DNA of 64,000 nt, from NCBI GenBank assembly GCA_976226885.1, contig OZ320323.1:39990001-40054000 (forward strand), written 5' to 3'. The notes beneath the pieces are model-generated. The model was given only the letters and a program-made list of their open reading frames with translations, ran no database searches and was not told the DNA's origin. Positions 1 to 64,000 of the stretch are shown here, in pieces. Position 1 is the stretch's first letter; each line of letters starts with the position of its first letter. The position numbers were made by a program, and so were the translations under genes. This DNA comes from Iphione sp. A-MEVVRFRX5. Taxonomy: Eukaryota.

Positions 1-1295
1 ATTCAATAGTAATCGACACCGCTCACCGAGTAAAATCATTCAGATATTAATAGTCTGATAGGAAGTTAGGATTTGGTAATCTCCATGGAAACTACAGTGA
101 AAAGCTTCCATTGTGATTAACAGCTTTCAACTCTATGCGAGAAACAATACATTAGTGTTAATGGTTGGTTTGGTATTGATCCATGAAGAATTGTGTATAA
201 TTTGACTCCCCACAGCAAACTAATTGGTACAACCCTCTGCGCGGCTCCATGTTGACCATTTCAAACTACAGCGAACAAAAATATTATGAAGCTAGGTAAG
301 TTAAATTGTGATGAATATGTAAAAAACATGCTTTTGCAAGCCCAAAGCTGGGCACTCAAGAAAAACGTTTTTTGTCATGTCCCTGTCGCAAAAAAAAAAC
401 ATTTATTTCAGCACTGAACCAGTGAGGAGCAAAAGGAGGTTGTCGCATTCCTTTATACCCGTGTCGCATGTTTTTTTTGCGAAATGCGACGGGTTGTCAG
501 GCCATTTAAAATTTATCCTCTACAAACAATATGAAATGGTTTCCCTTAAGACTGATGTTGATTTTCGATGAGAACATATTTCATCTCAGATAAGGGTGTA
601 CTGGCCATCGCTGCAGCTCACACAATTCCAGTTCAGTTAATCTTTTCCACGAACATTACTTTCGGAAAAGGAATTGTAACGGCGAAAGCCTTGGGAATTG
701 GGAGAGGGCCTCCAATTTAACACTTGGCCACACTCTATTCAAAGCAGTGGTTCGGATGCGTGCTTTGCCGGACGTCCTTTCAGATCCCTTCAAATTCAGT
801 GTTAAATTCAATGAAAGAGAAAGCATAGGAGAGCTCATGCTTGAACCTGGTTGTCCGTGCCATTATTGAACGACCAGTTTAAAAGCAAAGGTCTGGGCTA
901 GCCAGAGGATAATTCCTTATTCGTTACACTACTTGCATTCTTCCCTGTGCGACAAGTTCCAGACACCTTGTCTCGTGACTCAGGTGGACGAGATTCATGT
1001 CCGTCTTAAACTGGTCGAAGTGAGCTTAAGGCCATCTGGTGGAGAGCGTCCAAACTACATATAACGTTTTACATACATGAGGGCGCCCCTGTGGCGAGCT
1101 ACTTCAGGTACCATTAAACATTCCCTTCCGTTTATGCACTACCTGAGGTTGGACTTCGTTTCTATTCATCACCCTCTTGACACGAATGACGAAAGGTCAG
1201 TCCAGAGCGATATTTTTTTGTCTCTTCACCAATTACAGCTTGCAAACCGCGTATCCCTTCACTACTGCGTTATACTTGTTGACCAAAATTGAACA

Positions 1296-1359
1296 AAACT
1301 GTCCCTATTAGAGACATGTCTCTATTGGAGGCGTGTCCCTAAGGTGGATTTCCACTGTA
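1296..1359. mobile_element. MITE terminus (TTCCACTGTA family)
   Basis: AACTGTC.CTA.T.GAGACATGTC.CTATT.GAG is shared with 15183-15320; ends TTCCACTGTA. Confidence 0.4.
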
Positions 1360-2124
1360 CATGGAAAACTCTGTAACCTGCGGAGATGTTCAATAAAGGC
1401 AAATCAAAATCAAATCAATATGAATTACCTGAGTATCCCTTCCAGCAAGATGGAGGTGTTTTACCACTTGGTCGAAGAACACGCGTGCCCCCTAGCGGAA
1501 CGTGTGGGGTCTCCAGCGGACGAACGGAAAACTTGCCGCAATAACAGTGCGTTCCCGTGCAAGGTTTGACGATCCTTAACGATTCAAGAGCACGAGTGGC
1601 CTCACCAGTATGGAAAACAAATCATATGAGACTAGATGGAACTTGGACTCGTACTTCATAGCTCAATTTTAGATTTGTTCGATTAGGACTGTATGATTTT
1701 CCGGTAAATCTGTCAGTCCACGATCAGAAACGCATCAACATTACCAGAAATTGCCCTTGGACGCTCCTTTGCTTCTAGCAGAATGTGAAATACATCTGCT
1801 TATATAGCAGAATGTCAAATATAAGCCTACTACTAGCAAAATAATATTCTCATAGTAAAAAGAGACACTTTAGAGAGTTTTCTTTACAATATGTATACAG
1901 ATATACATGTCATTACACAGCATGTATATCAGCATTGCTCCAAAGACCAAAGGGTTTCCTTGTTTGTTGTAGTCGAGACCAAGCATACCAGATACCGTTA
2001 GAATTAGGATGAGTAATGTAAAGCGCAATCTTCTAAAGATTTCAAACATGGCCTGTAGTATAAACACTGAATTCCAGAGGGTTCTAAATTCAAGGACATG
2101 ATACGATCCAAAGAATCCCCTTAC

Positions 2125-2250
2125 CACAAGTAGGCTGCTGCCTTTCTTTTTTAAACTTCCTTCGCACGCCCCCAGCACCTCCGCCATCAGGCTTCCAAGG
2201 AACACGTCGATGTCAGTGTTAAACCTCGCCGAATCAAAGTGCAAGAAACG
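2125..2250 (-). CDS. Probable internal exon of an unidentified gene (RFLHFDSARFNTDIDVFLGSLMAEVLGACEGSLKKKGSSLLV)
   Basis: Minus-strand attttag|CGT ... GTG|gtaagg; 126 bp, phase 0-0; only one frame is open; protein-like composition; no homolog recognised. Confidence 0.55.
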
Positions 2251-2694
2251 CTAAAATAATCTGTAAGATTCCTCACAGACTCAGCACGCCACAAAAAGGG
2301 ACTCCTGTCAGCCCTTGTCCTCTCTGACAATCCTTCACCTCCCCACCGATTTCTCTTCGGTGAGTTAAATCCTGAGCGCGGTTTTCCTACGGCACGCATC
2401 ACCCTCCAACCCCCCCCCCCCCAACGTCCTCACCACCCACCACCCACCCCCTCTTTCAAGAGGCCGCCTCTCTTGACGGGCTCCCCAGGCCCAGGGCATC
2501 TCTTGAGTCCGATGGTCATGTTTACCAGGTTGGAAGGAGTGGAGGGATCGGGGGCGGTCGGCGCTGGTAGGCTGTTTGGTGGAAATAAATAGTCGGGCCG
2601 GAGTGAGCAGCTCACATCAGACAGAGCAACTCCAAATGGACCGAGCATCGGCGCAGGTGTCGACAATGAGCAGTTCTCAATCAAGAAGAACGAG

Positions 2695-2945
2695 AGGGGT
2701 CAGAGAGAGAGGGAGAGAGAGAAAGTGAATGAGTAAGAAGACAGAGAGACACACACATAGAAATGGGATAGGGAGAAAAAGAGAGAGTGAATGAGACAGA
2801 GAATGAAACACATAGGAAAAGACAAACACATACACAGAAACAGAGACAGAAAGGGGAGAGGAATAGAGTGAGGCAGAGAGAGAGTGAGAGAGAGAGGCGG
2901 AGGGTGAGAGAGAAACGGAGAGTGAGATAGGGAGAGTGAGGGAGA
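2695..2945. repeat. Compound (GA)n-rich microsatellite
   Basis: Purine-rich GA/GACA tracts. Confidence 0.9.
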
Positions 2946-4064
2946 TGGTTGGGGGAGGAATCAATGGCTAGCGAGATTCCCGACGCCTGCTCCATGTCAC
3001 TGATTTGAAATCCACCTGAAAATTATCATCTCAATTCACCGATCGCTTTTTGGATGGTATCTCCGCCCACTGTCAAAAACCATAGACATAGTTCTGTTAT
3101 AGACAAGACACGCGCTGCTTTAGGCCCAGACAGTCATATTTGACCCCTTATACCTTCAGAACTACTTGACCCATAAATACCAAACTTGCAGAGAACCTAT
3201 TGCTAACATACCCTCATTGTACATGCCAAAGTACATGTATTTAATTCTATCTGTAAATCACTAAAGAAGTTTAAGCTTCCCAGTGACTGCAGTGCTAGAC
3301 ATCTGCATATGGTTCAAATTCCCATCCTCTTGGAAAGCTGCGGTATGATTGGCCAGTCCAACTGTCGCATCAGGAAAAGCGCTCGGTGTATTTGATGAGA
3401 AGGGGAAAAAATTAACACCTACAGGAAAAGCAAGAAAAGGATTACATTTAGCAAACCACAGATACAGAAGAACAGTTAATACAAAAACCCTTTCAGAAAT
3501 TGAAGATTAAATATGGGGACCTAGGGGATACAATAATGTGTAATTGAAAGGTGGAGAGACGTTATATAATGAGGAGGATATCTGACAAACAAGATTATAA
3601 AAAGGAAAAATGAAAAGAAGAAAAAAAAGATGACAACAACAACAGAAACAGAAACAAATGCAACAACAAGAACAATAACCCGAAAGGAGATCTCATCATT
3701 ACTGTATAATTGATTTCTGTTTGAATCTGCGATACATGTACATGTATATTTAAATAATATATAATGGCTTTAAAGCACACTATTTACGTGTTTGTGGCTA
3801 TATCCACTGAATATGAACGCTCTTAAGCCGAGGTCAACTGGGCCATTTAAAGTTCAGAACAATAGCAAAATCTATCATGGGAAATCAATAGAGACTGTCA
3901 TCAGTCTATTCCTAAGTAGGACATGAAGCGGTTCCAGAAGTGTCCATATGAATGAAATGGCCTCATCATATGCAATTTTCTAATTCGATTTTTCTTTACT
4001 GTTGGCGGATGCAAGCGTTACTTATTCATAGAAGGACGGGCCGTGTGGGAAGTAAATTACAAAC

Positions 4065-4130
4065 CTGGACATGGGAAACGAAATCAGCCATTACCGGAGC
4101 ATGATGCTGTGGATGGCGGGTAAACTGCAC
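4065..4130 (-). CDS. Possible exon of the same minus-strand gene (VQFTRHPQHHAPVMADFVSHVQ)
   Basis: cttctag|GTG ... CAG|gtttgt; 66 bp; phase 0-0, compatible with 2125-2250. Confidence 0.3.
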
Positions 4131-5091
4131 CTAGAAGTCGTAATTATGTAACCCTAGCCTCAAATAAGGCCGAATGAGACCGAAATCAATGTGTCAGTAT
4201 TGACGTACCTCTATCAACGAATTTTCTGGGAACGAAGTTGCCCTTTTTTAGATACTTTATGAACGTTTACTTTATCAGAACTGACTAAAAGTGAAAAGAA
4301 CAACCAAAGACATATCACTACATCATACCAGTACTCTATTAATAAATATCAAGTCGATTTGATGAAATTGTGAAATTTTGTGAAAGCTCCAATGGTATAT
4401 CACTGGTAGCGAGTTTTCGTACGACTAAATGATTTTATGGACCACATACGTGTCATTAAGAGAGATATACCAGTATTCAGGGATAAATCATGAATATCAT
4501 CTCTAAAAGATTGGCAGACGTCCTCTGTTCAGTCGAGTCACACACCAGGGTTCAGGGGTCGGAAATAAAGGATGGGCGGCCATTTTGGAAGTGGATAACT
4601 TGGGGGAAGTGAGGGAACGTTTCTCTAGGAGTACAACTACGACAAATAAATGTACAGAAGGTTCTCTGAAACCACTTCCCTCCAACTTTTACCTGCTATG
4701 TCAGAAGGAGCAGACTGTAATACAAGATTCCACACAAACGACATGGACATAACCACTGAGAAGACCATTTAATCGGCATGCATATGACGTACAGACATTT
4801 ACACACACATACACTTACCCACATGTACAATCAAGTCTCAAAATTGAAACCATCTTCATTTTATAGATCTCATCGGGAAAACAGAGGGGATGCGTTAATT
4901 GGTTAGACATGTTTCCAAAAGTAACATACACATAATATAATATGCATACACATATTTCATAAATAAAGCTTGAAAATGTAGCTTGAAGTAATGTGCAGAA
5001 GGTTAACCCCAAATACCTGCCCATGCCCTCCATCTTTCAGTGGTTAAGTTAAGATAGCAAACCTCCTGACTCGTTGGTTCCAATGACTCAC

Positions 5092-5202
5092 CCCAGTCGC
5101 ACATTTTTACTCTTCCCCTCTGAAGTATAGCTCTAGGGAGGGATGATTTGACCCATGTTCTCATATAACTCTCAAAGACCACTGCAGCACGAACTGGAGA
5201 TG
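5092..5202 (-). CDS. Possible exon of the minus-strand gene (SPVRAAVVFESYMRTWVKSSLPRAILQRGRVKMCDW)
   Basis: 111 bp, phase 1-1; strong GG|gtgagt donor; weak acceptor. Confidence 0.3.
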
Positions 5203-5638
5203 CTATTTTGGTGAAAATGCCCATACATATACATGTACATGTAGAAGTACACTGGTATACATATATAGATATGCTTGTAATAATCCATTCATACATTCAC
5301 ACAAACATTCGTTCACTTACTCATTCGCATATATACATACACTTGCATACATTTATATGCAAATACATAATGTGTACATGTAGATGTATCTTTAATTATG
5401 TCTACAATTTACCGCTTAAGCCACACCCACTCCAATTTACTGTTCCTTGCTGCACACAAGCATAACAGTGGAAAAATTTATACATAGATCATACAGATAT
5501 TATCTGAACCAAAGTCATTGTAGTCAATATATATGTCAGCTTCATGTATACGTACATGTAGAGAGTCATGCATGTACACAAATATCTTAGACTTAAGGTA
5601 CCTTGTCACCACATACAACTTCTGTTACCCATTTCCAA

Positions 5639-5738
5639 NNNNNNNNNNNNNNNNNNNNNNNNNNNNNNNNNNNNNNNNNNNNNNNNNNNNNNNNNNNNNN
5701 NNNNNNNNNNNNNNNNNNNNNNNNNNNNNNNNNNNNNN
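5639..5738. other. Assembly gap (100 N)
   Basis: N run. Confidence 1.
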
Positions 5739-6620
5739 TTACTGGAAACACAGATATTTTTAATAGGCCTAATAGACCTCTAAGTCCCTCCCTAATAATG
5801 GTCAGAGGGTTTGACAGCAATTATTCATAGGTCTTACCGTAAAGGTGACTCAGACTGTCAAGTAACCCATTAGAAATATACGACTTCACTGAGCAATCTT
5901 TGTCATAAAGTACAAGGATGCGGAAACAAAGTGAGTCTGAGTGAAAAGAATGTGTACCACTCGGAGACAAGTTAAGACTCGCTTTACGAGCGCCTATAAG
6001 ATAAGTCATCGCAAACATCTCTAGAACCGCCTCTCGTTTCAGCAGCTGAACAGAACCTGCTAATAGGCGATCTCGCATAAAGTACGCACTGGGAATAGTA
6101 GCGCGTAGTTAAGATCCTGGAAGATAAACCAACATACGAAAAAAAATCGCCCGGTTCTATAGCATGCGTGAGTCTCTCTCAACCTCCTGAAACTCTGGCA
6201 GGCGGGTCCTGAGCGAAAGCACGCATCTCATCACGTGAAGAGAGACCCCGACGTCATTGATGTGATGTCGGCAAGAAAGAGTGGACTTATAGAGTAGGAA
6301 GCAAATGGATTTCAAATTGGGAGGGAATCATTGTTTGAAAGACAGCGGGAAGCGAGGATCAGGAAAGGGAAATAAGGAGACTTACAGTCGTAATTGTTCG
6401 TGGTAATGAACTGAAGTGACAGAAGCTTCAGGAAGCCTGGTGGCAATGGTCCATAGCTTCACAGAGGTTTTGAGTTTTTCCTTGCGTGATCCACATTTTA
6501 ACGGCACAGCCTATTCTTTGCGAATAAAGATCTGAACTATGGTGCAGCACGGAAGCAATAATTTTGTACTTAATTTTGATACGGACATTTTTTTAAACTG
6601 AGATAATGCATAAAGATGTG

Positions 6621-6766
6621 CATAGAGATTGGCATATAGATTGACGCAAAAATTGGCATAGTGATTGACACAAAAATTGGCATAGAGATTTTCATAGAGA
6701 TTGGCACAGAGACTGGCATAGAGATTGGCATTGGGATTGGCATAGGGATTGGCACAGAGCTTGGCA
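6621..6766. repeat. 12-bp minisatellite (ATAGAGATTGGC)n, degenerate
   Basis: About 12 tandem copies; produces spurious PI/IG-repeat ORFs. Confidence 0.9.
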
Positions 6767-8368
6767 TTCTGCCGTTGCCGAGTTGGACGTGCGAGGCACC
6801 TCAGACCTACTCGGCACCTTTCTACCTGTCAGCTACATCTCAGTCAAGCGAGGCTTTCTCTCTCCCAGCACATCGAGTGCTCAGTAACCAGACAGTCTCT
6901 GACATGCCATTCACTTCAGTGTGGGCTACAACCAATGCCTGACCACACCACTGCAGGCGAGGGGAAGGGCGGGGGGCAATCCCTGGTTCCTGGATTCGGC
7001 CCGTATTCTACCCATCTCCAGGTAGTGGCTGCAGCCGATGGCACAAAAACAACACCATAATGGCCGTTTGTTTTTATGGGACCGGCGTGTTCTATTTGGG
7101 GGCTATTAGCGTCCATCAAAGAATAATATAGGTATATTCATTATTGACCTGATAACATTTCAGTGATCAAGTAATTTTACACAAGTGGTCAGGCTTTAGT
7201 AAATATAACTTATATAAGATGTAATTATATTACATAACCTCACATATACATGTATAACTATATGTCTGCCTGAGCTAGGATTTTAAGTGTACCTGTATAG
7301 AGGTGACAATGATATTTCTATGGCAAAGGGTATCTCCTTATGTTGTATAACCTCGTATGTGTATATATGCATACCAAAGGTAGAATTTATATATAAATAG
7401 AATTGTATATAGGTAACCATGATATTTATGCCTCAGGGGGTATTTTCAGACATGCAGCGCTGGCCTACTAAAACCCTGACAGTGACAGCTTATCCTTCCG
7501 ATGAAGAAGGCCTTATGTGGTTCTTAGCCCGGATAATACGTAAATCCCTGTCCCCAGTCTCTTCACAATGGTTTACTTATATTGATTTGTACTGTTCACC
7601 GTTCCGCCTTCTCTTTCACTTCAAAGTACGTTGGATGACCAGCAACGGGACAGAAAGGATCTGGTATTATAAAGCTGAAATAGAGAATCTTTGTGTTGCA
7701 GACGGATAAGAGATCTGCTTTTATACTTGTGGGGGGATTACAGAAGCCCAACATCAGACATTACAATTAGAAAGTTGAAGTATCCATCAGACGAGTTGCT
7801 TTGATGCTGACATGCAATGCACTTGAAGAATCCAACAGTAACCTGAAAATTGGAAAGTTAAATATCCATTGGATGACCCACTTCAGACGAACACAACAAA
7901 TCCAACGTGAGACATCAAATACTTAACCAGCCATGGCACAACCTTCTTCAATGTCTCATGATGTTTAAGACTAATCGAACATGAGATAATAAAAAGTTAA
8001 TATCTATCCATATCATGTTGTGCATGGAGACCTATGCTGGAAGCCAGCATAGTTGATATAATAATAGTAACGTAGCAATATATCAATTATCACCACACTG
8101 ATTGGTTGCAATGTACATTTTTACACTACCTATATAGAACATTGCTCAAGAGTAGTACCAGCCATGGGGAAGACGTCTCACTATATTGTGTTGCTACTTA
8201 TGCAAATCATAGACAATGATACATGTCTCCTGACAGAAAAGACAAAACAAGTGACCTGGGAGCTACTTTTTTGTTAGGTGTAGGAGTATCTGGCAAGAGG
8301 TGTATCATTACATTGACCCAGTCAAGCAGAACCAACTTGAAGGACTTTGAGCTAGTCAAATATGTGCT

Positions 8369-8399
<31 letters not shown>

Positions 8400-9662
8400 A
8401 CCGATAATCGGCACTGAAGGCGCTTGGAATAATAATTGAAACCGTTTGATTTACTTCTACTATGGCAATAAAGAGTGAGTCATATGAGTTATGGCATTAG
8501 GACATAGCTCATATTACAACAGAGAGGCAGGGATAAGAAAGAGAAAGTGTGAAAGGAAAGCGATGCATGTACCTTAGAAACACTAGATAACCTAACTGTT
8601 GATCAGACCGTCCTACGATTAGTGATAAAAAAGTCCATAAGAAGGGAGAAAGAGGGGGCCACCCAAGCAAATGCCCATATACAGCAGGCTAGTCCAAACG
8701 AATGTTAAAAACCTGCCAGTGGAAACTGGAAATATTTTTGTGGAGCTGTATATGGTATTTAACATATCCTCACCGGTGGCACCCTACCACAAATCCCACT
8801 TTGAAATCCTGTCGGGTTCTCCTTGAACTGAAAACAAACCTGCGAGAGTTTTGTTCATGCAGGATAGAGTCTCTCTGAGACTCGGTCGAGCGAAATGGTG
8901 AGAAAAGTACTATCGATCTTCATGACTTTCACGTTCGTAGTCCCTTTGGTGATCTAGGATTATGCTGTACTTAGGAATTTTTGCATTTGCTACAACAGGT
9001 AAATATAATGTAACTCCAACAAAACGAGTGAGCATGTTGTGTTTGTAGAGCTGTGTGTGTTAAGAGGAGAGCAGGGGCGAGGGGTGTGGACGTGAGGACA
9101 GTACGTTTCCCTTAAACGAATGGGCCGTACCAGCACCAGAATGCAAAGGTCATGAATTAGGTTAGATCGTTTAATTTCCGGTTCCGAAAATTGAGACGGC
9201 TTCCCATCGCATAGAGACTGTGTGGTGTCAGTGATGGGCACTCTTTCTCCTGGCTGTTTTGGTGAACTTATAGATAACCAGTACTTCTATTTATACAGCA
9301 ATCAAGTTAAATGTTTTCAATGAACGAGTAGATTAATACGTTTGTGTATTGGGTCTCCTCCGGAGTCAATTCACTACATGCTGACCGGGGAAAATACATA
9401 TACCTAAACGCATTAGAAACGAATTAGAATTTCAAATCTGATATTTTACATTTTTTCACTAAGCTATTGTTCTAGCTTTCCAGTGTTTATTTATGATAAA
9501 CTGTAACTTTCGAGTTAATTTATTTGTGCCCGTTCTTGCGGACTTATATATTTAAACCTTTTCAAGAGGTAATATATAAGCAGTAGAACACGTGTTTCTG
9601 TCTCTGTTGTCTGTCGTCCATCAACATGGAAGCTCACTGTATTCGTGCATCTGTCCGTCGTG

Positions 9663-9751
9663 CGTCATCCATAATCCGCCATCCGTCATCCGTCATCCGC
9701 CATCCGCCATCCGCCATCCGTCATCCGTCATCCGTCAACCATCATCCGTCA
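9663..9751. repeat. 7-bp tandem repeat (ATCCGYC)n
   Basis: About 11 copies of ATCCGTC/ATCCGCC. Confidence 0.9.
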
Positions 9752-9974
9752 TGACTGATCTGTCCATCCTTTTTCCCGCCTTGCCCATATTTTAGCTGCC
9801 TGGCTTTAGATGGATGTCTTTGCCTATGTATATCACAGCGAAGATTACCATATGCTTTCCATATGTCCGCCACCTGCGGATAAATTACGCACAATGCACA
9901 ACGGGGGATGCATCCGCGTATAATGTTAACGTTAACTCTAGGCCTTAGGCAGAATACAGGTGGGCCAGGTAGGA

Positions 9975-10139
9975 GGGGCGGCCATGTTCTCCTCGCCTCC
10001 ATCCTCTCAGCGCCGGCGGTAGAGAGCTGAAAGCTGAGATTCACCACCAGGACATTGTCAACGGGGACCACCCCCCCCCCTCCCCCCTACCCCTCCCACA
10101 CACTAACCCACCGCCACCCACCCACCTCACGCATGCGCA
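9975..10139 (-). promoter_or_regulatory. Candidate promoter/start of the minus-strand gene
   Basis: NRF1-like ACGCATGCGCA at 10129-10139; AACATGGCCGCC (YY1-like, Kozak ATG at 9985-9983) on the minus strand; GC-rich. Confidence 0.35.
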
Positions 10140-10970
10140 CCACAAAACAGGAGTGACAGGAAACGAGGCTCACGACTGCAAAGAGGCCTTTCAAGACGTA
10201 TTAAATTTGTCCTCTTACTTAACGTTGACGCACGCGAGAAAGTAAAAACACAAACTGCACCGTTCATCAAACTTGATAAGTTACTGCAAGAAGTTTCCTT
10301 CATTCTCGTATTCTATGAGAACGTCGAATTCGAGCGCAACTGTATTAAACTGCAACTAATAATGGGAAACTGAAAGGAAATTCTTTTTTTAAAGTTTGCA
10401 AGACAGACATGATGACGACGGTTCTGACGTATATTTTCCAAAAAATTTCAGTCTGTAATAATATGATTACAGGTTTTCAGCAGATTTATTTAGTGTTCGT
10501 CAATCAAATGCTTACCTGTTCAGCTCAGTGGGGGGAAGAAAGGTTTGTAGGATAAACCATTGAAGTCTAGAATTCGATAAATGAATGCACTTTACAAAAG
10601 CACCATTAATTTTCCCTCAGTTATGAGCCGATTGGCATAGATTTTGAAATTCTGTGTAGCTACGCAAACATTTTTTTCTGGTGACTAATCTCATTATAAT
10701 CTCATAGTAGCGTCGAATCGGACCATCATTGAGAATATATCTGTGGCCCTACATTTTTCTGGCTAAGGAGGGATATCTCTAAGTCATATGATATACACCT
10801 TGCCAGTATTTGACGGAAAAGAACCTCCCCTTACTGATAACAACCAGTGCAAGGTGGAAAGGGTGCTTGTACTATATTATATTATACTAGACATGCAGTA
10901 GAGACTCACAACTAGGTTTCTAGATAGTACAATGGATGATTAGCCAAAAGGTGTGTTCTGATCAAGATCA

Positions 10971-11315
10971 GGCCAAAAAAATAGGTGTGTTGCTGGTAAC
11001 CCACCCCTACCTAGTAAAACCTCACCCTACCTAAAAGTTTTTTGGCCCCAAAGAGTTTTCAAGGTTGAATTTCCTAAGGTATGTGTTTTCATGATGCATA
11101 TTTTTGGTACATTCAGTAAAAAAAACAACAAAATCCATGGAAATTCAACACAAAACTGTAAAACTCACGCAAATTGGTCAAAATTCTTCATATTGTCTTT
11201 ATTCTTGAAAATCAGAGGAAGAAAGTGGGAAAAATTTTTTAAAAAAAGATACCCCCCTCTCTACCTAGGTTTTTGGCTGGTCGTTACCAGAAATACACCT
11301 ATTTTTGGGGGGGCC
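10971..11315. mobile_element. MITE, PIF/Harbinger-like (345 bp)
   Basis: About 30-bp TIRs GGCC-A/C-run-ATAGGTGT..CTGGTAAC at both ends; 3-bp TSD TCA (10968-10970, 11316-11318). Confidence 0.75.
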
Positions 11316-12569
11316 TCATTGGCCCCCAGCACAAACCAAAGAGATCTGCACATATGGTTATAGCTTTAATTGTGATAGGCGACCCATGTCGGAGTTGTGG
11401 TTAAAAAGCCTTGCTTTGGCCACGAGAACAATACCGCCTACCCATTTCACAAGATACTCCAATATGTTTACACATGCCGTCACAAATGTCCTCGTACCTA
11501 CCATTGTGTCCCATGTCGAAATGGGTTGTTACCCACGATCTCAAATATCCCAGCTGTGCCTAGTGTTGTCCTTGCTTTCAAGATTTATGACCCGCACACC
11601 ATTATGATGCATCTATCATGTTCCAGATCTATTGATACCTTAGACTCACTTCTATGACATGTGACTTGTAACTAACTGTAACTGTATTTGTGCTGGAAAT
11701 CTATATATTGTATAGAATCGGTGGATGTTTGGGGAGCACTTCTAGTTGTGACGTTTGATGTACTTGTGAATTAAGAATAAAGATATTCGCACACTACATT
11801 CCAGGATCCTCAGCTTTATGCAAAGACTTGAAGTATAAATCTAATGGTAAATACCTGAAATCCCGCGGTATAACTTCAGCTTAAGTTAATAAGGTGCTAA
11901 TTGCTATCTAACTGAGCAAGCACAATTATGAAAAAGAGGCAGTAAATAAAGTCACCTTCTCTCTGTGAGTGGGCAGAAACTGTTACCTTAATTAAGGCAA
12001 AATATAAGCAGTTATTTTGGACAATATGCTAAAGGTGGCAAAGTTTACTCTAAAAGTTTCAAGAATAATACTAACAATATGATGTACATGTACTTAAAAT
12101 ATGTTTAAACGCTGTACTGCCTTCTGTATGCTTACCTAACCAGAGACCCTGTATATTTTACTGTATATTTTCCCAGAAACTAGATATTGAGCTATTGTAT
12201 TAGCTGTTCTTCAGTATCCTCTGATAGTACCATACTACTATCTTTTATTGAAAATTGAGAGACCGGAATATATGGGATTGTCCGCTTCTCTAATTTCAGA
12301 CTGGTTTCTGTGGTCTATTTGCGCATAAAGGACAGAGTCATATTTTAAAATCTTTATTTGCTCTGGAATTCATTATACAAACTGTATGTACTTCCAGCTT
12401 CCCATCTTTCTTAGCAGAGATTATTATGAGATGTATCAATCATATGTTAACATGATGTTTTAAAATGATAATACACTAAAAATGGGAGTACAAGCCAAAC
12501 CAATACAATTACAATACAAAGTAGATGTTAGACTTAACCATAACAATTAATAGAATCTTCATAGCACAG

Positions 12570-13585
12570 CGGCTGTGTCCCATGTGCCAGGATCCCCACA
12601 CTCACAAGGCTACTATTCCTTCTGTTACACTAGCAAATAATAATCGTGCATTGTCTACTGTCACATTAGTGATGGGCGGTGGCAGTGTCCCACACCCAAT
12701 ATTAAGCAACCATATATGAAAGTTTATACTTAACACCAAGTTAATTAACTTAGGAATAGAAGGCTTTGAATTCATAATTTGCCATTGGAGCAGAGGGGTC
12801 GAGCTAAAGCTTGTAGCAGACATAATCAATTAATCTCTTATATAATTCTCTAGTAGGCTTAGGAATTAATAATCTCCTTTTATTGTAGGACCTAGTCACT
12901 CTTTGTTTGCTACTCGCTCTGCCATAAAGTGCCCCATCATTAACAATCCTCTATTCATATTTGATACAAAACTCTCTTGTTACTTCTTCAAATGTGAATC
13001 TGTTGTGGCCAAAAGCCACATTTAATACACCCATACGCAGGTGCATTAGTCAAATGAATGTTTTTGCTTTAATATTTGTATTAATGATTTTGTTACTGGG
13101 AGTATCATCGTACGAGCAAGCCGAATGGCATTTTTCCTACCTAGGTACCTATGAACTTTCCTGAAGTAGGTAAATCTTCCCAAAGTTTCCTTATGGTTCT
13201 TAGATGGCTATTAACCATTGTAGGCCTTTCATCTAACACCACCCCCAAGTACAAAATCTCACTCATCACTTCGATATTGTGTCCATGCACCCATTCTTAT
13301 AGACCTCCCCAAGGGTACATCTCTCCTGGTCCCATACCGGAATACAACACATTTAGTCTTGGAGTGATCAATCAAGATTTGAGAGTTCAAGGACCGTTGC
13401 CATAACAAGTTTCCCAAACTTTCAATTTCTCCTTGCAGTTCATCAGCTGAATTAGCTTGTAGAATCACTGCCACGTCGTCCGCATATACACAAATCACTT
13501 GCAATTTCTGAGACTAGCAGGGAGATCTTTAATGAAAAGAAACACAGGGGCCCAAGGCATATTTAACCTTTGCTACAAGTTGTAG
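12570..13585 (-). mobile_element. 5'-truncated, decayed non-LTR retrotransposon (RT plus C-terminal Cys motif)
   Basis: YADD at 13475-13486 in VICVYADDVAVIL; upstream degenerate LGPLCF..KDLP; 3' PCECGDPGTWDT (12572-12609); many stops and frameshifts. Confidence 0.75.
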
Positions 13586-13633
13586 AACACTCTGGGTTGG
13601 GGCTACAGTAAATCTGTCTGATCCTGATCAAAA

Positions 13634-13716
13634 GTCCAGGGCTAGGATTAAACCTGTGAACTCTAGATCAGTAGACCAGTGCTAGTTAGCATTCTTACCA
13701 ACTGAGCTAACTGCCC
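13634..13716 (-). mobile_element. tRNA-derived SINE head
   Basis: Box A TAGCTCAGTTGGTA and degenerate box B GGTTTAATCC on the minus strand. Confidence 0.65.
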
Positions 13717-14524
13717 ACTGCAGACCTTGTACATTTATATCCTCCACCAAATCTAAAAGGACAAGAGCGTGTCCAAGGTTGTAGGTGGATGGAGACCGAT
13801 AGTTGCTTCTTTTTCACAATTCCAAAAACTGCAGAAATTCCACTTTGGCTTATATAATATATACAGGAATGACCCCACAAAAACTATGTCATGACCGTCA
13901 GACCAGCGTCAAGTTTTATATGTCTGGCGTTGTTAAGGTTCTTCCTGAAAGAATTACTCGTAAATCATCATTATTATATATTTGACCATAATGCAATAGT
14001 TGTGCATTTGTACATTTTACAACATATATGAATATATTAGACGTGGGTTTGCCTTCTTTGTGTGTTTTTGTCACAATCCGTAAAAATGAATGTGACTTGC
14101 TTGTAGTAGTAAAACATTATTGCATAAAATAACCGTGAATGTTTGTCGTCGTGTCAGTTTTGATTTGATTGTTTTTGTCTCTGTGGTCTGTCATCCCGTG
14201 TGTCATTAGTGTGTCTAGGAGTATGAAGTTCTCACTTCCTTATAGAGAGGGACTAGGATTGAGTGATGTCGACCAATCAGAGACGCTTTTCGGAAATGCT
14301 CCCTCTTGACGCTCCAAAACACACGAGGTGTGCATCGTAGTATTTCTAGCCTGGCAAGATAAACGTAGATCTATATATCTCACAAATGCCCCCCATTTTC
14401 CCTGCGTCTCTCTTTGACCTGTTCACCTCGAACATGCCTCTCAATAGACACGCATCTAGACAGGGACGATAAGTCTAGTCCAGCCGTGGGTCGTTGCCGG
14501 GTCAGGAGCTCTGCTTCAGCGAGT

Positions 14525-14556
14525 ATGAATCGCAGGGATTGTTCTCAATGTGCCAG
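14525..14556 (+). CDS. Candidate far-upstream first exon (MNRRDCSQCA-R)
   Basis: 32 bp, phase 2; CAG|gtaggt donor; CCAAT at 14273-14277. Confidence 0.28.
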
Positions 14557-15164
14557 GTAGGTCAGGGAGGGCACCTGGATAGTGTTTGCAGATCATGCTG
14601 ATTTTTCTTTAGACATAGACAGACGGCATTATGGTTTGAACAAGCATCGGACCCATCGCCTACTCTTGACTTTAGTGTATTTTTGGAGGTGATTTTAAAA
14701 GGTCTGACATGTTTGCTGTATTCTATACAAGGGTTTTCAAGCGTCTTTGACAATACAGTTGTATAACTGAATCTCGGTAGTCCTGATTAGCAAAGTTGTA
14801 TCAGCAACGTTGTATATTTCATCATGAATAACAGAAGGGAACCATCAAAGTATCTTAAAACTGATGTTCTAATAGTGAATTTTTTGTTAGCATGATGATG
14901 TAGTTTTGCTGATAATGGTAAGGATACATTGAGTCCATTCACAATCCCGTGAAGAGGGTGGTAGCTCTTCTACATTTAAAGGCAACATATGTTCGTACGA
15001 ACCCATACATATACTATACTGTACTAGTATCATGCTCTTGACAGATTGTCACAGTGTCGGTAATGCAAATCTCGACCAGACGAGTGAAAATTATAATCAG
15101 GTGGTTGACTGCCAGAGAATCTTTTGGTCGAAGTCGTATACAGTAGAAAGTCTCTTATCAGGAC

Positions 15165-15320
15165 ACCCTTCGTTCTTGCCCAAACTGTCTCTAATTGAGA
15201 CATGTCCCTATTAGAGTCTTTATTTGGTATGTACCAAATAAAATCTGTTCTTCCCAAAATTCTCCCTAAATAGAGACTGGTCCTTACTGGAGACGTGCCC
15301 CTAATGTGGCTTTCCACTAT
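15165..15320. mobile_element. MITE fragment of the same family
   Basis: Shares a core with 1296-1359; ends TTTCCACTAT. Confidence 0.4.
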
Positions 15321-15645
15321 GAATGTCAATTATTTCCCCTTAACCTTAGTTCAGCTGTTCAAACTGTGTATATCCTAAGGCCACAATTCCAAGCAACGTG
15401 TAAGTGGTAAAAGTTTAGTCAAACTGGACTGATGCGCCAGGTGTTCAACTAGATGGTTTAAGCTACGCACGAGTGACAGGTACAACAGATATCAGAAAGG
15501 ATAAACACTTCACGCTGATATGCAACTGTTAGAGCACTAAGAGTCCCCTGAAGAGGTCATTATATCCAATAGCTATCTCCGGACAAAGGGGAGAGGCCCC
15601 GTGTTATTTCTCAAGTACCAGTATATAACAATTCCTTCCGTGACA

Positions 15646-15759
15646 GCACAAACTCTCTGTTTGGGGTAACTTAGGAAAGCATGGCACAAACTCTCTGTTT
15701 AGGGTAACTTATGAAAACATGGCACAAACTCTCTGTTTGGGGTAACTTATGAAAACATG
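15646..15759. repeat. 38-bp tandem repeat x3
   Basis: GCACAAACTCTCTGTTTGGGGTAACTTATGAAAACATG, near-identical units with no spacers. Confidence 0.95.
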
Positions 15760-15773
15760 GATGCTAGAAGACG
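15757..15773 (+). CDS. Candidate far-upstream first exon (MDARR-R)
   Basis: aacATGG Kozak; 17 bp, phase 2; ACG|gtaagg donor. Confidence 0.33.
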
Positions 15774-18700
15774 GTAAGGACGCGAGGATACGATTTTTAA
15801 AAAACGGTACTGGAGCTGTCTAAAAGTCATGTAAAATAAAGAGCTAACCCTTCCTAGTCTCAAACTCTAACGTACAGAAGAAGTTGGAAATGCTCGTGTA
15901 GACATATTCCGGATGTGGTCGCTGCTATTGCCTGAGGTGAAGATACACTCTGGGATTTCAGATGGGCACTTCAGAAACTGCCAATCTGTCTCTCTATTAG
16001 GTCACTGATACGACTTTGTTTATCGGGACTACCGAGGTTCAGATATTAAGAACTATCTGTGGTCAGTGAAGAGTGTATATTCAGAGATAATCTACAGCAT
16101 ATGGTATAGTCAAAGGAATCAAATCGGATGATGTGTCATCGCACAAAAAGTATCATCCAGTGGATCACGTACAACGTTGTTACCAGCACGTACTCCAGTA
16201 GTTATTTTTTAAAGGTGAAAGATCCGACACATGTATTTATACTCCCCCATACCGTGTGCTAGATAGTCCTAGATAGTTAGGCTTAAGTTCCATATACATA
16301 TGTATTGTGTTTTCATAACCATATCACCACTGAAAGTCACAACTTTGTCACCATGCTCAGGTATGCTTGTGTAGCATGTTCATCATGTGATACCTTAGTA
16401 GGTAACCATAGTTCCTATTGAAAAATTGTACACAGCTATAAAAACATGACGGAATGGGAACGTTCTCGACCTAAAAATATGCTACATGGAGATACGCTAC
16501 ATGCTACATGCTACATGCTGCATGCATATATGCATATATGTACATGGAAGCAGTCCAGTAGATAACCACAGTTTTTACATGGTAAAACAGCCATGAAATA
16601 ATGTTTCTTGTCCTCAGAGCTAAGATTTCCATTTCCTCGTGTCATGCCGCAGCAGCTCACCCTCTGAGCAGCCAAACTAGGGGCGGAACGCAAAATTAAA
16701 TGCAGGTTGGGTTATTCACACTAAAACATTTTCTGGTATGATGAAGACATTTGAGTGCATGAAACGTTTGGCACATTCAAATCCAACTTAAACCGTTATC
16801 CTGTTCGTCGCGTTGGTGTGTTCCTCTAATCTATCAATTTCCTGTCATGTATAGCAACTCAGGTGGTAGCAGGGCACATTGTAGACAAGAACAAAAAAAT
16901 GACCCGATTCCATTGGTGGTCTTGCTTTTGAAGTGCTACTGCACCACGATGCTTTCATGTACATGTACTGGATGGTTTTTTCCTCTCGTTAACACCTACA
17001 CCTCACATTCTCATCGACAATATCCCAACCAGTATCTCTGTGATGGTATTCAATGGCACAATATTATATATTTGTGGGTAGCTCATAAGGACGTGAGGGG
17101 TATAACTACTGGGTCAGGTAGAAGAGGTGACCTGACACCTCGGCAAACTATGACACATGCAAATAATCTCGTCAGTAATCCTGGCACAGCTGTCAATCCC
17201 CCATCCACTCTCCTCTTAACACCTACGTCTGGGAGCCGAGAGACACAGTCAAGGTGTGCGGCCTGCAGTCCTCCTGTCGTGTTCACGCCAGAGCAGAGGT
17301 CAGTAGAGAGATCGCGTCTGTGGTAGCTGGTAGGGTTGTAGTTGATTTTTTACGTCGGTTTAGGTGGGGGGGGTGTTCTACATCGAGACCACGATGCACC
17401 CGCGGGTAAATTTATAGTTCGTCACGCATATAACTCACTGGTGGATTCATCAATTCATGGCATGAATGGGGGGGGGAATAATCATGTATTACATGCATAT
17501 CCGTAAGCTGCATGCGATCACGTATGCATTTAGGGATGTGGACACATTACGCAACTGCCAGTGGTGGTCGGGCAACTCCCTACCTGGGTTTTAGAGGCAT
17601 CCTGGTCATATCATATACATGTATGCGACTTGCCTTGAGAAAGAATCAGCAATAAATGGACGTATTAAAGCAAACTAGCCGTCTGGGCTACCTTTAAAAA
17701 AATTACCTCAAAACCTCCAAGAGGAGGTGGCAGCCTCTGGAGAGGCGACTCCTGGAGGTGGGGGGGGGCGTTGGATATGTTGCTTGTGTTGCTGGCAGAT
17801 TCCTTTTTCTTTCTCCAGGGTTGGTCTCCCCTATGACCTAGTCTTTAAGGGAGTATCAACTATACACATGTATGCCTAATTCTTTATTTTGCAGAGATAT
17901 ATCTCTGTACACATGTGTATCATATACTAATGTATACTGGGAGAGTCCGCTGTATTTATTCCTGACCCTGCAGCGTTATCAACGGTAGGTGGTGGGGTGG
18001 GGGAGGGGGAGGGAGGAGGGAAAATGAAGCGATGTGCAGGAGGTACATTATGCCTATCTAAATGGGAGCCGAGAGTTGACGAGAAAGGCAGGCGGGAGGA
18101 CCGACGGACAGATAGTGGCCTGCAGAAAGACCGATAGGGATGCGGACAGGTCGATAAACGAATCAAGAGAGAGAGAGAGCAGGAGGAGAGCTTAGAACGA
18201 GCATGAAGACCAAACAATGTGGAAAGTAAATGAGGGAGGAGGTGGTGATGGAGAGCAAGGAGACGAAGAAAAAGCCCAAGAGTTAAGCGTTTTCACATGC
18301 CACCTGGATCCCCGTGGATTGGCTCTACTTTGCCCACACAAGAATTACAATTCACCTACATGAATGTTGAATATGATGTATCACTCAAATGATTGACAGT
18401 AAATAGATGCAGCTAAAACTACCTAACGCTCTGCTTTAGTCTCTTCTTTAGAACAGATATTATGCAGGATTATTTGTAAAATAATGGATACATGTATTAT
18501 CATATTAGTAATCTACATTCACTGCAGTTTTCAACAGGCACTTACCTAGAGACTGCATCGAGAAAGACCCTGTTACCATCATGATATCTGTCATTTTTGC
18601 GTATACAGATTGGTGTATATCAAATGTAAAAGTACAATTTTATACATGCACATATGGAAACACTCTTTGCTATAAGCATATGTAGTTCCCTAAAGGACAT

Positions 18701-18894
18701 GCTGAAAACATGGCAGCATGGCCATAAAACATGTGCATGGATACTCAGCCTTAAATAGGAAAGGTCATGGAGACAGTCGTAGCAGCAATGGTATTTAGAT
18801 TTAAAATGACATTTACTGTGATCCCTCCATATCGTTTGTGTCTGGCAGGTTAAACGTTTGTCTGGCATGTAGACGTTTGTAGGTTTTTACGGCA

Positions 18895-19043
18895 GGAGGG
18901 GAGAGAACGAAAGAGAGAGAGTGAGTAAGAGAGAGACAGGGGAGACGAGAGAGAGGGGGGATAGAGAGGTAGAGAGCGACAGAGAGTAAGAGAGAGTTTA
19001 GGAGGATTCGAGAGGCGGAGAGACAGGGATAGAATTAGAGAAA
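18895..19043. repeat. (GA)n-rich tract hosting the LTR insertion
   Basis: The GA-rich run continues after the element (AGAAAGAGTAGAGAGG). Confidence 0.85.
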
Positions 19044-19186
19044 TGTTGATAAATTAGTACAGTGATACCTTTATGCAGCTACTTCCTGTTTCTAGTTCAT
19101 CCATTAAAGATGTCTACCTCTTACATGTTCTTCAAGTTATTTGCTTATTATCATCTCTACTGAACCCAGCTACTAACTTATAAACA
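19044..19186 (+). repeat. 5' LTR (143 bp)
   Basis: TG...CA termini; base-for-base identical by eye to 23754-23896; contains ATTAAA. Confidence 0.97.
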
Positions 19187-19197
19187 TGGTGGCAGTG
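19187..19197 (+). promoter_or_regulatory. Primer-binding site, tRNA-Leu(AAG/TAG)-like
   Basis: TGGTGGCAGTG immediately after the 5' LTR. It is complementary to the 3' end (..CGCUGCCACCA) of eukaryotic tRNA-Leu, 9 nt perfect plus a G-U pair. Confidence 0.75.
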
Positions 19198-19607
19198 TAG
19201 AGGATACTCAGGAACACTGTGGCATACTTGGAGGACTTCTTCTCATGGACTTTACCACACTTTTGGAGGAATTACTGGAAGCTTCAAGACATTCTGCTCA
19301 TGACTCAGCACTTTTGACCTAACTGCACAGATAAGTTCTAGGACTTTTTTCACTGCAAATATTTCACTGTATTGATGTCCTGTGCTTATATATGACTACA
19401 TGGATTGTTTCTGATGTTGATGATCATTCTGAAGGAGCCAAAAAGACTGAATTATTGACATTTTCTGTGAGTGATAATAGGGGATTTCCAATGCTAAAAT
19501 CCTATTGGAATCTGCCTAATCTGATGCAATACCTGGTTGAGCTGTTTGACCTACTTTTTGGACTTGGCTTCTTATAAACTGTGTTTTGGTATATCTGATG
19601 CTTGACA

Positions 19608-22600
19608 ATGGCAACTACAAGTCTCTTTCCCCCACCTGGTGCTCTGAATATTACATCTGGTAATATTGCTGAAAACTTCAAATTATGGAAACGCCAATTT
19701 GAAATCTATCTCAAGGCAAGTGGGAATGACAGACCTGACATGGATGGGGAAACCAAAGTTGCTATACTGTTAGCATGTGCTGGACCTGATGTGATCAAGA
19801 TATATGACCAATTTCAATTTGAAAATGATCAACAGAAACATGATGTGAAGATTGTGCTACAATATATTGAGAGATATTGCATGCCCTTGAAGAATGAAGT
19901 TGTTGCTTCGCATAAATTTTGGTCTACTCCATACTCTGCTCCTTTTGACAATTTTCTTACTGACTTGAAAACTCTTGCCAGTGAATGTAATTTTGGTGAG
20001 TTCACTGATCGTCTCATCCGAGATAAGCTAGTGTTTGTCACCAAAGGACGACTGCAGAATCGTCTCCTGCGTGAAACTGACCTTACTCTGGAAAAGGCTA
20101 TTGCTATTTGTCGTGCTGATGAAATGGCAGAACTACATGGTAAGGAGTTTGAAAAGTCTAAGAGCATTGACAAGGTCAAACCAAAGCCTGGAAAGAAGGT
20201 ACAGAAAGACAAGAGCAATACAACTGCAGCTCCAACACTGAAGTACAACTGTAAATTCTGTGGAAAGAAGCATAAAGCCAACAAGGAAAGCTGTCCTGCT
20301 TATGGTAAAGACTGCAGAAAATGTGGGAAGCAGAATCACTGGGCTAAGCTCTGTCCAAACAAGAAGAATCTCCAGTACTTAGCTGAGGATCAACTTGATT
20401 CATTTGATGATGGAGTCTGGCTTGGTGCTGTCCACAACACTGGACATAAGACAGTGCGAGCAAAAATGATTGTCAATGACTGTGAAGTTTGCTTTGAGTT
20501 AGACAGTGGTGCAGAAGTTAACACCATACAGAAGAAGTATGTCTTGCGAAGTCAAGTACGACCATCTAATGTTAACCTGACAATGTGGAATCATACAAGT
20601 CAAAAGCCACTAGGAGAAGCTACTCTTGAGGTCAAGAATCCTAGGACTGATGAAACTACTCAAGTCAATTTTTTGGTGGTACCTAACAAGTTGCGCTCTC
20701 TGTTAGGCATCACAACTGTCCAGAGGATGAATCTTGTGACCATCAATGAAGATAACTTCAACATTGCAACTGTCACTGCATCACATCTTGGTGATCTTGG
20801 TGAAGTTCATCTCCATATACTAAAGGATGTTCAACCACGAGCTCTACCCTGCAGAACTGTACCTATTGCTCTACGTGAAAGGGTGAAGCAGGAACTGGAT
20901 CGTCTGGTGTCATTACATGTCATTGAGCTTGTTGACAAACCTACTGACTGGGTAAGTCAAATGGCTGTGGTAGAAAAGCCTAATGGTTCTCTTAGGATTT
21001 GTATTGATCCTCAACCTCTGAATGTCGCTCTGAAGAGAGAACATTTCAAACTACCAACTTTTGATGAAGCTATACCACAACTGACAAATGCCAAAGTCTT
21101 CAGTCGTCTGGATGTTGAGAGTGCATTCTGGCATGTTAAACTGGATGATGAGTCTAGTGATTTGACAACAATGATCACACCATTTGGATGCTACAGATGG
21201 AGGAGACTACCATTTGGTCTGAAAGTATCAAGTGAGGTTTTCCAAAAGCGTCTTGTACAGGCCTTAGAAGGTCTGGATGGTGTTCTCTGTGTTGCTGATG
21301 ATCTTGTTGTAATCGGACGTGGTGATACTCTTGAAACAGCAAGACAGGACCACAAAGTCAACCTGAAGAAACTCCAACAGAGATGCAAAGAAAAGAACAT
21401 CAAGCTGAATGACAAGAAAGCTGACATTGAAAAATCTAGCATCACTTTCATGGGACATGTGATCTCTGCCCAAGGCATTAGCCCTGATCCTAAGAAGGTT
21501 CAAGCTGTTGTTGAAATGCCTACTCCAGAGGATGTTAGTGGAGTTAGAAGATTCTGTGGTTTTGTACAGTACCTCTCTCGCTTCATGCCTAAACTGGCAG
21601 ATGATCTGAAACCACTTCGTCAACTGACACGTGATGATGTGTCATGGAACTGGTCGACAGAATGTGATGATGCTGTACAAACCATCAAGAAGAAAGTGAC
21701 AGAGACTCCTGTATTAACTTTCTATGATCCACAAAAAGAGCTTATGATCCAAGTGGATAGTTCTAAAGATGGACTTGGTGCTGCTTTACTTCAAAATGGC
21801 AAGCCTATTGAATTTGCATCAAGGACTCTGACTGACACTGAAAGCCGATACGCACAAATTGAAAAGGAATGTCTAGCAGTAGTATTTGGTCTAGAGCGTT
21901 TTGACCAATACACATATGGACGTGAGGTGATCGTGCAGAATGATCACAAACCATTGGCTTCTATCTTACAGAAACCCCTAAGTCAGTCTCCAAAGCGACT
22001 ACAGGCAATGATACTGCGAATTCGTCGATATGATATTCGGTTTCAGTACCTGGAAGGTCGAGACCTTATACTGGCTGATACCCTAAGTCGTGCTGCATTG
22101 GAAACTACGATGACTAAACAGAAGAAAGTCTATGCTGTGAGGTCATTCAAGTACATGAATGTGTCTGATGCAAGGCTAGGAGAGATTCGTGAAGCAATTC
22201 TTCATGATGACACCATGCAGACACTAATCACAACCATAAGGGAAGGATGGCCAGACAGTATTGACAAAGTTGATAGACAGATCAGAGCTTACTATGATGT
22301 ACGTGATTGTCTGACAATTGATCAAGGACTGATTTTGAAAGGTGAAAGACTAGTCATACCTTGTGCTATGAGACCCCTAGTCAAGGAAAGACTTCATGCT
22401 GCTCATCTAGGAAGAGACAGTATGTTGAGACGGGCTAGAGAGCTTGTTTACTGGCCTGGCATGAACAAGGAAATTGAACAGATTGCCAACACTTGCCCAA
22501 CCTGTTTAGAGTTCAAACCTCGCAACCAGAAAGAGACCCTGAAACAACATGATCTCCCAGACCAAGCATGGTTGAAAGTTGGTGTCGACTTATTCACCAT

Positions 22601-23507
22601 CTCTAACCGAGACTACCTGGTAACTGTGGACTACTACAGCGGTTTTTGGGAAATTGACTACTTGTCAACCACTTCAAGCAAAGCAGTAATCCTGAAGTTG
22701 AAGGCACACTTTGCAAGATATGGTATACCCAAGGTGATAATGTCTGATAATGGACCACAATTTGCTTCAGCTGAGTTTGAACGATTCATCAGTGAATGGG
22801 GCATTGTTCATCATACATCTTCACCTGGCTACCCAAGGTCCAATGGAAAAGCTGAGGCTGCTGTCAAGGCTGCAAAGACAATGATCAAAAAGGCTCTGCA
22901 TGATAACAGAGATCAGTATGCTGCTCTGTTAGAGGTGAGAAATACTCCCATTCAGAGTCATGGGAAAAGCCCTGCCCAGTTGATGTTCCAGAGGACAACA
23001 AGGACATTGTTGCCATCAACAAATGATGTGCTCAAACCAACAACTCCCTGCAACATCTCTAAAAGACAAGTAGAAAGGAATAAAGCTGTGAAGAAGCACT
23101 ATGACAAGTCTGCAAAAGACTTACAGCCACTAAAGAAAGGTGACCAAGTGCGCATCTATCCCATAGATGGTAGAAAGACTTGGGACAAAGGTGTAGTCCA
23201 AGAACAAGTAGATGATCGATCTTATAACATCAAAGGCGAGTCTACAGATTCTACATACAGACGCAACCGTGTACATCTCAGACATGTACCTGATGAACGA
23301 CCTGTTCAAGATGTACCAACTCTATCTTCTGTACCGGTGACAACTACAAAACCAGTGCAGAGTGGTGCATCTCCAGTAGTACCATCCCAAGTGAACATTG
23401 ATGTACCAGCTGACAACATACCATCCAATGATACAACTCCAAGATCATGTCGTACTAAACGACAAACTCGTCCACCAGTCTGGATGAAGGACTATGTAAC
23501 TAAATAA
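19608..23507 (+). CDS. Gag-Pol polyprotein (about 1299 aa from the first ATG)
   Basis: Gag with two zinc knuckles CKFCGKKH..C and CRKCGKQNHWAKLC (20250-20355). Protease LDSGA (~20500). RT LRICIDP, PFGL and VADD (21291-21302). RNase H VDSSKDGLGA/EKECLA/DHKPL. Integrase HAAH..CPTC, DLF, SDNGPQF and NGKAE. C-terminal RPPVWMKDYV. No stops or frameshifts. Confidence 0.97.
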   Translation: MATTSLFPPPGALNITSGNIAENFKLWKRQFEIYLKASGNDRPDMDGETKVAILLACAGPDVIKIYDQFQFENDQQKHDVKIVLQYIERYCMPLKNEVVASHKFWSTPYSAPFDNFLTDLKTLASECNFGEFTDRLIRDKLVFVTKGRLQNRLLRETDLTLEKAIAICRADEMAELHGKEFEKSKSIDKVKPKPGKKVQKDKSNTTAAPTLKYNCKFCGKKHKANKESCPAYGKDCRKCGKQNHWAKLCPNKKNLQYLAEDQLDSFDDGVWLGAVHNTGHKTVRAKMIVNDCEVCFELDSGAEVNTIQKKYVLRSQVRPSNVNLTMWNHTSQKPLGEATLEVKNPRTDETTQVNFLVVPNKLRSLLGITTVQRMNLVTINEDNFNIATVTASHLGDLGEVHLHILKDVQPRALPCRTVPIALRERVKQELDRLVSLHVIELVDKPTDWVSQMAVVEKPNGSLRICIDPQPLNVALKREHFKLPTFDEAIPQLTNAKVFSRLDVESAFWHVKLDDESSDLTTMITPFGCYRWRRLPFGLKVSSEVFQKRLVQALEGLDGVLCVADDLVVIGRGDTLETARQDHKVNLKKLQQRCKEKNIKLNDKKADIEKSSITFMGHVISAQGISPDPKKVQAVVEMPTPEDVSGVRRFCGFVQYLSRFMPKLADDLKPLRQLTRDDVSWNWSTECDDAVQTIKKKVTETPVLTFYDPQKELMIQVDSSKDGLGAALLQNGKPIEFASRTLTDTESRYAQIEKECLAVVFGLERFDQYTYGREVIVQNDHKPLASILQKPLSQSPKRLQAMILRIRRYDIRFQYLEGRDLILADTLSRAALETTMTKQKKVYAVRSFKYMNVSDARLGEIREAILHDDTMQTLITTIREGWPDSIDKVDRQIRAYYDVRDCLTIDQGLILKGERLVIPCAMRPLVKERLHAAHLGRDSMLRRARELVYWPGMNKEIEQIANTCPTCLEFKPRNQKETLKQHDLPDQAWLKVGVDLFTISNRDYLVTVDYYSGFWEIDYLSTTSSKAVILKLKAHFARYGIPKVIMSDNGPQFASAEFERFISEWGIVHHTSSPGYPRSNGKAEAAVKAAKTMIKKALHDNRDQYAALLEVRNTPIQSHGKSPAQLMFQRTTRTLLPSTNDVLKPTTPCNISKRQVERNKAVKKHYDKSAKDLQPLKKGDQVRIYPIDGRKTWDKGVVQEQVDDRSYNIKGESTDSTYRRNRVHLRHVPDERPVQDVPTLSSVPVTTTKPVQSGASPVVPSQVNIDVPADNIPSNDTTPRSCRTKRQTRPPVWMKDYVTK

Positions 23508-23741
23508 CTATTCAGTTAGTCTGCTATGTCAACAAGAAGTTCAAGTAATCTTGCTTAATGATTGACTTTCCTGATATCTCAGTGGACACTCATAATCTTT
23601 CATAGACTATTAAAAGTTTAAGTTCTATAGCTAAACATCAAAGTACTAGTATAGAATCATCTTTTATCAGATCTCATCTATCTACTCAAGGACTGCTACT
23701 TATGAGTAAAAGTAACTTATGGCTTAATAGAGTTCTTATCT

Positions 23742-23753
23742 GAAAAAGGGGGA
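23742..23753 (+). promoter_or_regulatory. Polypurine tract
   Basis: GAAAAAGGGGGA directly upstream of the 3' LTR. Confidence 0.92.
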
Positions 23754-23896
23754 TGTTGATAAATTAGTACAGTGATACCTTTATGCAGCTACTTCCTGTT
23801 TCTAGTTCATCCATTAAAGATGTCTACCTCTTACATGTTCTTCAAGTTATTTGCTTATTATCATCTCTACTGAACCCAGCTACTAACTTATAAACA
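23754..23896 (+). repeat. 3' LTR (143 bp)
   Basis: Identical to the 5' LTR; preceded by the polypurine tract and followed by the TSD AGAAA. Confidence 0.97.
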
Positions 23897-25566
23897 AGAA
23901 AGAGTAGAGAGGATGACCTCACTGGTCGTAGCTGATGACTGGCTTCCCCCGTGAACGTGAACGTACGCTTGCTGGTCACATTCCATGCAGATGGTGCGTT
24001 GGCATAGAAACGCTATGGTCCGCCGGTGCTCGGCGTTCGTAGCGCACAGGTCCATCGGCCGCCCGGTCCCAGCCGTTCTGTACCTCACCAACCTTCGTGC
24101 CCACACTCCCACCAATTTTCAACCCCCTCTCCCAAAACCGCCGGACGCTGCACCTTCCCAGTTATACGTACAGTGTCGTCCCCTGGCGGTGCAACACCCG
24201 ACTCCACGTCTGAGTCCATCACACACGCCCCAGAGCGGCTCCGGCGTCATCCTTCAAAGGCTGCAGTTTGGGGAGGCAATGCACATCCCACACAAGGGGA
24301 AGAGATAGGCCGGTCTTGCGGGGTGGATCCTCCAAGTCCTCCGGGGAGCAGGAGGGCTGTCCACCAGTCACGGCGGTATCCTTCTATACTCATTGTTCGC
24401 GGGACATTGGCAGCCGCCGCGGCTGCTTTGGGCACCGATCACGTCGCCTGTCTGTGTGGGGCCTGCCAGCGCCCCGTGAAGGATAATACACGTACCCTTT
24501 AACGACCACCTCCACACACAGGGACACAGACACACAGAGACAGCCCCCACTCCCACCCGCACCCGCGCGTGCGTACACACACACACACACGCGAACACAC
24601 TGGGCTCGACACCATCCGCGAACAGCAGTGCGGGACTCGTCCGTATACGTACGGCCGTGATTTCTTACCGTGCACCTAGACGTGGCTGTTTTAAGAAGCT
24701 TAGAGCAAGGCTGCTCACAAGAGGGGTGAGTGGGCCAATTGATCAGCTCATCGCGTGGTTTCGTCAGGTTTCTTTCCATACACAGCGGATAGCCGGCTGT
24801 AGTACACAGAGAGGCGACCAGGGGGCGCCCAGGTGCCCCAGGTCGTCAGGAGCCTCGCTGGGAGCTCAGTGTTAAAGAAACGCCCGTCATCAACACGCAA
24901 ACTACTAGTGAAACCAACGACGGCCGTATCCAGAAGGGCCAACTGCCGCCCGAGAAGGACAAAAAGCACGGCATACGCCTGCTCTCCACAACCTTTATTC
25001 AGCTGCAGTGGAAAGAAAGGGGCGTTGATCGTTTGTAGCCAGCTGAACAAACAGTCGCTACATTTCAAAGTCTGAAAAGTGCCTGGGGCGATACATATAT
25101 GTGTCCAAGGCCGATCAAGCCGTAAACGTAACACCAGGGAGTGTGATCTGTAGAGGATTAAACAGTACCACGAATACAACAAGCACATTGATGGGATGCT
25201 TTTAGACGATCCGTCCGCAGCGCCCTCCTGAAGAACGGTCGGCAACGGGGCGCACTACCGCCCAATTCTTCAGACTCGATCCTCATCACCAGTGAAGTAC
25301 AAGGTTTGTTGGGTCGGCAGGAGATCGTCATCCTTCGGAACCGACCGCGCAGGAAGCCGCTTGGTAACCAAGAAGCGAGGAGGGAGACTTTAAGTGGTGA
25401 AAAAGTGGCGAGAACGGCCGACGACAACGTTCCCCCTCAATCGGTTCTCGTGTTACCTGCTTATGAGATAGACATCAAGTATACATGTACATATATATAT
25501 TTATACACGCCAGACACGGAAGCAGTTGATCAGGCGGCAGTGACTCTCTGTCAATATCTTCACACA

Positions 25567-25598
<32 letters not shown>

Positions 25599-25981
25599 GT
25601 CGCTTCCTGCTCTGACGACTACCGGAAATCGGGCACGCACCGTCTGTCAGGAAAAAACTAAGCCAACGAGCACAGGAAACAACAGATTCACGAGGCTGCA
25701 TTTATTAGGAGAGCGACGGGTGCTGCCTTGTTGTTTGACAGGGGTGAGGGGAAGCCACTGTTAACGGGGTAATCTGAGAAACCTGTTTCAACTCGAGGAT
25801 CCGGTGGGCGGGCGCTGTACTTCCCCTACCCGTTGTAACACGTGCGGTCGAAACACACGCGCTCGCCGCTAGGACTTCGGGTGAGAATGGCGGCATCGGT
25901 TCGAGCCCGTCTATGAAAAAAAGGACCGCTGATCTGCTCAACACGTGCTTAAACTCTCGAGGTGAGAGGCTCATTCGTGGC

Positions 25982-25989
25982 TATAAATA
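25982..25989 (+). promoter_or_regulatory. TATA box
   Basis: TATAAATA in GC-rich context, about 50 bp upstream of a Kozak ATG and donor. Confidence 0.55.
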
Positions 25990-26039
25990 GAAGAAGTCAA
26001 GAACTTGCCCTCTTTGACATCGCGCCGCCCTCCTCCGTC

Positions 26040-26080
26040 ATGGAAACAGGCTGCAGCACCTCCAGCAACTCCAGCCTCCT
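26040..26080 (+). CDS. TP53I11: Candidate alternative first exon (METGCSTSSNSSL-L)
   Basis: gtcATGG Kozak; 41 bp, phase 2; CCT|gtatgt donor; TATAAATA at 25982-25989 at the end of a CpG-rich block. Confidence 0.55.
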
Positions 26081-27531
26081 GTATGTATATTTCATGGTTT
26101 CAGTTTCATGTTTAGATAAGGAGTCGCTTCCATTAAGATGTCGCAAAGCACATTCAATATGTTCAGAGTGAAACACCACATAAAGCACCGTAATGTGGAC
26201 ATAGCCTGAAATAACAGTAATACACCATAATGTGGACATACCTGAAATTACAGTGTGGAGAAATAAGGAGTGTGATTTCTGATCAAATACATGTACAAAA
26301 GTACAAGTGGTGGTGACCTGAACTTAGGAACCTTTCAGTCGGGACATAGCGCTGTCCACATTGTGGCTACATTCTAATGTACATTTGGGTTTAAATATAC
26401 GTATAGTAGGTGTTGCACAATTTGTTCCATACGGCAATTCTGTAACAACGACGAATTACATGTATCAAATTATAGTCAGTCTACAAACTTCTTATTCTTT
26501 CGTACTGAACTTGATGCAGATGTGTGTTTCGATGGGTGAACTATCCATCATATAAGCTGGGTTTTTCGTACATGGCCTACTTTGTGATATTACATCAGCT
26601 AACGAAGGTCAGCCTCACCACGCTCAGTTTCAGCCAATCTATTTTCGAACGATATACATATCCATGTATATCCTAGTATGACATTATATGCGAACTGCAT
26701 GCTACCTGTGTCATCTGTATTAAAACCGTATGTTAAGGGCAGCGTGTTATGATGTATGGCTATATTGATGGTCAAGGGTGCATGATAGACGGTATACATA
26801 TCTTGCTCATTATTATCAACATAATTAGAGCATAATTTTATGCGTTCCACCATCATGATTTACAGGGCTATTTATCTACATGAAAACTGCATTATACAAA
26901 CCAACAGCTTGCGTTTAAGCAGGGGAAAACCAACGATTGAAAACCTTTCCAAATATAGTTACCATATTTACTACTATTTGTTATCTGGCATAGAATGACG
27001 GTCGTGAGGGAAATAGGAATAAAACTCTCTCCATCCAGTTTCGCCATAGGACATTTAATACCGTAACGCTATGGTCCTGCGTCACAAAAGAACCACCATA
27101 TCTCTCTCTCTTTCTCTCTCTCTCACACACACACGACTGACATACTCAGTGTGTTTAAAGTAGTATTCATCGCCTCATAACCTCGCTCTGCTGTGTCCTC
27201 CGCTCGCTGTCCACACGCCATGACGTCGTTTGTATAACAGAGGTTTTTATGCACAATGAGACGTGGAAAGCATGGCCTAATGCGTTGGAGATCATTAGTG
27301 AGATGCCAGCTAGCAACAATGGGTCGTCACCTTTCCGGTTGTATTTAGCCAGGTTCACCCGTGCCGTGTCATAACAACAGAGAATATTGGTTCCGATTCC
27401 TCTGTGTGTGTGTGTGGGGGGGGGGCACTGCATTATGAAATTCCCGATGGCAGCATGCATAAACGGTTTGTACAGTCAACTCTCACTTACAGACCAGATC
27501 ACATGGGAGACCAGACCACAATGGAGACAAG

Positions 27532-27806
27532 ATGTTAATAGTACCAAACACACATATTTCTCTAACCAAAGAAACCACAAAAAGAGACATACCACAAGAG
27601 AGACCAAATTTCTCAAGTCCTAGACATGATAACTCTAGTTCAGTTATAACCATAGCTTTGCCTTCAGTCGACAGGCTTCGTGTCTACCTGACCATTCAGA
27701 CATGTCGCTTAGATGTTTTCATAAAATTATTCCGATTCTTCGATAGTTTAGCATCGCATAAGGCTTCTTTGCGCCTTCATCGATGGCATTCCAGAAAAAA
27801 CAAAAG
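27532..27806 (+). CDS. Weak candidate long first exon (MLIVPNT...RKNK-R)
   Basis: 91-codon ORF that ends exactly at an AAG|gtaaag donor in phase 2; no other support. Confidence 0.22.
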
Positions 27807-28539
27807 GTAAAGTTCGATAAAACTATAAAACGTTGGGAAACCTCCAGAAAACAGGTTATAGCACCCGTGCTTCAGCAAACCTCACAGACCTGCTCCAGGG
27901 AACCGACCCCAGAAGGAAGTTTGGCTGAAAGGGTTAAAATACGGACAGGAAGGTCTTTTTAAATCTCTCAACATTCCGACAGTTCTTTACAGATGCTCAC
28001 GGAACCTTTATTAAAAAGACTGTACGCGAGATTTTAAGAAAGGTTCGATGCAGTAGTTTTTGTGTTAGTTTCCTTTACGCCAAACGCTATGGAAATCGTC
28101 ACGAGGCATGCTTACTCAATTATTGATTAACCCTTTGTCACATTTGTACTTTTTTCCCCTTTACTCCCCCCCCCTGGTTACGATCTGTAACGTGATCCGT
28201 GTTATTCAAAAGGGCGTTGGGTGGGAGCATTTCCCATCAGAGCCAGCAGCAGCAGCACAACCCCAGCCCGCACCCCCCACCCCATACACTAACACACCTT
28301 CCGTCCTCTTCTGTCTCGTGATGTGCTCTTTGCATGACCAGACCGCTAGGTTAGGTCTCAGGTGATAGATGACCTTGTGTGGACAGGCCGCGGCCGCCGC
28401 CGCCGCCGGCCCGGCCGCCTGGGTAAGGAGAAAGGTTACCGAAGCCGCCCCGCCTGCCATGCATTGGCCATCTGGTTCGGCGTTTTACTACCCCATCACC
28501 TTCTGCACCTGTTTACCGAACCATCTCTCCTTATCTCGG

Positions 28540-28860
28540 CCGACCTCTCTCCCTCATTCCAGCTGCTGTTCTCTATTTCTCTGCCTCTCTCTCTCTTCCT
28601 CTCTGCCTCTGTTTCTCTTTCTCTCTCCCCCCTTCTTTCCCCCCTTTTTCTATCTCTCGCTATCTCTCTTTCCCCCTCACTCTATCGTTCTGTTTCTGAC
28701 TTCTCTCTCCCTCCCTCTCGCCTCCTTTTACTCTTGCAATACCTCGCCAGTTTACCATCCACCATTTCTACCTTTCTCCTCGACCTTCCCTGTCTTTCTA
28801 TTTCACTTTCCTACTTCGCCATTGTCGCCCTCTTTGTCTGCATGCCTCCTCTTCTGGACT
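28540..28860. repeat. (CT)n-rich pyrimidine tract
   Basis: Low-complexity CT; source of spurious L/S/P ORFs. Confidence 0.85.
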
Positions 28861-30949
28861 GTGTTGAGTTAATGCTATTTTGTTTTTATTTTATAACGAT
28901 TGTTTCTCCTGGTTGAGAAAGCCTTGCATAGCCAGCTGCTATTTCATTCTTCGTTTATATAATTTACACAATGTAATATCCACAAATGATATATGAAATG
29001 CCATGCATGTAATTGACCAGTAGGTAGGTGGATATTCTTGATATATCAGGGGAAATAGTATTAGATTTACTTAATCAGATAATGGTTCGTATACATGATT
29101 GTATATAGATGCAGTAGCGAGGGTTTCAGTGGATCTGTTCAAATGCAATGTATAAAATGATTTGTATGATTTAATCAGGGGAATCACTCGCGTGTTCGAT
29201 TTCGGCCTCTCTAAGTTATCTGCAGTATCTCTCTCCTCTACTTTTTAAGTAATAAATTACACCTGCATGTGATGTGAGATGAGATACAATGGCAACTGTT
29301 CTCCTGCACAGTCAGCAAGCAGCTTTTTCAATGCCTGTTGGATAATTATTCGTTATATAACGTTCGTAGAGCTGCACATGTTTCCGATCTAAGTTTCTCA
29401 GCACAGAGGTTCTTATCTGCAGTGTACCGTTCTCTACTTCCATTTTCCTTCTAGTTTGTCGTTAATAACACGTATAATTACGATCCAAGATAAGCCGTCA
29501 GTAATTTCCAAGCCTAATTGCGCCGAGATTTAGAACAGTGGAAATGTAAATACTAGGCTCGATAGACCGAAAGGAAAGAGGGTATTTAGTACGGTTCCCA
29601 ATATCACATACAGCAAAATATGGTGCCAAGATTGCCTTGACCGACCAGACATGATGGCGATTGTGGACTATGGCTTCTCCTCAGATACTTCTCATTAGAG
29701 GAAATCCTTTCATTTGATTGACGGCACAATTGTGCCCTTTGTGTGCAAGATTACAACGGTGGAGGTATATTAGCTTGGTTTTGTTCTCGTCATTACCAGG
29801 TCCTTCTGTTAGTTTTGCTTGTTTGAATCATTCCTCGAATCCTTTGTATTTGACGTGTAGCCTCCACTATACATCCTGTATGTCCTCGAAAAGCAATTTC
29901 CTAACAAGCGGTATCATCCAGGAACTTTCATTTTCAATTTCCACAATTATCTATTATAGACATATATTTAAATATGTTTTTTGCCGAATGATCTGAAATT
30001 GTTTGCTGGATAGCATCCTGCATTCTCAAAGTGCACTTAAAAAGGTAAAGAGTTTATCTTTCCGTCGGATGCACTGACCACTGCAGAAGAACACATGGGG
30101 AACGGTACGAATTTTCTCTTTCACTGCATCTCTGCAAAAAGGAAACTCCCACCAACTGTGAACAACGATATTATCGAAATTGTCAGGAAAACAGAGACCC
30201 CCGTACAAAACAGAATGTGTATATATTTCGTTAATTTCTATCGATTCCGTCTTTGACGTGTATATATTAATTTAACGTATACCCTGTCATGCAATCGGAA
30301 GCTTCCTGTTATAGCTTCTAAATTAGCCCCTTCGAAAGCATGTCGGTGGTTTCTGTTACAGCCAGACTGTAGAAAATTACACAAGATGGACTTGCTGAAC
30401 TAACTCGTCTATAGTCACACTCAAATCCTGTTTCGATATCCATAAACGAGAAGGAACTTGACACTATCGAGAAATTAGCTCATATAGTACTTCCTTGAAG
30501 TATAGATAGCTTGTTACCACAAGGAAAGTCTGCAGGAGTGGGCCAAGGAAGGTAAGTCTGAATGACGTGTGTGGGAGTGGGGAGTCGGGGAACCGTGATG
30601 AGCAGAATTTGTAATCTCTATGGGCTTAGGTTGTAGCCTAGACGGTTTTACGGTTGCACGTGGACCATTTTCAAGAGATCTGTGATAGGATCGTGCCCAT
30701 GGCAGTTTTGATCTTTGGAGGCTGGGGGATGGAGGGGGGTGAGAAGAGAGCTAGAGTCTAATGGGCACCATGCCACTCAGCCCCAACCCCACCCACCCCC
30801 CTTTGGTTCCAGCCATGGCTTCCTCAAATTTAGACAGTCGCTTGTTCCCAAGGGAAGTGTTACTGAGCATTCTAGCCTAAGCTGAGTGCACTATTAATGT
30901 TGTCGACAAAATAGCATCGTAAATATACACCCACACGCCTCGCATCAAA

Positions 30950-31137
30950 TATGAAACCGGCGTTAAGAGACCAAGCTCGGGGCTGGCCAGTTTTGGCCTC
31001 TCACACAGTTTGGTCTCATCAGACGTACTCTATATAGAGTACATGTAATATTAATGCTTTTCGGTCTTAGAAATCTCGGCTCCCAACCTGGTTTGGTCTT
31101 CCCTGTAATTGGGTCTTTAACCAGGTTTCCACTGTAT
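30950..31137. mobile_element. Degenerate TA-CAGTG-type MITE
   Basis: Right end GGTCTTTAACCAGGTTTCCACTGTA is an inverted match to the left TGAAACCGGCGTTAAGAGACC. Confidence 0.45.
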
Positions 31138-32446
31138 AACAAATCCAGCTTTGGAAACGCAGCCTTAAGCGGCTGGTGTAGACCTTTGCAGTGGGACGTG
31201 CTGTAAATAGAGAGGTGTAAATAGAGAGGAACGGTAACTGGAGAGTGTTACGTTGACAATGTAATGATGGCGATCAGGGATGGAGAGGTATACATTCTGT
31301 AGCGAGCCCCAGATTTCCTTTATTCTCCCGTAGTTAAATACTTTTACCTAGGTGTACATGTAGACATACACGGTTCAAACTGCATGATAACCCACCGGCC
31401 ATGGGTCAAATTTGTTCCGGAGTGGGCAACTGTTCGCCGTAATGATAATAAGTTTGATCCGGGCAGTAAACATCTTTTTTGTATCCAAAATAGGCCTTCA
31501 GGCAGGATTGTCACCGTTCCAAAAAGTTCAGTTAAAAGTCTGCGCTTGGATGCATGTGTCGTACAAGTCCTCATTTTCACATGTCGTCCTTTGAACTTTT
31601 GTTTTGTCTTTTAGAATGCATTGTGATCTTTTCAGAGCTCATAAACATCATGGCCCAGAAAGGAAAGGTTGATAGAATCATTCGGTTGTGCATCGGGTCG
31701 GAAGGTTCAGAAAGTTGCCCTGTGTCCCATGTTTCTGTTTCTTTTCTGTTCTTACGATAAATATGATGACGCTGAGCGTGAGATTATTCCAGTCTGATGC
31801 AAGAACATGGGAGCGCGGATATGTGAGTTGACACCCATTGGGGAGGAACTGTGCGATTGTTATCTGAATAATTCAGTTATTGTCTGTACATCGTGCACGA
31901 TAGGGTATCATGGGAACTGTTATCAACAGCTCGAAGACTCCAGGCTCTCCTTTTCCACGCCTTGCCGATAGAATGACGGCGCCTTGGCAAAATCAGGCCG
32001 GGTGGCAGTTATGATCTTTGGAGTCGGGGGGGAGGGGGTGGGGGGAGTGGCGGGAAGAGAGCTTGAAGGGGAGGAGGGGGAGGGGGTGATGGACACCATG
32101 CCGAGTCAATTCCCTCCACCGCTCTTCCACGAACGCTCCCGGAACGCCGCCCTGCCAGGAAAAGTGGGGCCCCACAGAGAGCAGTGGTGCCGGCAATATT
32201 AAGGTGTCTCTCCCAGTCTCTTGGTCCAGGCGACTTCTCTTACACGCGGTCGCTCTGGCCGTCCCTCCCCCCCCCCCCTTCCTGATTGCATTTCCATGAG
32301 AGGAAAGGCCCTCTTCACCCCACACCGCCTCAGCAGACATGGCTTGTCTCACCTTGCCACCAGAGGCAGTCCGCCATGCATTGATGAGAGCCGACCTTGG
32401 TCGGGTGTACAAGGTCAGCGCCACGACAGGAAGCGTTAGTGGCGGG

Positions 32447-32830
32447 GATAGCCTCTTACAAGCGTTTATATATGTGTATACCATATTTAGAGGGGGTAGG
32501 CAGTGAGAGAAACAGAAAATCGCATCAGGCATTGTTGCATATTATATTTAGGGGGACAGGCAGTGAGAGGAACACAGAACATCGCATCAGGCATTGTTGT
32601 ATACCAGATTTTGAGGGTCCAGGCAGTGAGAGAAACACAGAAAATCACATCAGTGTCGGACGCAATAGCCTCTCACAAACATTTACATACATGTATAGGC
32701 TACTTAGAGAGGACAGGCAATGAGAAACAAAATCACAGTAGACAGTGTCGAGACGCGATAGCCTTTGACAAACGTTTACATATATGTACTGCACTTAAAG
32801 GGGACAAGCGATGAGAGAAACACAGGCGAT
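32447..32830. repeat. Compound imperfect tandem repeat (about 62- and 92-bp units)
   Basis: Anchor GGCAGTGAGAGAAACACAGAAAATC recurs 5 times with two alternating tail types. Confidence 0.8.
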
Positions 32831-33102
32831 GCAAAGGCAAATACAGAAATTAATCTGGGATTCATCTCAAAAATGACACTCTCAAGTAAAAGGAATCCGA
32901 CTATTCACTTGAGTTTTCAGGCGTATCCCGTTGGGGATCAGACAGCTTGTCAGGCTTGCTCCAGTCTCAAGTTCAGCCGTCAATTGCTCATACCTCACAT
33001 TGAAATGCCCTCACACTGTTCAGGCTAAATACTGCAACTTACCCAGCTGAAATGCCCGTAGTCCTTTGCACTATTTGTTTCTGTGAATAGGCATATTCAG
33101 TA

Positions 33103-33195
33103 TACAGTAAAACCCCGCTATTCCTTCACTCGTTAGTCCCATTTGATTGTGCCTGCAATTGCGAGGTTGGTGGTATAGCGAGGGAGTTGTACTTA
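33103..33195. mobile_element. Small pogo/Tigger-like MITE
   Basis: TA-CAGTAAAACCCCGCTAT ... ATAGCGAGGGAGTTGTAC imperfect TIRs. Confidence 0.45.
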
Positions 33196-36100
33196 CTTTT
33201 CCAAAGAATAGACATCATTTTTGAAACAGTATACAGGTGTATTCACCAGAAAAGGCAGATATACATGTACGCATGTATTTACATCGGATTTAGATATCAA
33301 ACATAATTAAGTATCAGTTAGATTGCACGAAAGAATGAAATCTTCAGTTTCAAGTCTCTGAGACATTGAGACAGTCCATGGCGCTCATCCGGGGAGTTGA
33401 ATGCCACACACTACTACGGACGTCGGCCACATGTGGTTAGAAGCAATCTCAGTTCGAAGCCAGTGCCTGTTGAACCGGCACCTTTCCCGTTGCTAGGCTT
33501 TGCATAAAGAGTAGGTTGTAACTTTTCCCGCTTGGCCAATTATCAACCAGCTGCATTAATCACGCGTAAATGTTTATCCCTTAATCTCACTGTCTGGCAC
33601 AGATAACGCCCTTAAGGGGAAGTTATCAATCCGTCCCCGCCCCCTTTTTTTGGCGGGTTAGTATCTACCGGAACCGTTTCCGCGATCAAAGAAATAAACG
33701 TTGTAATTCACTAATATTGTTTCTAATAGATAGTTACGTGCCTTCCCCGTATCTGGTTCAGATCTCTTATTCCAATTTACATAACCGAGTAGGTGTGGTT
33801 GTCCAATACATAAAATAACCAAGGTACCACTCTGATAGGAACATTGATTGCAACTGCGGTTGATGTTTTTTTTGCGATGCGTGTTACACTGGCAACCACA
33901 CTTGATCATCTGTTGTTGTGGGTCACAGTCAATCCAAATTTTTAAAAAAAGATGCTCGAAATCCATCACCTGGGAATAATTATGAATAATACAGTCATAG
34001 CAGAACCGTCTCACAGCAGAATCGTCTCACATCACGTTATAATTGAAATAGTTCATCAGTAGCCACTTTCATACACACAGGGCTTTAGTGTTCACTCTGG
34101 TCAAAGAGTGCTGACTTAGCTACAGTTATACTTATATCTGGCTGCCTGTTGAGTAATGTTGTTATGCAGAGCCTACTTGAAAGGGTCGATTAGAAGTTGT
34201 TGCAGGGTGTCGGTTCCCGGATCCAGGGCCCTGCTAATCTGCCCCCAGTGTGATCAGTGTTTGGTCCGACATGTAGGCAGGATGTTTACCCAGTCACGGA
34301 TATCCTGATTGGATGGTAGGGGTGATCACTGCAGCAGCCTGGGTTGGACCATCAAGGACGAACGGTCTGGAGATGCCCCCCCCCCTCAAGTACATGTATA
34401 GGACAGTGAGAGGGGCATCCATTTCCACATACAGTCTCGGGATTATGGCCAAAACTTTGTTTCAAGCAACGCTAGCCCTTTCACTGTATACATGTACCTG
34501 ATAACATTCTTACTCCAAGCATCATTCTCTGCTTCCAATATCCTTATCGGTAGACTAATTTAGACAGCATTTTGGGACATTTACAATTAGATGAGAGTTT
34601 CAACATTATATGTTTGGCACTGCCAACTGCTCGAGCATTCTATACTTTATCTGCAGGAGTGCAATAGACTGGCCCCCCATCCCTCCATCGATGCTCAGGC
34701 TCAGTTTCCTTGTACGTGTGTTTTCATAGTTATATTTGGACAAATGTAAAGCTATGCACTGTCTTGACATTGTCACTGTGCTCACATGTGCTTGCTTAGT
34801 GTCTTCATCATGAAATACCTCTGTCGGTAAGGCCAAAAATATCTCTGTTTCCATTTTGACCTTCTTCTATTTATGATTGTTTTATATACAGTTAACTCTC
34901 ATCAATCCGACCACACATCTGTCAGGGCAACCCTTGGGAGAGGCCACCTTTTGCCACGCCAACCTATGAAGAATACATATTGAATATTTATAAGAAAATC
35001 AACCCAGGTAGTAGGGCGACCCTGTTCCTTCAAGCGGTGACATTAGAGAGTTTTTTTGTATGTCAAATATTTACCACATTGCCAACTTGAAGGGAGGCAA
35101 TTACAAATTGAAGACAATCACATACAAAGATAGAACTCTATCTGACTTGAAGAGTAACAATTTCGTTTACTTCTTCATCTATTATATCACAACATCACTT
35201 TCATCAATCATATATTAAAAAATATGATCATGCATTATTTCTGCCATAATCAAGCCTCGCGTGTAAATTAAACTTTCTTTTTTTAGGAGCGGAGGTGAAT
35301 TTATGTGGCCGTGTCGCATCCGCCTCTCGCCCATCCAAAACCTATTAACTCAGAGGTGAAAGTTCAGGTCATTTAATCTTAGATATGACCTTTGGAAAAT
35401 GGCGTTCGTACATCTAGTAAACATGCAAGGTGGCAGATACTTAGAAAGCTGAGTATCATGTTAAATAAGGCCGGTGTATATGACCATAACTCGTGGGGTT
35501 CGGAGAGTTTTCCCGAACCTTCCGACAGAACAGTTGATCTGCCACCTCGATGGAAACAATCTGAAGCCTTCCTTTACAAATGTAATGCAATTCAAGCATT
35601 TTCCGACTTCACAGTACACATGCTCTCCAAACTTATAGTAACGTAGTATCGGCTAATTGAATGGTATTAACAGAACCCCTTTGAGAATTATAGTAACTGA
35701 AAAGTTCCCCAGAATCCAGAAGGATTCCGCGGCATTTGGAAGGCTAGCTCCATGGTTGTAACGTACATCGGTGCTTATTACTGAATGAGGTTGTATAATG
35801 TTCATAATGAAGACTGAGGGTCCATTGCATACCTGCATTGGTATCCGTGCATTTTCTATCCATGTTTTATACAGTTAGATCCATTTTTATTGACCATGTT
35901 GCTTTCAATGAAGGGTGCCCTGCACCTCTACGTGCGTTGAGGTCCATTTGAGGTCTGTTGACTCCATCTATTGACGGTCCCTTCCCGATAATTTTAGGCA
36001 GACAGACACCAAGACACCAATGCACCAGTAGCATAAAGGGAATACCCTTTGAAGCAGGCGCGCTTCCTCACATTTCCTCACTTTTCCTCACTTGACTGGT

Positions 36101-39100
36101 ACTTAAGGATTATTTGAAGAACTGGTAGAACGGCAACAGGTGTGGACTGGTGTCTCTAGCGTTAGATGGACGTGTACTATTAACTCACCTAAGTTTGGAA
36201 CGATGGCATCTGTAGATTCTGGAACGATTGTAGCGGGCGATGATGAGGTCGTAAAACAAGAGGGTTATCCCTTGCATCCTCACTGATGGTCATGGTCACG
36301 TGAAAAGTTAGCTCAAGGAAACCCCTCAAGCACGAAGGTGAAAACAGTCCAGGTTGGTAATATATAGCAGTGCAGTTTCAGAGAAAAACTCTCATCTCAA
36401 CCATGATCAAGTACTGTCAGATTAAAATAGGAACAAGATTATTTTATAGCCCATGGTCTCTTCATTCTTTAAACTTAAAACGAGGTTGATGTTTGAATTT
36501 CACGAGCCAAACTGAAAAAAACACAAGTGCATTTAGTTAAGTGTTGTTCTAATACTGAATTACAGATGTCCCTTGTTTTCTGACAGTGAGTTATTGCAAA
36601 CTATTTGGACTTGTTAGATGGAAATTGTTGGTTAGTGAACTTTTTTCTACCAAAACTGCAAGGTGTTTAAGGGAATCGTGTCGTATATGTAGGCTGTTTC
36701 AGGGATCGGATCGGTTTTCAGTCCTCGGTTACCAAAGGGATGAATGTATATATAAATAATATCTATAAATAGCTTTACTTAATATTTTTCTAGGATATGT
36801 GACAGGTCTTTTGGCCGCTTGGTAGTGCTCTCCACCCGTCCTCATTGGCCCATCAAACTCAGGTCCGTTACGGGTCCTCAAATTCAACCACACTGCCCTT
36901 TACTTTAATGCAGACTGTCACCGCATCGGTGTTAGGACTGTTGCATCGGAGTTAATGCTCATTTTGTCTTTCACCCCAGGATTTTCCGTTCTTTTTCGAG
37001 TGGTCACCATGGCGGCCCGATCGAACCTCGAATATCCATAAAATAATATCAGTTGAACAAGTCATATGTAAGATGATCTGTAATTTGTGACTGTGACATT
37101 ATCAGTCTCCAGTAGTGATAAGGTCATGAGTAACACAAGATGTCGCCGCATGCATCGATGAGTGCAAGCTCTTTAACCTAGCCATGGATTAAGCAGACTT
37201 GTTGGGTGTAGTTTCTTAATATTTATTACCTTTTCCTCAGTAATCCTAGGTCCGGAGTGGGAAGTCCTCCCTTTCACGATGTTAAGAAAGTGCAATGAAA
37301 AACCGATTTGAAGTGAAAGTTTCGAATCAGGTTTCAAATTTACTTCTATGTAGAATATTTCAGGCAGATATAGTAATCTCAATATCCTATTCAAACATCA
37401 ATTACAAACAAAAAGGAGACGTTATGTATCATTATTCATCCTTTTCATAGTTATAACTGGTTTGAAATACAGACTGCGTTGTAGAAAAGCAGTGGTATAT
37501 ACGGATAAGCCTTTGATCTAACACACACACCTCGAATGTTATTCACATGTATACGTACAAGGCTGCCATGTTTACCTGCAACTTGCAGGTGAGGCCCGCA
37601 TTCGGACGTTTCATATTAGTGTATTTTAAAATTTGTTTGAGTCTTGTATCATCTGTCATTGACATCTACAGTCACAGGCTGATCCCCATCTATCCCCACC
37701 CACCCACCATCCTCTTACCACGTAGGAAGGCCTTTTCCACGCCACACCTCTTCTTCTACCCCTGAGAGGAGCAGGCACTACTAGTTAAGACTCCACTTGA
37801 TCTTTAAGCATTCCGTATTAAAAGAGGGGAGGGGGAGTTGTGGGGTGGGTGGGTGGGTGGGTGGGAGGTGACCGTAAGTAGGCTCAGAGTTGGCAGAAGA
37901 TAGCCCCAGCACCCCGCGACAGCTTGACCGAATTAATCCCCCGTGGTAGAAATCCCTTCGTTATTCACCCACCTCGATGAGCAGGTGGCCCGCTAGACGA
38001 CTGCCACCATTTTTTCACCTTCCTACGAAGAGTCTGGACCAATTGGCTGCAGGTGGCGCCTAAATGGGGGAAAGACATTTTGGATGGGGATAATGAAGAG
38101 ACTCGCCTCGTCATGAATAACCTATACAATGCAGTGCATGTGTTTTATTGGTCAGGGGGCTATCGAGTGAAGAGGACTGCGAACTACTGTAACTCTGTTC
38201 ATCTCTGGAATAGAAAGTACAGAAATACTCCTGGAAAGTTTTCAATTTCGATGTTCTCCTTTACAGTCCCGTTCACTGTGGCTGATTTCAATGGGAGCTC
38301 TTTTTTTTTAATAATCAGGGCCGGTAGTGTTAGGACGAATCTTCACCGTGGAAATTTTATGTGTGAATAGTTCATTGATTAATAGTGTTGTGATGTTGAT
38401 GGCAGTTTCATGAGTGACGTCAATGGATCCCAACTTATCTCTCCCCTGAAGTGAAGTGTACAAGCAAACTATGGAAACTGTTCATTATTATCTTCCATTC
38501 AGAGAAGTTCTATCGGTTCTAAATTCGGAATTTATACATTTATTCCATTCGATTCATTAACTGAAAATTTTATGTTCTATTTGCATTCAGCTCTGACAGT
38601 TGGAGCAGCCGAATAATTTCGTGTGTGTTTAGGATCATACATTAATTTTTGATTGCACGCCGAATGGCACTTTAATTGGTTTATATGCGTATAGATCCTG
38701 GTAATGGTATATGAGTTGAGGTGATTCTCCTCTAAACCTCATTATAGAAAACTAATTGAAATTCATGCTTCTATGGTAAGGCATTGTTAATAAATGATTT
38801 AAATGAGCTTATAGTGGAAGAAGAAACGCCCACAATTTCAACGTCTTACATAGGAAACCTATGATACCCTCTAGAAAAAGAACACAATTGTTGACAATTC
38901 GGTAATCGTAATCATGTTTGTGTTGCAATATTTGTTTCAGATGTGATCAAGTCTCTAGACTATCCCCATTGTCCATTTAAAATTGATAATACCTTTGTAA
39001 ATATCAGCTGCCACTAAGAGTTAAAACATCCACAGAAAGTTGACTATTCCTTTTTTGGTCAATTTGATGCTATTTCCACAGGTGTAACCGACTGCATCAG

Positions 39101-40375
39101 AACTCTCCCCATATTTAACCTCCACATTTTGAAAGGAAGTGTTCATTTTTAACCTAGGCCTCTAACACGTTTTAAACACTTTAATTGTGTTTGATGATGA
39201 CACTGATCATAGTATTTATCAGGAGGGACTGTTGGCTGTGATCAGTAGATCTATACGTTATTTCTTAAAGATTTTGATATCTAATAGTAAGTTACATCGG
39301 TATTATCATTAACACAGTACACACATTGGGGAGACAGGACAATTAAGATAAGAAAATATACGGCATCGATGTTTGTGACGGAAGCTTTTTAGGTAGGCGA
39401 ACGAACCAGGCCATTTCTGGGAATTCTGGGCCGAGGTCACAGGCACACATAGAATCTCTCCTACACAGATTGTTAAATGCTTGACAGATTTGGAAATGTA
39501 CTTTTGGTCAACCATCAAGATTATGCAATTCTCTCCCGGGATAGACTGCTAAGAATACCCTGAGTGCAGATCTGGTTTGAACCACATCAGTCTTCCAGGA
39601 TTACTCCTCCTGTGTCAGGAACGTTTATGCAAAAGTTTCAACCAGGATAAGCGTGCTGCAAACAGTTTGTTTCTTTGTGCTGCGCATTATGCAAGTTTTC
39701 ACTAGGGTGGATTTTCTTGAAATGTTTTGTTTCATAAGCATTTCTTTGTCCCCTACCTATATGTAAGGAGAAGGGTTCTTGGAATAAAACCAGTCTTGAA
39801 ACTGTGTGCATGCCTTCATGTGGGGCTCCTGATTCACAAGAAATCCGTATCTCTGACACCTGGGAAATGAGTGCCCTGTACTAGAGCACTCTCTGAAGTT
39901 CACAAGAGGATACATACGGTTTAACTTGAATACTGCTGTCTGTGACTTTTCTAACTATTTTGTTATGACCTATCTAGAAGAAAAAATTGAAGTACCAGTA
40001 TTTTGCGCCCGACCAGTGTTAAAAAATAAGTTTCTAAATGCAAAACAAAACAGCCATTTCGCATGGATCATGCTGAAACAGGATTCGTCAGTAAAAACGC
40101 ATATGTTTAAGATAACTGTTTAATGTTACCGGCAAACTGCCTTACAGACCATTTCGAGTGGAAGGCCAGTCTCACCAATGCTTGCCATTAAATGATGCCA
40201 TGAACTATCATAAAAACCTTTTACATGCCTTGACTAGAGAGAAGAAATAGATGCAGGACTGAAGCAATGGTGTGGTTTCTATCCCTCATTCTGTTGCATG
40301 ACAGCAACCCCCGGGACATTTTGTAGAAATACTTAGTGTAGGAAAGGGGCAGTTTAAAATAACTGTTGCATATAA

Positions 40376-40383
40376 TATAAATA
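40376..40383 (+). promoter_or_regulatory. TATA-like box
   Basis: TATAAATA about 58 bp upstream of the ATG at 40441. Confidence 0.4.
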
Positions 40384-40440
40384 TATAGCGGAAGCGGTCC
40401 TCTGGATGGAGGCGGATCGAGGGGTGGGGATGGGGGGAAT

Positions 40441-40523
40441 ATGGCTTCTTTACCTGTTAGAAAGCGTCGTGGTTCCTATACGACGCAACGTATCTGGGTA
40501 ATAAAGCGCACGATATCCCGAGG
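40441..40523 (+). CDS. TP53I11: Candidate alternative first exon (MASLPVRKRRGSYTTQRIWVIKRTISR-G)
   Basis: aatATGG Kozak; 83 bp, phase 2; AGG|gtgagt donor; TATAAATA at 40376-40383. Confidence 0.55.
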
Positions 40524-43500
40524 GTGAGTCTGAAATTCACACCGCCTTAGGTTGCCGTGGACAGGTACATGTAGACATGTTTATGAGTGAAACCTGACCC
40601 GAGAAGTTAGGAGACTGACCTTAAACAATAGTACACTTCGCCAGTGACAAAATACCAAATAGACCTGTGGCACGCTCAGCCAATCGAACATATATAGACC
40701 TACAATAACCAGACACGAACACAAACACGCACGTACATTCACAGCTTATATCATAGGGTGGAAAGGTGGCACTCGAGCCGGTATTTTTTTTAAAGGGTGA
40801 TGCTGCGAGATCGTGTTTGTTCAGACATGCAGGTGCGACGGATCCCTTTGTCAGAGACATGCTTCCTCAATGAATACATACACGTGCTTTGAAAAGGCAC
40901 CACATCTACCTTCATATGGCTTCCCTTTGTTTCCTACATTGCCTATTCTCTAAGATAACAGAAAAGCACCAATATTTTATTACTTCGGGAGGAATTCGTC
41001 TCTTGTGGGTCTTCATGTGCTTTGAATAAGATTTCAACGAACCAAAGTACTTTTATGTGCCACATGCCGATTTATTCAAACTGTACTGAATACAATACTG
41101 TGCCTTACATTATTGAACTGAATACGTGTATGTAATTAGGCGCTAACCATGAATTTGCGCCATTGGGTATACAGCAGAAATACTTAAAGGACAATCTACA
41201 ATAAAGAGGTTATAATCAAGGTATGGCTGTATCTGCCACATTGCAGCCATTCAGTCTGTGGTGCACAGTTAACATTGGTTATGGTTAATTGTAGTTCAAC
41301 AAAACTTTAAGAGAGAATGCCTCAGCTATTCTATGTGAGTAACAATATTAGTGTTTGGGGTGAAAATATGGTTCAATAATGTTGAACCGAAATTCCTTAG
41401 CAAAGAAAAAAGTACCTGGACAGTCATATGCTCTTTCTTTTCAGATATTATCCTGCGCAATTCGGGCATTGTCCAGTGTTTGTCTTGGTGAGGTTATGCC
41501 ATTTGGGAATGCTTTGCATGATTCGGGAATTCCGAAAAACAAAAACACAGCATGACTCGGCTATCTCGCAGATTCGACTGCATTCTCTTAATCTGAACCA
41601 AGTATGCAGCTAAAATACAAAAAAGATAATGTCTATCAGACGCATATGAATATATATCCATTGTGAACATATACAATCTAACTGTGTTCATGCGCACATC
41701 CCTGGCTTTGCAAAACGTCACCACCACTCCCCCTTACTTTATGGAAGGGGCTTTGTGAACCACACAAAGCAGACTAACAGACTCATCAGGAGATTAATCA
41801 GTGAGGACAATGCCTAAATCTACCTAACCGTGCAGCCATTATTTGGTGAAGTCCTTCCGTGACTCGCTGCGCGCAATTAGTATTCTGTACAGGATTCCGT
41901 AATGCAGAGGTAGAGGAGAAACTCACACCTGCCACCTAGCGGGGGCTTTTTACACGACAAGACTTGGCAGTTCGAGCCGGTACACATCGTCACGTGGAAA
42001 TATTTATGATGGTCATTCGACCGCTGCGCTTCGTGCGGCCAAACAACTTGAAAATGCTCGCCTGACACCAGACAATCTACTCCACAGGCGTAGAAGGTCC
42101 TCACGAATAGCTTCATCATAGCATCGTAAAGACAGGCTTTCCCTTTTTTTTTTAAAGTCACTCCTCTCCCATTATGGTCTAAGCAGGAATCCCCCCCCCC
42201 CACCTTTACAATGAGCATGCGACCTGGTGGGGAGTGGCACCATGTAAGAGGATCGTATTTCATGTTTATTTCTTGCCCTCCTCGTGAGTCGCTTGCGCTT
42301 GTAGCAGTGAAAAACGATGTCGTGAAAAAAATGAACACACCTTTTACCTTGACCACATGCAGAGTGGACCTCGTAGAAATCCTTGAAATGAGTATGACCT
42401 GGAGTGATCAACCCATTAATCATCACCTGTTGACCAAATAATATAAGCTGGTGAATTATTAGGAGTACAACAATCAGCATCCAGAAATCATTAGCTGATA
42501 AAGCGACAGATCCGTGTGGAATCGCGCAAACACCTCCCAACACGTACCACACTGGCGCCCTCTGCCGTCAAACCTCAGAGGACTTTGTAAACTGCACATA
42601 TCACTTTTTGTATTGCTCGTCCTGGTTAAGGTACCATATTTGTGTACTTTAACATTGGTCTCTCTCAAATAGTATTGATGCATTTATTTAGGTACTATAC
42701 ACTTGCTTTCATTTAATTTGACAGAAACGTAAAGCATTTCAATTATGTGTAGACAGACAAGTGTGTATCTCTTATCACTCATTGAGATTTTATATTGTTC
42801 TTCTTGTTGTTTTTTTTCTCAAAAACCCATAAATATGGTACAACAACGGACAAGATTGTATTCAACGTTTTGAATAAATTTAGGCAAGTGCCTTTTATTT
42901 TAAAAAAAGGACGACTATCCTCCGTGTCCTACAGAGCATACAAGACATCCCTCAAAATGTAACAATATTTCTAGTCTTTTTACTAGAGGGAGACGTTTCA
43001 TCATTTACTGCAATGCAAAGCTCTGCGTCCGTGCCTGGATGTTTCCGTATCCATTACGAATAATCTCAGGATTATTTTGACTAATAACTGTGCAGACAGT
43101 GCCTTCATGAATATTTTCATCCATGCTAATAGACTGGGATTCTTTGATTCCTTCCCTGTGAAGTGTTGATACCTGAAAGAAATGACCAGAGGAGAACGTA
43201 ACAAGGGTGATTCTCCTGATCAGGACGTTGAAATTCGTGTATAATCAACAAACGTTGCGTTTCATCTCGTAAGCACTGCTCTATGCAGCGCAAGGCTCTA
43301 TGGTCCATATAACAACTTGCCAAACACACATGACGCCCGCTGAAATCAACAACACATCGCCTATATATTCCTACCAAGAACCAAGTTCTAACAACCGTAG
43401 AAGTTATCGATAGTCCCACAAACATCTACAGGGTTCAAAAGTTGTCCTTGAATCATGGAATTTATCGCAAGGGTTGGGGAATCTAATTCTTTCTGATATC

Positions 43501-44208
43501 ATACGGTATTTACTGTATGTTTACTGTACATGTATTTACTAACGTGCTGATACTGCACATGCGCACTGAGCGGAAGCGCATTACTATGCGAGCAGACCTT
43601 GTGCAGGACTGACTAGAATGATGTTTTTGTTCTCCCAGCTGTAATCTACTCTATATTTTCTCGTTCTGAAGACCACAGGCTGTTTATTTTTTTTTATTTT
43701 GCATGGGCCCTACACCAGCCAATAGTGAAACTCTCGTAACAGGGTCAATGATAAAGTTGGAATCAGAGGGTAACGTTCAAAGGTTGCTACTCACGGCATG
43801 GAAATAACTGACCTTTGGCCTATAAGGACATTCACCTTCAAGGAACCTACCTTATAACGTTACATGTCTTTTCCATAACAGCTTCTGGTATGCTAGGTAC
43901 TGCAGGTCTTAAAAAGTACTTCCATATTGTTAACAACAACCACAGATTATATTGGAAACTTCCGATGCCACGATTTAAGTCTCAGAAACTGTATACTGTC
44001 ATTGATATTTATAAATCGTCCCATAAACTACCTTTGTATTGTTAATATTTCCGTAGCAGACACCAGTATGTTACGTGATGCGTGCGAGAGGAATTTTCTA
44101 GTCTCAGGATCAATTGCTGATCAGTGATTACCTCGCCTAGCCTTGGCAGTACGGATTACCAATGACCTTGCGAGGGTCGAGTTAGCCCCCTGTCGGCTGC
44201 CACGAGCC

Positions 44209-44219
44209 ATGCTCTACAG
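44209..44219 (+). CDS. TP53I11: Candidate alternative first exon (MLY-R)
   Basis: gccATG CTC TAC AG|gtacgt; phase 2; GC-rich upstream leader. Confidence 0.45.
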
Positions 44220-44828
44220 GTACGTTATGGCGTCGCAAACTTACCCCATCGAACTCCCCACCCCCACCCCCCTTTCATGCGTATGATGGAGGTAAAACCA
44301 CAACGTTCTCACCAAACAGTGGATTCTGATATTATAGAAGATTAATTGAAGATAATAATGCGAAACTGTAGGTTTTTTTCTTTATATCCGGCGCTTGGTT
44401 GGGATCACTCTCATACGCGTTTGCGTTTTCTGAGTGGAATGATCCCTACAGAGAGAGGGCATGTTTTCGACGCTATAATAACACACAGGATTAATATAAC
44501 ACAATGTATCACCTATATATGTACCCATCCCTGGCTGTGACACTGTATAATTTATCCAGTCACATTGAGGGCGGCTGAGGAAGCAGCAGGGACATCAGAG
44601 AAGTTCGGAAAGCGGTTTCACTCTGGTAGTTGTTCAAACTTCTGTCCTGGATCAGGGTCTTGGATTCATCGCACAGATTCCGTTATATCCAGTGCTTTTA
44701 GCTGAGGGACAGAGAGAGGACTATGTCCTCCTAGTCTCTCTCATCCATGTGGACTGAAGCCTTTACAGCGATACTTCGTCACTGATTTTTTTTATATTCC
44801 GGGATTCATGCACACCTCCGTAGTTCCC

Positions 44829-44917
44829 ATGGAAACGAAAACGTCGAGGTCCCAGTCCATACCTGCCATTACGGTCACGTCTGCGGGCCAGTACACGGGA
44901 AGGGTCGTCCGAGTCAG
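44829..44917 (+). CDS. TP53I11: Candidate alternative first exon (METKTSRSQSIPAITVTSAGQYTGRVVRV-R)
   Basis: ATGG start; 89 bp, phase 2; CAG|gtagga donor; locally GC/CpG-rich. Confidence 0.5.
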
Positions 44918-46120
44918 GTAGGAACATAGAGCGCGAGGTTGGTTTGCCTGTCCGATATGGTTATTCCCCCCTTTTTCCCTCGTCTTGTGAACCATGATAA
45001 ATCAGTTTGCTAGCACCTGCTCTCCATATGGAATGCCTGACATATATGGTAGTGTTGCCTACTGACAACACATGCCGGGGAGACAATCAAATCACCGCAT
45101 AAAAGCGCCGAAATGACCTGCCGTTGGTAATAAAGAGAAAGAAGTATTATCAGGAGTGTCTCTGTGCTGCTCGGTTCCTGTGTAGACCCATCAACATCTC
45201 TCTTTTCAAGTGTAGGATTTTATGTTCAGGAGGCACATTTTAGTACAGGATTTCGAGGAAGACACTGTAACAAAATGTCATATGACTTGCTATTCAGTAT
45301 TAATACCTCGCACCCAAAATACAATGTCAGTCTTGTTGAATAAGTTGGCTTTTATGGAGTATGGCGTGCAACTTTCTCAACGTTTCTCTACCTATTCAGG
45401 AGATTATAATATGAGGAAATATTAAGTGAAGTCGGTCTTTTTGTGCATGATAATCACTTCTCAGGGTCAATGTTCAAGTCTCACTAGGCCATTGCCACTG
45501 GGAAAAAATCGAATGGTTTTAATACTGTTTAAATAGATTTTATATCTAAGAGTATACGTTAATGAAGTCAACATCAGCATGTTGAAAGTGTTGATAATTT
45601 AACATCAGTTTTTTGTATCAACACATTAACATGTTAAAACCAAAATGCATATACATTGCAGTAGGTGTGTGTGCTGGTGTTTTATTGACATGACAACTTC
45701 AATGCCTCATACCCCAACATGTATGTAGTAGCATCTCTATTTCCGATAACTTAATTTAATCCAATGTGTGTTAGTGAGGTATGATTTTCCTTTTAGAATG
45801 CTTTATTCTAAAGACAGCTATATCATGCTGTACCCTCCAATGAGGTCACATTGTTAGGTCAGTACCCTGTATACTTGGGTGTACAAAGCACTTAATATAC
45901 ATTATTAGTCCACAAGTTTAGTTTCCTATCAGTAAGCACGGGGCAATATCCATGCACAGCAAGGTCTTGTTATTTGGACCCTTAGATCCATGCAATGCTA
46001 AGCTCATTCGATTTTCACTCTACAGGTTGTTATATTCTTTTAATTTTATGTCTCTCTGACAAGGAATGTACATCTGTTATCCATGAGAAATCCCTTCTAC
46101 CCAAAAATTGTGGGTTATAT

Positions 46121-46198
46121 AGGAGGAGGAGGAGGAGGAGGAGGAGGAGGAGGAGGAGGAAGAGGTGGAGGAGGAGGAGAAGCAGGAGGAGGAGGAGA
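46121..46198. repeat. (GGA)n trinucleotide microsatellite
   Basis: About 25 AGG/GAG units. Confidence 0.95.
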
Positions 46199-46399
46199 AT
46201 TGTAAATGTCCTGTTTGAAATTTAGAAACGCAGTTTAGTCTTTCATTGAGTACAGATATATGAATTAACGAGTTACATTAATAGAGATACAGGGCATAAT
46301 GAGAGAACGTGCATTGTGTGTGTAGCTGTGTGTATATGTATGCTTGGATTCTCGTGCTTTGTAGTAGCTTTGCAAGGATTTGTTTTCATATTTTTTCTC

Positions 46400-46822
46400 C
46401 TTTCCTTCCCTCTCCCTCCCTGCCTGTTTCTCCCATTCTTCCCCTTCTCTCTCCATGTCTCTATATCCCTCTCCCCCTCTCACTCTGTCTGTCTGTCTGT
46501 CAGTCAGTTTCTCATCTCACTCTTTCTTTCTCTCTCCCTCTGTCTTTCTCTGTCTCTCTGTCTCTCTTTGCCTCTCTATATGTCTGTCTGTTTCTCCCAG
46601 GCCCTACTTTCCCAAATCTTTTTTACTCTCCCTACCTTCTGCTCTCCCTCCTTCACTCTTCCCTTTGCCTGTCCGTTCGTCTGTCTCTCCCCCTTTCCTC
46701 CCTCTGTCTCTCTACCTCTCTGTCTGTCTATCTCCCACCCCTCCTGTCCCTATCCTCTCTGTTTTGTCTGTTTCTTTCCTCTCTATCCGTCTGTCTGTCT
46801 GTCTCTCCCTCTTCTCTCCACC
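46400..46822. repeat. (CT)/(CTGT)-rich pyrimidine tract
   Basis: About 420 bp of low-complexity sequence. Confidence 0.9.
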
Positions 46823-48700
46823 AATGTGTGTGTTTGGCAGTCCAGTATCCTCAGGCTTTCATTATCGATGACCATTGATTACCAAGGTAACTTGATTCAG
46901 TATGCAGGTAAGTGTGGACACTCGATGGACCTAACCTTGATTTAACGCACGCATAGAGGATTCTACATTGACGAATGCTCACATTTAATCATGAGAATTG
47001 CTCTGTTTTAATACATACATGGTATTCATTGCAAACAGTAAAAACAGTCGTATTCCTTTCTTTAGGTGTATTACGCAAGCATATTACATGTTCATCTCCA
47101 ATTGCTCCAAGGGTGATTTTTCTACATGATATAGTGACATAGCTTAGTACGTTTACATGGAAAGGGTCCCTATGGTGCTGTTCAGATGTATCCGTAGAAA
47201 GAAAGTGCCTACAGGTCCAGAGCCGTGAAATACCTTCTGCAGTGTTTATTCAAGACCCTCCCATGTGTAATACCAGATGTCTTTTAACATTGCTTCCTAT
47301 GAGAAATGGATGGGTATCTGTAGAAAATCCGTCACAGACGGATTTGAAAATGGATATGGAGCCAGATGCATTTTGTAACAGAGGCATGTGAACAGATTAG
47401 TACAAGTGCTATGGTAAGATAATAAATGCCTACTGATCCGTATCTGTTTTCAGAAAAAAAATAAAAGATGCCTGTGAACACCGCCTAACCCACACCTGTT
47501 TCTGAATAATGAGGCCACAAAAGTGCCCCTTTCATGAAGCTGTCGAACATAACAGGACCCTGATAGGTTCGTCCGAATGTCCTACACCACGCATGAGTCC
47601 TGACAGAGATTTACAAAACAGAGCTTGGCGGAAGGGTGGGATAGATTGAAAACAGACAAAACCCTACACACACAGAAGATGACAGAAGCAAAACAGTACC
47701 CTACATTAGTTCCACTGACTCTGAAAATGTCCTCCTACTCTCCCTTGCCGAGAGATTTGATTCCAGGACTGAAGCACATGTTCTAGGTATACGGGGCCTC
47801 TGAGTCGTATTGTCACCCATCTCGAGTTTGATTTTATCTTTCTCCCGTATTTCACCTTTGAGATTAAGTGGTTCCGCATTGATTTGGTGTCCAGCGATAA
47901 CTGTTTGAGAAATGTGGCTACATTTTTGTCACGGAAATCGCCGATCCACTGTTACCCAACAGAAGCCAACCATCCTACAAGATGACATAAATAAACGTTA
48001 GATTTCACACGACCAGTCATCCATTAGCATTTATGATTTTTAGAAAAGAAGGTAAACACGTTTGCGAGGGGTTAACTCATTACGAGCTGTGGAAATGGCC
48101 TGAAAGAATAGCTCATCCAGCTCGAGCACCCATTGTCCTACCGCCCAGACTCCACGCAATTGTGACATACTTGGTATTATACACGTGCATATGTAATTAA
48201 GTTTCGGGTCCATTTCAAATACCGCCTAAATAGTAATTAATTAAGGGTGGTATCATGGATTCGTTGGCAGTATGAGGTTATTGCACAGTAGGCATATTCA
48301 CATGCTGCGAGTGGCAGTACCGACGGGAAATCTCCCCACGCCATGCATGGCCAGAACAGTGAGAGATTTTCTCTCTATCTCTTTGTCCCTGTTTGTGTTG
48401 TATTTATGAGTTCATAAGCAGGAGCAGAACACAAGCAACTCTCTTCTTTTTATTCAGAATGGCATAATGCATCTGTAAAAGTTCACATGGTAATACATAT
48501 AACAGTGTGTTAGTCTCCGTCTGACGCTCTGTCTGCCTTGTCCATCTGTCTGTCCCTCTCTGTCTGTATCTGTCTTTCTCTCTGCTCTTCTCGGAATCTG
48601 TCTCTCTGGGAGTATACCTTAAAATATCCATATAGGACAGAAGTTTGGGAGACGTTTGTGGAAACAAACAGTAAAAATTCAGGCATTATGACACCAGTAC

Positions 48701-48768
48701 ATGTACAAACAAGGAGGCGATAGAGCCACTGGGCTTTCTTCACACCCCACACCTATCACAGATTATAG
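48701..48768 (+). CDS. TP53I11: Candidate alternative first exon (MYKQGGDRATGLSSHPTPITDY-R)
   Basis: 68 bp, phase 2; TAG|gtaagt consensus donor; weak Kozak. Confidence 0.4.
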
Positions 48769-49140
48769 GTAAGTTGATCGATACTGTCTAGGGGTTTGCT
48801 TACTTGGCGCCTGGGACGGGGAACGGCTGAGGGTTGCGCTTGACCTTAAAAATCTTAAATGGGCTTCTGTGACACCTCAGTATACGCCCAGGCCTTAAAT
48901 GTGGCCCCCAGACTGCCTGCCTTGGATACGCCCCCCCGCATCTTCTTCGGCCCGCCCAATGCCACTTGATGCAGGTGTAAATCACTAAAAGCATTAGCTT
49001 TCGGGGAACCCAATCTACCTAGGAGAAAAATTCTACATCGCTCGCCGCGGGAGGTCGCCACGGTGTTTGTTGCCGGTGGCATCATGTACGATTCATCAAG
49101 AGCGTCTCACGTATAGATCGGGAACCGCCACGGACATACA

Positions 49141-49270
49141 AGCACACACGCACGCACACACACACACAGAAACACATTCACACACACACACACACACACT
49201 GTCGTAGGCACGGTGCAAGCACACGCGCACGTACAAACACACGCCTCCATAAAGCGGCGCACGCGCGGCG
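49141..49270. repeat. (CA)n/(CG) dinucleotide tract
   Basis: CACA and CGCG runs upstream of the exon at 49545. Confidence 0.85.
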
Positions 49271-49544
49271 TCACAGAGACAGGTGGGCACAAGTTGAGAT
49301 AGCTCCTGCTGGACGTGACCATTAGCCACTCGCATCTGTAAGGACGCAGTTCAGTCGGATCTACGAAGAGAACTTAGAGCGCCTCGGACGCTGAGCGTCG
49401 GTTCCTAATAGCCGCCAGCTGACTGTATGGCTGGCAGACTCTTTCGATATCTTCACAGCGGTTTTGATTTTCATCCTTAGTGACCTTTAGGGCGTTGACA
49501 TTCCATTGCGGACGTGCGAAACACTTTAATGCCGGTGAAGAACC

Positions 49545-49579
49545 ATGCCTGTCCGGGAGGTTTGGAGTTTTCTTCTCAG
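49545..49579 (+). CDS. TP53I11: Candidate TP53I11 first coding exon ([12 protein letters not shown])
   Basis: aaccATG context; 35 bp, phase 2; CAG|gtatgt donor; closest candidate to the constant exon. Confidence 0.6.
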
Positions 49580-52500
49580 GTATGTATAGGTTTCATTTGT
49601 TAGCCACACGGACAGCCTGAGATCGTCTCCACGACCAAAAGTATCCCGATGTGTATGCGGTATGAACTGAGTTTTATTTCCAAAGGCATTATTTCTCCTT
49701 AGTGATTTGATTTTTAAAACAATTGAATTTTGTCTGAGGACGTTCTCTTAAGGTTTGCTTTCAGCTTAATTATTGACACTAAGATACTATAATTCATGTA
49801 GGAAATGCGCACTATAGGGCCTAAGTGTGATGCTTCAAGGCATCACATATCATGTAAATGGTGATGTTTTAAGCATCTTCTAATAGTAATGCCTGGAGTC
49901 TTCAGACACTCCGTTATGGTAATGCCTTGAACCATCACATGCCAAACAGAGCTCTTTTACTAGTTTTTCCTACTAATAAGATCCATAATAGAAAAAAAGA
50001 AATTAAGACAGGTATGCAACTGGACCAACAGTGTTCATCTTATGTATATTCCGGAACTCGGTTCAATCTGGCCTCAATAGTTCGCTAAATACCAGGCAAG
50101 CAGATGACCTGACAGTTACCTCTCTCCCAAGGCTGAAAAAGGCCAAAACTCAACTTACTATGCATGTCCCAAATTATGGAATCAAATGAACTCACTTTTG
50201 AGAAGCATCGTTGATCTAATAGAAATAAGACGACATTCCAATATAGAATCACTAGAAGGTCACAGATACTAAAAGTAAGTTCTGATGTATTTACTGATAT
50301 AAATGAACACTGATCTACATGTATTCTTATCTTCTCTGTTTTAGTACAAGCAAAGGTTAGCAGGGTAATAGCAACAAAAGCCTTCCTTATATACAGTCAA
50401 TGCCCTTGTGGCTTGCGCAGCATAATATTTCCCAATTCATACAATGCATTTCTTATCTCATAATACACATTCTGACAGCCTCGTCAGATTTTGTTCATAA
50501 GAAGGTGCATGCATGAACTGGTGTTTGATTTATAATCCAAAAAAATGCTTAATCCAACATGATATATGCTTGCCAAGGGAGTCGTCAGGAATCTTCGTTA
50601 AAAGGTGTTAAGCAGTAAACTACAAGTCGTCAGCTTTACCTTACAGCAATCTTTCTCCAGCAGAGAGAATTCATCCTTGCAGTAATTAGTCATACAGTTA
50701 GTGGTCTTCACTTGGAGTGAGTTCCCTGATAAAGCAGTTGACACCACAGCCTGTTCCGGTGACTAACCACGAAAAAGAAAATACCTGGGAGGCTGGACAT
50801 AGTCTCACCTGCCGGGTCCACACATTTTACCGCAACAAACCGTGGTTAGTTGGCTTTGTTCTTTATCAGGTACCTCGTCAATTACGTTTCGTTTGGAACC
50901 CACCGACCACCACCACCACAAATCATTACTAACCCAATAGGAGACAAGCAAAAGATATAGCATTTCGGTCATGACCTCATACTGTCGGGCATCTATAGAA
51001 TCGGTTACCTATTAACTGTCAGAGAGTAGTGCTGGTTCTCTTGACATCCCTACAATATTTCTAGAAGATTCCTGCAGTGTTTCCTGCGACAGGTGAGGCG
51101 TATCAGCTTTCACCTGCTGCCTCTGCAGTACCTGATGCGTTGCTATTTATGTGACAAGTCATTATCCATTGAGCGAAGTCAAATTAATTGAGTAGATAAT
51201 TTCTTTCTATAATGCAATTTTCGAACTCGTATTTGAAATGGTGTGTGAGCAGATCTCTCTTCGGCAGCACAGCTCGCTGATGAGCAGCTCCACCTGAACC
51301 ATGATAGAACCATAGATATATAGTGGAATCCATGATAGAACCACAGATATATAGTGGAATCCATGATAGAGCCACAGATATATAGTGGAATCCATGATAG
51401 AGCTACAGGTATATAGTAGTATATATAATTACTCATTCCGGATCTAATCTGGACCTCTCAGAACATGGACAGCCAAGACACAGAACCAAGTCTATAAAGC
51501 CATGTTTAAATAGTCCTGCTATTCCGGACATTTTCTCTTTATAGATAATCAAGTCCGTATTAGTGAGATTCTGCTGTATCTCTATTAACTCTGTAGATGT
51601 GGCCCATCAGGTCACATCGTTGTCAGAAACTTCGTTAGAAGAGAGATACCCGTAAAAAAATACCATGAATGAGGAAGTGTGTCTGTGGTTTTTACTTTTC
51701 CCATTCGTATTCTGTAGTTTATATACAAAGCAACTCTAATATCATATCATGAACATACAAGAATCTGAGAATCGATGGATATCTATTTCATTCCTCACCT
51801 TGTAACATGTTCTAATATGAGAGGTTTTGTCCCCAAGCAAGGTCGTTCGATTAAATGTGCATGAAAAGGAACTACAGAAAAAATAAATGTTCGAGACACC
51901 GGGAGGGAGAGACAGGAAATAGTATTTTCATTCAGGACGGGAAGTATGGAAACATCAGTGCTTTGAAACGCAATTATTCATGGATGAAGCATCATATAAA
52001 GGCCGTGGATTCTGGAAGCAACTTATCCTTAGAAAAGAAGCCCGCCCCCACGTATTCCCCCATTAGAGGCGGCTCTATCGAAATACATGTATAGCAACGA
52101 AGCAATGTTTATTTATATATTATCTGTTGTACTTTGTATGTTTATGACTGATTAATGGGGATAGAATTTGACTGTTTGTTTGGCACAGTAGAAACACTGA
52201 AATAAGGCTAAGATTTTGACTGGCCAGTTTTTGTTTGTGTTCTCTCCTTCAAGTTTGGCTTTTTCAGGGATTATATGGCTATGATGTAAATCTTCATATG
52301 GTTTCTTAAACGTCACTCTTCCAGTGAACGTTTTGTTTGGTATGGGTGATGATTTCTAAAGTTTGTTGCCAACACTCGATTCTCTGAACTTACAGCATTA
52401 GCACTAGCAATTATCATTTCTAGGACTTGCTTTATTCCAGGACAATGTTCAAGCCCTGTGTGTCTACATAAAACCTGTACAGTTTTGGACTTCCCTAGGC

Positions 52501-55500
52501 TACCACCCTTGGACTATCATCACCCTCCTCCCTCCTCGCATTTCTTTCCTTTCGTGTATTTTGTAGCAAAGGGAAGGCTTTTCTGATTATGCCTCTGATT
52601 TCCCGTACGTTCATGTTTTGCAGAAAGCACAGCAGCGGAGATTTACACAGTCGACTCAAAACACGAAAGCTGCTCGGAGTGGGAGAAACAGACGACGGTG
52701 ATGTCCACAGGTCAAAGGTAACTACTCATTCCCTCTTAATGAGAATCTTACCCGAGCGAGCGGCTAGTTGTTTCAAGTATTAACAAATCATCAAGGTAGG
52801 AAAGCCTCCGTCGTGTACCAACTAGTATTGTGGGTTACTGAAAGATTCACATTCAGGTTTCAACTTGGGATAGATTAATGCATATTGCTTTATGGCAAGG
52901 TACAAAGACATTAAAAACGTCTCATTTATAGAGTGTTTCAGACGATCCTTTAATACATCGGGATTCGAGAGAAAAAGGTGTACTTCCTGTTTGGCGCACT
53001 GTAGTTAACATGTGTAATTCAGGTAATTGTATCATAACTAATATTTCAGATAGAGAAAAATCCTTTGGCACACATGTTACTATACTGAAGAAGGACAATT
53101 TTTCCACAAAATATTAAGCGAGAGATGATTCTTTCATTAGAGAGATACCTTTGAAGTGACCCTTACTTTTGGAGGGTGGTTATGGTCTTCAAAATGTGTC
53201 AAAAACTAAAGTTAGAGTTGATGAAAACTTTAATCCCTCAATTACTTCAAGAAAACATATTAAGTATCCTTCGCTGCTAATATGAGTTCTGTAGGATAAT
53301 CAATTCATTATTTTTGCCAATCTCCAAGATAGAGTTCCTTCATTATCACCCATTGTGTCTTGTCAGTGTAAAATCAAAACAAACCTGTGCGAGAGTGAGG
53401 CTAGCCCCCTTCCCACTAACATTAGTTAGTGTTAGTTTCTTTTTTTAATTTCCTATCCTTGATGATGTGAATTCAATATTGATTAGTGATAAAACATAAA
53501 ACACTGGGCTATTTCCATATCAGTTTCTAGGATAAATAATGTTACTTACATGTATTGTCTCAATGTCTACACGATCATCGGTAATGGAAGATTTTTTCCT
53601 TTTGCATGCATTCTCAGTCTATAATTATTAGAGTACATGTAGTTGTGTCGCAGGAACAAATACCAAACACAGTGTCCCCTTGGACTAAGATTATCTCTCT
53701 AATCAGACCACCTTCCCAATAAGACCATTTTTAAGGAACAGAATTAGATACATGTATAAAAAAAACACCCTCTTTAATAAGACCACTCCCTATTCAGACC
53801 ATTAAATTTTGAGGTCAGAACCAATAGTGGTCTTATGAATGTAGGAGACTTTTGGTTATCTATTTCGGTTCTGAAGACAGCTTGGAGCTTAACTACAGGA
53901 ACATGAACCTGAGAATTATTTTGAAGATGTTTGGATGAAGGCCCTACCATGATGGGTTTCGCACCATGATAAGTGTCCCAGTGGGTGTCCCATCACAACT
54001 GACAGTTTGGGGAATTCATCCCAGATCTGAGAATAGAAAGACCTAAGCTAAATGAGACATACTGTGTTGCACTAGGATTAATATTTGTCTACAATGAGTG
54101 TCCAGCCATAAAAAGTGTCCAACCGAAACGGGTATGGAATCCCCGTAGTGTTTTTGGATTTCATGTTTGAGCATGAGAGTCTAAAACTAAAATAAATGGA
54201 ACTTAAACTGAAAAAGTTGGGATGCATGTCCTACTTGGGTGGGACGTCTCTTAAGGATATTTGTTTAACTAATATGGAAGCCCCATCATGATACCATTCC
54301 ATCTGCCATTAATGCTATTGTTCCAAGTCAACAAGGAGGGTTTTGTTTTTCCTTTTCCAGCTTAGTCAGATACTGGGTCACAGCGAGCAGCTCTATGTGC
54401 GCTTACCACGTGGATTGAGGTTATGGCAGCTGCTCACAGCCATCATGTTTACAACTATAGGTGTTTGGGTATGTCTTTGTTTGTGTAATATCATAATAAA
54501 AATAGCAGAGATTTCTGTGAAGAACTGTACAAGAATCTGTTTTTTTTATGAAGTAGACATTAGAACGGAGAGAACATATGATTCTATTTACATCTGTATT
54601 ATATAATGTAATTACATGGAAATGTACATAGACCACTCAAGGAGAGAATTAAGAACAAGAGTTTAAATAAAATGTACATAATTATTTACATTATACCTAA
54701 CTTAAACGACAGACTAATTAGTGACGTCCAAGCTTTGTAAAAGAGTATCTACTGTAACTTTCCCCCCATGATGAGGCATATGATCAAAAATAACTAGTTT
54801 AATTGTCTCATCTTTACCTCTTTTGGACTCTGACGTCATTATATGATCTAGATACATATCATTCAAAGATGCAGAAATAATAAACATAGAACGTCAATTT
54901 CGAAACAAGTTGCTGCAAAATTTATACACGTATTATAGTTAGTTTATTCATTTTTAAATGGAAATTTGAACACAAATATCATGAAATTAGTGAATTCACC
55001 CATGTTTTACAGGACACAGGAACACGAAGAAGCGCACACATTCCCCCCTTCGGGCTGCCTGTCTGTCTCTTTCTGTCAGTCTTTCTTGCTCTCATTCACT
55101 GCGTTTGCAGACCTTGCGTGCATGAACAATTAAACAAACTTTCTTGACCAAATAGCATAATACTGCTTAGAGACAGAAGACCGGTTACATGTACAATAGC
55201 AGCTCACCATGTAAGCAACTCAGCTAAGAGGGCAACTCAGCATCAAGGTCAGGTTCGATTGGTCAGTCCTATAGTGGTCTGTTTTCTAGAATATAACCAG
55301 CTTATGAAGCAGGGTAATTCAGTTGAGGGCGAAATTGCCAATTCCCATTGGTGACGTCCATTTTCAGATAGTACAGGTAACTATATTTCACATGTAGATG
55401 ATGTATGTAGAAAGCCTTTCTTGTTTCTTTTCCAGGCCCTGCTTTTCCCTCGACACCTATTTCATGTGGCCCTGAATTCCGATGCCGAGATGTCCGCTAT

Positions 55501-58500
55501 TCTTCCCATCAGACTCTACGGTGGCGCCCTCATCAGTAAGCTGGGTTTTTCTTGTAATATCGCAAGTATTTAGGTGTAATTGCCAAGGCAATCAACTCAT
55601 TGTGCGGGTCCGACGATTATTTCCCCTAAAGAGGTAGCTTGACGACAGATGAGAAGAATGTCGCGAAATTCTGCACGTCCATAGCCTCTCATGAAGTCAT
55701 CAAACTGTAGAGTACCATATTATAACATTTGATTCTTTGCTGAATTGTTGAAAAAATTGTCACAACGGGATTTGCTTTGCATAGCTGTGCAACGTGTTTT
55801 CCGAATATCGCGAAATGGAATGTGTTCATCAATTGAAAGTCTGTTATTTCCTAACAAATGGTTAAAGGTTGTAGGTGGGTGGCTGACGCCTTTATGCAGG
55901 GTACCTACAAAAGTCCTGGGATCCACTCAGGTTTAACGATGTTTGCATAGCCTTGAAACATATCGCGCAATGCAATGCTTTCACTGGTGGATGTGTTAAA
56001 GACAATTAGAAAGCTCTCAGGAGTAAGTAAAAAACCCTCGTTACAGGCCTGTGGCTGAAGTTGTCAACACTTAATTGAAAATTATATATGCGACAAAACC
56101 TTATTTTTTGCACATTTTGGAGCCACGATGCTACATTATTCAATAACATTCCTCGACGCAATCTTTGATAACGTAGGAAATGATGATGGCCTTTAAAACA
56201 TTTTCCTATTTGTTTTTTTTTTTCGTTTCAGGTTTATCCGTCGTTTTCTGGTGTACTCTACAATCAGTAGACAAAGACATCATACGATGGTCTCTCCTGG
56301 GAAGCGCTGTCTATTTTATCATTCAAATTGTGGGTGAGTTGGCCCTTTCCCGACCTATTCTCACGATGCTACCACACTAGCTTTACACGCCTATGGACAA
56401 AAGTATCCATCGTTGCTTTCTCAGTGGATTTAGAATTTTTCCAAAGCCACACGATACATCCATAGAATATTGCTTCTTTTTGTGATATCATAGTCAGAAT
56501 TTTCAAATGCCGTAACTTGATTTTTGTGTGTTCTGTATTTTAATTTGATGATGAATATATGTTTGTTGTAGTCTGCCTGTACACAAAGTCCCGTATACGT
56601 ATTAGATAAGGTACGAGTTCGAGGGGTTACTGTCTATAATGGACGAGCTTCGCGGAGCGAACGAGTCAATTATAGACATGTAACCCTGAGAACGAGCTAC
56701 CTTATCTGATTTAAACCACCCCCCCCTACTACTGAACGATTTGCCGACCCAGCCAAGAAGATTGGGTCCGCCGAGGCGACAGCCGAGGCAGCCGTCAAGC
56801 ACCCCCACCAGTCCAGAAGGTTTATAGGCCGCCGAGGCGCCAGCCGAGACGGCCGTCACATTCAACACCCTTCAAAAGTCAATGAGGCGAAGCTAAGGAG
56901 AGCATTGAATTGGCTCGGCTAGAACAAACTCGGCGAGGACATGTTTCTTAAAATAGTTGATAAGGTGAAACTGAGGAGAGCGTGTGAGTGTTGGAATGAT
57001 TATAGAAAGGTACGAAAATATAATGTCCTCCCATCTATGGTGTAAGAAACACTGTTATAATTGTGGAAAAAAAAGAAAGAAATTTGAAAAAGAAGAAAAT
57101 GGGAGTGTGGGGGTCTCCCCCCATTAATGCAAGGGAAAAAAGGAAAAAAATCTGGAGGCTATGCCAAAGATGCATTTAATTTATGAGAAAGTGGCAAATA
57201 TTTCCGGAGGTAGTGCTAAAAATGTGTTTAATTCATGAAAACCGACAAATATTATGGGAGGTTTTGCAAAAGATGCACTGAATTTACAAAAAAGTGGCAA
57301 ATATTTCTGGAGGTCATGCTGAAGATGTATTGGATTTATGAAAATATTTGAAAGAAAAAGGGGGGTGTGGGGGTCTCCCCCCCACATTAACAAATTTATG
57401 AAAGTATATTTCATTGAAAAATGAAACAACTAAGCATACTTCATCTTCAACCCTTGAATGAATGAAAGAAGTATGGTCTAGCCTATGCACAGCCTCTGTG
57501 GCGCAGTGGACAAGAGCGCTGGCCTTCACATAGGTTATGTATGGAAGGCTCAGTCATGCTGTGGACCCAGGTTCGAACCCTTCAGAAGACCTTCCCACAT
57601 TTCGTCAGAGAACTTGAAAACAAAAACACATCACTTCGAATACCATAGGATAAACACAACGATTACTGGATATAATGGACTTGGGGGGATGATAGAGACA
57701 TAGAGAGAAACGGGTTGTAGGGGTGGTTTAAATACCCTAACAAATCATGTGCAATCTCCTTTCGTAGTATGGAAAGTTATTTTAGTTTTGGGGGTAGTAA
57801 TAGAATCCACTGTGTGACGGAGTGGGATGGGTGGGCTAGAGTAAGGCTTAAAAATTGTTCTTAAAATGAAGAGATGCTCTTTGCTACATAGTGCTCCTTA
57901 CTTTCACGATTCATACTACGAGAGGCGACTGTAAATATTTCTTCAAGACAACCCAAAGTACAAGTTTGTAAACTACCACGACTGAAACCTTTTTACATTT
58001 TCATCCAATAGGGATGAAATCTAGTTATCTGTATCGCCTGTCTTTTTAGTTACATTGAATCAATGTTCCAAGTATTTAGTTATACATGCCTTCGTCTGTT
58101 GTTACAGTTCTGTTGATTCTGTTTTAAACAGATTGATAAATCACACATTTTTTCACCGTTTTGGGTGATCTTTCTATGTGACTATAATTGGAAACATTCT
58201 ATAGTTTGTCGAAGAATTTCAGTGGCAGACGAAATTTATCTCATTATCAGTGACCAGCAAGAAATGTCAAATATCTCAATCAATTAGTCTTGGTCGGTTT
58301 CTTAGTTCATCCAAACATCTTTCTCGCGCCCGCTGCAGTAGAATTTATTTGTATAACCCAGCTCATTTATAGGTTTTTAACTTTTATTCATATGATTTAG
58401 CAACCTTGAGGCCATCTTACTCACCCAGACATTTTTGCCAGTTATTTCCTGCCTCAACTAATTTTCCTTAGACGACCACCTTTTTTCACAGATCATAACT

Positions 58501-60556
58501 CCTTTCATGTTCTTAGAAGCACTCACACTTTGGTGACAGAAACCATGAACACGTATTCACCTCACACTAATACGTTATATTCCTTACATTTATTTCTTTT
58601 ATTCATTCGCAATAACATCTAGCATCAGTTTGGCAAAGAGTAGCCTACTTAATGTCCCCTTGGCGTCTTCTCTTGCAGTGCTCCTGACTTAACAGCGACA
58701 TTCTTGGAAACCATCTATAAACCCTTTCACCCCGTGGGCTCCCTATATTTGTCAGGTTGCCGGAAAGAGGGCCCCTCTCATTCCAATGAACAAGAAAATT
58801 CCATTAGCCTGCTTTTAATCCTTACGTACAGGTATCTCTATGAAGCGCTTTCCTCCATTCTTAATGCAGCTTTGAAGACAGAAATATGAGGGAAACTTCG
58901 AGTAATTAATTTCGAAGAATAAAGCTGAATATGGCCTGGATTCTTGTGACCTCTCATCATGTAGCTCTCCCCATAGAAACAGTTGAATTTTAGCTGATCA
59001 CCAGCAGTTATCATAAAAGATAAGTGATATAACTCATCTAAGACAGTTTACAACTGCCAATGTCAACATTATTACAGCCAAGCGGTATCCATACTAAATT
59101 AAGACAGTGTTTCCTTCAACTATCCTATTTCATTCAAATCATTACAAAATTGCCATAGAATTACTGAATGTACCCTGATTTTATTATTTACATTACAAAT
59201 TTTGCAACATTCAAACCTCCACTGTATAGGTTATTACAGATCCATTTTACCAGTATTCATGGCATATATGCCATCCTCATTAAGTCTCCTTCATACGAAT
59301 ACAGGGCTAGATTATCATCGACCACCCATTAACCTAGATTATTCATCAAGTCAGTATGTATCTTACATGCCCATTATTATTGTAGCCCAGCCCTCTCAGG
59401 TAGCTTTTCTCAGACAAATGTCCACTCATGTCCTTCCAGCAGTCCTCATGGTAATATTAGATGAGTAAATAAGCCATTCACCCTGCCTAAAAGTGAGTCC
59501 TATAATTTTCACTGCTAATGAGCTAACTGACACAGACGACCCCTCTCCACCCCAGCACTTCTGAGACAAACACCCCATGTTTCCATAGGATCAATAGTCC
59601 GTGTGCTCAACTTTCTTATTTGTCATGCATTTGGCGAGAGGAGAGCGGAGGCCTATGCGTTTAGTCAATAAATTGCCGTTTATGTAAACATGAAGGAAGT
59701 ATTGGAGATACATCCATCCCAAGCTATTAATGGTATACATACATGAATCCATTTGGAAGGAGGACATATGAAACTCATACAGAATTCACAGAAAACACGA
59801 TTTCTTCGAAATATTGATTCACAGATCTGATTCTTCAGAATACATCAGTTAGAAATCAAAAGCTNNNNNNNNNNNNNNNNNNNNNNNNNNNNNNNNNNNN
59901 NNNNNNNNNNNNNNNNNNNNNNNNNNNNNNNNNNNNNNNNNNNNNNNNNNNNNNNNNNNNNNNNNNNNNNNNNNNNNNNNNNNNNNNNNNNNNNNNNNNN
60001 NNNNNNNNNNNNNNNNCAGTGCTTCCAAACGTCGCACCGGCAGCCCTAGAGCTCAACTCTGAGCCAAGTACCCAGGCGGCTATGTGGATATACGGATGAA
60101 CTTGTCTTGATCCATGGAGTAAAAGCAACTTATAGATGGACAGAACAAAAGACTCCATGAGATTAGAAGCCTAACCCTGCACCATGCTGTGTGAGGTCCG
60201 CCCACACGTCTTCCCGACCCTGACGCCCCTAATGCGCCCACTATGTTTTGGTTTTCAGTCTCGACCACCTCCTCTCCTTGCTCCTCCTCCTCTGCTGACA
60301 CCGCTGCTGGGACCGGCGGTCGTGCGAAGGGCCTCTTGATGCTGACGATGGCCTTAGTGCACATCTTGCTCACCGCCTATTTCTGGCTGGGCACCGGTTC
60401 GCGGCTGTCTCACCATGCGCCGCAGTGCAAGATCGAGCGCTCAAAGGTCGGGCGACCTTGACACTTGTCCTGCGCAACCGAGACTGTGGCCCTGGGACGC
60501 TGTGACGTCGTCTGGTTCCTCTCGTTTATCACATTCTCGCCTCCCCCACCCGCGCC

Positions 60557-60631
<75 letters not shown>

Positions 60632-63373
60632 GTCAAATATCCCTATCTCTCTTCTTTTCTGTTTATGGACAGAGCTATGGATATTCTTACAGAGATCTCT
60701 ACTTTAGCCTGTCTGTATTCTATGTTATTCCCCCTGTCTGTCGTCTCACATATCTCTAACCTGCACGCCCAAAGTCTTTTGGTATCTGTGTCAGATTTTG
60801 TCTGATTCTATATTTCTGATCTTGTTTGTGTTTTTCTGCCTGTGTTTGCCTGATCGTGTCAATTTCTATCATTCTGTCTGTCTTTGCCTGACTACATCTG
60901 TTTCTGTTGTTCTCTCTCTCTTTTGCCTGGCTGCATCTTTTGTCATTTTCTTTACGTCTTCATCTAACTCCATCTGTTTCTGTCACTCTGTCTTTGCCTG
61001 ACTGTATCTGTTTCAGTCATTCTGTCGGTACCTGACTGCCTTTCTCCTCCGCCCTGGCCCAGCCCCGTTCGTATATGTAAATATGTGTCTTTTGGCCTCG
61101 TCTGTGCGCATATAAACTATATGCGAAAGACTGCATCCGTTCTTAAAATCCTGTGGCAGACTGAGAGTGTGTGATCCATGCCACAGAAGACCCACGGCCA
61201 CAGTTCTCAAATCAAATTCCAACTCTCCTTTTCCTGCTGAAAAAAAGTCCATCTCACTTGCTAGGAATGGTTTGAGACGAAAACCTAACATCACCAACTT
61301 GCCCACCTGAGTCCAAAAGTTTAATCGTACGTATACCTTTGCAGGGATATTCAGATACGATATACATGAATATAATTATTTCGGACATTAACGACCGAAA
61401 TAATAGTGTAGAGCTCAAACAATTTCTTGCAAGTGAGGTTTTGTATTAAGTTGCTTAATAGAGTGTCATTTCCATTGTGTCTGTTTTTTTCATGATTTGC
61501 TTTTGTATAATTTCTATTCGCTTGAATATCATTTGATACTGTATGTATTTTCAGTAGGAACCTCTCACTTATTTTTGTCAGAATTCCTATGCTTGCGTTC
61601 TATATGGAAATGACACAGCTTAATATGGTTTTGACAAGTCAGTTTCTTAATTTTTCTTCTTTGCACATCAATCATGTATGGGCCTCTTGCACAATGATCA
61701 GTTGCTCTGCTTGCCTAGTAGAGCTTTTGCACTAACACATACGCCTTCTCTATTTTTTCCTTCGGTCTAACCCTCTTTATTCGTCGAATGTCGCCCGTGT
61801 ATTCGATTGTTAGATATACAGTTGTTACCTTAACGGAAAACGTACCAGACGTGTTGGAAGTCGGTTCCCTATGAATTATTAAGCACATCTGAAGTTCTTT
61901 AGACAGTCATTAGGGGTGGACTGGTTTCGCAAATACGTCCGGGCAGGCCTTGTACGAAGTTGGTTTTAGATTTCGATGCGTCAATGTGATTATAGAAAGT
62001 TATTCCTCTGCGGTGTTTTTTTTTTCGAGGGAATATGTCCTAGAACATCGTAGCTTTCCACCTCTGCGTAACTACGTTAACTCTAGGAAATGTACTACAA
62101 GGCGAGTGAAATTAAATAATGTTGATGGAAGGAAGACGAAACGGTAGAATATGGCGGGGTTTTTTTCTGGGCGTAATTGGGATCAGCGCTGAGTTATGTG
62201 AAACCGTCTGTAGAGGAAATCACTTCTCTGCAGAAAGTTGAAGAAAAAAGGAGGAAAGCCAGAGGAAGCAATGGCGGTTCATATAAACTATACTGCTGAA
62301 CGATTAGGTTCCCAGTGTAATGTGTTAGATGAGGCGAAATCCTCAGTAATCGTTCTTGCTTTTTAGTCCAAATTCGCGGCTTAATTCTCGTTCTCGCAAT
62401 GTCTATTTGCACTTCATCAAAACGAATCTTCAACAGGAACTGCAAGCTACATGGAACTGAAAATATTTATCCAAAAAGAACAGATCTCTCGGAAGTAAAC
62501 TACATGTCAGACTGAGGTCAATGAAATGTGTATTAGAGTAGGGGGGATCAAGGTTTTGTTTACCAAGCGGAAAAGATATCATTTATTCGTAGTCCTACGA
62601 TTTTATTTATGATGTGTTGTAAATAGGTAATTATGTGTTTGATATCAGGAATACATATCATTCAATACACGTCATGTCAGCCTGTTTTGCATGGTCCACT
62701 TTCTTCTCCGTTTCGTCGTTGTCCAACATTCTCCGAATGCTGTGTATTCTTGATCTGTTACCCATAGCAAGATCACTGTTCTCTCGCCAGAAATACCCAA
62801 ACTGAGCCAACTAATGATGAGGATTTTCCCCAATGCCTGTTCAGCTTTCCTGGAAGAATGAGGCTCTTTCTTTAGATAGTTATTAAATAGCGTTAAGTCC
62901 CTCGAAGGCGCCAATCCTGCTATAGTAAGTCTACTTCATAACATGCCACGAAAAGCGTGAAAATTTTGTCCCACAAGATAATCATTTGAGACGAACTCTG
63001 CCTGAAACCGAATATTTTGTTGACAGTTGTATTTATCACAAGCCACTAAATAATACTGGAAATAAAAATAGTCAATATACTACACATAATGTTCACACAG
63101 AATTTCGGTAAGGCATTTATGACGATCAAATAATGTCCCGATGTCTTAACGTGTTTGAAACTTGCTTATAAACATTTCCTTCTTGAATATTCTCCCTCAG
63201 TAACGTCAACCTGGCTGTGGGAGGAAGGGCGGCTACTCCAACTCGGGCTCAGTCTCCTCACCCATAGAGTTATCTTCGCTCTCATTTCACTCGGCTACTA
63301 CTGGGCGGTGGGCGACAAGGTCACCAAGATGCGAAGGAGCAACTCAGCCTCGGATCTGAGCAAGTCCCAGTAG
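49545..63373 (+). CDS. TP53I11: TP53-inducible protein 11 (PIG11) homolog, 4-TM membrane protein. Model join(49545-49579,52624-52717,54361-54468,55436-55535,56232-56333,63201-63373), 612 bp, 203 aa
   Basis: The spliced product (..[75 protein letters not shown]..) matches recalled vertebrate TP53I11 ([32 protein letters not shown]; [11 protein letters not shown]; KVIIRWTLL). All junctions are GT-AG with consistent phases 2/0/0/1/1. The first exon used is only one of several candidates. Confidence 0.93.
51299..51418. repeat. 31-bp tandem repeat x4
   Basis: CCATGATAGAACCACAGATATATAGTGGAAT, head-to-tail. Confidence 0.93.
52624..52717 (+). CDS. TP53I11: TP53I11 constant exon (KHSSGD...HRSK), phase 2 in / 0 out
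   Basis: ttttgcag|A AAG CAC ... TCA AAG|gtaact; highly conserved peptide. Confidence 0.95.
53668..53850. mobile_element. Degenerate MITE with repeated AAGACCAC subterminal motifs
   Basis: Starts ACAGTG; repeated (a)AGACCA motifs with an inverted GTGGTCTTA near the right end. Confidence 0.35.
54361..54468 (+). CDS. TP53I11: TP53I11 exon (LSQILG...IGVW), TM1
   Basis: ccttttccag|CTT ... TGG|gtatgt; 36 codons. Confidence 0.94.
55436..55535 (+). CDS. TP53I11: TP53I11 exon (ALLFP...[10 protein letters not shown])
   Basis: tcttttccag|GCC ... ATC A|gtaagc; PIRLYGGAL signature. Confidence 0.95.
56232..56333 (+). CDS. TP53I11: TP53I11 exon (SLSVVFW...IQIV)
   Basis: cgtttcag|GT TTA ... GTG G|gtgagt; IIRWSLL motif. 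Confidence 0.95.
57492..57590 (+). pseudogene. tRNA-Arg-like pseudogene or SINE head
   Basis: GCCTCTGTGGCGCAGTGGA resembles the 5' end of tRNA-Arg(TCT); box B GGTTCGAACC at 57570-57579; acceptor stem has 2 mismatches; insertion in the anticodon arm. Confidence 0.6.
57870..59100 (-). mobile_element. Highly decayed LINE RT remnant in the TP53I11 intron
   Basis: Minus-strand VKSGALQ../[16 protein letters not shown] (58606-58694) resembles the RT motif G..QG..LSPLLF; 3' CTLGC..ESKEHYV-like remnant; heavily disrupted. Confidence 0.45.
59865..60016. other. Assembly gap (152 N)
   Basis: N run inside the last TP53I11 intron. Confidence 1.
60259..60461 (+). CDS. TP53I11: Candidate alternative TP53I11 terminal exon A (VSTTSS...[23 protein letters not shown]...VGRP*)
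   Basis: ttttggttttcag|TC acceptor in the required phase 1; GC-rich coding-like composition; 20-aa hydrophobic helix ending YFWLG, parallel to YYWAVG of exon B. Confidence 0.6.
60560..60631. repeat. Perfect (CT)n microsatellite
   Basis: About 35 CT units, downstream of candidate terminal exon A. Confidence 0.97.
63201..63373 (+). CDS. TP53I11: TP53I11 canonical terminal exon B (VTSTWLW...SKSQ*)
   Basis: tctccctcag|TA ACG; hydrophobic TM4 followed by GYYWAVG, matching vertebrate IYYYYQVG; TAG stop. Confidence 0.92.
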
Positions 63374-64000
63374 AGTGGGTTCTGTATGACAACTATACTA
63401 CAAGACTCGCCCCCCGAAAAGAGAGCAACTCCCTTCTGGGAAGCCCGGGGGCGGCATTCATTAACCCACTGAGCAAATTGTTATTAGCTCTTATAACTGC
63501 CTTCTGTTGAATCAGTAGGATCAGGTATCAGCAAACGAGATGAAGACTAATGTTCAGGATGTAATCTGGTTTATTTTGCTATCTTTTAAAGACTTGCAAA
63601 AAACGATTTTGCAACGTGATGTCGAAATCTGGGGGTATTTCTGAACACTGACTTGCTTTATGAATCATACATTATTATATATGTTGGAAAAGGTATTCGT
63701 ATTTTCGCACCGCTATTTTGTGTTTTGAGGGCCTATTGCGAAAAGAATTACCGTCTGGTATATATAACGACTTTGACAGGTATACGTGCCACGTTTATTG
63801 TAGTTACACTTTGGATCAACGAACAGTGGCTGGTCCAAGCGTCTGTCCATCTGTAGCCACAAACGTGTGTATCTCGTAAACATTGACCATACAGAGCGCA
63901 ACGTACCAGGTACTGGAGGAAAGTATACCTATCCTTAGGAGAAAGTGTTGAGGATTATAGGTTCTCCAGGAATGATCTTTGAAAGCGGGTGTGTTTGCAC

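What the first reader, a model, noticed from the sequence alone, without database searches (positions are those of the whole stretch)
60259..63373. Two mutually exclusive terminal exons encoding alternative TM4 and C-tails
Seen: both 60259 and 63201 follow good polypyrimidine-AG acceptors in the needed phase 1 (G|TC and G|TA, both Val). Both encode a hydrophobic helix ending in an aromatic pair plus Gly ([21 protein letters not shown] vs [22 protein letters not shown]). Exon A adds a longer Ser/Gly-rich loop and the tail [22 protein letters not shown] at 63061-63066 could end an exon-A transcript just before exon B. Inference: an ancient exon duplication gives alternative last exons; with the variable first exons, isoforms would be combinatorial.
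Basis: partly seen in the sequence, partly recalled or inferred. Interest (0 to 1): 0.7.

Follow-up and report, generated by a model that had tools for sequence, protein, structure and literature searches.

The report
Conserved alternative last exon in worm TP53I11
A worm gene for the small four-helix membrane protein TP53I11 carries, inside its last intron, a second end-exon that selection has kept as protein-coding in a distantly related worm, so the gene most likely makes two proteins that differ in the fourth membrane helix and the tail; no RNA data could be obtained to show the exon in use.

Summary
The gene is a TP53I11/PIG11 homologue (Pfam PF14936). Its constant exons are 52624-52717, 54361-54468, 55436-55535 and 56232-56333. 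Exon B (63201-63373) is the canonical last exon (Pfam positions 138-178).

Exon A (60259-60461) matches no Pfam family and has no BLASTP similarity to B, but it is real. A second worm genome (locus L001) has saturated synonymous sites and unalignable introns. There, the only collinear conserved blocks are the five canonical exons plus exon A, between exon 3 and exon B.

- The 31-codon core of A is 82% identical in DNA, with 12 synonymous and 5 non-synonymous changes (omega about 0.1, P = 1.6e-4).
- Only the proposed frame is open in both species.
- The acceptor TTTGGTTTTCAG|TCTC is identical, and phase 1 is kept.
- Both versions encode a strong hydrophobic helix.

Best reading (about 0.7): an alternative 3' terminal exon that swaps TM4 and the cytosolic tail.

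Not supported or untested:
- A and B being ancient duplicates is not shown (hhalign probability 3.5%).
- The poly(A) site is undefined.
- Usage is unknown, because no RNA run was listed.

A conserved in-frame ATG just upstream keeps a nested small-ORF rival alive (about 0.1). The mechanism is ordinary and new only for this family.

The parts
52624..52717 (+). Constant exon e0 of the TP53I11 homologue (…[31 protein letters not shown]); it takes 1 nt to complete a codon and ends in phase 0
   Evidence: Pfam PF14936 positions 2-36, E 2.9e-10, 40.9 bits. Conserved in L001 at 1064-1180, about 90% aa. Splice sites read.
54361..54468 (+). Constant exon e1 (TM1 region)
   Evidence: Pfam PF14936 positions 35-68. 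89% aa identity to L001 2730-2837, omega 0.03.
55436..55535 (+). Constant exon e2; ends in phase 1
   Evidence: Pfam positions 71-102. 79% aa identity to L001 5039-5137.
56232..56333 (+). Constant exon e3 (TM2 end and TM3); donor G|gtgagt in phase 1, shared by exons A and B
   Evidence: Pfam positions 104-135. 97% aa identity to L001 6543-6641. The donor phase is the same in both species.
59865..60016 (.). Assembly gap (152 N) in the e3-A intron, 243 nt upstream of exon A's acceptor; left unfilled
   Evidence: Exons A and B lie on the same contiguous stretch after the gap.
60243..60258 (+). Conserved stretch upstream of exon A: ATGT then TTTGGTTTTCAG. Read as the polypyrimidine tract plus AG acceptor. 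It also holds an in-frame ATG (60243-60245) that is conserved in L001 with a 3-nt indel
   Evidence: 16 nt, TTTGGTTTTCAG|TCTC, are identical between the species, while the polypyrimidine tracts of the constitutive exons are not conserved. ATG-started ORF 60243-60461.
60259..60461 (+). Exon A, a candidate alternative 3' terminal coding exon. It encodes (V) + a 66-residue loop, TM helix and basic tail, with stop TGA at 60459-60461
   Evidence: Translation. Syntenic homologue in L001 at 10020-10240. It is the only frame open in both species. Kyte-Doolittle 19-mer maxima are 2.04 and 1.77. No Pfam match.
60366..60458 (+). Conserved core of exon A ([31 protein letters not shown]): the end of TM4' and the tail
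   Evidence: 82% nt and 27/31 aa identity to L001 10103-10195. Mismatches by codon position are 3/3/11. 12 synonymous versus 5 non-synonymous changes, omega 0.095, P = 1.6e-4.
60560..60630 (.). (TC)35 microsatellite in the presumed 3' UTR of an exon-A transcript
63201..63373 (+). Exon B, the canonical last exon (TM4 and tail ending …SKSQ, stop at 63371-63373)
   Evidence: Pfam PF14936 positions 138-178 in the window and 138-177 in L001. 57% aa identity to L001 12623-12790, omega 0.12.

Best explanation
Exon A (60259-60461) is a genuine, evolutionarily maintained alternative 3' terminal coding exon of an annelid-type worm's TP53I11/PIG11 gene.

The shared phase-1 donor of exon 3 (56333) can be joined to either of two acceptors:
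- The proximal acceptor at 60259 gives exon A. The transcript then ends at a still undefined poly(A) site between A and B.
- The distal acceptor at 63201 gives exon B, the canonical form.

The two mRNAs encode proteins with identical TM1-TM3. They differ in the TM3-TM4 loop, in TM4 and in the cytosolic C-tail:
- A has a longer, variable Ser/Thr-rich loop, a more hydrophobic helix and the strongly conserved tail [19 protein letters not shown].
- B has the family-typical helix and a tail with a conserved basic-N-S segment ending in SKSQ.

Shown: the conservation, the coding-type selection, the acceptor and phase, the TM character and the synteny.

Inferred: the splicing of e3 to A, that A is terminal, that A is the regulated or minor form (its polypyrimidine tract is interrupted by GG), and that the swap changes partner binding or regulation rather than topology (both tails are basic next to the helix).
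For: 1. Gene identity and exon chain. Pfam PF14936 is covered collinearly by e0 (2-36), e1 (35-68), e2 (71-102), e3 (104-135) and B (138-178).
2. A word search with the exon A peptide found one protein, P0001 (E 2.2e-11), on a 1.9-Mb ENA contig. Its locus L001 carries e0, e1, e2, e3, A and B in the same order and strand.
3. The two species are far apart. Synonymous sites are saturated (pS 0.71-0.78 in e1-e3 and B). No intron aligns: blastn finds only e1, e2, e3 and the exon A core (84.6% over 91 nt, E 6e-23).
4. The substitution pattern is coding. In the 31-codon core, 11 of 17 mismatches fall at codon position 3. There are 12 synonymous and 5 non-synonymous changes, omega 0.095, binomial P 1.6e-4. 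Over 44 codons omega is 0.26, P 0.003.
5. Only the proposed frame is open from the acceptor to a stop in both species. The unalignable loop differs by exactly 24 nt, which preserves the frame.
6. The acceptor TTTGGTTTTCAG|TCTC is identical in both species and synonymous changes begin right after it. The polypyrimidine tracts of the constitutive exons are not conserved. The e3 donor phase (G|gt) and G|TC = Val are kept in both.
7. Both A versions contain a TM-grade hydrophobic 19-mer (Kyte-Doolittle 2.04 and 1.77, against 1.61 and 1.41 for B), followed by a tail that starts with basic residues.
8. pS in the A core (0.49) is below the pooled constitutive exons (0.73; P 0.012). From general knowledge, lowered synonymous rates are typical of regulated alternative exons.
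9. No conserved phase-1 GT lies inside the core, and there is no conservation downstream of the stop. This fits a terminal exon better than a cassette exon.
Against: - There is no transcript evidence of any kind. No RNA run was listed for this DNA, so the junction 56333->60259 is unobserved.
- Only one other species supports the conservation.
- The exhaustive HMMER search of 1.84 billion representatives found no annotated full-length TP53I11 protein with an A-type C-terminus. Besides P0001 it returned only two repeat artefacts. Such isoforms could, however, be hidden inside 50%-identity clusters.
- The stop codon is not conserved. A 2-nt difference moves it, and the L001 tail is 14 residues longer.
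- No conserved poly(A) signal exists. The first AATAAA/ATTAAA lies about 1.65 kb downstream in both species, but the surrounding sequences do not align.
- An in-frame ATG is conserved 5-6 codons upstream of the acceptor. An independent small ORF would also explain this.
Confidence: 0.7

Rival explanations
1. Nested small gene. The block is an independent small ORF (72 aa in the window, 60243-60461; 79 aa in L001). It would encode a single-pass membrane micropeptide, transcribed from its own start inside the intron and translated from the conserved ATG, without splicing to TP53I11 exons.
For: An in-frame ATG lies 5-6 codons upstream of the putative acceptor in both species. The two differ there by a 3-nt (frame-preserving) indel, and conservation begins at about the ATG. 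The ORF was called as a stand-alone gene in the ENA assembly. It has no similarity to the Pfam TP53I11 model.
Against: - The five codons between the ATG and the AG show no synonymous change, although pS is 0.5-0.7 elsewhere (roughly 0.01-0.06 by chance). This fits a nucleotide-level splice signal better than a coding stretch.
- The element has a perfect YAG acceptor in exactly the phase exon 3 needs, in both species.
- It replaces precisely the part of the protein that exon B encodes (loop, TM helix, basic tail).
- Same-strand nested small-ORF genes are rare compared with alternative last exons (general knowledge).
- The ENA gene call comes from an ORF caller that needs a start codon, so it is not evidence for a start site.
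Confidence: 0.1
2. Internal stop-carrying ('poison' or regulatory) exon. Exon A is spliced in between e3 and B using a donor downstream of its stop. The mRNA would encode the same A-type protein or be degraded by nonsense-mediated decay, mainly tuning TP53I11 output.
For: Conserved stop-containing alternative exons with unusually low synonymous divergence are a known class. pS of the A core is lower than in the constitutive exons. No canonical poly(A) hexamer lies within 1.6 kb of the stop.
Against: - Strong amino-acid-level selection (omega about 0.1) and a preserved TM helix point to a translated product, not just a stop cassette.
- The stop position itself is not conserved.
- There is no conserved donor-like GT or any conservation downstream of the stop.
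Confidence: 0.1
3. Not a coding exon. It is either a chance ORF on a conserved non-coding intronic element (enhancer or RNA structure) or a repeat or mis-scaffolded fragment beside the gap.
For: - Exon A sits 243 nt after an assembly gap, in a locally G+C-rich patch.
- It has no Pfam match.
- It has only one relative in 1.84 billion representative proteins.
Against: - Third-position bias and the synonymous excess (P 1.6e-4).
- A single open frame shared by both species.
- A frame-preserving 24-nt length difference.
- The syntenic position between e3 and B on an ungapped 1.9-Mb contig of the other species.
- No other copy in the window.
Confidence: 0.04

Closest known systems
TP53I11 / PIG11 (tumour protein p53-inducible protein 11; Pfam PF14936), the canonical four-helix membrane protein of animals
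   Same: The worm gene's e0-e3 plus exon B cover model positions 2-178 of 179 collinearly. The hydrophobic segments fall where four helices are expected.
   Different: The Pfam model does not recognise exon A's helix and tail in either species. I found no paper in the searched library describing C-terminal or TM4 isoforms of this family, and no protein with an A-type end in the representative library.
Alternative last exon switches coupled to polyadenylation choice, such as calcitonin/CGRP and immunoglobulin mu secreted versus membrane forms (general knowledge)
   Same: One shared upstream donor and two downstream acceptors, each followed by its own stop. The proximal exon lies inside the intron that is removed when the distal exon is used. 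In the mu case the swap also concerns a membrane helix.
   Different: Here the swap replaces one helix of a multi-pass bundle with another helix, rather than adding or removing an anchor or changing a peptide hormone. The poly(A) site and regulation are unknown, and no RNA evidence exists.
Tandem-duplicated mutually exclusive exons (for example in ion-channel genes; also noted by earlier agents elsewhere in this genome)
   Same: Two alternative exons in the same phase encode the same structural element. The aromatic cluster followed by T/V-G aligns in one consistent register.
   Different: Homology between A and B is not demonstrable. The lengths differ (203 versus 173 nt). Both exons carry stops, so exclusivity comes from being terminal exons, not from a splicing-exclusion mechanism.

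Membership tests
TP53I11 / PIG11 family (Pfam PF14936) | Collinear match of the encoded protein to the PF14936 profile | tested here: met
Exon-by-exon hits: e0 2-36 (40.9 bits, above the cut-off of 27), e1 35-68 (25 bits), e2 71-102 (16.5), e3 104-135 (23.5), B 138-178 (15.0; L001 B 19.3).
TP53I11 / PIG11 family (Pfam PF14936) | Exon A's helix and tail match the family's TM4 and C-terminal region (profile positions about 138-178) | tested here: not met
   No Pfam hit at E <= 10 for the window or L001 exon A peptides, with or without the ATG extension.
Alternative last exon (splicing-coupled alternative polyadenylation) | A second acceptor downstream of a shared donor, in compatible phase, followed by an in-frame stop | tested here: met
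   Acceptor cag|TC at 60259 with phase 1 = e3 donor phase, and a stop at 60459 (L001 stop at 10238-10240). Both are kept in two species.
Alternative last exon (splicing-coupled alternative polyadenylation) | The alternative exon is under purifying selection as coding sequence | tested here: met
   omega 0.095 (31 codons) and 0.26 (44 codons); synonymous excess P 1.6e-4 and 0.003; a single shared open frame.
Alternative last exon (splicing-coupled alternative polyadenylation) | Its own cleavage/polyadenylation site between the proximal and distal exons | tested here: inconclusive
   AATAAA/ATTAAA at 62111, 62882 and 63061 in the window and at 11905 and 12300 in L001. None is in alignable sequence.
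Alternative last exon (splicing-coupled alternative polyadenylation) | Transcripts showing both junctions (56333->60259 and 56333->63201) | not testable with these tools
   The look-up of sequencing runs listed no RNA run, so read laying could not be used.
Tandem-duplicated mutually exclusive exons | Detectable sequence homology between the two exons | tested here: inconclusive
   BLASTP finds no alignment at E <= 100. hhalign gives probability 3.5%, E 0.012, 27 columns. Smith-Waterman scores are 34-37 against shuffled 20-23 +/- 4, in one consistent register, but this is inflated by shared hydrophobic composition.
Tandem-duplicated mutually exclusive exons | Same phase and similar length | tested here: inconclusive
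   Both exons start in phase 1. Coding lengths are 203 and 173 nt in the window, and 221 and 173 nt in L001.

The most novel reading that the evidence does not exclude
The conserved block is not an exon of TP53I11 at all. It is an independent single-pass membrane micropeptide gene (72-79 aa), nested in sense orientation in the last intron and kept there across a very deep split between two worms. Or it is dual-use: the same coding block serves both as a spliced TM4' exon and as a stand-alone small ORF from the conserved ATG at 60243.
Probability: 0.1. Interest if true: 0.55.

Novelty: new member of a known kind. Interest (0 to 1): 0.4.

Why it matters
TP53I11/PIG11 is a widely conserved p53-induced membrane protein whose molecular function is still poorly defined. 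A conserved isoform that keeps TM1-TM3 but exchanges TM4 and the cytosolic tail marks that end of the protein as the regulated or partner-binding part. It also provides two natural variants for functional comparison.

For genome annotation, it shows that a short family-unrecognisable exon can be recovered from deep two-species conservation alone. Together with the alternative first exons noted earlier for this gene, it would give roughly four to six protein isoforms.

The mechanism itself (alternative last exons) is ordinary, and so far the exon is seen in only two worm genomes.

Tried and rejected
- **RNA evidence.** The look-up of sequencing runs on 60017-64000 listed no RNA run and the cap is one search. 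Read laying could therefore not be used and junctions could not be counted.
- **More species.** The word search with exon A gave one hit only, and exon B gave no candidate. The exhaustive profile search of 1.84 billion representatives returned P0001 plus two repeat artefacts. Two metagenome scans, one with the exon A profile and one with the exon 3 profile, found nothing confirmed. An exact look-up of the window's 72-aa ORF is not on record. I left the third word search unused: any third species keeping the 19-residue core would already have shared words with the first query.
- **A-B homology.** BLASTP, hhalign and shuffled Smith-Waterman do not demonstrate it.
- **Repeat or misassembly beside the gap.** Rejected.
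- **Cassette use of A.** There is no conserved phase-1 GT in the core.
- **Conserved poly(A) site.** The first hexamers lie at a similar distance from the stop in both species (about 1.65 kb), but the sequences do not align.
- **tRNA-like stretch at about 57480-57600.** ARAGORN finds no tRNA.
- **Literature.** Three searches found no description of C-terminal TP53I11 isoforms.
- **Failed call.** One search failed on a frame slip of mine and was not repeated.


Full report
**What is there**

The + strand of 52.6-63.4 kb carries the constant part of a TP53I11/PIG11 homologue. Scanned exon by exon against Pfam, the pieces hit PF14936 collinearly:

| Exon | Window coordinates | PF14936 positions | E-value |
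|---|---|---|---|
| e0 | 52624-52717 | 2-36 | 2.9e-10 |
| e1 | 54361-54468 | 35-68 | 2.3e-5 |
| e2 | 55436-55535 | 71-102 | 0.0094 |
| e3 | 56232-56333 | 104-135 | 6.5e-5 |
| B | 63201-63373 | 138-178 | 0.027 |

Exon B is therefore the canonical last exon.

Exon 3 ends in phase 1 (GTG G|gtgagt). Both 60259 (…atgttttggttttcag|TC) and 63201 (…ttctccctcag|TA) are AG acceptors that complete a Val codon. Both frames run to a stop, at 60459-60461 and 63371-63373. A 152-N gap (59865-60016) lies 243 nt upstream of exon A. Exons A and B are on the same uninterrupted stretch.

**Is exon A more than a chance ORF?**

Taken alone it would not be:
- The open frame is 88 codons in about 60% G+C DNA.
- It matches no Pfam family.
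- It has no BLASTP similarity to exon B.

What settles the question is a second genome. A word search with the 66-residue exon A peptide returned one protein, P0001 (79 aa, E 2.2e-11), called on a 1.9-Mb ENA contig. I fetched its surroundings as L001. L001 carries the same gene in the same order and strand:

| Exon | L001 coordinates |
|---|---|
| e0 | 1064-1180 |
| e1 | 2730-2837 |
| e2 | 5039-5137 |
| e3 | 6543-6641 |
| A | 10020-10240 |
| B | 12623-12790 |

The two animals are far apart:
- Synonymous sites of e1-e3 and B are saturated (pS 0.71-0.78).
- No intron sequence aligns. blastn of window 45-64 kb against L001 finds exactly four blocks: e1, e2, e3 and 60361-60451 of exon A. The exon A block has the highest identity of the four (84.6% over 91 nt, E 6e-23).
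- tblastx adds e0 and B and nothing else collinear.

Exon A is thus the only non-canonical conserved block in about 11 kb of orthologous locus. It is not a repeat. The window holds no other copy beyond low-complexity Ser/CT-run matches, and the one strong match in L001 is the syntenic copy; the other two L001 matches are 16-18 nt.

**Is the constraint protein-coding, in the proposed frame?**

Yes, on five counts.
- In the 31-codon core ([31 protein letters not shown], 60366-60458), 27 of 31 residues are identical.
- Mismatches fall 3/3/11 by codon position. There are 12 synonymous against 5 non-synonymous changes, and omega is 0.095.
- The excess of synonymous changes has binomial P = 1.6e-4. 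Over the 44 alignable codons omega is 0.26 and P = 0.003.
- Of the six frames, only the proposed one is open from the acceptor to a stop in both species.
- The N-terminal loop is not alignable, but it differs in length by exactly 24 nt, so the frame from the acceptor into the core is preserved.

Both versions contain a TM-grade hydrophobic 19-mer. The Kyte-Doolittle means are 2.04 and 1.77, higher than exon B's 1.61 and 1.41. In both, the helix is followed by a tail that starts with basic residues, so the topology of the canonical protein would be kept.

**Is it an exon of this gene?**

The acceptor argues that it is. The 16 nt TTTGGTTTTCAG|TCTC are identical in the two species, and synonymous differences begin immediately after (TCG/TCT, ACC/ACG). 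By contrast, the polypyrimidine tracts of the constitutive exons e1, e2, e3 and B are not conserved base for base. The e3 donor phase and the resulting G|TC codon are the same in both species.

Synonymous divergence in the A core (pS 0.49) is lower than in the constitutive exons pooled (0.73; P = 0.012). From general knowledge, extra RNA-level constraint and conserved flanking intron are typical of regulated alternative exons.

No phase-1 GT is conserved inside the core, and nothing downstream of the stop is conserved. A terminal exon therefore fits better than a cassette exon.

**What speaks against, or stays open**

- No RNA run was listed for this DNA, so no junction, depth or 3' end could be examined. 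'None was listed' is not 'none exists'.
- Only one other species is available. The exhaustive profile search of 1.84 billion representatives found P0001 and two repeat artefacts, and two metagenome scans were blank. An annotated A-type isoform could still be hidden inside a 50%-identity cluster represented by the canonical isoform.
- The stop is not conserved. A 2-nt difference before TTGA shifts it, and L001 reads 14 residues further.
- Poly(A)-type hexamers first appear about 1.65 kb after the stop in both species, but in unalignable sequence.
- An in-frame ATG sits 5-6 codons upstream of the AG in both species, offset by a 3-nt indel. A nested small ORF (72 and 79 aa) would therefore also explain a conserved coding block. 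I rate it at about 0.1, for three reasons. The stretch between the ATG and the AG shows no synonymous change where 0.5-0.7 per site is expected. The acceptor and phase fit exon 3. The block replaces exactly what exon B encodes.

**Ancient duplication?**

This is not shown.
- BLASTP gives nothing.
- Pfam's family model does not see A in either species.
- hhalign of the two-sequence profiles gives 3.5% probability over 27 columns.
- Smith-Waterman alignments of all four A/B pairs score 34-37, against 20-23 +/- 4 for shuffles. They fall in one register (basic-x-x-G start, aromatic cluster AYFW/GYYW/AFYY, then T/V-G). A plain shuffle destroys the hydrophobic clustering, so this is a hint, not evidence.

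A and B may be old duplicates diverged beyond recognition, or A may have been recruited de novo as a helix-compatible exon. The data do not decide.

**Mechanism proposed**

This is a splicing-coupled choice of last exon. Use of the proximal acceptor at 60259, followed by cleavage before exon B, yields TM1-TM3 plus a variable Ser/Thr-rich loop, a more hydrophobic TM4' and the conserved tail [19 protein letters not shown]. Skipping it yields the canonical TM4 and a tail that keeps a basic-N-S segment and ends in SKSQ in both species.

Because A's polypyrimidine tract is interrupted by GG and B's is cleaner, A is probably the regulated or minor form (inference). The strong conservation of A's tail suggests a binding or regulatory motif (inference).

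Combined with those, four to six isoforms would be possible (not tested here).

**Comparison and novelty**

The gene is a member of the TP53I11 family. The exon A product is not recognisable as that family's C-terminus. The arrangement works like classical alternative last exons (calcitonin/CGRP, immunoglobulin mu). I found no report of C-terminal TP53I11 isoforms in three literature searches. It is a new member of a known kind of mechanism and of moderate interest.

The N gap was not filled. Earlier notes call the organism an annelid-type worm; I did not verify the taxon.

Noticed in passing
window 60560-60630: A perfect (TC)35 microsatellite about 100 nt downstream of exon A's stop, followed by T/C-rich DNA with a 34-nt unit repeated twice at 60956-61038. 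It would lie in the 3' UTR of an exon-A transcript.
   Followed up: partly
window 57151-57344 (flanked by GGGGGTCTCCCCCC-type motifs near 57107-57125 and 57361-57385): A tandem array of a 52/103-nt unit (about 3.6 copies, 67-80% matches) inside the e3-A intron, bracketed by short G/C palindromic motifs. It looks like an internal repeat of a mobile element.
   Followed up: no
window 57480-57600: The stretch looks tRNA-like by eye (…gtggcgcagtgg…ggttcgaaccc…) and might be a tRNA-derived SINE fragment. ARAGORN calls no tRNA there.
   Followed up: partly
window 19602-23507: A 1301-codon open frame on the + strand, by far the longest in the window. It is probably a retroelement polyprotein lying among the candidate first exons. 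I did not examine it.
   Followed up: no
window 63323-63370 and L001 12743-12790: The canonical exon B tail keeps a basic-N-S segment (RRSNSAS in the window, KRCNSSS in L001) and an identical SKSQ end in both species, although the exon is only 57% identical overall. This may be a phosphorylation or sorting motif that the exon A tail lacks.
   Followed up: no
L001 10196-10240 versus window 60459-60461: A 2-nt length difference in the C run before TTGA moves exon A's stop, so the second species has a tail 14 residues longer. The extreme C-terminus of the A isoform is therefore not under the same constraint as the core.
   Followed up: partly
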